From Octopus sinensis (Eukaryota): a DNA stretch of 64,000 nucleotides. The translations under genes were made by a program, and so were the position numbers. The stretch is taken from contig NC_042997.1 of NCBI RefSeq assembly GCF_006345805.1, positions 207,018,001-207,082,000 on the forward strand. The letters are read 5' to 3'. Positions 1 to 64,000 of the stretch are shown piece after piece. Below the pieces are notes generated by a model that worked only from the letters and a program-made list of their open reading frames with translations, did no database searches and was not told the DNA's origin. Within the stretch, counting starts at the first letter, position 1. Every line of letters begins with the position of its first letter.

Positions 1-790
1 GGGAGCAGAACCTATCAACTACTTCTAGTTTCTTACCTTGGCATGTGATGGAATCTGTTTTCTGAACATCTTCGGTGTTTATTGCACCTGTGCATCAGCT
101 GCACACAAAAACTATCTTCCTGGTTAACTTTTCTTTGATATTGCTGCACCTCTTATGTGTCCATAGCTTACTCTGAGTACATCTTATGGAGTTTCTACCA
201 CTGCTTTTTCTACAGATCGAGCAGGGCCAATTACCTGAAGGGGTTTGTGCATTGTCTGCTTTCCTACTTACTAGGACTTTGGGTTTTACTACATTGACTT
301 TAAGGCCCGTCAGTTCTAGACCTTGCTTCCATACCTGGAACTTCATTTCTAGTTCTGGCAGTGGCTCAACAATTAGAGCAAGATCATCAGCATAGAGAAG
401 TTCCCAGGAGAAGCCTGTCTTGAATTCCTCTGTTATTGCCTGGAGGACTATAATGAATAAGAGGGGGCTGAGCACTGATCCTTGGTCAGCCCCTACTTCT
501 ACCTGGAATTCTTCACTATACTCATTGTTACCAACCTTCACATTATTGACAGCATCTCTATACAAGGTCTGTACAGCTCTTACGAACCACTTGTCAATCC
601 TTAGTTTCCCTATTGCCCAACAGATAAGGAATCAGGGGAGCCTGTCAAAGGCTTTCTCCAAGTCAACAAAAGCCAAGTACAGATGTTTATCTTTGGCTAG
701 GTACTTCTCCTGCGGTTGCCTTACCAGAAATATAGCATCAGGGGTGTTTTTCCCTGGCACAAAACCAAACTGCGTCTCATATACAAAATA
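1..790 (-). mobile_element. RTE-clade LINE, decayed reverse transcriptase fragment
   Basis: Minus-strand frames give QFGFVPGKNTPDAIFLVRQ..YLAFVDLEKAFDR, VGADQGSVLSPLLF and LLYADDLALI. These are non-LTR RT motifs of RTE type, with frameshifts. Confidence 0.9.
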
Positions 791-799
791 ATATATATA

Positions 800-2033
800 C
801 AAAATAATTGGACAAAATAATGGAAACACCTTAAAGTTTCAAACAAATTTATTTTAATATGGGGCAGGACAGCCTTTGCCAGCAATTAGAGCTTGAATTC
901 TATGATGTATGGACTCATACAAAGTTTGAATTTTCTCCAAAGGTATTTTTGTCCATTCTTCAGCTAAAACAGTCTCCAGTTCTTGTAGTGGTGGTGGTGG
1001 AGGATATCGACTCCTTACTTGTTTTTCTAAAATGCATCATAAATGTGCAATAATACTGAGATCTGAGGACTGTGGAGGCCAGAGAAGATGTTCAACTTCA
1101 CTAGAATGTTCCTCGTGCCATTCAGTAACAACTTTAGCTGTGTGAATTGGTGCATTATCATCCTGAAGGATTTCTTTTCACTCCAGAAACAGTTCTGCAA
1201 CCATAAGATGAATTTGATCAGATAAAATGCTTAAATAGTCTTGACTATTGATTCTGCCATGAAGGGAAACCATTGGGCCGGCGGATTTCCAAGATATAGC
1301 CCCCCCTCCCCATCATCACAGATCCTCCTCCATGTTTAACAGTTGGAAGAAGGCATTCTGGGTCAAATGCTTCTTTTGGCTGTCACCACACGTACACTCA
1401 GCCAGTGGTCAGAAATAAGGTAAAGGATGACTTGTCTAAGAAAATAACATTCTTTCACTGCTCTAGGGACCAATTCTGTAGGTTTTTACTCCTCTCTAAA
1501 TGCTTTGCAACGTTTGTTTTTGAAAGGATTGGTTTTCTGATTGCAGTCCTCGCATGAAATCTGGCTTTGTGTAGCTCCTAGCCAACTGTTTTTATTGAAA
1601 CTGGATTGTCAAGGTGGTCATTAAGCTCTGCAGTGATTTTGGGAGTTGTACTTCTGTGATCTTTTCTAACAATTCGCGTAAGAGTCAGACGGTCCCTATC
1701 TGAAAGTTTTGGTTTTCTTCCAGAGTTTTGTTTCAACGAGGAGGTTTTCCCCTCTTTTTCTAAGGGTATCATTACTTTTGAGGCAGTACTTCTTGATATG
1801 TCAAGCATTTCAGCTGTTTCTGTTATGCTAGTGCCTGTGATAAGAGCACCAATAATTTGACCTCTTTGAAAGTTCGATAGATCTGTCATTTTAAAACAGC
1901 AAATTTGTCAAAACATATTAAGCAACACTAATAATAAATCAAAAAACATAAAAATAAACAAGCTGTAGACGGTTTTATAGATATTTCAAAATTATGATGC
2001 TAGGTGTTTCCATTATTTTGTCCAACCCCTGTA
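800..2033 (-). mobile_element. Tc1/mariner DNA transposon with decayed transposase
   Basis: TIR ttggacaaaataatggaaacacct at 808-831 is exactly inverted at 2002-2025, followed by cccctg and TA (2032-2033). ORF 1578-1889 has the Tc1 HTH region (GRKPKLSDRDR). Downstream frames read KHGGGSVM, QDDNAPIHTA and WPPQSSDLSII (DD34E-type region). Confidence 0.9.
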
Positions 2034-2048
2034 TGTATGTATATATAT

Positions 2049-2413
2049 AACTTATTAATAAGGGCAAACGAAAAAATTTCTAATGCCAAATATGCCGAAA
2101 CTAGACATTGTCCATAACCATATAATTTATCACAATAAGCACGCTACTCGAAAAAGGTCGACAGAAATTTCTAAAAAATTAGAGTAAGTATTTCATTTAT
2201 TTCTTTGCCGCATTTATTACTGACGAAGGGAGGGTTCTTATGAACTAACCCTGAAATCAGTCCGATATAGTAATAACGGAATTTTGTAGAAATTTCTATC
2301 GACCTTTTTCGAGTAGCATGCTTATTGCGATAAATTATATGGTTATGGACAATGTGTCTAGTTTCGGCATATTTGGCATTAGAAATTTTTTCGTTTGCGC
2401 TTATTTATAAGTT
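2049..2413. mobile_element. Foldback element / MITE with ~130-bp terminal inverted repeats
   Basis: 2049-~2175 (aacttattaataagggcaaacgaaaaaatttctaatgcc...gaaatttcta) is a near-perfect reverse complement of ~2286-2413. The spacer is about 110 bp and there is no ORF. Confidence 0.85.
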
Positions 2414-2539
2414 GTTTATAAATTTAACCTTTAAAAGTATTTTTTTAATATGCTGGCCATTGATAAAATTTTTTTTGGAAAACATTTTATCCTACATTAG
2501 ATGTATATATATATATATATATATATACATGTCCCATCC

Positions 2540-3277
2540 CTTTCTCAGCCTTCATTCTTTGATTTCCTTTTCCTCTACTTAACTTGTCTCTCCCTCTCTC
2601 TCATTCTTCACTCTCTCTCCCCTCTCTCATTCTTCATGGTTTCCTCACAACCATTTCCCTTTCTTCTCTCTCTTTCTCTTGCTCCTCCTCCCCCTCCCGT
2701 CGCGACCCACGACGTGACTTCCGCTACTGTCTTTTCTAGCTTGACTTTCTCAAGGTGTGGACGGCAATTCTTTTTGCTCCGTTCGTCGTTCACAGAAATC
2801 AGCGTTCATAATACTTTTTTCGTTCGGCGTTAACAGCCCTTCTTATCTTGTTTTTCCTTGTCCTGTCTTTTACTGCTTATATTTTGTACTGTCGTTACTG
2901 TCCTGTTTTTGTTACCATTTTTACCCCTCTGCGAAAAGATCACAAATTTTAATTGATTTGCTTTTCGCAGGAAGGAAAGTTTCTTATCGAAGATACATTT
3001 CGCCTTCACCTTCGAAACGTAGAGTAGATGAAACCATGGCGACTGAAGAAGGGGTTTTTTCTTTGTGTTAATTGTCCTGTACTCTATTTTTTTGTTGTTT
3101 AAAAAAATGTCCAGTTCCTTGGGTTTGTGTCTATGTTTTCGTTTCTCATTGTGTTCGACATTTTTTTTGGTGTCCTGTACTCATATATGCATATATATAT
3201 ACATGTAGAGGTAGGTGCGTACATATATGTATATATATGTACATATGTTTTATTTATTAATATATATATATATATAG

Positions 3278-3338
<61 letters not shown>

Positions 3339-4330
3339 AATAAATGTAAAGAAAATGTAGATGGGAATAGAAATAAAAATAAAAACAAAATTAATAATAA
3401 TCAAAATAATTATAATAGAGAAACACATTGGAATTTTATAGAATACAAGGAGCATATAAAAAACACAGAAAATATATATAGAATAAAGAATAAAAATAAA
3501 AATAGGAATATAAGGAAATATATAAGATTAAATGATAGGCAAAAATTAGATCCAATTATAAATAATAAAGATGATAACAATAATAGCGTAAATAAGGATA
3601 CGAGAAATAATAATATAAACACAGATAAAAATAAAATAATTTGGTTGATAGTACCTTATGGGATCCAGATTAAAGATAATATTATAAAAGAAATCACTAA
3701 AACAATAGAATCATTTATTATAGAAACATATTTTCTAAAAATAATATAGGAGTAGGATATACTACTACTAATAATGTAAGGAATATTATTTCATCACTAA
3801 ATAAATATAAGTTGAATGAATATTGCAATAATAAATTAAATAATTATTCCAATAACATTGGTAGAGACTACAAAAATTGCAATTGTAGGGACAAAAATTA
3901 TTGTAAATTTAAAAACAAATGTAACTTAATGGATGTAGTATATAAATGTGTGGTTTCTTTAAAGGAAGATAGGAATGACCAAAGCAAAATAAATAGTAGG
4001 AATATTGAAGTAAGCTCAGACAGGACATACATAGGTTCAACATCGAATAAAATTAAACAAAGAATAGCGCAGCATTTGCACTCATTTAAAATTAAGAAAT
4101 TAATGAACTCGACAGGCTTACATTTGGAGCCTAAAATCTAAAGAAATTAAATATAAACTAAAGTGGGGGAAAATAAGGAAAACGAAATCGTATAGAATAG
4201 GGAATAAGTTCTGTCTGTTGTGTACTCACAAATTTATGCAGATTTTATGGGCTAAAACAACATTGCTCAATGCGCAGAATGAAAGAAAAATTAATTGCAA
4301 ACATAAGCTGAAATCTTTAATCACTAAGTT
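2540..4330 (+). mobile_element. AT-rich decayed Penelope-like element (terminal-repeat-like segment plus GIY-YIG endonuclease remnant)
   Basis: ORF 3812-4141 reads NCNCRDKNYCKF..CNLMDVVYKC..TYIGSTSNKIKQRIAQHLHSFK, a GIY-YIG motif with the PLE-type Cys linker. Assigning 2540-3180 as a pseudo-LTR is inference. Confidence 0.65.
3261..3335. repeat. (TA)n microsatellite
   Basis: Direct reading of a long TA run. Confidence 0.95.
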
Positions 4331-4419
4331 CTGATTCTCAAGTAAATAAACAAAAATTAATTGTAAGAAATTAAAACTTAGTTATAGCCTTTGGATCAAA
4401 ATTACTATTATATACCATT

Positions 4420-6990
4420 CATCATCATCATCATCATCATCATCGCTTAATGTCCGTTTTTCGTGCTAGCACAGATTGGATGGTTCGACCGGGGTCTGGG
4501 AAGCCAGGAGCCTGCACCAGGCTCTAGTCTGATCTGGCAGTATTTCTACAGCTGGATTCCCTTCCTAATGTCAACCACTCCGTGAGTGTAGTGGTTGCTT
4601 TTTTCGTGCCACTGGCACAGAAGCCAGTCAAGGCGATGCTGGCATCAGCCACGTTCGGATGGTGCTTTTTACATGCTACCGGCACAGATATCACAACTAC
4701 AATTTCCATTTGATATTTATTTTGATGTTGATGCACTTGACTCAATAGGTCTCCTCAAGCACAGCAGGTCATGTGCCACCAGCACAGAAGCCAGTCAAGG
4801 CAGTGCTGGCATCAGCCACGTTTGGATGGTGCTTTTTATGTGCCACCGGCACAGGTATCATAACTGCAATTTCCGTTTGATATTTATTTTGATGTTGATG
4901 TACTTGACTCAATAGGTCTCCTGAAGCACAGCAGGTCACCCTTTGATCCAAGGTAAGCACAGCAGGTCGGTCTGCAATCGAAGGTACTTTGGATGGGCTG
5001 GGGCTATGCGAAACTGGTGCAGGAAACAGCCATGAACTCACATTATTTGTCGGTTCTTTGCAGTCATAGCATATCTCCAGAGATCTCGGTCTTTCGTCAT
5101 TGCCTCTGTGAAGCCTAACGTTTGAAGGTCATGCTTGACCACCTCATCCCATGTCTTCCTGGGTCTACCTCTACCCCGGATACCTTCAACTGTTTGGGAG
5201 TGGCACTTCTTCACACATCTCTCCTCATCCATCCACAGTACATGACCATACCAGCGCAAACGTCTCTCTTGCACACCACATCTGATGCTTCTTATGTCCA
5301 GCATTTCTCTCAGGATGCTTACACTCTGTCGAGTATGCACACTGACATTACACATCCAGCGGATCATACTAATTTCATTTCTTTCGAGCCTACGCATGTC
5401 TTCTGCAGTCACGGCCCATGTTTCACAACTGTGAAGCATAGCAGTTTGTAAAAATGTATCGTACAATCTACCTTTCACTCTGAGCGAGAGACCCTTTGTT
5501 GCCAGTAGGGGTAGGAGCTTTCTAAACTTTGCCCAGGCTATTCGTATTCTAGTGGTGATACTCTCTGAGCATCCACCTCCACTACTAACTTGGTCACCCA
5601 GGTAGCGGAAGCTATCAACTATTTCTAGTATCTCCCCCTGGAGTGTGATGTAATCTGTTTTCTGAGTATCTGTGGTGTCTATTGTCCCGCATGTGGTGTC
5701 TATCTGCCACGCATGAAAGCTATCTTCTTGGTTCATTTTCCTTTGATGTTGCTGCACCTCTTATGTGTCCATAGCTTACACTGGGTACATCTTATGGAGT
5801 TTCTACCTACACCTTTCCTACAGATCAGGCAGGGCCACCTACCGGGGGGGGGGGATGAGTTCGCCTTTCTGCTTACTATAACTTTGGTCTTTGCTACATC
5901 CCTTTGCTAAGGCCCTTTGATTCTAAACCTAGCTTCCACACCCAAAATTTCTTTTCTAGTTCCGGTAGTGGTTCTGCTATGAGGACCAGGTCGTCAGCAT
6001 AGAGGAGCTCCCAGGGGCAACCCGTTTGAATTCCTCTGTTATTGCCTGGAGGACTATGATGAATAGAAGGGACTAATGGCTGAACCTTGGTGGACCTCTA
6101 CTTCTACCCGGAATTCTTCACTATACTCGTTGCCAATCCTGACCTTACTTATGGTCTCTCTGTATAGGGCCTGTACAGCCCTTATCAACCATTCATCAAT
6201 CTCCAGTTTCCACATCGACCACCAGATAAGTGATTGGGGGACCCTGTCAAAGGCTTTCTCCAAGTCCACAAAAGCTAAGTAGAGGGGTTTATCTTTAGCT
6301 AGGTATTTCTCCTGTAGTTGTCAAACCAGGAATATGGCATCAGGGGTGCTTCTACCCGGAACAAAACCAAACTGCATCTCATCTAAGCAGACTCTCTCCC
6401 TAATGAGATGGACTATGACCCTCTCTGTGACCTTTATCACCTGATCCAGCAGTTTAATACCCCTGTAATTATTCCTATCTAGAGCATCACCTTTACCCTT
6501 GTAGCAGTTAACTATGGTGCTGCTATGCCAATCATTGGGTATGACTCCGTTATGTACTACCTGGTTTACAATGTGGGTGACTAGGCCAAAGCCCACACCA
6601 CCAGATGCTTTAAGCATCTCAGAAGTGATTCCTGATGGGCCAAGGGCTTTTCCTAGCTTCATACCTTTAATTGCTTTATCTACCAGGGAGCTGTCTATTG
6701 GGATAGCTGGTCCCTCTACTGGGTCAAAATTTGGCAGGCTCTCCTCCTCTCATTCATTCTCCACATTCAGCAGTCTTTCATAATGGCTTCTCCAAGACTC
6801 TTTCTTTTCAGAATCACTAAAAGCAAGTGCACCATCATCCATTCGAGCACATTTCTCTCCCGTGACATCACAATTTTCTCTCACACACTGTCTTGCAATC
6901 CGAAATACCTCAGTTCTTTGGTCCTCACGTCTCTTCTTTTCCGCTTCACTCTTGGTTATGTATACCTGTCTTGGCTATAGCCACATTAAA
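4420..6990 (-). mobile_element. RTE-clade LINE, 5'-truncated, with 3' UTR and (ATG)n tail
   Basis: Minus-strand frames give YRGIKLLDQVIKV, QFGFVPGRST, DLEKAFDRVP and the C-terminus ..RGRGRPRKTWDEVV. The 3' UTR carries a ~165-bp tandem duplication (~4605-4770 / 4771-4930). The tail reads (CAT)n on + at 4420-4443. Confidence 0.92.
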
Positions 6991-7911
6991 ATATAACATA
7001 TTATTTGGATAATTTCAGTTATGGTAAATTTAATTACATTTGTAGCTGTTCGTCACGTAAGATTAGTTTGAAAATTTATAAATTTTGATTTAGAGACGGA
7101 GTTTAAATTTTTATGAATAATAGGAGAAATATAGTTATTAAACATATAGAAATATAGTTATTAAACATATTAAACATATTGAATTTACATAATTACATAA
7201 ACACATAATAACTGAAATTTCTATGAATCATGAAATATCTGAATCATGAGTATAAAGAAAAAACTTATTACTTGAATATCAGGAAAGATAGATGTTCAAT
7301 CATGAGACTGGCAGGTGGAATTAAAAAAATTAAAAAATGAGGGAAAAGATAGATTATTCCCATAATACATTTACTTCCAGTTCCCCTGACAGTATTATGC
7401 TAATTATTGGGTAGTTTTATTGTGTACCATTAATACACGCCAAGTATATATAGGAATAAATATTTTCTAAGAACCTTATAATATAAATTAAAATCAACTC
7501 AAATAACATCGGAATTTTTAAGAATAGTTTCAACGGTTTTGACAAGATGGAGACATATATTAGTTTTGATAGGCGTAAACTGAAAAACATAAGTCAACAC
7601 TCAATTTGTTTGTAATTTTTACTTTTTACATTCTATTTTTAATTTTATTATATTAATTTATTAATTTTTTTCGTATTTTTATTCGTATTCTTCTTGTAAT
7701 TTTTATCCGGATTTATTCACATATTTTTTCATTTGTATATTTTTTTAGTCGTATTTCATATCCATTTTTATTCCTTAAATTGTTTATGTCTTAAATTTAT
7801 AAGGTTCATGAATTTATTTATTTACTTATTTTTACTTATATATATGTATATTTGTATTTTAACTAACATAGTGATATATAAGGGGTAGATATACTTATTA
7901 ATGTGGGTGAA

Positions 7912-8013
7912 GTAGACCTGACGATTGGGGTTGCGTAAACATAATGAGTTTTTGAAAGAGACTGTGTGTCTTAATAACACTAAATGCACACTCATGAAAC
8001 ACGTGTAGTCTGT
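7912..8013 (+). ncRNA. Type I hammerhead ribozyme motif (Penelope/retrozyme-like), stem II imperfect
   Basis: agac-CTGACGA (7918-7924) ... GAAAC (7996-8000), palindromic stem III ACACGTGT, GTA cleavage triplet (8005-8007), then gtct closing stem I. Distal stem II is atgagt/actcat. Confidence 0.6.
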
Positions 8014-8316
8014 AATATGGAAAATTTTCGAATTATGAATAAAAATATTAAGTATAATGTATAATATTCTATGGCATGGTTGAGTGAATAACTTTCAGAG
8101 TTGATGAAATTGTGGGTATATATATATATATATATACATACGACTGAGGAAAGAAAACTCTGAATGGCCCGTCCTTGTTCGTTCTTGTCCTTGTTTTGTA
8201 TCATCTGTCTGGATGTTTTGCATTCTTGTCCCATTTTTTGTATTTCTCTCTATATACATACATACATATATATATACATGTATATGTTATATATATGCAT
8301 ATGTTTATTTTATTTA

Positions 8317-8352
<36 letters not shown>

Positions 8353-8576
8353 AGTAGTTGAATGAATTATCTTATTAAGGATAATTGGAAAGATAACCGA
8401 TACCTGGGTAGCAAATTCACATCAGAAAGAACACGGTTGAAGTTACGTCCCTTGGGCATAGACTACGTGCTTTCGTGCAGAAATTTGTATGTTTATTTTA
8501 AAAATATATTTTAAAAATATAAGTTTATGAGAGCAGCCAGCTAAAAGTTTTTTGTGCATTTTGATGTCAACATAAG

Positions 8577-8675
8577 TTCCTTGCCTTTCCTGATGAGAAA
8601 TCTGCATAATGTACTCCTTATTCCTTCGGAATTAGGAATATGCAGCCTTCAAAACATATGTCGAAAATAAAGGAA
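8577..8675 (+). ncRNA. Type I hammerhead ribozyme motif with one core substitution
   Basis: Stem I is ttcctt..tttc / gaaa..aaggaa. CTGATGA lies at 8590-8596. Stem II is gaa/ttc plus ctgcata/tatgcag with an inner hairpin around ttcg. The core reads cAAAAC instead of cGAAAC. Stem III is palindromic ACATATGT and the GTC triplet ends at 8662. Confidence 0.7.
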
Positions 8676-8726
8676 ATTTGTTAACAAGTCGTTCAACTCC
8701 ATTCTTTCATAAACTTATATATATAT

Positions 8727-9302
8727 AAGGAAATGACCAGCGACCGAGACCTTTGGAAATATGCTGTATGTAAGAAGACCAAGCAGGACAAGTGAGCCCA
8801 GCCCACTTATGAATGCCTTTCCTCCCTTGGACACAAAGACCTGTTGTGGCAAGCGAAGTCGATATAGAACCTCATCCAACAACAGGCACCCATGCCAACC
8901 CCCTTTGCTTGCGAAGACATGTTGGGGCAAGTGAAATCGAAATCAAATTGAACCAGCCAGGACCCCTGGACTGGTGGTACGTAAAAAGCACTATCCAACT
9001 CGTGGCCGATGCCAGCGCTGCCTAGACTGGCTTCCGTGCCGGTGGCACGTAAAATGCACCAATCCGACCGTGGCTGTTGCCAGCCTTGCCTGGCACCTGT
9101 GCAGGTGGCACGTAAAAAGCACCCACTACACTCACGAAGTGGTTGGCGTTAGGAAGGGCATCCAGCTGTAGAAACATTGCCAGATAAGACCGGAGCCTGG
9201 TGCAGCCTTCTGGCTTCCCAGATCCCTGGTCGAACCGTCCAACCCATGCTAGCATGGAGAACGGACGTTAAACGATGATGATGATGATGATGATGATGAT
9301 GA
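8727..9302 (+). mobile_element. RTE LINE 3' end (ORF C-terminus, 3' UTR, (GAT)n tail)
   Basis: Reads EMTSDRDLWKYAV..*, then gtgccaccggcac-type UTR motifs shared with 4430-5040, ending acggacgttaaac(gat)n. Confidence 0.85.
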
Positions 9303-9949
9303 TATATATATGAATATAAAATTGAATATGGGTCAACAAGAAGGATTACAGTTTGACAGGTATTTTCTAATCACTAAACATGTCTCCATACAACATAATT
9401 CTTCACATATACAAGCATCTGCTTATTTGATTATGCATCAGTTTACCTATATAATGGAATCCAGTTGTATTTTCTCAGGTGATATTCAATTTGCTGTCTC
9501 TGTCTCTGTTATAAAAGACCTTCCACTTCAATGCTAACACATCCAACTCCCTTGTTTGAATTTAGCTGATGCTGGCAGTCTCCTTCTGCTTTGCTGTTAA
9601 CATGCTTCTGTATGCCTGCTATGAGTGATATCGGATGATGTATTGGGTGTCCATGTTGCTACTGTCTGATTTTCAATCTCTTCCTCATGTGGAATTTTAT
9701 TATCTGCCCTTCAGTATTCAATGGTCCAGAGATATACAAAGCCTCCCCCGCATATATTCATATATAGATACCCATATATACACACATATACACTCACAGT
9801 TACCTTCATGCATATACAATCATTTACGTATATATTCATACATATACATCTCTAGGCAACCCATACACACACATACATTCATTTACATATATGTGTGTAC
9901 ATAGATATATTTTTAGCCACTCCAATATATATACATATACATATGAGAA

Positions 9950-11030
9950 GATAAAGCTGGTAGGGATGGGGTTGGATGAGGTAATTAAAGTCACAGAAAG
10001 GGTCACAGCCCAACTAATTAGGGAGAGAGTTGTTTAGAGAAGATGCAGTTTGGGTTTGTGCCAGGGAGAAGCACCACTGATGCTATATTTCTGGTAAGAC
10101 AGCTGCAGGAGAAATACCTAGCCAAAGCTAAACCTCTGTGGTTTTTGTTGACATATAGAAAGCCTTTGACAGGGTCCCCCAATCCCTTATCTGGTGGTCA
10201 ATGAGGAAACTAGGGATAGATGAGGAGTTGTTGAGAGCCATACAAGCCCTGTACAGGGATGCTGTCAGTAACGTGAGGGTTGGCAACAAGCGAAGAATTC
10301 AGGATAGAAGCAGAGATTCACCAAGTCCTCAGCCCCCTCTTATTCGTCATAGTTTTCTGGGCAATGACAGGCTGCACCCAGGAGCTCCTCCTATGCTGAT
10401 GACCTTGTTCTAATAGCTGAGTCAATATCTGAACTAAAGATAAGGTTTCAGGTGTGAAAGCAAGGTCTTAAAATGAAAGGCCTTAGAGTCAACCTAGCAA
10501 AAACCAAAGTCTTAGTAAGTAGGAAGGTAGACAAATCACAAATCCCTTCAGGTAGATGGCCCTGCTCAATCTGTAGAAAAGGCATAGGTAGAAACTCCAT
10601 AAGATGTACCGAGTGTAAGCTATGGACATATAAGAGGTGCAGCAATATCAAGGGAAGATAGTTTTTGTGCGTGGAAGATGCACAGGTGCAATAAACACTG
10701 AAGATGTACAGAAAAGAAATTCTGTCACATGCCAGGATGAAAAACTAGAAGTAGTTATAGCTTCCATTACAAATCAGTGGTTGGAGTGGATGCTCTGAGA
10801 GTGTAGCGGTTAAAATAAGAATAGTTGGGTAAAGTTCAGAGAGCTCCTTCCTCTGCTGTTAACAAAGGTCCTCTCACTCAGGGTGAAAGGTAGACTGAAT
10901 GATTCCTGTGTCTGAACAGCCATGTGACATGGCAGTGAAACATGGCCCGTAACCGCTGAAGATATGCATAACCTTGCAAGAAATGAAGCTAGTATGATCT
11001 GCAAGATGTGTAATGTCAGTGTGCATAGAA
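9950..11030 (+). mobile_element. RTE LINE RT fragment with deletions
   Basis: QFGFVPGRSTTDAIFLVRQLQEKYLAK, KGLRVNLAKTKVL and WPCSICRKGIG. Homologous to the copies at 1-790 and 4420-6990. Confidence 0.88.
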
Positions 11031-11490
11031 GAAAGAATTGTTTAGAAAATGTGTATTTCGGTGAAGTTTGTCATACTAAATGGCATTATTTGATGGCATT
11101 TGTGTGGCTGTTTTATTGGAAAACATCTTTTTAAAGATTTTAAAGCTGAGAGGTGTGACTTTCAGATTTCATGGACATATGTTAGAACTCTGGTTTCTGT
11201 GAGTGAAATTAGCATTGTTCAATCAGGAATGCCATAACTTCTTTGCAGATATTCTCAAGACAAAACGATTTTGGCAAGTGCATTGGTCTATTTTAAAAAT
11301 AACTGGGTGAACTTTTGAAAAACTTTGGCTGTTACTTCTAGCATATCTGGACTGTTTGAAGGCTACATGTATTTCAGGTTTACATCAGGCATGTAAAGTG
11401 GATGTTTATGATGTGGATAGCACAGTATTGTTACATGGATGGTGAGTAACTTGTATTTGTTTAGCATTAAATTTTGGTTTTATTTTGCAG

Positions 11491-11688
11491 GAATATCTGC
11501 CTCGAATAAGGGAGGAGATGATGAGGGCAGAACGATATTGGTGTCAGGAGTCCCAACTGAATTCCGTTTGGAAGCCATTCAGTCTTATTTTGAGAACAAG
11601 AGTAGATCAAGTGGAGGACCTATTAAAGGAATCCCAGAACGGATCCAAGATTCTGGGAAAGTTATTATCACTTTTGAATCGGAAAAAG
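11491..11688 (+). CDS. PARP14-like gene, internal exon (RRM-like module)
   Basis: Acceptor tattttgcag|, donor G|gttag, 198 nt, phase 1-1. Encodes RTILVSGVPTEFRLEAIQSYFENKSRSSGGPI..KVIITFESEK. The YFEN..SGG motif is typical of PARP14/PARP10/NMI-type RRM-like domains. Confidence 0.85.
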
Positions 11689-12309
11689 GTTAGAAGAAAT
11701 ATTCTTTATTTCATGAAATCATTTACAGACATCATCATTGTCATCACTTAATATCTGTTGTCCATGCTGGCATGGGTTGGACAATTTGTATGTAATTACT
11801 GTGAACACATTAGATTAATATAAAGCAATGTTAAAAACCATCATCATCATCGTCATTTAACATTCATTTTCCATATTTGCTTGCATTGAATAGTTTGAGA
11901 GGATCTGGTGAACAGCATTGACCTCTAGGGTCAGCTTTGGCATGGTTTCTATTGCTCGGTGCCCTTCCTAATGCCAACCACTTTACAGAGTGGACTGGGG
12001 GCAATTTTCCTGCCGTCATTACGAGTGAGGTTGCCAAGTAATGTCCAAGACAGAAAAAAAAGGAAAAACACTCCTTCTACTAAATGGAGCGAGGAACCGA
12101 AAGGGCTATGTAGGGGTTATGCTAGGTGTTGAAAGGCTAAAGTACGATCAAGGAGGTACAATATAGAAATTGTAGAGCACATATTACGTATTTCAATAAT
12201 TGACCAGTTAATGATATTGAAACTGTAAGTCATGATTAGTATGGCTAAAGTATTGATTGCTTCAATCCTGTTTCTTGTATTCAACTCTGTCTTGAGTATT
12301 GCCCTTACC

Positions 12310-13345
12310 TTGTGATGGCATCTTTTCTGATGTTTTCCCTCATCATTGAATGTTTGATGCCCCTAGGAATCTGCAGCTCACCGTTGGTTCTAACTCCTTT
12401 ATGACATTCTGCTGGTCGTGGTTAACGTTGGATGTTTCTGTCATTTTTCCTTTGATAAAAGTAGCTTTTGCACATCTATGGAGGCCAAATTGCATTCTGA
12501 TGTCATCACTGGAATCGTTTAACAATCGCTTGTAAGCCTTGTAGTCATTTTTTGAAAAGAGCTTTAAATCATCCATGTAAAAGAGATGATTTATATTTTT
12601 ATCAAACATTTTATAACTGTACTGTACATCATTGAGCAATTTCAAGAGAGTCAGGCCAGACGAAAGAGGAGTGGTGATAGAGAGTCACCTTGGAAAATGA
12701 CACATGAAATTCTGACATCTCCAACATTAAGAGATTTATTGTCACTGTTCAAAGTTAGTGTGGTTCTCCATGATCTCATACTTGCAGACAAAAAGTTTTG
12801 CAGAGTAGGTGCTATTTTATACATTTCCAGACTTTTCTTAATCCAGCTATGTGGTAGGCTATCAAAAGTGTTTTTATAGTCTATCCAGGCTATTGACAAG
12901 TTTTGTGTCGTTCGTGACAATCTTCTAAGATCATCTTATTGACAAGCATCTGATCTTTACACCCATAGGACTCACGTTTACATCCTTTTTGCTCATTAGG
13001 GAATATGCCACTTTCTATTAAAAAACTATAGGTATATTCCGTCAGGACAGATGTTATACATTGTTGTTAAGCAGGTTATAGGTCTATAACTTTTTGGTTC
13101 ATTTGCTTCTTCATTTTTTGGAAGTAGGAATGTTACACCATTAACTAGCCAAGAGGGAATCATATTAGGTTGTTGCAAAACATTGTTGTAAAGTTTTGTT
13201 AGCAGTTCATGGCTCTCTGCGAAAGCATTCAAACAGAAGTTAAGAATTTTATCCTTTCCTGGAGACTTCCATTTGCTTGAATTCCTGAGAGCAGATCTTA
13301 TATTTTCTACCTTGATGCCCTTCCACTTTTGCTCTTCTAAGGAAT
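12310..13345 (-). mobile_element. R4/Dong-like (RLE clade) non-LTR retrotransposon RT fragment
   Basis: YRPITCLTTMYN, AWIDYKNTFDSLPHSWI, IFQGDSLSPLLF and NHLFYMDDLKLF. Confidence 0.85.
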
Positions 13346-13357
13346 CTAAGTCAGTAG

Positions 13358-15680
13358 ATATTATTATTATTGTTATTATTATTGCCTTTGCACAGCTTCT
13401 AATGCGGGAGATGTACTACAGTGCCAGCTGTTCGCTACCAGTGAACTAAGGTAACACCTCTTATTTTTTGAATACCTTCCGCAGTATTCGAGCATTTCCA
13501 AGCAGTGCTGTTTTCTGCAAGTGCTCAACACTTATTGCAGCCCCTATTTGTTTCATGCACTTCTCGAAATTTTTACTCACTGTTCTCAGGGCTCCAACAA
13601 TTATTGGTATTGCTACCACCTTTTTCATCGACCACAACTGCTTAACCTCCCAAGCTAACCTGTCATATCTATCGACTTTCCTTTCTTCCTTATTGCATAT
13701 CTTATTGTAAGCTGGGCATGCTATATCTATGATTCAGCATTGTTTGCTTCCTGTCTCAATTAACACTATGACTGGGTTTCTATTCTCTAATCTCATAGTT
13801 GCACTGAATCATAAAATCCCACAGGATCTTTGCATTATCATTTTTGATGATGCTTTCGGGTTTGTGATCATACGGATTTTTCGCTCTGTCAAGTCCATAC
13901 TTGTTGCAAAGTGTCCAATGGACAAACCTGGCTATATTGTCATGGTGTCTCTTATATTCCTTCTGGGCTAGTGGCATACATTGGCTGATAATATGCCATA
14001 CAGTTTCATCATTTTGTTTACAGATTCTGCACTTATCACTTTCTGCTGTGTTGTCTATTCTGTATTTTATGTAGTTTGTTCTTGGGCAGCACAGACTAGA
14101 GCCTCTGTTTCCGGTTTTAAATCACTTTTAGTCATCCACACCCATCTTTTTTCTCTGTCTGTCTTATCTTCAACATCCCTATGAAATTGTCCATGCATTC
14201 TTTTCTTTACCCACCTATTTTCAATTGCTTGTACAGTGCTTTATCTTTGCAATCTTTCATTCTACACAAGCCTGACCTTCTTATTTCTTATAATAGCGGT
14301 TCTGTGGCATTTTTTTACATACCATGCTATGTTGTTTTCTTCTGCTCTAATGCTGTGTTCACATCCAATAAGTCCTCTTCCCCCTCTTTTTCTTGGTACA
14401 TACAGTCTGTCTGTGTCACTTTTTGGGTGGAGTGTCTCATATCTAGTTAGCAACTTCCTTGTCTTTCTATCTCAGCTGTTTAGTTCGTCTACTGTCCATG
14501 CGATTATCCCTGCTCCATATCTAAGGAGTGAAACCACCCAGGTCTTGATAGCTTCGATCTTATTCCGTCCACTTAATTTCAACTTAAAGAGCAGTCTCAG
14601 TCTGTGCAAGTACTCCACCTTAGATGTTTCTGTCATTTCTTTCTCCATCAGTTTATCCATTTCCAAAATCCCCAAGTACTTTATAGCCTGTCTCTTCTAT
14701 CTGCTTCACAAACTCCCCCAACGGTATCGTTAGTCCGTCCATACATTTGATTTTGCCTCTCTTCAAGACTAACACACCACACTTTCTCAGTCCGAACTCC
14801 ATTCTGATATCAGCACTGAATGTATACACCATATGAAAAGAGGGAACTGACTTGGGATTCATCTTTACCAAAAAGTTTGAGGTCATCTATGAATAACAAA
14901 TGGTTGACTTTTTGCTGGCAGCTTTTGAATACACACCCAGCCTTTGCTTTCCTCAGAATCAGTGTTAATGGTATTAAGCACAGTACAAAGATCAGTGGGG
15001 ACAGACAGTCCCCTTGGAAGATGCCCCTCCTAATTTCTCCTGTCCCTAAACTTCTTCCGTATGCTGTCAGGTCCATCCTCCAATTCACCATACTTTTACC
15101 AAGCAATCGCTCAACACTTGATGCATTACCAAATAGGCTCATACACTCCATAATCCAAGAACGTGGAATCATAACATATGCCTTACGATAGTCGATCCAT
15201 GACATAGCTAAGTTACTTGTCCTCCTCTTGCAGTCTCTGAGTACATTTTTATCTATCAGGAGTTGATCCTTGATACTTCTGCACTTATACTTGCAACCCT
15301 TCTGCTCATGTGGGAGGACTCCATTTTTTTCCTGACGTTCTTACATTGACTCTGCGAGTATTCCAGTCAAGAACTTCCGCATAAGTGGCAAGCAGGATAT
15401 CAGCCTGTAATTGTCTACTGTAGTGACTTTTTCAATGTTTTTTAAGCATAGCACTGTCCTACCCAATGTCAACCACTCTGATGTTCCTTGGTCGACATTT
15501 AACAAGGTGTTGAGTTGTGCAGCTATTCGTGCGTGACATTCACCAAATCTTTTAATCCAGTGGCCTTGAACTCCATCTGGTCCCGGGGCCTTCCAGTTGC
15601 ACCTTTTTGGGGCTGATTTCCTTCTCTTCCCTAACTGAAATGGCTAGTTCTGCCTGTTTTGGACAGACTACTGCAAAAAG
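13358..15680 (-). mobile_element. R4/Dong-like LINE, 3' half with (TAA)n tail
   Basis: RT motifs [21 protein letters not shown] and [11 protein letters not shown], then C-terminal KEYKRHHDNIARFVHWTLC..KILWDF. The tail reads ttattattat on + at ~13360-13384. Confidence 0.88.
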
Positions 15681-16190
15681 AGAAATGAAGTTCAGTGAGA
15701 GAAATATGTTGAGCTAAAGAGGAAGTATAGGGTGAAGAGAAAAGGAATCTATGTTGTGATTGAGGAATTAAAACAGGGGTTGAAAGCTAAAGCACGTAAG
15801 TTAAAAAAGATATGAACAGAGAATTGAGCAATACAGATTGAACAGACTTTTCTTTGAGCAAAATCAGAAACTGGATGGGAAAAAGAAAAAGGTGAAAAAG
15901 CCATGCCGGATGCTGAGGAAATCAGAAGATTCTGGTTAAACATATGGTCTCTGGAGAAACAACATGAAACTGAAGCAGTGTGGCTAAAGACACTGAAAGA
16001 GGAGAGTGGAGAGTATAAGCAGGAGGATTTTAGAATATCTGAGGAGATGATTAGAGATCAGTACAGGAAAATTGCTGACTGAAAAGTGCCTGGCCCAGAG
16101 GGGGTTCAGGGCTTTGGGCTTAAAAACTTGACAGCTCTGCACAGGTGAATTGTGAGACAGCTGGACAAAATACTGAGAAGTGACAACAAG
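15660..16190 (+). mobile_element. R4/Dong-like LINE fragment, head-to-head with the previous copy
   Basis: VIEELKQGLKAKARK..RRFWLNIWS..KVPGPEGVQGF is the pre-RT region. It matches the WKAPGPDGVQG segment read on the minus strand at ~15570-15600. Confidence 0.7.
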
Positions 16191-16369
16191 AATCACCACA
16201 ACAATAACGATTACAGCAACAACAACCACTTCACTGACCATTCTGCAGTACATGTGCATGCACACATGTGCATGCACACGTGTGCACACATGTGCACACG
16301 CAACATATGCATTTGTAATCACCCACATGTTTTCACCTACCACTAAAATCAAAGGAAATTAAATTTATT

Positions 16370-17230
16370 GCCGCTTTAGCGACCTCAGATCTTTTGAAGG
16401 TGTTGAAAGCAACCTGTTGTCACTAAAGTGTCTAAAATTCGATAAAATTGTCCACAAAAGGTATGTGAGGAAGTTTTTTTGTTAAAAGTATTGTTTTCAA
16501 CTGTCTACAAACACTTTCAGGCTGAAATAATGCATTCTTCCAAGATTAACTGAAACAAATTCTCAAACTGAAGGGGCTGAAATTCTAGCATTGGGTGCAA
16601 AACATCCCATAGTCCTCACCCCCATCCCACCCATGGCTACATGCCTGTAACCCACAAACATATTTCTCCTCATGCATTTTGAGTATTGAAAGTGTAGCAG
16701 ATTCAGAATATTTACTGAGAATATGCACTTTCTCAAGTCTTTTTCAAAATTGCAGCCATTTGATGTAAAATGTTCAGCAAGTTCCGTCCAATTACCGTTA
16801 TTGTGCCTGACGTCATATCTGTGCCCATTATATCTTTTGTTTAATTGTTCTTTTGTGCAACCAACATAAACCAAGTTGTGTTTCGTGCATTCTGCTGCAT
16901 ACACGGAATGGGAATCTCTACATGTCCCACCGTCTGTATAAATCATAACATTTCTGATATGATATCTGATGGAATTCACTTGATTCATGTTGTTGTACAA
17001 TGAACAGGGCTTACCTCTTTTGCGGCTGTTTTTCAGGGTACAGCATGCAGGTACCCCAATGTTAGTTTCCTTGGAGTCAGAAGTAGAGGTTAATAATTCT
17101 CTTATATTTTTATTCTGTCTAACAGCTACAATGGGCGACTGAGGAAATATTTGTTTTGAAACAAGGATATTTTACTGCAAAAAGCTGGTAACTTTCATTC
17201 AACACTTTTGAAATGCCAGTGAAATTTTGG
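16370..17230 (-). mobile_element. Penelope-like element 3' fragment (GIY-YIG endonuclease)
   Basis: ORF 16563-17000 reads VYAAECTKHNLVYVGCTKEQLNKRYNGHRYDV..ELAEHF, a GIY-YIG domain of PLE type. Confidence 0.8.
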
Positions 17231-17359
17231 TCCTAGACATTCACTAAAGGGTTTCTGTCACACATTGTATTGTGTTTGCTAAAGTTATGTGTGAATTTGG
17301 TTTTACTTTCTTTGCTAATCTTATCTATGGCATTTGCTATTTCCTTTAATCATGATTCA

Positions 17360-19005
17360 CTGTAACTGCATTTGATGACCTAAAACTATACGCTACAAAA
17401 TGACAAACAGCTGGAAACACTACAAAAGACAGTTCATGGATTTACCAAAGAAATAGATATGAAATTTTGATTAGAAAAATGCACTAAAGAAACCCTGGAA
17501 AGAGGAAAACTAGGTAAGAGTAGCAACATCACACTAGATAAAGCAAATGAAATAAGAGAATTAGACCAAAGCCAAACTTACAAATATTTAGGAGTCCATG
17601 AACTAGATAAGACACAACACACACAAATGAATGAGAAAATAAAAAAAGAATATCATAGAGGAGCTAGATCAATACTGAAAACAGAGCTCAATGCTAAAAG
17701 CAAGATAATAGGTATTAACACTTTAGCCGTCCCAGTTATAAGTTACAGCTACAATATCCTTAACTGGACACTAAATGAACTGACCAAAGTAGATAGGAAA
17801 ACAAGAAAAATAATGACAGGGTCTAGGATGCATCACCCAAAATCTGACATAGAAAGGCTATATATACAACGTATAGAAAGTGGTAGAGGCCTTATACAGC
17901 TGGAAAACTACTAAAAAATAACCACCATAGGACTGCAAAAATACCTACTTCAGAAGCAAGGAAAACTGATACAAATAGCGGAAAAAACACGAGCAAAACA
18001 AAAAACTGTTCTCAGTATTTAAGGAAGCTGACAAATACAAACAAGAAATCATACCATCTAACAAATATAAAGAAGAAAAAGAAGAAGAAGAAGAAGAAGA
18101 AGAAGAAGAAGAAGAAGAAGAAGAAGAAGAAGGAGAAGAAGAAGAAGAAGGAGAAGAAGAAGAAGAAGGAGGAGGAGGAGGAGGAGGAGGCTATAAAGCA
18201 AATGAAATCCAAACTAAAACTAGAACAGCAACGAGCCATGATAAAACGATGGCAAGAAAAGCTCATTCGTGGCAAATACTGGACTAAACTAAATGCAAAA
18301 GAAATAGACAAAGAAAAATCCCAGCAATGGTTGAGAAGCTCAGGACTCAAAGCAGAGAATGAGGGATTTTTAATTGCAGCACAAGACCAAAGCCTCCCCA
18401 CCAGAAATTACCAAAAACATATAATGAAAAGAAACATAACAAGTAACTGCAGAATATGTGGAGATGGACAAGAAACAATAAATCATATTATCTCTGGCTG
18501 CCCAGTCCTGGCTGAGAAGGAATATATTCACAGACACAACAGAGTTGGGACCTACATACACTGGAAGCTATGCCAGCTCTATGGAATAACAACAGAAAAA
18601 AGATGGTATAGGCACACACCAGAAAAGGTCACAGAAAACGAGAAAGCAACCATACTCTGGGATATGCCAATACACACAGATAAAGAAATTAAAGCCAATA
18701 AGCTGAATTTAGTTGTCAGAGATCATGAAGAAAAAAAAATGCTTTCTAATTGCTGTATCAGTACCAGCGGATGACAATGTTTCTCTAACAGAAAGGGAGA
18801 AACTTTCAAAATACAAAGCCCTGGAATATGGAGTCTAAAAACAGAAACAATTCCTATCATAGTAGGTGCATTAGCTATGATAAAAAAAAAATTCAGACAA
18901 GTACATAACAAAAACACCAGGGCTTACAAGTATATATAACGTAGAGGAAATAGCACAACTAGGCACTGCACACATCCTATGCAGAACACTTTCAATACAG
19001 TAATC
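17360..19005 (+). mobile_element. R4/Dong-like LINE 3' half
   Basis: DDLKLYA, MHHPKSDIERLYI..GRGLIQLE, AAQDQSLPTRNY, CRICGDGQETINHIISGCPVLA (CCHC knuckle), ILWDMPIHTD and IPIIVGALA. Confidence 0.9.
18078..18190. repeat. (GAA)n/(GAG)n microsatellite inside the R4-like ORF
   Basis: Direct reading of a run of gaagaa... grading into gaggag. Confidence 0.95.
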
Positions 19006-19067
19006 CTGTCTTTGTCAAGTTCAAAATAAGAAGTGATAAAAATTCAGAATTATAGAAATTTAAGTTT

Positions 19068-21428
19068 AAAGTATGAACGAGAACAACCAGCATCCACACA
19101 TTGATGGAATGACATCATCAGTCTTTAAGCATTTGTACTGACATAGGGGATTACTGGAAACATGCAAATGCTTTTGTGCATCGTTATGTCAACTGCGGTT
19201 ATAGTGAATCACGATTAAAGGAAATAGCAAATGAAATAGCTAAGCTTAGGAAAGATAGTCAAACCTTCATGCCTAATTTTAACAAACACATTACAATTGA
19301 ATTCCTTTAGTGATTAACCGGTACTGAAATTTTGCTGGCCTCTCAAAAGTGATGCATAGAAGTCACCAGTGTGTGGTGAACAAATGTCTTCGTTTGAAAC
19401 AGATAACATCCTCAGCCTCCTATTGTAACCTTTAGACGGAATAAGAATATAAGAGAATTATTGACCGCTACTTCTGACTCCAAGAAAATGTACATTGGAA
19501 TATGTGCATGCTGTACCTTGAAAAACAGCCACAAGAGAGGTAATCCCTGTTCATTGTGCAACAATATGGGTCAAGTGAATTCTGTCAGGAATCATATCAG
19601 AAATGTTATGATTTTTACAGACGGTGGGACATGTGGAGATTCCCATTTGGCGTACGTGGCAGAATGCACGAAACACAACTTGATTTATGTTGGTTGTACA
19701 ACAGAATAATTAAACGAAAGACTTAATGGGCACAGATATGACATCGGGCACAATAAGAGTAGTTGGACAGAACTTGCCAAACATTTAGCTTTTGAAAAAT
19801 ATTCTGAATCTGCTTCACTTTCACTTCTCAGTATAAAAGAGATGAAAGAGGCTGAAGTGATAAAGGAGGAAGAAGAAAGGCAAAATGTACATTTGGTGCA
19901 ATGCAGTCAACAGGGACAGTGCCTGAGATGGGAGGAATATGTGATCAGTCGCAGAATCTCATTGCAGGAACTTTGGGCTTGGTCGAACAAGCAAGAACAT
20001 CCTTCCTGATCAAGTCTACCTTCGACGTTCTACCCTCACCGGCAAACGTAGTCCAGTGGAACGTAAAAACAACCGATGAGTGTAGATGTGGAGGGAAAGT
20101 GATGTTTAGACATGTTCTGTCAAACTGCAGACTAGCACTAGAAAAGTATACATGGCGTCATAATCAAGTCCTCGGCGTCATAAGTGCAGCACTCAAGGAG
20201 AAGATCAAGGGATACAATAGGGGAGAGTACCCAAAAGTGGAAAAGTGCAGGAAAGTATACTTCCAGAATGAGGGAAAAGGATATAAAACCAGGCCTACAA
20301 GTAAAGTATACGAGATAGACGAGAAATGGAAGGGATACTGGGAGGTGGCCACGGGTTTAGGAAGACTAGTAATATTTCCACTCATAAAAATGACAAAAAG
20401 ACCAGATTTAGTCCTATGGGACAGAGAATGAAGAATAGGAATTTTGCTAGAACTGACAGTGTCATGGGAAGAGAACATCGACAATGCAGAGAAACGAAAG
20501 GAGAAGAGGTACGAGAAGCTAATCGAAGAATGCAGAGAACAGGGATGGACTGTCAAGTATTACCACCTGGCAGTGGGGGCTAGGGGCTTCATTGAAAGGA
20601 AAATGACAATGCTTTTCAAAAGATTTGTTTTTTCTAGCCCCGAGCTGTGTAAACTAATAAGGAGAGTACAGGAGGTGGTTGAAAAAGCCAGCTTCTATAT
20701 ATGGCTGAAGCAGGAAAACCAAAAATGGCTTGAAAATCATAACATACCGGCAGGAAAATAACATCACTTGGTGAGACAGGCTGACACTGAATTAGCTTCG
20801 CTGATTGACAGGTGACGGTCTCGTTTAAAGAATGCATGGGCCAAGACTACGCACCCTTCATTGGTCAGTTAAAGTTAAGACAGTGTCACGTGACAACTTG
20901 CTGGAGCCTAGCAGCAGGTATTTAAAGGGAAATTTGACAAGACAGGCAGTCGCCTGCTGATACTCGTTGACACTACATCGAAGAGGGTAGGGAGCAGAAG
21001 GAAAGAAGGAGAAAGAAGACATGCACTCAGCACCAGAGCTGAAGACATCTCCAAAAGGGGGAGGGCACCACGTCAAAACAGTAGAGGAGTAGGGGCGGAA
21101 ACTGGATGTGGTTCTTCCTGATGATGTCTTGAGCTAACTGGATGATTCTGTAAAGGAGTTGTTGTGGTAGCAGACCATGAAACACGGTTGAAATTCCTGC
21201 ATGAGGAGAAATATGTTTGTGGGTTATTAACATCATGCCCTGCAGGAATGAATAAGATGACAGGAGAATATCATCAAATTTATACAAAACTGTTTGATTA
21301 AATATTCTTCTTTTTCCTTTCCTTTTTTTTCTTACCTCTTTCTTTTTGCCTGTTATAAAATTGAAACTTAAAGATCGATGATGTCATTCCATCAACGTGT
21401 GGATGCTGGTTGCTCTCGTTCATACTTC
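19068..21428 (+). mobile_element. Penelope-like element (thumb plus GIY-YIG) bounded by ~60-bp inverted repeats and split by a nested LINE
   Basis: HRYVNCGYSESRLKEI (thumb-like) and AECTKHNLIYVGCTTE..NGHRYD are followed by a break at ~19830. The element resumes at ~21190 with KFLHEEKYVCGLLTSCPAGMNK. 19068-19128 is inverted at 21367-21428. Confidence 0.75.
19831..21189 (+). mobile_element. HERO/NeSL-like RLE non-LTR retrotransposon 3' fragment
   Basis: SFLIKSTFDVLPSPANVVQW..CRCGG..RHVLSNC..RHNQVL (knuckle), KRPDLVLWD, LELTVSWEEN..RKEKRY..L and VGARGF (PD-(D/E)xK RLE), followed by a 3' UTR. Confidence 0.75.
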
Positions 21429-21531
21429 AAATTTAATATTTCAAACTCAACAAGTATAGACTTACTGTCGACATATCATTCAACCAATAAAACATCCATT
21501 ACTATCGCATCGTGCTCTTCGTCTTGTCTTA

Positions 21532-21534
<3 letters not shown>

Positions 21535-21570
<36 letters not shown>

Positions 21571-21571
21571 G

Positions 21572-21602
<31 letters not shown>
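21535..21602. repeat. (AAT)n microsatellite
   Basis: Direct reading. Confidence 0.95.
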
Positions 21603-23187
21603 ATAACAATATTGCAATTTCTTGGCACACCCTCTGTATGGTGGATGTATCAGAGTTCACCGCTTGTCCCTGACCCCAATATAATCATCCAGTCCCCTCT
21701 ATTTCATCAGTGTCAGCAGTACTCGGGTCACCTTATGAACCCCGTACTTTTTTCCTTAAACATATTTTTTTTGTTTTTCTCCTCATTGACTCTCAGCATT
21801 GTTCATTTGTGTCTCCACCACCAGTGCAGCCATGGTAGTAGGCCAGAAATTGGTCAATATCCATGAAAGACAGGCCATCAGGGACAAACCCAGCAACGTC
21901 ACAGTGGATACTTTGTGAGATGAATGTTTTTCTTTGTATTTGATCACCCTGCAGGACAAAAACCGGGCAAAAGGTGGAGGGTCTCAGTTTGAATCAATGA
22001 CCATCCAGACAGTATTTCGTTATTATTATTATTATTATTATTATTATTGCTGCTGAAGACAGCCTTGTTATTGTCATATCGTTGTACACTGTGCTACTGA
22101 TCCATGATAGTAGCAGTAATGATAATGTGTACCTGCCGAGACCAGAGAAGATAGAGAGGACCCCTTTATTGGGTTAGGTCTACGACAATGGGAAGTAGGT
22201 CTCTTTTGCCTTAGAGATGGTTGCTTTTGGTTGAAACACCACAGTCCTCTTTATGAGTGAAATGCCAAACAAAAATTATCATCACAGCACTGAATCCCCA
22301 AGTAAAAGCCTTTTTGCAACCTACTGTACATCCAGGTGGACCTTGTCGTTTATTCGAATACCTCTGCAAAGTTGAGAAGATGATCTCAGAATGACAAAAG
22401 GGCCATAATGGAATGTTATGGAAGAAGTGAGTCTACCAAACTAGGATACAGGAAATGGAGGCATGAAATATGGATAGAGAAACACATGATCCCTCTCTCC
22501 GAATATTGTTCTGTGAAATCCTTTGTAAATTAAAGTCTCCGTCTAACTTATGCTAGCATGAAAAAGTGGGGGGATGGGTGGAAGCTGCAGTCTGGGATCA
22601 AGAAAAAAAAGACCAGGATTAGAGTCATGGCATCTGAAATGTCATCTGGCATTCACTGGCAATCAAGTATTGTGGTCATGGAAGTTCTATGTTAGCAATA
22701 TAAAGAAATCTATTGGCAGGAAAGAGCGATGACATTCTCAGGAAAACATTAGGCGTTGACCAGTATGAAGCATCTGGTCTGCTTTGCCCCATCACTGACC
22801 TTTAAGAAAGCAGAGCAGATGATGTTTCTCTCCTGAGAGAAAGGGGTTGTGTTGTGGACGAGGCCAAAAAAAATTAAGGAAAGACACCTTCCACTTCAGT
22901 TAAACCCACATCCCTTTTTTTTTTTTAAAGTTCCATTTGGAAAAGAAAGTGAGGGTGGAGAGGGAAGGTGGCTGACTGGTAAGAATGATTAGGGTGAATG
23001 AAGCTCCTTTAGGCATGCACCTGGTGAGTGGAGAACAACACCGGGGTGAGGACTCGTGCCCTTCATGGTCAGGGTGATCCTGGATCTGTGGGGTTCATTG
23101 ATTGGTGCTTTCTTTCCCTTCATCCTTTATGTGACTCCTCCCACCCACACACACAGATTGTAAAATGTCATCATCATCGTCATCATT

Positions 23188-23222
<35 letters not shown>

Positions 23223-23369
23223 AATTATTGCATTCTATATTAATCGGCAGGGATGTTGCCTTGATGTTTGATGACAACAGGTCACCTCAAATCCGAAGAA
23301 TCTTTCTCTATTTACATAACGGTCTGCTAGATATAAAACTTTTTATTGAGTTCTGCCTCCTCCAAGTAT

Positions 23370-23560
23370 TGCCTTTTGGTGATACCTCACACACACACAC
23401 AAATCCTGTGATGTCCACAGTTTCTCTCTTCCAAATATCAGTCGCAAGGCTCTGGTCATCTTGAGGCTGCGGTAGAAGATACTTGCTCAAGGTGCTGTTG
23501 GACAGTGGGATTGAACTAGAACCAATTAATTGTACAGGGAACCTCACAATCCTCTCGGCT
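23370..23560 (-). mobile_element. tRNA-derived SINE, decayed head and core
   Basis: The reverse strand reads tagttcaatccc (B-box-like) then caccttgagcaagtatcttcta, matching the better copy at 24320-24485. Confidence 0.65.
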
Positions 23561-23776
23561 ATAGAGCAAACAAAGGGGCCTCTAAGTGATGACTTGATCT
23601 GCTAGAAAAGGCAGTTAAATCTTCTTCATGTGACACCTAACATCTTAAACAAGGAAGGACACTTGGGGGTGTTTATGGTCGGAATGTCTTTGACCTGGTT
23701 CTACACCAACACAACCATGCCCTCCACTCATAAATAATGACATTTTCTCAATTTCTTCTGCTCTTTTGATTTTCAG

Positions 23777-24010
23777 ATGCAGAAAATGTCAAAAAGAAGG
23801 TTCATTATGTAAACAAACATATACTTCATGTGTACTGGTATAAAAATCTAGTTTGGCAAGAAGATGCAATGATTGTGTCAAATGGCCCCAAAGACATGTC
23901 TAAAGAAATGTTAATAGATTTTTTTGAAGAGAACTGGAAATTAGAAATTGTAGATGTCTTCCCTGGAAGAAATCCTGGAACTTTTCTTGTGTATTGCCAA
24001 AGTGAAATTG
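23777..24010 (+). CDS. PARP14-like gene, internal exon
   Basis: Acceptor tttcag|AT, donor G|gtaagt, 234 nt, phase 1-1. Splices in frame with the previous exon to give FESEK-D-AENVKKKVH, which completes an RRM-like module. Confidence 0.85.
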
Positions 24011-24069
24011 GTAAGTTTCTTCAAGTTTGATTTGTTCTGAAAAAGATTTCTTGGATTTTGTTTTGTTAA

Positions 24070-24289
24070 TAGGATTCTCTCTTTTACTCTCTTTTACTTG
24101 TTTCAGTCATTTGACTGCAGCCATGCTGGAGCACCACCTTTAATCGAGCAACTCCACCCCGGGACTTATTCTTTGTAAGCCCAGTATTTATTCTATCGGT
24201 CTCTTTTGCCGAACCACTAAGTAACTGGGCCGTAAACACACCAGCATCGGTTGTCAAGCAATGCTAGAGGGACAAACACAGACACACAA

Positions 24290-24324
<35 letters not shown>

Positions 24325-24485
24325 CGACGGGCTTCTTTCAGTTTCCGTCTACCAAATCCACTCACAAGGCTTTGGTCGGCCCGAGGCTATAGTAGAAGAC
24401 ACTTGCCCAAGGTGCCACGCACTGGGACTGAACCAGGAACCATATGGTTCGTAAGCAAGCTACTTACCACACAGCCACTCCTGCG
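24070..24485 (-). mobile_element. tRNA-derived SINE, near full length
   Basis: The reverse strand has A box TGGCTGTGTGG (24467-24477), B box GGTTCAGTCCC (24424-24434), a ccttgggcaagtgtc core, an internal (TA)/(TG) tract and a 3' end gactgaaacaagtaaaagagtaaaaga. Confidence 0.85.
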
Positions 24486-24519
24486 TCTATTCGTATATTT
24501 TTTATGTTTTAATTCTTTT

Positions 24520-24880
24520 AGTCTAATGACTCAGGCCATGCTGGGGCACCACCTTGAAGATCTTTTTTTGTCAAAAGAATCAACTCCAGTAGTTCTTTCT
24601 TTTTAAAGCCTGGTAACTTATTTTATCACTTCATTTTGCTGATCTGCTAAGTTACAGGAACATAAACACACTGATACTAGTCATCAAGCAGTGGCGGATA
24701 ACAGACACAAAGACACACACACATACTTTCAGTTTTGGTCTACCAAATCCATTCACAATACCTAGGTTGAACTGAGGCTACAGTAGAAGATTCTCACCCA
24801 AAGTGCCACACAGTGGGACTGAACCCAGAACCATGTGTTTGGGAAGCAGACTTCTTACCACACAGCCTTGTCTGCACCTG
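24520..24880 (-). mobile_element. tRNA-derived SINE, second tandem, more decayed copy
   Basis: Same head (gggttcagtcccactgtgtggcactttgg) and body motif gtgataaaataagttaccagg..tactggagttgatt. Confidence 0.75.
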
Positions 24881-25598
24881 TTTATATCTTTTATTTCTTC
24901 CCAGATTTTGCCTTTTGGTTTCTCACATTTATCAGGAAAGGAAGAAATTTGTCAGGAATGATGGTTATCAGGCAGGAAATCAGAAATATTAGAGATGATG
25001 TTTTATCAGTGAAACTGATTCCAGTATTTGACCATTCCTTCAGTTTCTAAACATTGGAAAGAGGGAAAGTAAATGGAATATTTTACCATCTTTGTTTGAT
25101 TGATGGGGGAACTTGTTACAAATGTAATTTCTATCTAAAGCAAAAAGAAAACTGAGTCTTTACCTTGTAAATGCATATTACAGAATAATAAAAGAAATAT
25201 ATAGTTTAATTCTAAACCAAAATCTATGTTGTGTGTTTTGGGAGGATCATTGTGCCAATGATAAACACATGCACAGGTCTGCCTGTCTTTTACTTTTAAT
25301 TATAGTTTCAATATAAAACAAATATGTTGAGTAATGATACTCTCATAATATTGAACACATCAAACAAAAATTTTCAAATCAATAAAATTGTACGAAGGAC
25401 TTTCCACGTAGGATTATATATTCGCTTTTTGTGATTTTTTCTTTTGTCTGTTGTTTCACCTCTCCATTTTATTTACCATTTCTCATTACAGACTCTGAAG
25501 CATTTCTTCTTTCTTCTAGCACTTTCATCTTTATAATTCAGAGCATTCCTTAACTCTTTAGCATTCAGATTAATCTGTCAAGCGTTCTACTTATTTAT

Positions 25599-25611
25599 TG
25601 TTATGGGGGAA

Positions 25612-25663
<52 letters not shown>

Positions 25664-28600
25664 TAGACCACCCCTCCCACGTGACAAGTTGTACATGCTA
25701 GTTGTTGCAAATACTGTGACGCTGAGAAGTCGGCAAGGTTGGTCTTAGATAGTCATGTCTTTACTTGCCTAGCTAACTATACTACTTTACCGAAGTGGGC
25801 GTTATAACAGTCCGACATTGGAGTACAACAGTGGCAATGAAGTGTATGAAAGAATTGTTGGCCAGTTTGCTTGAGTTGCAAGAACAACGACAACAATGAC
25901 TATTACAGCAGCAAATGCTACAATTAAAGAACAGTAAGTCATTTTAAAAAGGCTGAGAAGACGTTCTCGCCAGATTATGTTGCAAACTGAGAAACGGAAT
26001 TTAAGTATGAACCAGATGAAGGAGTTACCTTCAAGGCCTACTATAGAAAATATGAACAGATTTTCAATAAAGAGGGCAAAGTTTGGGACGACAATATGAA
26101 AACACGTCTAATCTTAAGAAAACTGGCAACAGGAGAAAATGAGCATTACAGCAAATATTGTACTTCTGAAAAAAACCTTCTGACATAAACTTCAAAAATA
26201 CAATAGACATATTGTGTAAAATTTTTAGCAATAAAATCTCGTTGTTCGATACATGGTGGAACTGCTTGATCCTAGAACAACAAAGAGGACTACATCACAT
26301 ATGCTGGTTGAGTTAATAGGGAAAGTGAAAAGTTCAAGCTGGACAAATTAATGCCAGACATGTTCAAGTGCCTGATATTTACTCAGGGACTAACTGCAGA
26401 AATTGATGCAGAAGTAAGAACAAGAATTCTCGCTAAGCTGGAACAAAACCAAGTTGTCAACTTACAAGTGTCAGAAGAATGGGAAAGAATAGTAAATTTA
26501 AGACACAACACAGAATTGAGCATAATGATTGCTCCCAAGTGAAACAAGTGTGAAACAGGCAGAATAGAAATCAAGTGTGTACTAGAATACAAAACAGACA
26601 GGGTGAAAATCAGGAAACAAACCCATTTAAGGAAATAGAATTTTTCCATTGTGGAAAAATTGGATACTAGAACAGGTAAAGAAGGAATTTGAAAGACTTG
26701 AAATCCTAAGAATAATCAAGAAGACAGACCACTTAGATTGGTCAGCACCTACTTTCTATGTAAAAAAAAAAAAAAAGTAAGTTAAGAGTTTGTTCAGATT
26801 TTTCAATGGGGTTGAATAATTGCTTAATCTCACATAACTACCCATTGCCAAGTCCTGAGGAAGTGTTTGCAAAATTAAATGGAGGGAAATTCTCTTCAAA
26901 ATCAAACCACTTGGAGGCATTTTTAGGATTAGTAAATTATTATTGTACAGTGATTCGGTACAAATATGATGATGGGAGTAAAACGGCTATAGCCCATGTG
27001 TCACAGTTCCTATTACTACCTGAAAGGAAACTATAGTCAGATAGAGAAAGAAGCGTTAGCAATCAGTGTGAAAAAATTCCAAAGATTAATTCATGAAAGA
27101 AGTTTCTCTCTACAAATGGATCATCGCCCACTACTCTCAATATATGGTTCTAAAAAAAGGAATTCCAACACATTCAGTGAATAGATAACAGCAGTGGGGC
27201 ATTTCATAATTGAAGTATGACTACAAAATGGAATATTTACCATGAAAAAACTAGGGAATGTGGATGGTTTGTCTAGAAGGACACTGAAACACTGTGAGCC
27301 ATTTAACAGCAGAAGAAGAAATAAAAAATGTATTGTGGGATTGTTAAGTGAATTACTGGTGACACTAGAAGACATAAAATGAAATGTGGAAATTCATAAC
27401 AGAAATGAAAATAATACTGTAGACAGGAAGAGTAAATAGGAACAGGATTGGTGTGAAACAAAAGCAAGATGTAAACCTATACTCAGTTTGTGATGGTGTA
27501 TAAATTGTATGCCCAGAGAGTAGTAATACGGGAAGCATTGCAAAAGAAAATGTTGAGGGAATTCCATGTTGGACATCCTGGTATTTCAAGGATGAAAACT
27601 TTAATGTATAGCTACGTGTACTGGCCAAAAATGGACAGAGTGTTATGGCGAGAATCATGACACCTCCTGTGAGAATGGACTGGCCAAACTCATATAAGTA
27701 GCAGCGTGTTTGACTGAGAGCAAGAGATGAGAAATCGTAGGAAGTCAAAAGGTCTCATTTGTGAGTTCATGGAGTCACAGGAAATTTTTGAGAAGTTGTT
27801 ATAGTTTGTTGAGAGTTGTTTTGGATTGGTTACAGTTGTTGGCAGAGTATTTGGGAATACATCAAGTGGAGACAGTTGATGTCTACTGCGCTACGTGTAT
27901 CACACTGTTATCAGTGCATGACACTAAGGTGTCATGTACAGAAACCATGCTACAAAATAGAGAAATTGAAAATTCAGTGTAAGGTTGCAGAGGATGTGCC
28001 CTAGCAGCAAAATTACCGACAATAAAAAGTGAACCTTGGCCAAAAGTAGATGTCCCCTGGTCAAGATTACACATTGATTTCGTTGGTCCCTGAAATGGTT
28101 CACACTACTTAGTGGCAGTAAATAGTTTCTGTGAATGGCCAGAAATTTGTAAGTGTAAAAACCCAACCTCCTCAACTACAACAAACTTTCTACATGAGCT
28201 GTTTGCGAGATTTGGCATTCCAGACACAACAGTGTCTGACAATGGAATGCAATTCGTGTCTTTCAAGTTTAAAAAGTTTTGTAAAATGTTCCCCGTAGAA
28301 CATGTAACTACTGTGCCATACCATCCCAGATTTAATAGATAAGCAGAGTTTGATACATTCAAAAGAGGCCTAAGAAAGTTGAATAAGGAAGTGAAGGATG
28401 AGATAGTTTTACAACAATTCTTAGGAGTATACCGTGTGACATCATATCCAAACACACCAGCAGGTATGTCACCAGTGGAGCTGATTTTTGTGAGGAAAAT
28501 CAAATCAGTCTTTGACAAATTACTATCTGGCAAGAAAAGGAAAATTGCAATGGAAAATACAGCAAAACATTTAACAAAATTGGTGAAGATGTATTTGTTA

Positions 28601-29213
28601 GGGCATATAAGATCAGAAAACAAAGTTGGGAAGATGGCTTGATTACCAAACGCATTGGAACAATGCTATACTTGCTCTAAAAGGAAGGAAAATGGTATAC
28701 AAGAGACATGTGAATCAACTAAAAAAAAAAGATTCGTTGAGAATGAACCCAAGAGAATGGAAGAACCAATAGAATGGTTCTATGATACTTTTCAAGTACC
28801 AATGCCACTACAAACAATTGAACCTAGATGCACAAGTATAAGGAAAAGAAAATATAGAGAGTTCCTGAAAGTGGATGCCAAATGCAAAAGAATTATAAAT
28901 ATGTAACTGTATGAAAAAATAAAACTCAAAAAAGGTAGATGGAGTGATGCAAAAATGATTGTTAATAAAAAGAAATAAAATTACATTCCCTAAGATAAAA
29001 AAAAGAAAACTTAAAAGGTGAGATGTTATGAGGATAATGGCAATAATGGAACACCCTTCCCACGTGATGAATGGTATGTGCTAATCATTACAAATACTGT
29101 GACATCAAGCAGTTGGAATACTCAGTCATAGATAGTCGTGTCTTTACTTGTCCAACTAACAATACTTCTGTACCGGAGTGGATGTTATAACAGTCTAACA
29201 TTGGTTTACAACA
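25599..29213 (+). mobile_element. Ty3/Gypsy LTR retrotransposon, internally deleted provirus with TSD
   Basis: 5' LTR 25599-25830 and 3' LTR 29024-29213 are both TGTTATG...TACAACA. PBS-like gtggcaatgaag follows the 5' LTR and a purine tract aaaaggtgaga precedes the 3' LTR. The 5-bp TSD TTTAT lies at 25594-25598 and 29214-29218. Internal motifs are YPLPSPEEVFAKL (RT start), FLGLVNYY, YSQIEKEALAI, DHRPLLSIYG (RNase H), and HPGISRMK, PWSRLHIDF, VSDNGMQF, PYHPRFN (integrase). Confidence 0.92.
27641..27957. mobile_element. Solo-LTR-like insertion nested in the Gypsy integrase
   Basis: 317 bp starting TGTTATGG and ending TACAAAA, flanked by cagag/tagag. Removing it restores YVYWPKMDREIENSV in frame. 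Confidence 0.75.
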
Positions 29214-29384
29214 TTTATTCAGAGTGTTTTGAATTAATAATGTATTATCTCATAGCTTTGAGATTTTGATGAGCTAAATGTTAATTTTCAGAATGATGTT
29301 GTAGGGTTAGTGTGAGAGGCCAGATATGGTTTGCTTAAATGTTCAAGGATTAAACATTTCTTAATATTTTCTGGATTCTTTCAT

Positions 29385-30040
29385 CATCATCATCATCATT
29401 ATCGTTTAACGTCCACTTTCCATGCTAGCATGGGTTGGACGGCTTGACTGTGGGCTTGCGAACCAGATGGCTGCACCAGGCTCCAGTCTGATCTGGCAGA
29501 GTTTCTACAGCTGGATGCCCTTCCTAACACCAACCACTCCGAGAGTGTAGTGGGTGCTTTTACTTGCCACTGGCACTGGGGCCAGTCAGGCGGTACTGGC
29601 AACAACCTCACTTGAATTTTTTACACATGCCAACGGCACAGGTGCCAGTCAGGCGAAGCCGGTAACGATCCCGCTCAAATGGTGCCTCTTACATGCCACC
29701 GGTACAGAGGCTAGTTAGCCGCTCTGGCTCTTAGCACCCTACTAGCACAGGGCAGTAGTGCCAGTAAGGTGAGGCTGGCAACGATCACACTCGAATGGTG
29801 CCACTCATGTGCCACTGGCACGGAAGCCGGTTAGCCGCTCTGTCAATGATCATGCTCGTATGGTGCTCATGACTGTCATCGAATTTCACTTTGATTTTGA
29901 TTTCGATTTCACTTGCCTCGACAGGTCTTCGCAAGCAGAGTTTAGTATTCAAAGAAGGAAAAGGTACGCACAAGTGGGCTGGTAACACCCCTGGCACAGG
30001 CCACGAAGTTATGGTCTCATTTCGGTTGCCAGGTCTTCTC
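29385..30040 (-). mobile_element. RTE LINE 3' UTR with (ATG)n tail
   Basis: catcatcat..atcgtttaacgtcc tail and gtgccactggcac UTR motifs as in the other RTE copies. Confidence 0.8.
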
Positions 30041-30369
30041 ACGAAAGAAGAGGAAGAGAGAGAGGAAGGGAAAATCTATGTACTTCAGGGGAGAGTATCA
30101 CGTCTCTTTATTTCACTTAGTTTTTGAGTCAGAAAGTTTTTGTCTTCTTTCAGTAGAATTTAAATAACGAGAAGAGTAACCATCTTTTATCATAGGATAG
30201 TTTATTATTACCAGAATATCTGTTGATGGTTCCATTTCAGCTTTATTAAACCTCATCAGCACATATGCAAAGTTTTTTTTTTTTCAATATTTTTAAATTT
30301 GTGCATCTAAAGTCATTTAAGAGTTGAAATTAATCTGTTATTTATTTCCATTCACTGTATTTATTGCAG

Positions 30370-30603
30370 ATTTTGGGAATGTTCAGAAGCTGTGCCAAAA
30401 CAACCCCTTAAAAGGAAATCAACTGAAAGTGGATAGAATTAAGGAAATAAACAGTGTTCAAGTGGAAAACGTTTCTTCAAATGTCAGCTCTGAGAGACTT
30501 CAGAGTTATTTTGGAAACAGAAAAAAAAGTTCTGGTGGAGATATTTCTTCAGTTCAACAACAAACCTCTGATACTTACATTGTAAGTTTTAAAGAGGCAT
30601 GTG
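30370..30603 (+). CDS. PARP14-like gene, internal exon (RRM-like module)
   Basis: Acceptor ttgcag|AT, donor G|gtaagt, 234 nt, phase 1-1. Encodes NSVQVENVSSNVSSERLQSYFGNRKKSSGGDI..TYIVSF, paralogous to the 11491 exon module. Confidence 0.85.
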
Positions 30604-30689
30604 GTAAGTAATTTTTTTCTCCTCTCTTTGTCTAGTCTACCTTTCAGAATCAGTTATTATCATTCTTTTAATTCAGGTTTTGTTGGAAC

Positions 30690-31230
30690 TCCTGGAGGCT
30701 TGCTATCCACAGCCTACGGTACCATGCTATATGTTCTGTTCAGCCATGTAATATTTTCTTGATGATAATGGCTGTGACAAGGTGGCAGACAGCTCTACTT
30801 GGCGCTCTGTCCTCATTTCCTCTTAATATCTTCTGATACTGTCCCCAGGGCCCCAATAATAATTAGTACTATCTCCATCTTTCATGGTCAAGCATATTTA
30901 AGAGGATTGTCTACTTGTTCACCTAACTAACTGTGGGTCAAAGGCGTATGCAACATCAGTTATAGAGCACATGTGGTTCACCTTGTCCACAACGACCAGG
31001 CCTGGCTTGTTGTACTCAAGCACTTGGCTCTTTCTGCATTGAAAAATCCCACAAGATTTTACAGGTCTCTGACTCTGTGATTCTCTGTGGTTTCTGTTTG
31101 TACCATGTTTTGCTTCTCTCTAACCCAAACTTTCCTCACACTTTCAAATGCAGCACTTTTGTAACCTCGTCATGTCATCACAACTCATATTGGTTAGGGG
31201 CAACTTGAGAGCATATCCTCAACCAACAAC
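30690..31230 (-). mobile_element. R4/Dong-like LINE 3' fragment
   Basis: The minus strand reads KVCEKFGLERSKTWYKQKPQRITESETCKILWDF, the post-knuckle region. Confidence 0.7.
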
Positions 31231-31362
31231 ACCACACACAACAACAACAGCAAAAGTTGCAGCAGCAGCAATTACAAAGTGAAGACAGCACCATTACAAA
31301 GTAGATAGCAATTAACTCAAAAATGCAGGTCTCATGAATTACATGAAATCACACACCAACAT

Positions 31363-34300
31363 AACCAAAATTCCAGTGATGTTAATGGTCAATAAAATAA
31401 GTACGAGTTGTGCACTGGGGTTGATGTAATTGACTTAGACACTCTCCTGAAATTGCTGGCCTTGTGCCAAAATTTGAAACCAAAATTCCAGTGATGTTTA
31501 TGGTCAATAAAATAAATACAAGTTGAGCACTGGGGTTGATGTAATTGACTTAGACACTCTCCTGAAATTGCTGGACTTGTGCCAAAATTTGAAACCAAAA
31601 TTCCAGTGATGTTTATGGTCAAAAAAATAAGTACCAGTTGAGCACTGGGGTTGATGTAATTGACTTTGCCAATCTACTGAAATTGCTGGACTTGTGCCAA
31701 AATTTGAAACCAAAATTCCAGTGATGTTTATGGTCAATAAAATAAGTACCAATTGAGCACTGGGGTTGATGTAATTGACTTAGACACTCTCCTGAAATTG
31801 CTGGACTTGTGCCAAAATTTGAAACCAAAATTCCAGTGATGTTTATGGTCAATAAAATAAGTACCAATTGATCACTGGTGTTGATGTAATTGCCTTAGAC
31901 ACTCTCCTGAAATTGCTGGCCTTGTGCCAAAATTTGAAACCAAAATTCCAGTGATGTTTATGGTCAATAAAATAAGTACCAATTGAGCACTGGGGTTGAT
32001 GTAATTGACTTAGCCATTCTCCTGAAATTGCTGGCCTTGTGCCAAAATTTGAAACCAAAATTCCAGTGATGTTTATGGTCAATAAAATAAGTACCAGTTG
32101 AGCACTGGGGTTGAGGTAATTGACTTAGCCATTGACCTGAAATTGCTGGCCTTGTGCCAAAATTTGAAACCAAAATTCCAGTGATGTTTATGGTCAATAA
32201 AATAAGTACCAGTTGAGCAATGGGGTTGATATAATTGACTTAGCCATTGACCTGAAATTGCTGGCCTTGTGCCAAAATTTGAAACCAAAACTCCAGTGAT
32301 GTTTATGGTCAATAAAATAAGTACCAGTTGAGCACTGGGGTTGATGTAATTGACTTAGACACTCTCCTGAAATTGCTGGCCTTGTGCCAAAATTTGAAAC
32401 CAAAATTCCAGTGATGTTTATTGTCAATAAAATAAGTACCAGTTGAGCAATGGGGTTGATGTAATTGACTTAGACACTCTCCTGAAATTGCTGGCCTTGT
32501 GCCAAAATCTGAAACCAAAATTCCAGTGATGTTTATGGTCAATAAAATAAGTACCAGTTGAGCACTAGGGTTGATATAATTGACTTAGCCACTCTCCTGA
32601 AATTGCTGGCCTTGTGCCAAAATTTGAAACCAAAATTCCAGTGATGTTTATTGTCAATAAAATAAGTACCAGTTGAGCACTGGGGTTGATGTAATTGACT
32701 TAGACACTCTCCTGAAATTGCTGGCCTTGTGCCAAAATTTGAAACCAAAATTCCAGTGATGTTTATGGTCAATAAAATAAGTACCAATTGATCACTGGGG
32801 TTGAGGTAATTGCCTTAGACAATCTCCTGAAATTGCTGGCCTTGTGCCAAAATTTGAAACCAAAATTCCAGTGATGTTTATGGTCAATAAAATAAGTACC
32901 AATTGATCACTGGTGTTGATGTAATTGCCTTAGACAATCTCCTGAAATTGCTGGCCTTGTGCCAAAATTTGAAACCAAAATTCCAGTGATGTTTATGGTC
33001 AATAAAATAAGTACCAATTGATCACTGGGGTTGAGGTAATTGCCTTAGACAATCTCCTGAAATTGCTGGCCTTGTGCCAAAATTTGAAACCAAAATTCCA
33101 GTGATGTTTATGGTCAATAAAATAAGTACCAATTGATCACTGGTGTTGATGTAATTGCCTTAGACAATCTCCTGAAATTGCTGGCCTTGTGCCAAAATTT
33201 GAAACCAAAATTCCAGTGATGTTTATGGTCAATAAAATAAGTACCAGTTGAGCACTGGGGTTGAGGTAATTGACTTAGCCACTCTCCTGAAATTGCTGGC
33301 CTTGTGCCAAAATTTGAAACCAAAACTCCAGTGATGTTTACTGTCAATAAAATAAGTACCAGTTGAGCAATGGGGTTGATATAATTGACTTAGCCATTGA
33401 CCTGAAATTGCTGGCCTTGTGCCAAAATTTGAAACCAAAACTCCAGTGATGTTTATGGTCAATAAAATAAGTACCAGTTGAGCAATGGGGTTGATATAAT
33501 TGATTTAGCCATTGACCTGAAATTGCTGGCCTTGTGCCAAAATTTGAAACCAAAACTCCAGTGATGTTTATGGTCAATAAAATAAGTACCAGTTGATCAC
33601 TGGGGTTGATGTAATTGACTTAGACACTCTCCTGAAATTGCTGGCCTTGTGCCAAAATTTGAAACCAAAATTCCAGTGATGTTTATGGTCAATAAAATAA
33701 GTACCAGTTGAGCACTGGGGTTGATATAATTGACTTAGCCACTCTCCTGAAATTGCTGGCCTTGTGCCAAAATTTGAAACCAAAACTCCAGTGATGTTTA
33801 TGGTCAATAAAATAAGTACCAGTTGAGCAATGGGGTTGATGTAATTGACTTAGCCACTCTCCTAAAATTGCTGGCCTTGTGCCAAAATTTGAAACCAAAA
33901 TTCCAGTGATGTTTGTGGTCAATAAAATGAGTACCAATTGAGCAGTGGGGTACATGTAATTGACTTAGCCACTCTCCTGAAATTGCTGGCCTTGTGCCAA
34001 AATTTGAAACCAAAATTCCAGTGATGTTTATGGTCAATAAAATAAGTACCAGTTGAGCACTGGGGTTGATGTAATTGACTTTGCCATTGACCTGAAATTG
34101 CTGGCCTTGTGCCAAAATTTGAAACTAAAATTCCAGTGATGTTTATGGTCAATAAAATAAGTACCAGTTGAGCACTGGGGTTGATGTAATTGACTTTGCC
34201 ATTGACCTGAAATTGCTGGCCTTGTGCCAAAATCTGAAACCACAATTCCAGTGATGTTTATGGTCAATAAAATAAGTACCAGTTGAGCACTGGGGTTGAT

Positions 34301-37300
34301 GTAATTGACTTAGACACACACCTGAAATTGCTGACCTTGTGCCAAAATTTGAAACCAAAATTCCAGTGATATTTATGGTCAATAAAATAAGTACCAGTTG
34401 AGCAGTGGGTTGATGTAATTGACTTAGACACTCTCCTGAAATTGCTGGCCTTGTGCCAAAATTTGAAACCAAAATTCCAGTGATGTTTATGGTCAATAAA
34501 ATAAGTGCCAGTTGAGCGCTGGGGTTGATGTAATTGACTTAGACACTCTCCTGAAATTCCTGGCCTTGTGCCAAAATTTGAAACCTAAATTCCAGTGATG
34601 TTTATGGTCAATAAAATAAGTACCAGTTGAGCACTGGGGTTGATGTAATTGACTTAGCCATTGACCTGAAATTGCTGGCCTTGTGCCAAAATCTGAAGCC
34701 AAAATTCCAGTGATGTTTATGGTCAATAAAATAAGTACCAGTTGAGCACTGGGGTTGATGTAATTGACTTAGCCATTGACCTGAAATTGCTGGCCTTGTG
34801 CCAAAAATTGAAACCAAAATTCCAGTGATGTTTGTGGTCAATAAAATAAGTACCAGTTGAGCACTGGGGTTGATGTAATTGACTTAGCCATTGACCTGAA
34901 ATTGCTGGCCTTGTGCCAAAATCTGGAACCAAAATTCCAGTGATGTTTATGGTCAATAAAATAAGTACCAGTTGAGCACTGGGGTTGATGTAATTGACTT
35001 AGCCATTGACCTGAAATTGCTGGCCTTGTGCCAAAAATTGAAACCAAAATTCCAGTGATGTTTATGGTCAATAAAATAAGTACCAGTTGAGCACTGGGGT
35101 TGATGTAATTGACTTAGCCATCGACCTGAAATTGCTGGCCTTGTGCCAAAATCTGAAACCACAATTCCAGTGATGTTTATGGTCAATAAAATAAGTACCA
35201 GTTGAGCACTGGGGTTGATGTAATTGACTTAGCCATTGACCTGAAATTGCTGGCCTTGTGACAAAATCTGAAACCAAAATTCCAGTGATGTTTATGGTGA
35301 ATAAAATAAGTAACAGTTGAGCACTGGGGTTGATGTAATTGACTTTGCCATTGACCTGAAATTGCTGGCCTTGTGCCAAAATCTGAAACCACAATTCCAG
35401 TGATGTTTATGGTCAATAAAATAAGTACCAGTTGAGCACTGGGGTTGATGTAATTGACTTAGACACTCTCCTGAAATTACTGGTTTTGTGCCAAAATCTA
35501 AAACCAAAATTCCAGTGATGTTTATGGTCAATAAAATAAATACCAGTTGAGCACTGGGGTTGATGTAATTGACTTTGCCACTCTCCTGAAATTGTTGGAC
35601 TTGTGCCAAAATTTGAAACCAAAATTCCAGTGATGTTTATGGTCAATAAAATAAGTACAAGTTGAGCACTGGGGTTGATGTAATTGACTTTGCCATTGAC
35701 CTGAAATTGCTGGCCTTGTGCCAAAATTTGAAACCAAAATTCCAGTGATGGTTATGGTCAATAAAATAAGTACCAGTTGAGCACTGGGGTTGATGTAATT
35801 GACTTTGCCATTGACCTGAAATTGCTGGCCTTGTGCCAAAATCTGAAACCACAATTCCAGTGATGTTTATGGTCAATAAAATAAGTACCAGTTGAGCAAT
35901 GGGGTTGATATAATTGACTTAGCCATTGACCTGAAATTGCTGGCCTTGTGCCAAAATTTGAAACCAAAACTCCAGTGATGTTTATGGTCAATAAAATAAG
36001 TACCAGTTGAGCACTGGTGTTGATGTAATTGACTTTGCCATTGACCTGAAATTGCTGGCCTTGTGCCAAAATTTGAAACTAAAATTCCAGTGATGTTTAT
36101 GGTCAATAAAATAAGTACCAGTTGAGCACTGGGGTTGATGTAATTGACTTTGCCATTGACCTGAAATTGCTGGCCTTGTGCCAAAATCTGAAACCACAAT
36201 TCCAGTGATGTTTATGGTCAATAAAATAAGTACCAGTTGAGCACTGGGGTTGATGTAATTGACTTAGACACACACCTGAAATTGCTGACCTTGTGCCAAA
36301 ATTTGAAACCAAAATTCCAGTGATGTTTATGGTCAATAAAATAAGTACCAGTTGAGCACTGGGGTTGATGTAATTGACTTAGACACTCTCCTGAAATTGC
36401 TGAACTTGTGCCAAAATTTGAAACCAAAATTCCAGTGATGTTTATGGTCAATAAAATAAGTACCAGTTGAGCAGTGGGTTGATGTAATTGACTTAGCCAC
36501 TCTCCTGAAATTGCTGGCCTTGTGCCAAAATTTGAAACCAAAATTCCAGTGATGTTTATGGTCAATAAAATAAGTGCCAGTTGAGCACTGGGGTTGATGT
36601 AATTGACTTAGACACTCTCCTGAAATTCCTGGCCTTGTGCCAAAATTTGAAACCTAAATTCCAGTGATGTTTATGGTCAATAAAATAAGTACCAGTTGAG
36701 CACTGGGGTTGATGTAATTGACTTAGCCATTGACCTGAAATTGCTGGCCTTGTGCCAAAATTGAAACCAAAATTACAGTGATGTTTGTGGTCAATAAAAT
36801 AAGTACCAGTTGAGCACTGGGGTTGATGTAATTGACTTAGCCATTGACCTGAAATTGCTGGCCTTGTGCCAAAATTGAACCAAAATTCCAGTGATGTTTA
36901 TGGTCAATAAAATAAGTACCAGTTGAGCACTGGGGTTGATGTAATTGACTTAGCCATTGACCTGAAATTGCTGGCCTTGTGCCAAAAATTGAAACCAAAA
37001 TTCCAGTGATGTTTATGGTCAATAAAATAAGTACCAGTTGAGCACTGGGGTTGATGTAATTGACTTAGACACTCTCCTGAAATTACTGGTTTTGTGCCAA
37101 AATCTGAAACCAAAATTCCAGTGATGTTTATGGTCAATAAAATAAGTACCAGTTGAGCACTGGGGTTGATGTAATTGACTTTGACACTCTCCTGAAATTG
37201 CTGGACTTGTGCCAAAATTTGAAAGCAACATTCCAGTGATGTTTATGGTCAATAAAATAAGTACCAGTTGAGCACTGGGGTTGATGTAATTGACTTAGCC

Positions 37301-40300
37301 ACTCTCCTGAAATTGCTGGCCTTGTGCCAAAATTTGAAACCAAAATTCCAGTGATGTTTATGGTCAATAAAATAAGTACCAGTTGAGCACTGGGGTTGAT
37401 GTAATTGACTTTGCCATTGTCCTGAAATTCCTGGCCTTGTGCCAAAATTTGAAACCAAAATTCCAGTGATGTTTATGGTCAATAAAATAAGTACCAGTTG
37501 AGCACTGGGGTTGATGTAATTGACTTAGACACTCTCCTGAAATTCCTGGCCTTGTGCCAAAATCTGAAACCAAAATTCCAGTGATGTTTATGGTGAATAA
37601 AATAAGTATCAGTTGAGCACTGGGGTTGATGTAATTGACTTAGCCATTGACCTGAAATTGCTGACCTTGTGCCAAAATCTGAAACCAAAATTCCAGTGAT
37701 GTTTATTGTCAATAAAATAAGTACCAGTTGAGCACTGGGTTTGATGTAATTGACTTAGCCATTGACCTGAAATTGCTGGCCTTGTGCCAAAAATTGAAAC
37801 CAAAATTCCAGTGATGTTTATGGTCAATAAAATAAGTACCAGTTGAGCACTGGGGTTGATGTAATTGACTTAGCCATTGACCTGAAATTGCTGGCCTTGT
37901 GAGAAAATCTGAAACCAAAATTCCAGTGATGTTTATGGTGAATAAAATAAGTACCAGTTGAGCACTGGGGTTGATGTAATTGACTTTGCCATTGACCTGA
38001 AATTGCTGGCCTTGTGCCAAAATCTGAAACGACAATTCCAGTGATGTTTATGGTCAATAAAATAAGTACCAGTTGAGCACTGGGGTTGATGTAATTGACT
38101 TAGACACTCTCCTGAAATTACTGGTTTTGTGCCAAAATCTGAAACCAAAATTCCAGTGATGTTTATGGTCAATAAAATAAGTACCAGTTGAGCACTGGGG
38201 TTGATGTAATTGACTTTGACACTCTCCTGAAATTGCTGGACTTGTGCCAAAATTTGAAACCAAAATTCCAGTGATGTTTATGGTCAATAAAATAAGTACC
38301 AGTTGAGCACTGGGGTTGATGTAATTGACTTTGCCACTCTCCTGAAATTGCTGGCCTTGTGCCAAAATTTGAAACCAAAATTCCAGTGATGTTTATGGTC
38401 AATAAAATAAGTACCAGTTGAGCACTGGGGTTGATGTAATTGACTTTGCCATCTCCTGAAATTGCTGGCCTTGTGCCAAAATCTGAAACCAAAATTCCAG
38501 TGATGTTTATGGTCAATAAAATAAGTACCAGTTGAGCACTGGGGTTGATGTAATTGACTTAGCCACTCTCCTGAAATTGCTGGCCTTGTGCCAAAATTTG
38601 AAACCAAAATTCCAGTGATGTTTATGGTCAATAAAATAAGTACCAGTTGAGCACTGGGGTTGATGTAATTGACTTTGCCACTCTCCTGAAATTGCTGGCC
38701 TTGTGCCAAAATTTGAAACCAAAATTCCAGTGATGTTTATGGTCAATAAAATAAGTACCAGTTGAGCACTGGGGTTGATGTAATTGACTTAGCCACTCTC
38801 CTGAAATTGCTGGCCTTGTGCCAAAATTTGAAACCAAAATTCCAGTGATGTTTATGGTCAATAAAATAAGTACCAGTTGAGCACTGGGGTTGATGTAATT
38901 GACTTTGCCATTGTCCTGAAATTGCTGGCCTTGTGCCAAAATTGAAACCAAAATTCCAGTGATGTTTATGGTCAATAAAATAAGTACCAGTTGAGCACTG
39001 GGGTTGATGTAATTGACTTAGCCACTCTCCTGAAATTGCTGGCCTTGTGCCAAAATTTGAAACCAAAATTCCAGTGATGTTTATGGTCAATAAAATAAGT
39101 ACCAGTTGAGCACTGGGTTGATGTAATTGACTTAGCCACTCTCCTGAAATTGCTGGCCTTGTGCCAAAATTTGAAACCAAAATTCCAGTGATGTTTATGG
39201 TCAATAAAATAAGTACCAGTTGAGCACTGGGGTTGATGTAATTGACTTTGCCATTGTCCTGAAATTCCTGGCCTTGTGCCAAAATTTGAAACCAAAATTC
39301 CAGTGATGTTTATGGTCAATAAAATAAGTACCAGTTGAGCACTGGGGTTGATGTAATTGACTTAGCCACTCTCCTGAAATTGCTGGCCTTGTGCCAAAAT
39401 TGAAACCAAAATTCCAGTGATGTTTATGGTCAATAAAATAAGTACCAGTTGAGCACTGGGGTTGATGTAATTGACTTTGCCATTGACCTGAAATTGCTGG
39501 CCTTGTGCCAAAATCTGAAACCAAAATTCCAGTGATGTTTATGGTCAATAAAATAAGTACCAGTTGAGCACTGGGGTTGATGTAATTGACTTAGCCATTG
39601 ACCTGAAATTGCTGGCCTTGTGCCAAAAATTGAAACCAAAATTCCAGTGATGTTTATGGTCAATAAAATAAGTACCAGTTGAGCACTGGGGTTGATGTAA
39701 TTGACTTTGCCATTGACCTGAAATTGCTGGCCTTGTGCCAAAATCTGAAACCAAAATTCCAGTGATGTTTATGGTCAATAAAATAAGTACCAGTTGAGCA
39801 CTGGGGTTGATGTAATTGACTTGCCACTCTCCTGAAATTGCTGGCCTTGTGCCAAAATCTGAAACCAAAATTCCAGTGATGTTTATGGTCAATAAAATAA
39901 GTACCAGTTGAGCACTGGGGTTGATGTAATTGACTTGCCACTCTCCTGAAATTGCTGGCCTTGTGCCAAAATCTGAAACCAAAATTCCAGTGATGTTTAT
40001 GGTCAATAAAATAAGTACCAGTTGAGCACTGGGGTTGATGTAATTGACTTAGCCTCTCCTGAAATTGCTGGCCTTGTGCCAAAATCTGAAACCAAAATTC
40101 CAGTGATGTTTATGGTCAATAAAATAAGTACCAGTTGAGCACTGGGGTTGATGTAATTGACTTGCCACTCTCCTGAAATTGCTGGCCTTGTGCCAAAATC
40201 TGAAACCAAAATTCCAGTGATGTTTATGGTCAATAAAATAAGTACCAGTTGAGCACTGGGGTTGATGTAATTGACTTTGCCACTCTCCTGAAATTGCTGG

Positions 40301-43300
40301 CCTTGTGCCAAAATTGAAACCAAAATTCCAGTGATGTTTATGGTCAATAAAATAAGTACCAGTTGAGCACTGGGGTTGATGTAATTGACTTGCCATTCCT
40401 GAAATTGCTGGCCTTGTGCCAAAATCTGAAACCAAAATTCCAGTGATGTTTATGGTCAATAAAATAAGTACCAGTTGAGCACTGGGGTTGATGTAATTGA
40501 CTTTGCCATCTCCTGAAATTGCTGGCCTTGTGCCAAAATCTGAAACCAAAATTCCAGTGATGTTTATGGTCAATAAAATAAGTACCAGTTGAGCACTGGG
40601 GTTGATGTAATTGACTTTGCCACTCTCCTGAAATTGCTGGCCTTGTGCCAAAATCTGAAACCAAAATTCCAGTGATGTTTATGGTCAATAAAATAAGTAC
40701 CAGTTGAGCACTGGGGTTGATGTAATTGACTTTGCCATTGTCCTGAAATTGCTGGCCTTGTGCCAAAATTGAAACCAAAATTCCAGTGATGTTTATGGTC
40801 AATAAAATAAGTACCAGTTGAGCACTGGGGTTGATGTAATTGACTTTGCCATTGACCTGAAATTGCTGGCCTTGTGCCAAAATCTGAAACCAAAATTCCA
40901 GTGATGTTTATGGTCAATAAAATAAGTACCAGTTGAGCACTGGGGTTGATGTAATTGACTTTGCCATTGACCTGAAATTGCTGGCCTTGTGCCAAAATCT
41001 GAAACCAAAATTCCAGTGATGTTTATGGTCAATAAAATAAGTACCAGTTGAGCACTGGGGTTGATGTAATTGACTTTGCCACTCTCCTGAAATTGCTGGC
41101 CTTGTGCCAAAATTTGAAACCAAAATTCCAGTGATGTTTATGGTCAATAAAATAAGTACCAGTTGAGCACTGGGGTTGATGTAATTGACTTTGCCATTTC
41201 CTGAAATTGCTGGCCTTGTGCCAAAATCTGAAACCAAAATTCCAGTGATGTTTATGGTCAATAAAATAAGTACCAGTTGAGCACTGGGGTTGATGTAATT
41301 GACTTGCCATCTCCTGAAATTGCTGGCCTTGTGCCAAAATCTGAAACCAAAATTCCAGTGATGTTTATGGTCAATAAAATAAGTACCAGTTGAGCACTGG
41401 GGTTGATGTAATTGACTTTGCCATTCCTGAAATTGCTGGCCTTGTGCCAAAATCTGAAACCAAAATTCCAGTGATGTTTATGGTCAATAAAATAAGTACC
41501 AGTTGAGCACTGGGGTTGATGTAATTGACTTTGCCATTGACCTGAAATTGCTGGCCTTGTGCCAAAATCTGAAACCAAAATTCCAGTGATGTTTATGGTC
41601 AATAAAATAAGTACCAGTTGAGCACTGGGGTTGATGTAATTGACTTTGACACTCTCCTGAAATTGCTGGCCTTGTGCCAAAATCTGAAACCAAAATTCCA
41701 GTGATGTTTATGGTCAATAAAATAAGTACCAGTTGAGCACTGGGGTTGATGTAATTGACTTTGCCACTCTCCTGAAATTGCTGGCCTTGTGCCAAAATCT
41801 GAAACCAAAATTCCAGTGATGTTTATGGTCAATAAAATAAGTACCAGTTGAGCACTGGGGTTGATGTAATTGACTTTGCCATTGACCTGAAATTGCTGGC
41901 CTTGTGCCAAAATCTGAAACCAAAATTCCAGTGATGTTTATGGTCAATAAAATAAGTACCAGTTGAGCACTGGGGTTGATGTAATTGACTTTGCCATTGA
42001 CCTGAAATTGCTGGCCTTGTGCCAAAATCTGAAACCAAAATTCCAGTGATGTTTATGGTCAATAAAATAAGTACCAGTTGAGCACTGGGGTTGATGTAAT
42101 TGACTTTGCCACTCTCCTGAAATTGCTGGCCTTGTGCCAAAATTTGAAACCAAAATTCCAGTGATGTTTATGGTCAATAAAATAAGTACCAGTTGAGCAC
42201 TGGGGTTGATGTAATTGACTTTGCCACTCTCCTGAAATTGCTGGCCTTGTGCCAAAATCTGAAACCAAAATTCCAGTGATGTTTATGGTCAATAAAATAA
42301 GTACCAGTTGAGCACTGGGGTTGATGTAATTGACTTGCCACTCTCCTGAAATTGCTGGCCTTGTGCCAAATCTGAAACCAAAATTCCAGTGATGTTTATG
42401 GTCAATAAAATAAGTACCAGTTGAGCACTGGGGTTGATGTAATTGACTTGCCACTCTCCTGAAATTGCTGGCCTTGTGCCAAAATCTGAAACCAAAATTC
42501 CAGTGATGTTTATGGTCAATAAAATAAGTACCAGTTGAGCACTGGGGTTGATGTAATTGACTTTGCCACTCTCCTGAAATTGCTGGCCTTGTGCCAAAAT
42601 CTGAAACCAAAATTCCAGTGATGTTTATGGTCAATAAAATAAGTACCAGTTGAGCACTGGGGTTGATGTAATTGACTTGCCACTCTCCTGAAATTGCTGG
42701 CCTTGTGCCAAAATCTGAAACCAAAATTCCAGTGATGTTTATGGTCAAAAAATAAGTACCAGTTGAGCACTGGGGTTGATGTAATTGACTTTGCCACTCT
42801 CCTGAAATTGCTGGCCTTGTGCCAAAATCTGAAACCAAAATTCCAGTGATGTTTATGGTCAATAAAATAAGTACCAGTTGAGCACTGGGGTTGATGTAAT
42901 TGACTTGCCACTCTCCTGAAATTGCTGGCCTTGTGCCAAAATTTGAAACCAAAATTCCAGTGATGTTTATGGTCAATAAAATAAGTACCAGTTGAGCACT
43001 GGGGTTGATGTAATTGACTTTGCCACTCTCCTGAAATTGCTGGCCTTGTGCCAAAATCTGAAACCAAAATTCCAGTGATGTTTATGGTCAATAAAATAAG
43101 TACCAGTTGAGCACTGGGGTTGATGTAATTGACTTTGCCACTCTCCTGAAATTGCTGGCCTTGTGCCAAAATCTGAAACCAAAATTCCAGTGATGTTTAT
43201 GGTCAATAAAATAAGTACCAGTTGAGCACTGGGGTTGATGTAATTGACTTTGCCACTCTCCTGAAATTGCTGGCCTTGTGCCAAAATCTGAAACCAAAAT

Positions 43301-44569
43301 TCCAGTGATGTTTATGGTCAATAAAATAAGTACCAGTTGAGCACTGGGGTTGATGTAATTGACTTTGCCACTCTCCTGAAATTGCTGGCCTTGTGCCAAA
43401 ATCTGAAACCAAAATTCCAGTGATGTTTATGGTCAATAAAATAAGTACCAGTTGAGCACTGGGGTTGATGTAATTGACTTTGCCATTGACCTGAAATTGC
43501 TGGCCTTGTGCCAAAATCTGAAACCAAAATTCCAGTGATGTTTATGGTCAATAAAATAAGTACCAGTTGAGCACTGGGGTTGATGTAATTGACTTTGCCA
43601 CTCTCCTGAAATTGCTGGCCTTGTGCCAAAATCTGAAACCAAAATTCCAGTGATGTTTATGGTCAATAAAATAAGTACCAGTTGAGCACTGGGGTTGATG
43701 TAATTGACTTGCCACTCTCCTGAAATTGCTGGCCTTGTGCCAAAATTGAAACCAAAATTCCAGTGATGTTTATGGTCAATAAAATAAGTACCAGTTGAGC
43801 ACTGGGGTTGATGTAATTGACTTAGCCACTCTGACCTGAAATTGCTGGCCTTGTGCCAAAATCTGAAACCAAATTCCAGTGATGTTTATGGTCAATAAAA
43901 TAAGTACCAGTTGAGCACTGGGGTTGATGTAATTGACTTGCCATTCCTGAAATTGCTGGCCTTGTGCCAAAATCTGAAACCAAAATTCCAGTGATGTTTA
44001 TGGTCAATAAAATAAGTACCAGTTGAGCACTGGGGTTGATGTAATTGACTTTGCCATTGACCTGAAATTGCTGGCCTTGTGCCAAAATCTGAAACCAAAA
44101 TTCCAGTGATGTTTATGGTCAATAAAATAAGTACCAGTTGAGCACTGGGGTTGATGTAATTGACTTTGCCATTGACCTGAAATTGCTGGCCTTGTGCCAA
44201 AATCTGAAACCAAAATTCCAGTGATGTTTATGGTCAATAAAATAAGTACCAGTTGAGCACTGGGGTTGATGTAATTGACTTGCCATTCCTGAAATTGCTG
44301 GCCTTGTGCCAAATCTGAAACCAAAATTCCAGTGATGTTTATGGTCAATAAAATAAGTACCAGTTGAGCACTGGGGTTGATGTAATTGACTTGCCACTTG
44401 ACCTGAAATTGCTGGCCTTGTGCCAAAATCTGAAACCAAAATTCCAGTGATGTTTATGGTCAATAAAATAAGTACCAGTTGAGCACTGGGGTTGATGTAA
44501 TTGACTTTGCCACTCTCCTGAAATTGCTGGCCTTGTGCCAAAATCTGAAACCAAAATTCCAGTGATGTT
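31363..44569. repeat. 115-bp tandem satellite, about 115 units
   Basis: Unit ccaaaattccagtgatgtttatggtcaataaaataagtaccagttgagcactggggttgatgtaattgactt(a/t)gccactctcctgaaattgctggccttgtgccaaaat(t/c)tgaaa repeats head-to-tail with no spacers. Confidence 0.98.
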
Positions 44570-44775
44570 CTAGTATTTATTATAATTAATAGAGATAGTG
44601 TTTACTTAGTATCAGTTAAATGTTGATTATATTTTCCTGTTTGCTAATGTATTATAATAATAACATATCACTTTGTCTTCAAATATTTTTCTCTCTTTAC
44701 CCACTGAACTCCCCAGTTCACCCCTAATCCCTCACCAACGAAATGATTTTATCTTTTTACTTTTTCATAATTTAG

Positions 44776-46224
44776 TTGTGCTGGACGTTTGTAGAAGACG
44801 ACATCAACTGGAAGGTATGAAGGTGAATGTTCAACCGTTCTGGGTACCATGTGAAGAAAATACCATTTCAAGCCAGCAAGTCCATGACTATTTACTACCT
44901 TCCCAGTTCCATCTGACTTTCTTACAGAAACATCAATTAGTATTTGATTCCAAGTTAAAGGAATTGGCTGAAGTAATTTGGAAAGATTCCAAGAGTAATA
45001 AACTCAAATTAAAATATTCTGAAGAAAATTTTGAAGAAATTGAAAAATGTTTGGAAGATTTATTAAATTCCATTACTGTTGAAATTATTTATGTTCCAGA
45101 TGAAATTTTTGAAGACATTGTCAGAACATTTAAAAGTGAAGATGATAAGAAGTATTTTTATTTTGATTTCCGATATCATAAAGTTCATATTTTGGGATTT
45201 GATAAAAGTAGTGTAATTAAAATGAAAAAGAGACTTTTGGATAATCTTAGAACGGAACGTGAGGATGAGTTAAATATTCACGAAAGATGTATTCTGTCTG
45301 GTCTCGAATTTTTTGCGGATGCAGAAAGACAATTTGAAGGTCTAAAAGTCACAGCTGAAAGTAACAAAGTTATTTTTGAAGGCCAGTATTCCAAAGTAAC
45401 TAATTGTCAAAAGAATATGTATGAAATTCTTCGGTCAATTGTAAAATCTGAATTGTGTTTGCCTTTAAATACTGGAATGATCATAAATAAAAAATCAGTG
45501 AAAGAATATCTTGATGAAAAACTGAGAAACAAGAAATGTATCGGTTCATGGGAAACGGGTGATGGTGATTCAGTAATACTTTATGCAAGTGATAAAACAC
45601 ATCTTTCACTTTTGGAAGAAATCATGAAAGAAACTTTTGTTGCCAATACACTGGATTTTGTAGACAAAATTAAGGATACTCCAATTCATGGAATGTGGCT
45701 GACATATTTTGAAAGTCTAAAAGAAGAGTTTCCAGATTTCTGTTTTTTTGGAGAAGATTCTATTGTTGCTGTTGATGCTGTAGTTAATGATATAAAAACC
45801 AAAATTGATAACTTTAAGCAATCTTTAATTTATGAATCTTATATATCGATGCCTCTTGAACATTTCCTCTTTCTTAAAGAGTTCAAAGAACAGGAAATCA
45901 ATGACTTTAGTGGGAAACATAAAATTAAGAATGTGTGTCTCAAAGATAATAAGTTACACCTGGAAGGAACACAAAACCAAATTAGGAAAATGGAAACATT
46001 TATAGAAAACTTAAGAAAAGATATCAGCTCAAAAGAAGAAAACTTTGAAATGTTTGGATTTCAAGAATTTCTGGAAAATGAAGAAGGAAAGAATTTCTTA
46101 TGTAAAATGCAGAAGCAATCTGAGAGCATAATATTAAATTCAGATTTAGGAAGTGAAACAGATGAAATAGTTAATTTTATATTGGAAAATATGGGAGAAG
46201 GTGCAGCAGCCATTGTGCAGAAAG
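44776..46224 (+). CDS. PARP14: PARP14-like gene, large internal exon (end of RRM-like module plus KH-type linker region)
   Basis: Acceptor tttag|TT, donor AAAG|gttagt, 1449 nt open frame with normal composition. It joins the previous exon as SFKEAC-V-VLDVCRRRHQL and ends IVQK-G, as expected just before a macrodomain GD(I/L)T start. The symbol is family-level only because the macro and PARP domains are not in the window. Confidence 0.7.
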
Positions 46225-46267
46225 GTTAGTAATACCATTTTTTATAGTTAATGTTTCTTTTTAGATC

Positions 46268-46620
46268 CAAGTGTGGTTGAGAAGCTTGCTTCCTGACCTT
46301 GTGGTTTCAGGTTCAATTCCACTCACAGCATTTTGGACAAGTGTCTTCTGTTATAGGTCAATGGTTGGCCAAAGCCTTGGGAGTGGATTTCGTTGATAGA
46401 AACTGAAAGAAGCTCATCATTTATATATACATGTGCGTGTGTGTGTGTGTGTGGGGGGGGTGAGTAGCCAGGTGTTGACAGCACACGATGGTTGTAAATC
46501 ACCATCACACAAGTGATGTTGTGTCTTTTCCAGTTTTCCATGAAAAACATGTCTGACCATGGGGAAATATTCCCTCATTTGGAAACATGTGGCAATTGGC
46601 TACAAGAAGGACATGTTGGT
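46268..46620 (+). mobile_element. tRNA-derived SINE
   Basis: gtgtggttgagaagcttgcttcc..caggttcaattcc (B box)..ttggacaagtgtcttct..gaaactgaaagaagc, the same family as 24070-24485. Confidence 0.75.
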
Positions 46621-46624
46621 AGTT

Positions 46625-47340
46625 CTTATTGTTGTTATTGTTATTATTCATTTACTCACAACAGATGAAACTGTTGGAAAGGAAAAATTCCTAACATCAA
46701 GCTACAACAGAGTAACCTTAGATGCCAAGAACCCTCCTAAGCATCCAAGCTGTCCCTAATAACACTGTTTTCTGGAGCTGTACTAAATTATGTGTTATGC
46801 CTATTTCCTCTATCCATCTGTTCGAATCTTTAGCGATAGTTCCCAATGCACCTATAACTACTGGAATAGATTTTACCCGCACTTTCCATAGTCTCTGTAA
46901 TTCAGTGGTTGGGTCCTGGTACTTTGCTGTTTTTTTCTAAACCATTTATATTGACTTTCTCATCATTTGTGACTGTAAAGTCAATTATCTGGCACTTTCT
47001 ATTCTCTTTACCTACTGCTACTAAACCAAGCCTTCTAGCTTCTATTACTCTGCCAGTCTGAATGTTAAACTCCCACAACATCTTTTATTTCTTACTTTCT
47101 AGTACCTTTACTAGGTTCATCTTCATATTATTAGTATAGTCAAATCTTAGCTTTCTACATACCTCTCTGTGGATTACTTTCCCTAGGTTATCATGTCTTT
47201 TCTTCTATTCTTTCTTTGCCATCATGTTACATTCACTTACTATATGAGTAACATTTTTCTCTTTTGATTTGCATAACCTACACTGGGAATCTACTTAGCT
47301 TTGTCTATTTTGGCTTTCGTCCAATTAGTCCTTAACCCAC
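46625..47340 (-). mobile_element. R4/Dong-like LINE 3' end with (TAA)n-like tail
   Basis: EKTAKYQD..LQRLWKVRVKSIPVVIGALGTI..LQKTVLLGTAWMLRRVL*. The tail reads ttattgttgttattgttattatt on +. Confidence 0.82.
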
Positions 47341-49974
47341 ACAAGAACCGTTCCAGAATCAGAGATCTTACCCATCACTTAGAAACCTACTTCTGAACTA
47401 TGATTGTAGATCCCAACCCAAAACGTTCCGAACTCGGAGTTCCCTCCCAACATATAAGAATTCACCTCTAAACCATGAATGTGGTTTCCAACCCAGTCTA
47501 AGGAACCAACATTACACCCAGTATGAACAACCCAGACCCTGGAATAACCAAAACTCTTCCAGTAGGCCACACCAACAACCCAGACTCTGGAACAACCAAA
47601 ATCCCCTCAGCAGACAACATATCAACGGGGGAAAGAACCACACACACCAAAATACCGCAGATAGAAGAACCCCCAGGAGTAATTTTTTAGGCAAGGGCAT
47701 CATTTTCCACGACACCAGATGGTAGATACCAACCCCGAAAAACCAAAAATAGTGAATCTCTCGAACCTAAACTTGTCGACACCACAAATAAAAATTCTTT
47801 CAAAAGGACTTAAATTCACCCCAACTCCGCAATATCCTAACCTGAGGGAAATACAGAATGACATCTCACACTTTTGCAGAAAATTACGCCTCTCAGAGGA
47901 ATTTTTTGACAAAGAAACAAATAATAATGACGAATCAATGGTTCGTAACAAAAGCAGCTATAATCCCATAAAAGGCAGAAACAAAACCTTAGACAAATTT
48001 TGCAACTACATCTCAAACTTCCCTTATGGTGAACTCCCACAACCTAAACCCAAACCCAACACCAGTAAAAGAGAATGGGAAATCATCCATACGCTACGAG
48101 ACAATCATGACGTCACAATAAAGGAAGCTGATAAGGGTAGTACGGTCGTTATTATGAATACTGAGCAATATAAAAACTCTGTATCTCACCTTTTAGAGGA
48201 TACTACCTACTATGAAAGAGTAGTCGACTACCAGCAATCCAAAACAAAATTAAATTGAAGGCACTCATTTACCAACACCGGAATGACTTAACAGCAAAGG
48301 AATCCGACTACATGACAAACTTTAATTGCAAAACCAGCACACTCTATGGGCTTCACAAGAGTGAAATTATCACAGAAGCTTGCAAAAAGTCCACTTCAAC
48401 CTGCATCACTATACCACATCCCACTGATCTCAAACTAAGACCAATAGTGGCAGGCCCAAGCTGTGAAACACACAGACTTAGCAACTTTATCGATATCATC
48501 CTAAAACCAATACTGAAACACATTCCAAGTATTGTAAGAGATGACCTGGACCTATTAAATCATCTCCCCAAACATACCGATAAAGACGTTTTAATCGTCT
48601 CCTTTGATGTAATAAACCTTTACACTACGATCCCACATGAATATGGACTGAAAGCCATTAAATTCTGGCTAGATAAATACCCCAATGAGATCCCGGAAAG
48701 AATAAAAACGAATTCATTATTGAGGGACTCAAATTTATTCTGCAAAGCTACTTTATGAATTTTAATAACACTTACAGACAGGTTTCAGGAACTGCAATGG
48801 GTACGAAAGTTGCCCCTACCTATGCAAACCTGGTGATGCCCTACCTAGAATCACATATTTAAGAAAAGTCCAAATATAAGTACGGCCAATCTTTCCACAA
48901 ATACCTGTTGGAGAACTGGAAACGCTACTTAGATGATTGCTTCATCCAATCGTCCCACACACTCGACCAACTTATTGACTTCAAAAACCTTATCAACAGT
49001 GTAAATAACCACATCCAATTCACAATGGAATATAGTCAGGACCATCTCCCTTTTCTTGACATTCTAATCATTAAAAAAGGCGTTAACATTGAAACTGACA
49101 TCCACTACAAATCCACTGATTCCGAACAATAACTTCTGTTCACCTCCAATCACCCGAAGCACACAAAGACAAATATCCCCTTCAACCTAGCGAGAAGAAT
49201 CTGCACAATTGTCTCAAATTATAGAACACGAAATAAAAGACTCCGAGAACTAAAAGCAATTCTTCTCGAAAGACATTACCCAGCATCACTAGTGGACAAT
49301 GGAATAGAATGGGCCAAATCAATTAACACTCAGGACTTACGAAAACCAAAACACATCCACAGTACAGTAAATAGCCTCCCCTATCTCTCAACATACATCC
49401 CAAGAAATGCAGAAGCTTACACTATTATATACAACAACATTCCACAGCTAAATCAAGACCCCTGGCTAAAAAAATTACTCACAGCTCATAAAATAATAAA
49501 AAGTAAGAGACAACCTAAATCCCTAAAAAAACCTACTCACCAATGCAAAATTACACAACACAAACCCACCGCCCACCGTCAAAAAATGTGGTCGTTCCAA
49601 CTGCAGGGCTTGCATCCACCTCATTGAGGGATCAACGTACAAGTTCCAGTCAGGACATACCTTTATCATGAAAAATAATTTCACCTGCGCATCAAAAAAT
49701 TTACTCTGTCATAAGGTGTGAAGGGTGCCACGAAGACTACATAGGGCAAACGAGCCTTACCCTCAGAGAAAGGATGATAGTTCACCGCCAACAACTAAGG
49801 GACCCCACCACAAGACAGATACCACTTAGTGGACACTTAGACCTCTGTGCACACAACAAGTCCCCCAAATACTTAGTTTCTTCACTATATCAATGCCCGG
49901 ATAACACCACAAACCAAACACGAATAAATAGGGAAAATAATCTTATTCAAAAATACAGACCATAACTAAACATA

Positions 49975-50898
49975 CTCTAACATACCCCCAGGCACACATC
50001 CAAAACAAACACACAAAGACACACATACTTGCACCATATATACGTACACACACAAATACATACTCAATACCAACACACACAAAACGCATAAACACACACA
50101 CGCCACACAGACAAACCCAACACACATGGACACACATACGAACAAACACATACACACACTAGCACACATGCAACACACTAACAAACATTAACCACACACA
50201 TACACACAAACACAGAGAAACCGGCACACATATACACACACATACCTACCAAATCCTAAAAACACACATCTATTTACACCACAATGGACCCTGGGACCAA
50301 TCAAAAACGGCCAACACACACATACACATGTGTGTATATATATATACACACACACTCACACCGTTTTTGACCCCTATACAGACACACATATATACACACG
50401 TGCGCACAAACAGCACCATGACAAATACCAATCATGCACATTCATACACACACACACACACAAACACATGTATATGTATATACACACACACACAAAGACA
50501 CACACACTCGCACCATATATACGCACACACACAAACACATACTCAATACCAACACACACACACACGCCACACAGATACACCCAACAGACATGGACACACA
50601 TACGAACAAACACATATACACTAACGCACACGCAACACACTAACAAACATTAACCACACACATACACACACACTCAAACCGGCACACATATACACATGCC
50701 ATCCTACCAAATTTTAAAAAAACACACATCTATTTACACCACAAGGGACCCTGGGACCAATCAAAAACAGCCCACACACACACACAAACACATGTATACA
50801 TATATATACACACACACAAAGACACACACACTCACATCATTCTGACCTCCATACGGACACACATATACACACGCAGCACCATGCCAAATGCCAATCAC

Positions 50899-50933
<35 letters not shown>

Positions 50934-52100
50934 ACACCAAAACAATCACACACACGGTTGACAAACAGGCACGCATATACACACACCATCCTACCAAATT
51001 TCTAAAAAACACACATCTATTTACACATCAATGGACCCTGGGACCAATCAAAAACGGCCCTCACACACAAACACATGTATACATATATATACACACACAC
51101 AGACACACACACTCACATCATTCTGACCTCCATACAGACACACATATATACACACGCAGCACCATGCCAAATGCCAATCACACACATACATACACCACAC
51201 ACACACACACAACACATGTATATGTATATACACACACACACAAAGACACACACACTCGCACCATATATACGCACACACAAACAAACACATACTCAATACC
51301 AACACACACCACACACGCCACACAGATACACCCAACAGACATGGACACACATACGAACAAACACATATACACTAACGCACACGCAACACACTAACAAACA
51401 TTAACCACACACATACACACACACTCAAACCGGCACACATATACACATGCCATCCTACCAAATTTTAAAAAAACACACATCTATTTACACCACAAGGGAC
51501 CCTGGGACCAATCAAAAACGCCAACACACACATACACATGTGTGTATATATATATACACACACACACAAAGACACACACACTCACATCATTCTGACCTCC
51601 ATACGGACACACACATATACACACGCAGCACCATGCCAAATGCCAATCACACACATACATACATACATACACACACCACACACAACACCAAAACAATCAC
51701 ACACACGGTTGACAAACAGGCACGCATATACACACACCATCCTACCAAATTTCTAAAAAACACACATCTATTTACACATCAATGGACCCTGGGACCAATC
51801 AAAAACGGCCCTCACACACAAACACATGTATACATATATATACACACACACAGACACACACACTCACATCATTCTGACCTCCATACAGACACACATATAT
51901 ACACACGCAGCACCATGCCAAATGCCAATCACACACATACATACACACACACACACAAACACAACACCAAGACAATCACACACACGGTTGAAAAACGGGC
52001 ACACATATACACACACACCATCCTACCAGATTTTACAAACACACAGACACATCTATTCACACCACATATGTATATACACACACACTCAAACCATTCTGAC
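49975..52100. repeat. Compound CA-rich tandem repeat with 751-bp higher-order period
   Basis: The core cctaccaaat..acacatctatttacac..ggaccctgggaccaatcaaaaac occurs at ~50245, 50703, 50990, 51454 and 51741, with a partial copy at ~52022. Both 50703->51454 and 50990->51741 are 751 bp. Confidence 0.9.
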
Positions 52101-52331
52101 CTCTAAAGACCAATCCCCCAAATCATTGATGCTTGAGGGAGAGACAAAAAGGAGAAATTATTTTCAGTTCCACATTACTCCTCCTTCCCCCCACCCAAAC
52201 ACACCTACAGTGTCCCTTGAAATAGATAATATTCTTTTACGTTAACATGGTGGACAGGTCAGTTTTAGCTTCCCTATTATTATGTCAACCTTTTTGAACT
52301 CATAATATTCTTTGCGTGTATATCAATGTTC

Positions 52332-52730
52332 CACTGAACTTTTTAATAATTCCATCTGGAAATTATCTTGAGAATGTATATATTTGTTGTAATCTTTTGT
52401 GCCCGATATCTCAATGAACTTGCGTGAACTTTTCTATGTTCTTAACATGCTCTTGTCACCAAAGAATGTATATATATGTATTGTAGTACTCTGTTTCAAC
52501 CAATATTCTGTGCGTGTTTGAATATACAGATACAATACCAATATCCCACTGAACTTTTTAATAATTCCTTCTGGAAACAATCTTTAACATGTTCTTGAGA
52601 ATGTATATTTATGTTGTAATCTTTTGTGCCCAATATTTTAAGGAACTTGTTAAACTTTTTTATGTCCTTAACATGTCCTTGTTACCAAACACTGTGTATA
52701 TGTAATGTAGCATTTTGTAACAACCAATAA
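52332..52730. repeat. Two diverged ~215-bp tandem copies
   Basis: ccactgaactttttaataattcc..gagaatgtatat..gttgtaatcttttgtgccc starts at ~52332 and again at ~52547. Confidence 0.8.
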
Positions 52731-52838
52731 TTAACGCAACCAAATTTGTACATGTTACTTTTGACAATCTTTTTCCAAAGAGTGAAACCGGTAAAATAAA
52801 TGAACATATTTTAAAATTGCATTTTCAAACCTTCTTCG

Positions 52839-52844
<6 letters not shown>

Positions 52845-52872
<28 letters not shown>

Positions 52873-53180
52873 ATATATATCTAAAGACGAGAATGTGTGT
52901 CCGTCTGTCTGTGTGAATCCTGAAAATTGAGAACTACACAACCAATTTCATTCAAATTTTACACATGCCTTACTTAGGGTCCATATAGTGTCATAGGCCA
53001 AAAAACTTTTTAACTTCTGGCTAGTGTGAGCCCAGAGCAATATCATATCATCTCCACTATTTCAGTATTACGTGTCAAAAGTGAAACAATAACATCGCTT
53101 TATTGTAACGTCACATTCTTTCTCTTTAATAGTTTACTTTAGTACTGAAACAATTAAAGTGAAACTCTAATCTCACATAT
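52845..53180 (+). mobile_element. Probable 5' end of a non-autonomous Helitron
   Basis: (TA)n-ctaaagacgagaatgtgtgtccgtctgtctgtgtg..gaactacacaaccaatttcattcaaatttt resembles, from recall, the 5' architecture of Lep1-type Helitrons. Not verified. Confidence 0.4.
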
Positions 53181-53258
53181 ATACAGGCATACATACATAT
53201 ATACATACATACATATATACATACATACATATATACATACATACATATATATAATATA

Positions 53259-56200
53259 CTAGCAGAGATACCCGGCATTGCTCGGTTACATTCAATTGAA
53301 GAATTAGACTTTTCTGTTATATATACATGGATACACACACACACACATATATGTATATTAATATAAATACATGAAAGTACATGAAGTTTGTTAAAAAAAG
53401 GGGGATCATGTATATACCTCCTGGCTGTTGAGATTATGACACCTCGTTGTAAACAATGTTCCTTGTTTTTCCTTGTGGAGCATATACAAAAAGGTTTCTT
53501 TTGGTTCCTACTCTTGAGCAGCCAACATACAGTTGCCCATGCGAGAAGCAGGGCTCTTCCAAGAGAAGACCAGCTACAGAGAGGGTTTGACCCTGAGATT
53601 TGTTAATGGACATGGCAAAGCTGACACGAAGGGGGAATTGCAGTCTTCCAAATGTAAATGGAATTTCTGCTCCTGATGGAGTAAGAGGAAATCTTGGAAT
53701 AAAGACGTCATCACTTTTTCCACATCCAGAAAGAATGATCACCTCGATAACATGTGACATCATTTTCTTTATCACCAGTCATGTTCCATTGCAAAGTATT
53801 GGTGGTTCCAGATTGCGGAGTAGCATTACAGGAGTTCCAACTTTAAGTGCTATGTGTGGAGGTAGTCGAGGAGGCTCCAGTGAATTGAGAAATTCAGGAG
53901 GATAGTTCACAACTTCATTTATATCTGGAATTGTATCAACAGACTTGTAAGTGTGTATAGTGCCGGGAAGAGAATGCATTAGCTGTTGATTAATTTTGTT
54001 AACAGCGACGTTTTTTGGAGCTAATATTGCTCTTTCACACAGCCAATTGTGATTTTGGTAGTTTTGTGTGAAGTTGGGAAAGACTTTGTTTTTGAGGTCA
54101 TCTACAGAATTAACAACAGAGGAAAATGACCACACTTCCATTTGTCCTGCAGCATCAAGAGGCATCTTGCCTTCACCAAGTCTCAAAATGTCCTGTGCAA
54201 ACTTTGTGGACATTTTGTCGCCGTGTAGCAGAGCTCTCATGTTAGTGGTGAGACTGAGGATTGTAACATGATGCCACAGGGTAGAGGACTTTAGGCATGC
54301 TTGGACTTCATCTGCTCTAGTGCCTTTCGGAATGACAGGAAGAGTTTGCCTGAAATCACCTGACAACAGAAGCGTTACACCTCCCATTGGAGCCTGACAG
54401 TCTTGGATGTCTTTAAGGGCTCTATCTAATGCTTCCAAAGCTCCCTTGTGAGCCATAGTGCACTCATCCCAGACAATTAGATGACACATTTTAAGTACTT
54501 GTCCCTGATCTGAGCTTTTGTTGATATTGCATGAAGACATTTCGGATGCTGCTAAATTGAGAGGGAGTTTGAAAGTTGAGTGTGCTGTCCTGCCACCAGG
54601 TTACAAAGTAGCTGCAATGCCAGAGGAGGCTACAGCTACTGCAATGTCCTGATGCTGCCTAACTTCTGCAAGGAGAAGCTTTGTAATAAATGTTTTTCCT
54701 GTCCTTCCAGGAGCATCGAGGAAGAAGATTCGTCTCTCGCGTTGACATACACTGTTAAGAATAGTTCTGTAGGCCTGCAGCTGGTCCGGAAGTAGTTTAG
54801 GCTCATTTTCAACAATGTACTTTGAAAGCGCTTGAGTGTCGTAGGTTGTTTCACGGATGACAGCAGTGGGAAGGCTATTTGACCCTGACCTGAATGCTTT
54901 TGGCAGGCCATACGTCGACAATTCATTTACACCCAGTTTAGCAATTCTGTCTTCAATGTCAATGAGTGTTTTGTTATAGATTTCATTGCTGATACCCTCC
55001 ATGTCAGGATAGAGCAGTTGAGCTTGGCGCTGAAAGTCTTCAACCGGGTTGTCTCTATATTTGAGCCATAGAGTAGCCGGATCCCACAGTTCGCATGCCT
55101 GTAGTAATACTGCATATAGTGCCCTGAGACTTTTAGGTGATTGTGATAAAGCAGCCTCTCCTAAAGTTGCATCCCATTGTGCACCATCTTCTAACAGACC
55201 TTGTCGATAGCAGGCTTCTCTGTATGTTGTGCAGACATGTCCATGAACGGTTTTTAGGACCTGGAAAGACGTTGGCCCTCTGACCTCATGCAGTAGTAGA
55301 CGAAGGTAGAAGCACTCTTGTTGAGTGGGATGCACTGTGTATACTCGCCCAAGGCAAGTGTAAAACTTAATGCCAGGGTATCCATGAACATTTTGACCTG
55401 CTTTCCGTGGGGCCCATTTTTTACATTCCAAGTGTAGCACGATGGAATCTGTGGATACAGCAAGGTTTGAGCGAATGGATCCACTTGACAAAGCTTGAAG
55501 AATGCAGTGAGTGTGCTATCCCTTGGTTCATCTGCCAACAGAGAAGCATTAGCAACGGTGAAGTACACTCTTTGACCATTTTCCAGGTGCACTGCAAGCT
55601 GTTGAATGGCGGGGTGTCGTTGATGAATTGGAAAGCCAAAGATGCGCCAGAAAGCCTCATTGCTACTTATGTACCGTCCCACCTGATAATGCGTCGCCTC
55701 ATCCTGGCAGTATTCTTGTTGAAGTCCAAACATTGCAGCGTCAGAACCCTTTTTTACATTTTTGAAAGCGTACTTGATGGATTTAACGGAGTTGCAAAAC
55801 TCAACGTTGATGTGGGCATTGAAAGTCATTGACAGGAGTGGGCAGTATGGAACAATCCATCTATTATCAATATCGTGCTGTCCGATAATTGTTGTGAAAC
55901 CTCCGTCTTCTAGTTTTCTGCGTTTGTATGATGGTTACCCATCAACACCTGTCTGAGTTTCTCTTAGGAACCTCCTTGGAAACCTTTTTGAACATATACT
56001 GTCCTTCAAGCATGGTGAGTTCTTGTTGAATCCACGCCCACATGGACCATGTACCATGTTTGCTTTAACTATTTCGTATAGTTCTTTGTCTAAGGCTGGA
56101 TCAGGAAGCTCTGCAGAGATTATCTTGTCGATGTCATTGGAATTGATCTTCACTGAGAGCCAAAGCAGGATATGAGCATGTGGAAGGCCCCTTTTTTGCC

Positions 56201-59200
56201 ACTCGACTGTGTACATGTCACATTGTATGGGCCCAAAGACTTGCCCTTATTGTATGAGCTCCATGAGAGAAATTAACTTCAGATGGAAAACTCAGGTGAG
56301 GAAGTCATGCTTGTCTTTAGGCTTTTGACCGAAGAAGAGTTCGGCCTGAATCTCCTTCCACTTGGGATTGCATGTGAAAGTTATGAATAGGTTGGGCCTG
56401 CCGTAATGGTGGACAAAGGTCATTGCATCCTGTGTTCTTTCATGCATATATCGGGGACTTCCAGTGAATGTAGAAGGCAAGATGCAAAGTCTTCCTATGT
56501 TTGTTGGAGCAGCATCATTGTTGATAGCATCTCGGAGATGGATGTAGCTGTCAGATCGCAATTTGTTTGATGTAACCTGATGAAACACAATCTCTCTGAT
56601 TCCATTTTTGCGCACATATCGACTGCAAATTGATGAAACAGCTCTCGAGACTGGTGGAGGTGATTACAGCAGTTGTTTCGGGTCATAAATCTGTATGAGT
56701 AGAAGTCTATGGAGGATACTGGCTTGTTGAGATGTTCATTAAGATTTTGAGGATGTTGCAGTAGTAGACCGATGTGGTAGCCATCCTCACCGTTAACAAA
56801 CAGAAGTGGGTATTGGAGTGAATCGTGTGTTTCACTAATTCATTGGAGGGTGGTGTCTCTGGGATTGTGCTGTTCACCGTGAAGGAGTACAGCTATTTCA
56901 TTGCATGTGGATGCATTGTAACGGCCTGCATGTTCCCTAGATGGTCTTTTCTGGGCATCAATGATAACATTAAAATTTGATGAATCTTCTGTTTCCAAGG
57001 TATACTTGAAGATGCGTACGTAGCTATTTTTCTGGTGCAAAAGGTCTTGCAGTTGCATTATCAAGTGAAAGTTAGTACCTGTGGAAATGGAATTTCGCCG
57101 GGTGGCTTACTCATGTAAATTACCTACAAAGTACAGTTGAAGGAATTGAGGATCTTGATTTTCAGCAGGTTCGAGTGATCCTATCCTATGGTAAACCTGT
57201 CCCTGCACTTTGAAAGTTGGCATAAACCCGCCTTCTTGAACAACATTAGCGCCGAAAGATGTCATTTAAAATGCACAATTGTACTTCCGGATGTTATTCA
57301 GGAAATGTTTCGACTCTGTAGTTGTGCCAGCGTAGAGTGACTTTCAGAGCTGTGGTGGATCCTGCAGTGGAGTGAGGTTAACATTCCCATTAGCGCAAAA
57401 CTTTGCAGGAGTTTCTCTTGACCACATCTTAGCATTGCCGAAATAGCAAGTGATGGAAATATCGCTAATGTTCATATCCGGGTGGCAATCATAATGAAAT
57501 TTAGGGTTATATTGGAAAAACTTTAATAACAATCGTGAGTTGCATGTCGTTCAGAATTCTCGTGGGAGAGAACTTTGTTGAGTTGAAGTCTGCAGCATAG
57601 TACATCTCTGTTGTAAGGTGTAAGAAGCTCACGCAGCAGCCATCTTAGTAGCATTCCCGAGCAGGCGTGAAGCGCATTCGTTTTTCTACTCAGCAGCTCG
57701 AGTAGCAGCAGTTCAGGCAGCATCATCAGTTCGTCGGGCTTGAAATTGGAGTTCACTATCTGCAGCTTGCTCGGCAGCAGTTCAGGCAGCATCAGCAGTT
57801 CACCGAACTTGAAACTGGAGTTCAGTTTCTGCAGCTGGCACAGCAGCAGTTGAGGCAGCATCAGCAGTTCATCGAACTTGAAACTGGAGTTCAGTTTCTG
57901 CCGCTCGCACAGCAGCAGTTGAGGCAGCATCAGCAGTTCGTCGACCTTGAAACTGGAGTTCAGTTTCTGCCGCTCGCACAGCAGCAGTTGAGGCAGCATC
58001 AGCAGTTCGTCGAACTTGAAACTGGAGTTCAGTTTCTGCAGCTGGCACAGCAGCAGTTGAGGCAGCATCAGCAGTTCATCGAACTTGAAACTGGAGTTCA
58101 GTTTCTGCAGCTGGGACAGCAGCAGTTGAGGCAGCATCAGCAGTTCATCGAACTTGAAACTGGAGTTCAGTTTCTGCAGCTGGCACAGCAGCAGTTGAGG
58201 CAGCATCAGCAGTTCGTCGAACTTGAAACTGGAGTTCAGTTTCTGCAGCTGGCACAGCGGCCGTTGAGGCAGCATCAGCATTTCGTCGAACTTGAAACTG
58301 GAGTTCAGTTTCTGCAGCTGGCACAGCAGCAGTTGAGGCAGCATCAGCAGTTCGTCGAACTTGAAACTGGAGTTCAGTTTCTGCAGCTGGGACAGCAGCA
58401 GTTGAGGCAGCATCAGCAGTTCGTCGAACTTGAAACTAGAGTTCAGTTTCTGCAGCTGGCACAGCAGCAGTTGAGGCAGCGTAAGCAGTTCATCGAACTT
58501 GAAACTGGAGTTAAGTTTCTGCAGCTGGCACAGCAGCAGTTGAGGCAGCATCAGCAGTTCGTCGAACTTGAAACTGAAGTTCAGTTTCTGCAGCTGGCAC
58601 AGCAGCAGTTGAGGCAGCATCAGCAGTTCGTCGAACTTGAAACTGGAGTTCAGTTTCTGCAGCTGGCACAGCAGCAGTTGAGGCAGCATCAGCAGTTCAT
58701 CGAACTTGAAACTGGAGTTCAGTTTCTGCAGCTGGCACAGCAGCAGTTGAGGCAGCATCAGCAGTTCGTCGAACTTAAAACTGGAGTTTAGTTTCTGCAG
58801 CTGGCACAACAGCAGTTGAAGCAGCATCAGCCGTTTGTCGAACTTGAAACTGGAGTTCAGTTTCTGCAGCTGGGACAGCAGCAGTTGAGGCAGCATCAGC
58901 AGTTCGTCGAACTTGAAACTGGAGTTCAGTTTCTGCAGCTGGCACAGCAGCAGTTGAGGCAGCATCAGCAGTACATCGAACTTGAAACTGGAGTTCAGTT
59001 TCTGCAGCTGGCACAGCAGCAGTTGAGGCAGCATCAGCAGTTCATCGAACTTGAAACTGGAGTTCAGTTTTGCAGCAGCTGCAGCAGCAGCAGCAGTTGA
59101 GGCAGCATCAGCAGTTCATCGAACTTGAAACTGGAGTTCAGTTTCTGCAGCTGGCACAGCAGCAGTTGAGTCAACATCAGCAGTTCATCGAACTTGAAAC

Positions 59201-62200
59201 TGGAGTTGAGTTTCTGCAGCTTGCACAGCAGCAGTTGAGGCAGCATCAGCAGTTCGTAGAACTTGAAACTGGAGTTCAGTTTCTGCAGCTGGCACAGCAG
59301 CAGTTGAGGCAGCATCAACAGTTCGTCGAACTTGAAACTGGAGTTCAGTTTCTGCAGCTGGCACAGCAGCAGCAGTGAGGCAGCATCAGCAGTTCATCGA
59401 ACTTGAAACTCGAGTTCAGTTTCTGCAGCTGGCACAGCAGCAGTTGAGGCAGCATCAGCAGTTCATCGAACTTGAAACTGGCGTTCAGTTTCTGCAGCTG
59501 GCACAGCAGCAGTTGAGGCAGCATCAGCAGTTCATCGAACTTGAAACTGGCGTTCAGTTTCTGCAGCTGGCACAGCAGCAGTTGAGGCAGCATAAGCAGT
59601 TCATCGAACTTGAAAATGGCGTTCAGTTTCTGCAGGTGGCACAGCAGCAGTTGAGGCAGCATCAACAGTTCGTCGAACTTGAAACTGGAGTTCAGTTTCT
59701 GCAGCTGGCACAGCAGCAGTTGAGGCAGCATCAGCATTTCGTCGAACTTGAAACTGGAGTTCAGTTTCTGCAGGTGGCACAGCAGCAGTTGAGGCAGCAT
59801 CAGCATTTCGTCGAACTTGAAACTGGAGTTCAGTTTCTGGAGCTGTTATAGCAGCAGTTGAAGCAGCATCAGCAGTTCATCGAACTTGAAACTGGAGTTC
59901 GGTTTCTGCAGCTGGCACAGCAGTATTTGAAGCAGCATCAGCAGTTCATCGAACTTGAAACTGGAGTTCAGTTTCTGCAGCTGGCACAGCAGCATTTGAG
60001 ACAGCATCAGGAGTTCATCGAACTTGAAACTGGAGTTCATTTCTGCAGCTCGAACAGCAGCAGTTGAACCAGCATCAACAGTTCATCGAACTTGAAACTG
60101 GAGTTCAATTTCTGCAGCTGGCACAGCAGCAGTTGAGGCAGCATCAGCAGTTCATCGAACTTGAAACTGGAGTTCATTTTCTGCAGCTCGAACAGCAGCA
60201 GTTGAGGCAGCATCAACAGTTCGTCGAACTTGAAACTGGAGTTCAGTTTCTGCAGCTGGCACAGCAGCAGTTGAGGCAGCATCAGCAGTTCCTCGAACTT
60301 GAAACTGGCGTTCAGTTTCTGCAACTGGCACAGCAGCAGTTGAGGCAGCATCAGCAGTTCATCGAACTTGAAACAGGCGTTCAGTTTCTGCAGCTGGCAC
60401 AGCAGCAGTTGAGGCAGCATCAGGAGTTCATCGAACTTGAAACTGGAGTTCAGTTTCTGCAGCTGTCACAGCAGCAGTTGAAGCAGCATCAGCAGTTCAT
60501 CGAACTTGAAACTGGAGTTCATTTTCTGCAGCTCGAACAGCAGCAGTTGAGGCAGCATCAGCAGTTCATCGAACTTGAACCTGGAGTTCAGATTCTGCAG
60601 CTGGCACAGCAGCAGTTGAGGCAGCATCAGCAGTTCATCGAACTTGAAACTGGAGTTCAGTTTCTGCAGCTGGCACAGCAGCAGTTGAGGCAGCATCAGC
60701 AGTTCACCGAACTTAAGACTGGAGTTTAGTTTCTGCAGCTGGCACAGCAGCAGTTGAGGCGGAGTCAGCAGTTCATCGAACTTGAAAGTGGAGTTCAGTT
60801 TCTGCAGCTGGCACAGCAGCAGTTGATGCAGCATCAGCAGTTCATCGTACTTAAGACTGGAGTTTAGTTTCTGCAGCTGGCACAGCAGCAGTTGAAGCAG
60901 CATCAGCAATTCATCGAACTTGAAACTGGAGTTCATTTCTGCAGCTCGAACAGCAGCAGTTGAGGCAGCATCAGCAGTTCATCGAACTTGAAAGTGGATT
61001 TCAGTTTCTGCAGCTGGCACAGCAGCAGTTGATGCAGCATCAGTAGTTCATCGAACTTGAAACTAGATTTCAGTTTCTGCAGCTTGAACAGCAGCAGTTG
61101 AGTCAGCATCAGCATTTCGTCCAACTTGAAACTGGAGTTCAGTTTCTGCGGCTGACACAGCAGCAGTTGAAGCAGCATCAGCAGTTCATCGAACTTGAAA
61201 CTGGAGTTCGGTTTCTGCAGCTGGCACAGCAGCATTTGAAGCAGCATCAGCAGTTCATCGAACTTGAAACTGGAGTTCAGTTTCTGCAGCTAGCACAGCA
61301 GCAGTTGAGGCAGCATAAGCAGTTCATCGAACTTGGAACTGGAGTTGAGTTTCTGCAGCTTGCAGAGCAGCAGTTGAGGCAGCATCAGCAGTTCATCGAA
61401 CTTGAAACTGGAGTTCAGTTTCTGCAGCTGGCACAGCAGCAGTTGAGTCAACATCAGCAGTTCATCGAACTTGAAACTGGAGTTGAGTTTCTGCAGCTTG
61501 CACAGCAGCAGTTGAGGCAGCATCAGCAGTTCGTAGAACTTGAAACTGGAGTTCAGTTTCTGCAGCTGGCACAGCAGCAGTTGAGGCAGCATCAGCAGTT
61601 CGTCGAACTTGAAACTGGAGTTCAGTTTCTGCAGCTGGCACAGCAGCAGTTGAGGCAGCATCAGCAGTTCATCGAACTTGAAACTGGAGTTCAGTTTCTG
61701 CAGCTGGCACAGCAGCAGTTGAGGCAGCATCAGCAGTTCATCGAACTTGAAACTGGCGTTCAGTTTCTGCAGCTGGCACAGCAGCAGTTGAGGCAGCATA
61801 AGCAGTTCATCGAACTTGAAAATGGCGTTCAGTTTCTGCAGCTGGCACAGCAGCAGTTGAGGCAGCATCAGCAGTTCATCGAACTTGAAACTGGCGTTCA
61901 GTTTCTGCAGCTGGCACAGCAGCAGTTGAGGCAGCATAAGCAGTTCATCGAACTTGAAAATGGCGTTCAGTTTCTGCAGGTGGCACAGCAGCAGTTGAGG
62001 CAGCATCAGCAGGTCATCGAACTTGAGACTGGAGTTCAGTTTCTGCAGGTGGCACAGCAGCAGTTGAGGCAGCATCAGCACTTCATCGAACTTGAAACTG
62101 GAGTTCAGTTTCTGCAGCTGGCACAGCAGCAGTTGAGGCAGCATCAGCAGTTCGTCGAACTTGAACCTGGAGTTCAGATTCTGCAGCTGGCACAGCAGCA

Positions 62201-64000
62201 GTTGAGGCAGCATCAGCAGTTCATCGAACTTGAACCTGGAGTTCAGATTCTGCAGCTGGCACAGCAGCAGTTCAGACAGCATCAGCAGTTCATCGAACTT
62301 GAAATTGGAGTTCAGTTTCTGCAGCTCGAACAGCAGCAGTTGAGGCAGCATCTGCACTTCATCGAACTTGAAACTGGAGTTCAGTTTCTGTAGCTTGCAC
62401 AGTAGCATTTGAGGCAGCATCAGTAGTTCATCGAACTTGAAACTGGCGTTCAGTTTCTGCAGCTGGCACAGCAGCAGTTGAGGCAGCATCTGCACTTCAT
62501 CGAACTTGAAACTGGAGTTCAGTTTCTGCAGCTGGCACAGCAGCAGTTGAAGCAGCATCAGCAGTTCATCGAACTTGAAACTGGAGTTCATTTTCTGCAG
62601 CTCGAACAGCAGCAGTTGAGGCAGCATCAGCACTTCATCGAACTTGAAACTGGAGTTCAGTTTATGCAGCTGGCACAGCAGCATTTGAAGCAGCATCAGC
62701 AGTTCATCGAACTTGAAACTGGATTTCAGTTTCTCCAGCTGGCACAGCAGCAGTTGAAGCAGCATCAGCAGTTCATCGATATTGAAACTGGAGTTCAGTT
62801 TCTGCAGCTGGCACAGCAGCATTTGAAGCAGCATCAGCACTTCATCGAAATTGAAACTGGAGTTCATTTTCTGCAGCTCGAACAGCAGCAGTTGAAGCAG
62901 CATCAGCCGTTCGTCGAACTTGAAACTGGAGTTCAGTTTCTGCAGCTGGCACAGCAGCAGTTGAAGCAGCATCAGCCGTTCGTCGAACTTGAAACTGGAG
63001 TTCAGTTTCTGCAGCTGGCACAGTAGCAGTTGAAGCAGCATCAGCCGTTCGTCGAACTTGAAACTGGAGTTCAGTTTCTGCAGCTGGCACAGCAGCAGTT
63101 GAAGCAGCATCAGTCGTTCGTCGAATTTGAAACGAGTTCAGTTTCTGCAGCTGGCACAGCAGCAGTTGAGGCAGCATCAGCCGTCCGTCGAACTTGAAAC
63201 TGGAGTTCAGTTTCTGCAGCTGTTATAGCAGCAGTTGAAGCAGCATCAGCCGTTCGTCGAACTTGAAACGAGTTCAGTTTCTGCAGCTGGCACAGCAGCA
63301 GTTGAGGCAGCATCAGGAGTTCATCGAACTTGAAACTGGAGTTCAGTTTCTGCAGCTGGCACAGCAGCAGTTGAAGCAGCATCAGCCGTTCGTCGAACTT
63401 GAAACTGGAGTTCAGTTTCTTCAGCTCGCACAGCAGCAGTTGAGGCAGCATCAGCCGTTGTCGAACTTGAAACGAGTTCAGTTTCTGCAGCTGGCACAGC
63501 AGCAGTTGAGGCAGCATCAGAGTTCATCGAACTTGAAACTGGAGTTCAGTTTCTGCAGCTGGGACAGCAGCAGTTGAGGCAGCTCAGCAGTCGTCGAACT
63601 TGAAACTTGAAACTGGAGTTCAGTTTCTGCAGCTGGCACAGCAGCAGTTGAGGCAGCATCAGGAGTTCATTTTCGAAACTTGAAACTGAGTTCAGTTTCT
63701 GCAGCTGGCACAGCAGCAGTTGAGGCAGCATCAGCAGTTCGTCGAACTTGAAACTGGAGTTCAGTTTCTGCAGCTGGCACAGCAGCAGTTGAGGCAGCAT
63801 CAGCAGTTCGTCGAACTTGAAACTGGAGTTCAGTTTCTGCAGCTGGCACAGCAGCAGTTGAGGCAGCATCAGCAGTTCGTCGAACTTGAAACTGGAGTTC
63901 AGTTTCTGCCGCTGGCACAGCAGCAGTTGAGGCAGCATCAGCAGTTCATCGAACTTGAAACTGGAGTTCAGTTTCTGCAGCTGGCACAGCAGCAGTTGAG
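53259..64000 (-). mobile_element. Helitron (decayed Rep/Pif1-helicase), 3' terminus intact, 5' part running out of the window
   Basis: The 3' end on the minus strand is hairpin ccgagcaatgccggg, then tatctctg, CTAG (53259-53262) and T. Rep motifs are GRPNLFITFTCNPKW and YTVEWQKRGLPHAHILLWL. Helicase motifs are FFLDAPGRTGKTF, IVWDECTMAH, LSGDFRQTLP, FAMSINKSQGQTL and HGQLYVGCSRV. There are many stops and frameshifts. Confidence 0.93.
57691..64000 (-). repeat. 69-bp tandem array (~90 units in window) encoding a 23-aa STPR-like repeat in the Helitron frame
   Basis: The + unit is cagcagcagttgaggcagcatcagcagttc(a/g)tcgaacttgaaactggagttcagtttctgcagctggca. The minus frame reads (P/R)AAETELQFQVR(R/*)TADAASTAAV. 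Confidence 0.97.

Follow-up and report, generated by a model that had tools for sequence, protein, structure and literature searches.

A tandem array of 69-bp units at one end of the window (the whole stretch of DNA analysed here, 64,000 nucleotides of Octopus sinensis contig NC_042997.1) very probably arose in situ, by satellite-type amplification of a minisatellite coding for putative STPR units within a dead Helitron copy, from a few units to at least 91. The features on which this reading is based are collected in Table 1.

Table 1. Features of the array and of the adjoining Helitron in the window; L003 designates a fuller copy of the same family in Octopus bimaculoides.
Feature	Position	Strand	Evidence
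69-bp array, putative STPR-like 23-mer AAETELQFQVRRTADAASTAAVP	57698..64000	-	TRF, unit table, tallies, colinearity with the L003 repeat
Degenerate last putative STPR-like unit AAE*KNECASRLLGNATKMAAA*, outside the array	57629..57697	-	Pairwise alignment to L003 9568-9637
Linker, zinc-finger-like N-terminal region and Rep start	56567..57628	-	Frame -1; tblastn with P0001 residues 1-354, 77% identity; Helitron_like_N
Rep (HUH endonuclease, Helitron_like_N) part	55509..56594	-	Frame -3, in-frame stops; tblastn with P0001, P0004, P0108; translation
PIF1-type helicase part	53434..55110	-	Frame -2; Pfam; tblastn with P0012, P0050, P0059; ORF list
3' untranslated and terminal region, internal (TG)n	53259..53433	-	Ends ...TCTCTGCTAG at 53259, then T; L003 comparison

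TRF reports a single array (57704-64000, period 69, 91.2 copies, 93% matches, score 10628), and segmentation with a strict anchor divides 63981-57698 into 91 units. Both agree with an earlier sequence-only reading of this DNA, which had described some 90 or more units over at least 6.3 kb; these figures are lower bounds, since the array runs past the window end at 64000, beyond which the 5' TC terminus of the Helitron would also lie. The minus-strand translation of the unit is 23 residues long, and this period is strictly kept in 81 of the 91 units, which measure exactly 69 nt. Divergence from the consensus is 4.2% over the array and increases close to the junction with the Helitron: unit 89 (..TAAEQ), unit 90 (AADSELQFQARRTDDAA*TAATR) and the degenerate unit beyond them show the more divergent exit that the sequence-only reading had noticed. 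As a long head-to-tail array of non-coding monomers that is homogenised and displays block structure, it resembles satellite DNA in its organisation. The 69-mer does not occur in the rest of the 64-kb window, and neither a metagenome scan with the unit nor an Rfam search gave any match. A second large satellite, with units of 115 bp, is found elsewhere in the window. Stop-free alternative frames in the array reach 606 aa, an annotation hazard since predictors may mistake them for genes; in a word-indexed search of 5.8 billion protein clusters, two of these frames had P0121 as their sole match.

Directly downstream on the minus strand lies a decayed Helitron RepHel (57598-53434), which is at its start in frame with the proximal array units. 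This context, already suspected from the sequence, is confirmed by profile matches and homologues. Helitron_like_N is recognised by Pfam on the decayed frame (E 8.9e-6), the Rep part has 177 homologues, the best with 77% identity to Octopus bimaculoides, and the ORF at 53779-54540 matches PIF1 (4.1e-36) and Pif1_2B (6.9e-11), in keeping with a PIF1-family helicase fused downstream of Rep. Protein identity to the O. bimaculoides Helitron models amounts to 77-88%. The N-terminal part, which shares its frame with the proximal units of the array, contains 5 in-frame stops, and at least two frameshifts and at least eight stops have accumulated in the RepHel body, whose stop codon is at 53436-53434. 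The 3' end is of the CTRR type, with CTAG at 53262-53259 followed by T. Window positions 53324-53256 match L003 14769-14838, both sequences reading CTAG then TAT, and homology stops there. A candidate sub-terminal hairpin seen by eye is a weak 5-bp GC pairing (CCGaGC/GCCGG) about 10 nt before CTAG, poorly conserved in L003. The copy is thus a dead Helitron of the autonomous HLE1 type. A run of (ACAT)n beside the 3' end (53175-53251) was considered as a link to the preference of STPR for (ATAC)n (PMC4856987), an idea rejected because the CTAG end of L003 has no such run and because a further repeat, element X, lies next to the run.

The comparison with L003 links the array to this element. Window positions 57897-56854 align with L003 9368-10412 (84.8% identity) straight through the boundary between repeat and unique sequence, and 56857-53335 align with L003 10498-14022 (89.3%), the two copies thus being colinear across the junction. 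The repeat of L003 (9376-9577, 2.9 copies by TRF) is located in an ORF starting at the ATG at 9223 and comprises, behind an MPRRK start, about three homologous 69-bp units, or five STPR-like units when read by residue pattern; some 0.8 kb of 5' sequence (L003 8434-9222) precede this ORF. The consensus of the array shows 72-81% identity to L003 units u2-u4, the amplified unit being closest to u3, and in our own reading of the L003 units the degenerate unit of the window is the positional counterpart of u5. L003, probably from a different species than the window, is the only informative same-family comparator. A further family copy, L001 (the P0001 locus), is 5'-truncated at window-equivalent position 57602 and flanked by assembly gaps, and is therefore uninformative on unit number; no 69-bp repeat was found upstream of two copies of more distant families, L004 (O. 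sinensis) and L005 (O. bimaculoides). Six relatives (P0002, P0013, P0036, P0075, P0085 and P0137) carry 3-7 units of 23 residues directly before RepHel with matches to the Pfam STPRs family; the threshold of this family is exceeded by the Octopus relatives P0002 and P0013 and also by P0036, P0075 and P0137, and at locus L002, which encodes P0002, a repeat of 69 bp is present in 3.3 copies. Together with the HELIANO survey, in which STPRs are a recurrent accessory domain of Helitrons (HLE1) (PMC11417382), these relatives substantiate the statement, in the sequence-only reading, that such repeats precede RepHel in animal Helitrons. Its contrast between the few repeats that are normal and the about 90 seen here is likewise confirmed, with about 3-5 units in L003 of the same family and at least 91 in the window.

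The unit itself, ETELQFQVR.., has Glu1, Thr2, Gln5 and Arg9 at the spacing which, with a strict 23-residue repeat, defines STPR (Glu1, Thr/Ser2, Gln5, Arg9; PMC4856987), and the arginine is invariant in the unit alignment. Aligned with hhalign, the window-family rows and the canonical Helitron STPR rows match in register (columns 1-65 to 1-65, probability 96.5%, E 9.3e-10). On a home-made unit profile the window peptide scores 20.9 bits, a value reached by 1 of 2000 shuffles (mean -15, SD 8); none of the other five frames obtains a score. The resemblance in period and residue spacing first noticed by eye is therefore recovered by profile methods. Direct searches were less productive. Pfam STPRs (PF21107) gave no match at E<=10, either for six copies of the consensus with CGA restored, as the sequence-only reading had advised, or for a stop-free 96-aa stretch, and a PDB sequence search with the window peptide retrieved no FMBP-1 chain, only engineered OspA 23-aa repeats. 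The L003 N-terminus also falls below the Pfam gathering score (15.3 bits vs a cutoff of 27). Exhaustive phmmer gave 19 matches, mostly to periodic proteins that are unrelated, among them caspase, CARD and LRR proteins, and E-values for periodic queries are therefore unreliable; the relevant matches are the Helitron N-termini P0127, P0134 and P0137. The STPR-frame peptide found nothing in the word-indexed search of the 5.8 billion clusters. Pfam and FMBP-1 having given no direct match, the assignment draws on the position of the unit, its period and key residues, and transitive profile comparisons, which support the view that the unit is a divergent Ala/Ser/Thr-rich STPR-like subtype. The richness of STPR in basic and DNA-contacting residues is not found in the window unit: Arg6, Leu10, Tyr16 and Arg20 are replaced by F6, R10, S16 and V20, and the net charge is -1, compared with +3 for L003 u4 and 0 to +3 for other Helitron units. 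STPR is an all-alpha repeat that binds the DNA major groove; a single-sequence AlphaFold2 model of the window repeat has strands, not helices, but at a confidence (pLDDT 63) too low to carry weight.

The array is at present non-coding and is not a giant ORF. Stops in the STPR frame occur in 58 of the 91 units and indels in 10, the latter causing about eight frame switches along the array, and 30 units are free of both. The minus-strand frame proposed to run from the array into RepHel thus does so for the proximal stretch only, from 59008 down to 57629, where phase is continuous; beyond the degenerate unit it reads on, interrupted by stops though not frameshifted, into LLKFFQYNPKFHYDCHP...CANGNVNLTPLQDPP. 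The lesions are shared among units. Units 7, 10 and 12 have an identical 2-bp deletion, units 44 and 57 an identical 1-bp deletion, and a seven-unit block that includes stop-bearing units (29, 30 and 32-36) is duplicated as units 63-69, with 0, 0, 0, 2, 1, 0 and 0 differences per unit, whereas random pairs differ on average by 5.0. The commonest stop, TGA at column 33, occurs in 56 units, which are clustered along the array (30 runs vs 44 expected, p about 0.001). Because of this clustering, and because C>T is never seen at the neighbouring CpG of column 30, we regard it as identical by descent and not recurrent. Substitution types are spread over the codon positions as 30/26/24, and of the 80 types 22 are synonymous, 52 non-synonymous and 6 create stops, where neutrality predicts fractions of 0.30, 0.66 and 0.04. 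The pattern is neutral and bears no sign of coding constraint. The units of the array are young and homogeneous: they differ pairwise by 6.8%, whereas units of L003 differ from one another by 16-26% and the bodies of the two elements by about 11%.

Based on these data, the ancestral RepHel would have consisted of an MPRRK... start, about five STPR-like units of 23 residues, a zinc-finger-like region, Rep and the PIF1 helicase. One internal 69-bp unit would then have been amplified in place to 91 copies or more (at least 6.3 kb) by ordinary tandem-repeat dynamics, presumably slippage and unequal exchange involving both single units and blocks of several. The DNA would have been non-coding already during most or even all of the amplification, the product being for that reason a satellite-like array instead of a giant DNA-binding domain, and probably devoid of function today. 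Since gene conversion could have propagated stops and frameshifts across an array of already considerable length, amplification after the death of the copy is not strictly proven. A broader proposal, that the unit is the monomer of a genuine octopod satellite family with many long arrays, possibly seeded by transposing Helitrons with an expanded repeat, appears unlikely; if it were true, the monomer could be traced base by base to the protein-coding DNA-binding repeat of a transposase.

The sequence-only reading had left a choice between a satellite born from a coding repeat and the relic of a giant modular RepHel, and our results favour the former. According to the latter, a once active RepHel would have possessed an STPR domain of tens of units, expanded while coding and subsequently decayed and homogenised. 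A period that is a multiple of three, the exact length of most units, the 20 proximal units in phase with RepHel and the 30 intact units would all be expected on this basis. Nevertheless it is distinctly improbable: identical frameshifts and stop-bearing blocks have themselves been amplified, neither third-position nor synonymous changes are in excess, unit numbers in L003 and in every relative stay within 3-7, the amplified unit is poorer in basic residues than L003 u4 with the charge difference given above, and the repeat is absent from the predicted proteins in the 5.8 billion clusters.

That the length of the array is an assembly artefact, a short repeat having been over-expanded or mis-joined, is less probable still. 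The array touches the window edge and the O. bimaculoides comparators are gappy near these elements, but the units differ from one another, and their 80 substitution types, private indels and ordered block structure speak for real sequence and against a consensus that was collapsed or duplicated. Finally, an unrelated, pre-existing satellite that abuts or was inserted beside a 5'-truncated Helitron, with a fortuitous 23-aa reading, might be invoked from the end of the L001 copy near window position 57602 with no repeat upstream and from the other large satellite of the window, but this is hardly credible and already largely refuted by the alignment of L003, which at this very junction passes unbroken from the unique sequence to three homologous units, the similarity of the array consensus to u2-u4, the graded divergence of the units nearest the junction and the phase of the array with RepHel.

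In-situ amplification in a dead copy would thus account for a locus which preserves the full trail, from the zinc-finger end through graded ancestral units to the homogeneous array, with a sister copy of about five units as the starting state. It is a clear, so far single-locus, teaching case of the birth of a tandem array, and suggests that the coding repeat of a transposase's DNA-binding domain, here a putative STPR-like one, can seed a satellite once constraint is lost.

Transposon-derived satellites are well documented, and tandem repeats borne by Helitrons or Helentrons are a mollusc speciality, their seeds being non-coding central repeats. Compared with the STPR domain (Pfam PF21107; Bombyx mori FMBP-1, human ZNF821), the window unit has the same 23-residue period, the same Glu1, Thr/Ser2, Gln5 and Arg9 and an in-register profile match, but differs in its direct matches, DNA-contact residues and charge as described above; moreover, known STPR proteins have about 4-7 units, whereas the at least 91 of the window are no longer protein-coding. 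The N-terminal STPRs of animal Helitrons (HLE1) occupy the site of the window units, immediately before the zinc-finger-like part of RepHel, and an MPP/RKK-type start is common to many relatives that have them; unlike canonical Helitron STPRs, the units of the window family would form a subtype under the Pfam threshold. In the literature searched, the link between STPR and Helitrons is made by HELIANO alone (PMC11417382), which gives no expansion of the coding repeat such as the window shows. Satellite-like arrays are known from non-autonomous Helentrons/Helitrons, such as Cg_HINE of Crassostrea gigas (PMC7492417), and DINE-TR1 of Drosophila is cited in PMC6947457 as one in the same class of elements. 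As in these, the window has a tandem array inside a rolling-circle transposon with homogenisation of the satellite type, Cg_HINE also being from a mollusc. Whereas their arrays are short non-coding central repeats of non-autonomous elements, dispersed by transposition, that of the window would have the protein-coding repeat of the transposase itself as its seed, in a copy that is of the autonomous type but dead, and is known from one locus. Coding minisatellites (VNTRs) in repeat-domain genes likewise have a unit that is a multiple of three and evolve by slippage and unequal exchange; in contrast to them, the array described here has lost constraint, carries stops and frameshifts, and has reached the size of a satellite.

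Tandem Repeats Finder (TRF) reports a single array at the right end of the window (57704-64000), with a period of 69 bp, 91.2 copies, 93% matches, a score of 10628 and no indels at that level. Segmentation with strict anchors resolves 91 units on the minus strand, from 63981 down to 57698, a number that is a lower bound since the array is cut by the window end at 64000; no further occurrence of the unit was found in the rest of the window. Translated on the minus strand in the frame that the downstream gene shares, the unit has the consensus AAETELQFQVRRTADAASTAAVP. The units differ by 6.8% pairwise and by 4.2% from the consensus, and the last ones grade into more divergent units toward the side of RepHel, the Rep and helicase protein of the Helitron. 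Unit 89 reads ..TAAEQ and unit 90 AADSELQFQARRTDDAA*TAATR; they are followed by a degenerate unit outside the array (Table), past which the frame proceeds to ..LLKFFQYNPKFHYDCHP..CANGNVNLTPLQDPP with stops and no frameshift. The sequence-only reading had described the array, its graded units and a frame running into RepHel, and this description proved accurate by TRF, segmentation and translation. The frame does continue without frameshift from the last units into the start of RepHel; the array itself is not one long frame, as indels in 10 of the 91 units shift the frame some eight times and stops occur in 58 units in the frame of the STPR (the 23-residue DNA-binding repeat of FMBP-1 type, Pfam PF21107), 30 units being clean.

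The RepHel gene, also on the minus strand, is decayed, its body being interrupted by two or more frameshifts and eight or more in-frame stops. Its Pfam matches are Helitron_like_N (8.9e-6) and PIF1 (4.1e-36), and the closest proteins are the Octopus bimaculoides models P0001, P0108 and P0012 (77-88% identity). A 122-bp piece of the helicase region (54913-55034) is 96.7% identical to positions 8547-8668 of an O. sinensis locus (L004, GCA_006345805.1), the identity to the O. bimaculoides copies being 85-89%. The source is on these matches an octopod, and tentatively one closer to O. sinensis than to O. bimaculoides. The 3' end of the Helitron (...TCTCTGCTAG, then T) lies at 53259, exactly where homology with the sister copy L003 ends; the 5' end must lie beyond 64000.

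Positions of the features discussed (window coordinates unless another locus is named)
Feature	Position	Strand	Remarks
Retroelement debris	95-565, 14810-15205, 16563-17000, 18202-18774
Second, larger tandem array	31363-44569		115-bp unit, 115.2 copies, 96% match, 13.2 kb
518-aa open reading frame	44673-46229	+	between 115-bp satellite and retroelement-like ORFs
C/A-skewed block	50146-52245		GC skew -0.64
Repeat X in window	52870-53192		past Helitron 3' end
Repeat X in L003	14060-14467	inverted	inserted ahead of terminal 70 bp
Repeat X in L001	9923-9999		abuts truncated 5' end
PIF1 helicase	55110-53434	minus	frame -2
Rep	56594-55509	minus	frame -3
Zinc-finger-like region and start of Rep	57598-56567	minus	frame -1
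Degenerate unit, outside array	57697-57629	minus	reads AAE*KNECASRLLGNATKMAAA*
Array ORF, non-STPR frame	57523-59034	minus	503 aa
Array ORF, non-STPR frame	57850-58791	+	313 aa
Array ORF, non-STPR frame	61098-62393	+	431 aa
Array ORF, non-STPR frame	61290-63110	minus	606 aa

Analysis of the lesions within the array bears on whether it encodes, or once encoded, a giant protein domain. Identical deletions are shared between units (2 bp at columns 18-19 in units 7, 10 and 12; 1 bp at column 10 in units 44 and 57), and a block of seven units, stop-bearing ones included, is duplicated: units 29, 30 and 32-36 correspond to units 63-69 with 0, 0, 0, 2, 1, 0 and 0 differences, against 5.0 on average for random pairs of array units. 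At column 33, a TGA stop (CGA>TGA) is found in 56 units and is spatially clustered, permutations giving 44 +/- 4.5 runs against the 30 observed (p about 0.001), and the CpG three bases upstream of it is changed by C>T in 0 of 91 units; the stop has therefore spread by descent and not by recurrent deamination. The 80 substitution types are distributed 30/26/24 over codon positions 1/2/3; of these, 22 are synonymous, 52 are non-synonymous and 6 produce stops, for a neutral expectation of 0.30/0.66/0.04. Together, the shared frameshifts, the duplicated block, the clustered TGA and the substitutions point to DNA that was already non-coding when amplified. A giant coding STPR domain keeps a small probability, because gene conversion inside an already long array could mimic the first three of these patterns. 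The array also contains long open reading frames in two frames other than that of the STPR (..QLLLCQLQKLNSSFKFDELLMLP.. and ..QQLRQHQQFIELETGVQFLQLA..), which owe their existence solely to a consensus free of stops there; neither homologues nor family matches were found for the four listed in the Table, which constitute a trap for gene predictors.

The locus of P0108 in O. bimaculoides (L003, CM046602.1) holds a fuller copy of the same Helitron family. Window positions 56857-53335 align with L003 10498-14022 at 89.3% identity, and 57897-56854 with 9368-10412 at 84.8%, the latter alignment crossing unbroken from the unique sequence to the repeat. L003 has only 2.9 copies of the homologous 69-bp repeat (9376-9577), which lie inside a reading frame from the ATG at 9223; its N-terminus reads MPRRKTSSIGHETAKAATSSARR / ANESSLETDIRRSQNAERTTTSR / TLQTDHQRTLRRSADAASTADAR / AAET*HQRQVRRSADVASTVAAQ / AAETQYQRKVRRSADCASTAAAR / AAEKK..., that is, about five STPR-like units before the zinc-finger-like region. 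Compared with L003 units u2, u3 and u4, the window consensus shows identities of 72%, 81% and 78%, respectively; the L003 units are mutually 16-26% divergent, and the divergence among window units is smaller than that between the two element bodies (roughly 11%). A more distant octopus relative (L002, the locus of P0002) has its own 69-bp repeat of 3.3 copies, and the protein relatives contain 3-7 units, so that the family norm is a handful of old, diverged units. The window array is a set of at least 91 young, homogeneous units derived from an internal unit. An unrelated satellite merely abutting the Helitron is ruled out by the colinearity with L003 and the comparison of family units. The array has grown by duplication of single units, pairs and blocks of up to seven units, for which replication slippage and unequal sister-chromatid or homologue exchange would be responsible; amplification would have occurred in place, in a Helitron copy dead or dying. 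We assign no present function to the array.

The relationship of the unit to STPR finds no support in direct tests and consistent support in several indirect ones. Pfam STPRs matched neither the CGA-restored consensus nor a stop-free 96-aa stretch, a PDB sequence search with the repeat peptide did not find FMBP-1, and the L003 N-terminus scores 15.3 bits for a cutoff of 27. Homologous Helitron proteins possess Pfam-significant STPRs at exactly the corresponding position (E-values of 3e-7 for P0002, 1e-9 for P0013, 8e-22 for P0036, 3e-7 for P0075 and 3e-20 for P0137). The defining features given with the BmSTPR structure, namely a strict 23-residue period, conserved Glu1, Thr/Ser2 and Arg9, and Gln5 capping (PMC4856987), are all present in ETELQFQVR of the window unit. 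A home-made 23-column profile, built from 30 units from seven relatives, gives 20.9 bits for the window unit repeated four times (shuffles: mean -15, SD 8), a score reached by 1 of 2000 shuffles, with no score in the other five reading frames. Using hhalign, three-unit rows of the window family match canonical Helitron STPR rows with 96.5% probability (E 9.3e-10), the two being aligned in register over columns 1-65 of each. Three more Helitron N-termini (P0127, P0134, P0137) were recovered when 1.84 billion representatives were searched exhaustively with phmmer, the P0134 unit AAESEQQNETRRIRNAASTAAAR being identical to the window unit at 13 of 23 positions; most of the other 16 matches are unrelated periodic proteins, and the phmmer E-values are thus not trustworthy alone. 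STPRs are among the domains that HELIANO finds stably associated with HLE1 Helitrons (PMC11417382). We conclude that the window unit is a divergent Helitron-type STPR repeat, though by the Pfam criterion its membership is not demonstrable. It differs from canonical STPR in lacking the DNA-contact residues Arg6, Leu10, Tyr16 and Arg20 (cf. PMC4856987), and its net charge is -1 vs. +3 for L003 u4. A single-sequence AlphaFold2 model of the repeat, treated as uninformative, predicts strands at low confidence (pLDDT 63). The best PDB sequence matches (3eex_A / 3cka_A, to window 58148-58435, minus strand) are engineered OspA with a 23-residue beta-hairpin repeat (..ELSFKLITRADKSST..); this match and the predicted strands probably reflect periodicity and F/V substitutions rather than homology.

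The 115-bp array has a monomer that resembles dispersed single copies in L002, L003 and L004 (O. bimaculoides and O. sinensis), with 74-84% similarity across about 80-115 bp, and probably derives from an interspersed, SINE-like element. The retroelement debris contains one zf-RVT ORF and two RVT_1 fragments, of which one includes a PHD finger; a GIY-YIG match, weak and below threshold (20.6 bits vs. a cutoff of 22.6), may point to a Penelope-like element. The 518-aa open reading frame has no Pfam match. Within the C/A-skewed block, units of ~283 bp, two copies each (50675-51216, 51426-52045), lie between long impure (CA)n runs. Repeat X (about 0.3-0.4 kb, microsatellite-bordered) adjoins or sits inside the Helitron family at three loci, with differing positions and orientations; it may target microsatellites, or its placement may be due to chance, given a high abundance. 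The region is repeat-rich, with mobile-element fragments being turned into tandem arrays, and amplification in place fits this setting, given the second array and the retroelement fragments in the same window.

At the protein level, no traces of the unit were found beyond one gene model, P0121 (UniRef A0A0L8HCH8, O. bimaculoides), named 'ubiquitinyl hydrolase 1', whose N-terminal ~90 residues consist of 23-aa repeats (MLPQLLLHELQRLQHNVQFDLQE) in the +1 frame of a Helitron STPR-coding repeat, the first exon being probably chimeric or mis-annotated; a metagenome scan for the unit found 0. In the literature searched, the link between STPRs and Helitrons appears in HELIANO only (PMC11417382), and none of it describes an array of satellite size that grew from the STPR-coding repeat of a transposase. 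We file the array, known from one locus, under transposon-derived tandem DNA, an already known kind: satellite-like arrays on non-autonomous Helentrons/Helitrons are well documented from both oysters and Drosophila (PMC7492417; PMC6947457). Those arrays are non-coding central repeats, whereas the seed of the window array is the transposase's own STPR-coding repeat.
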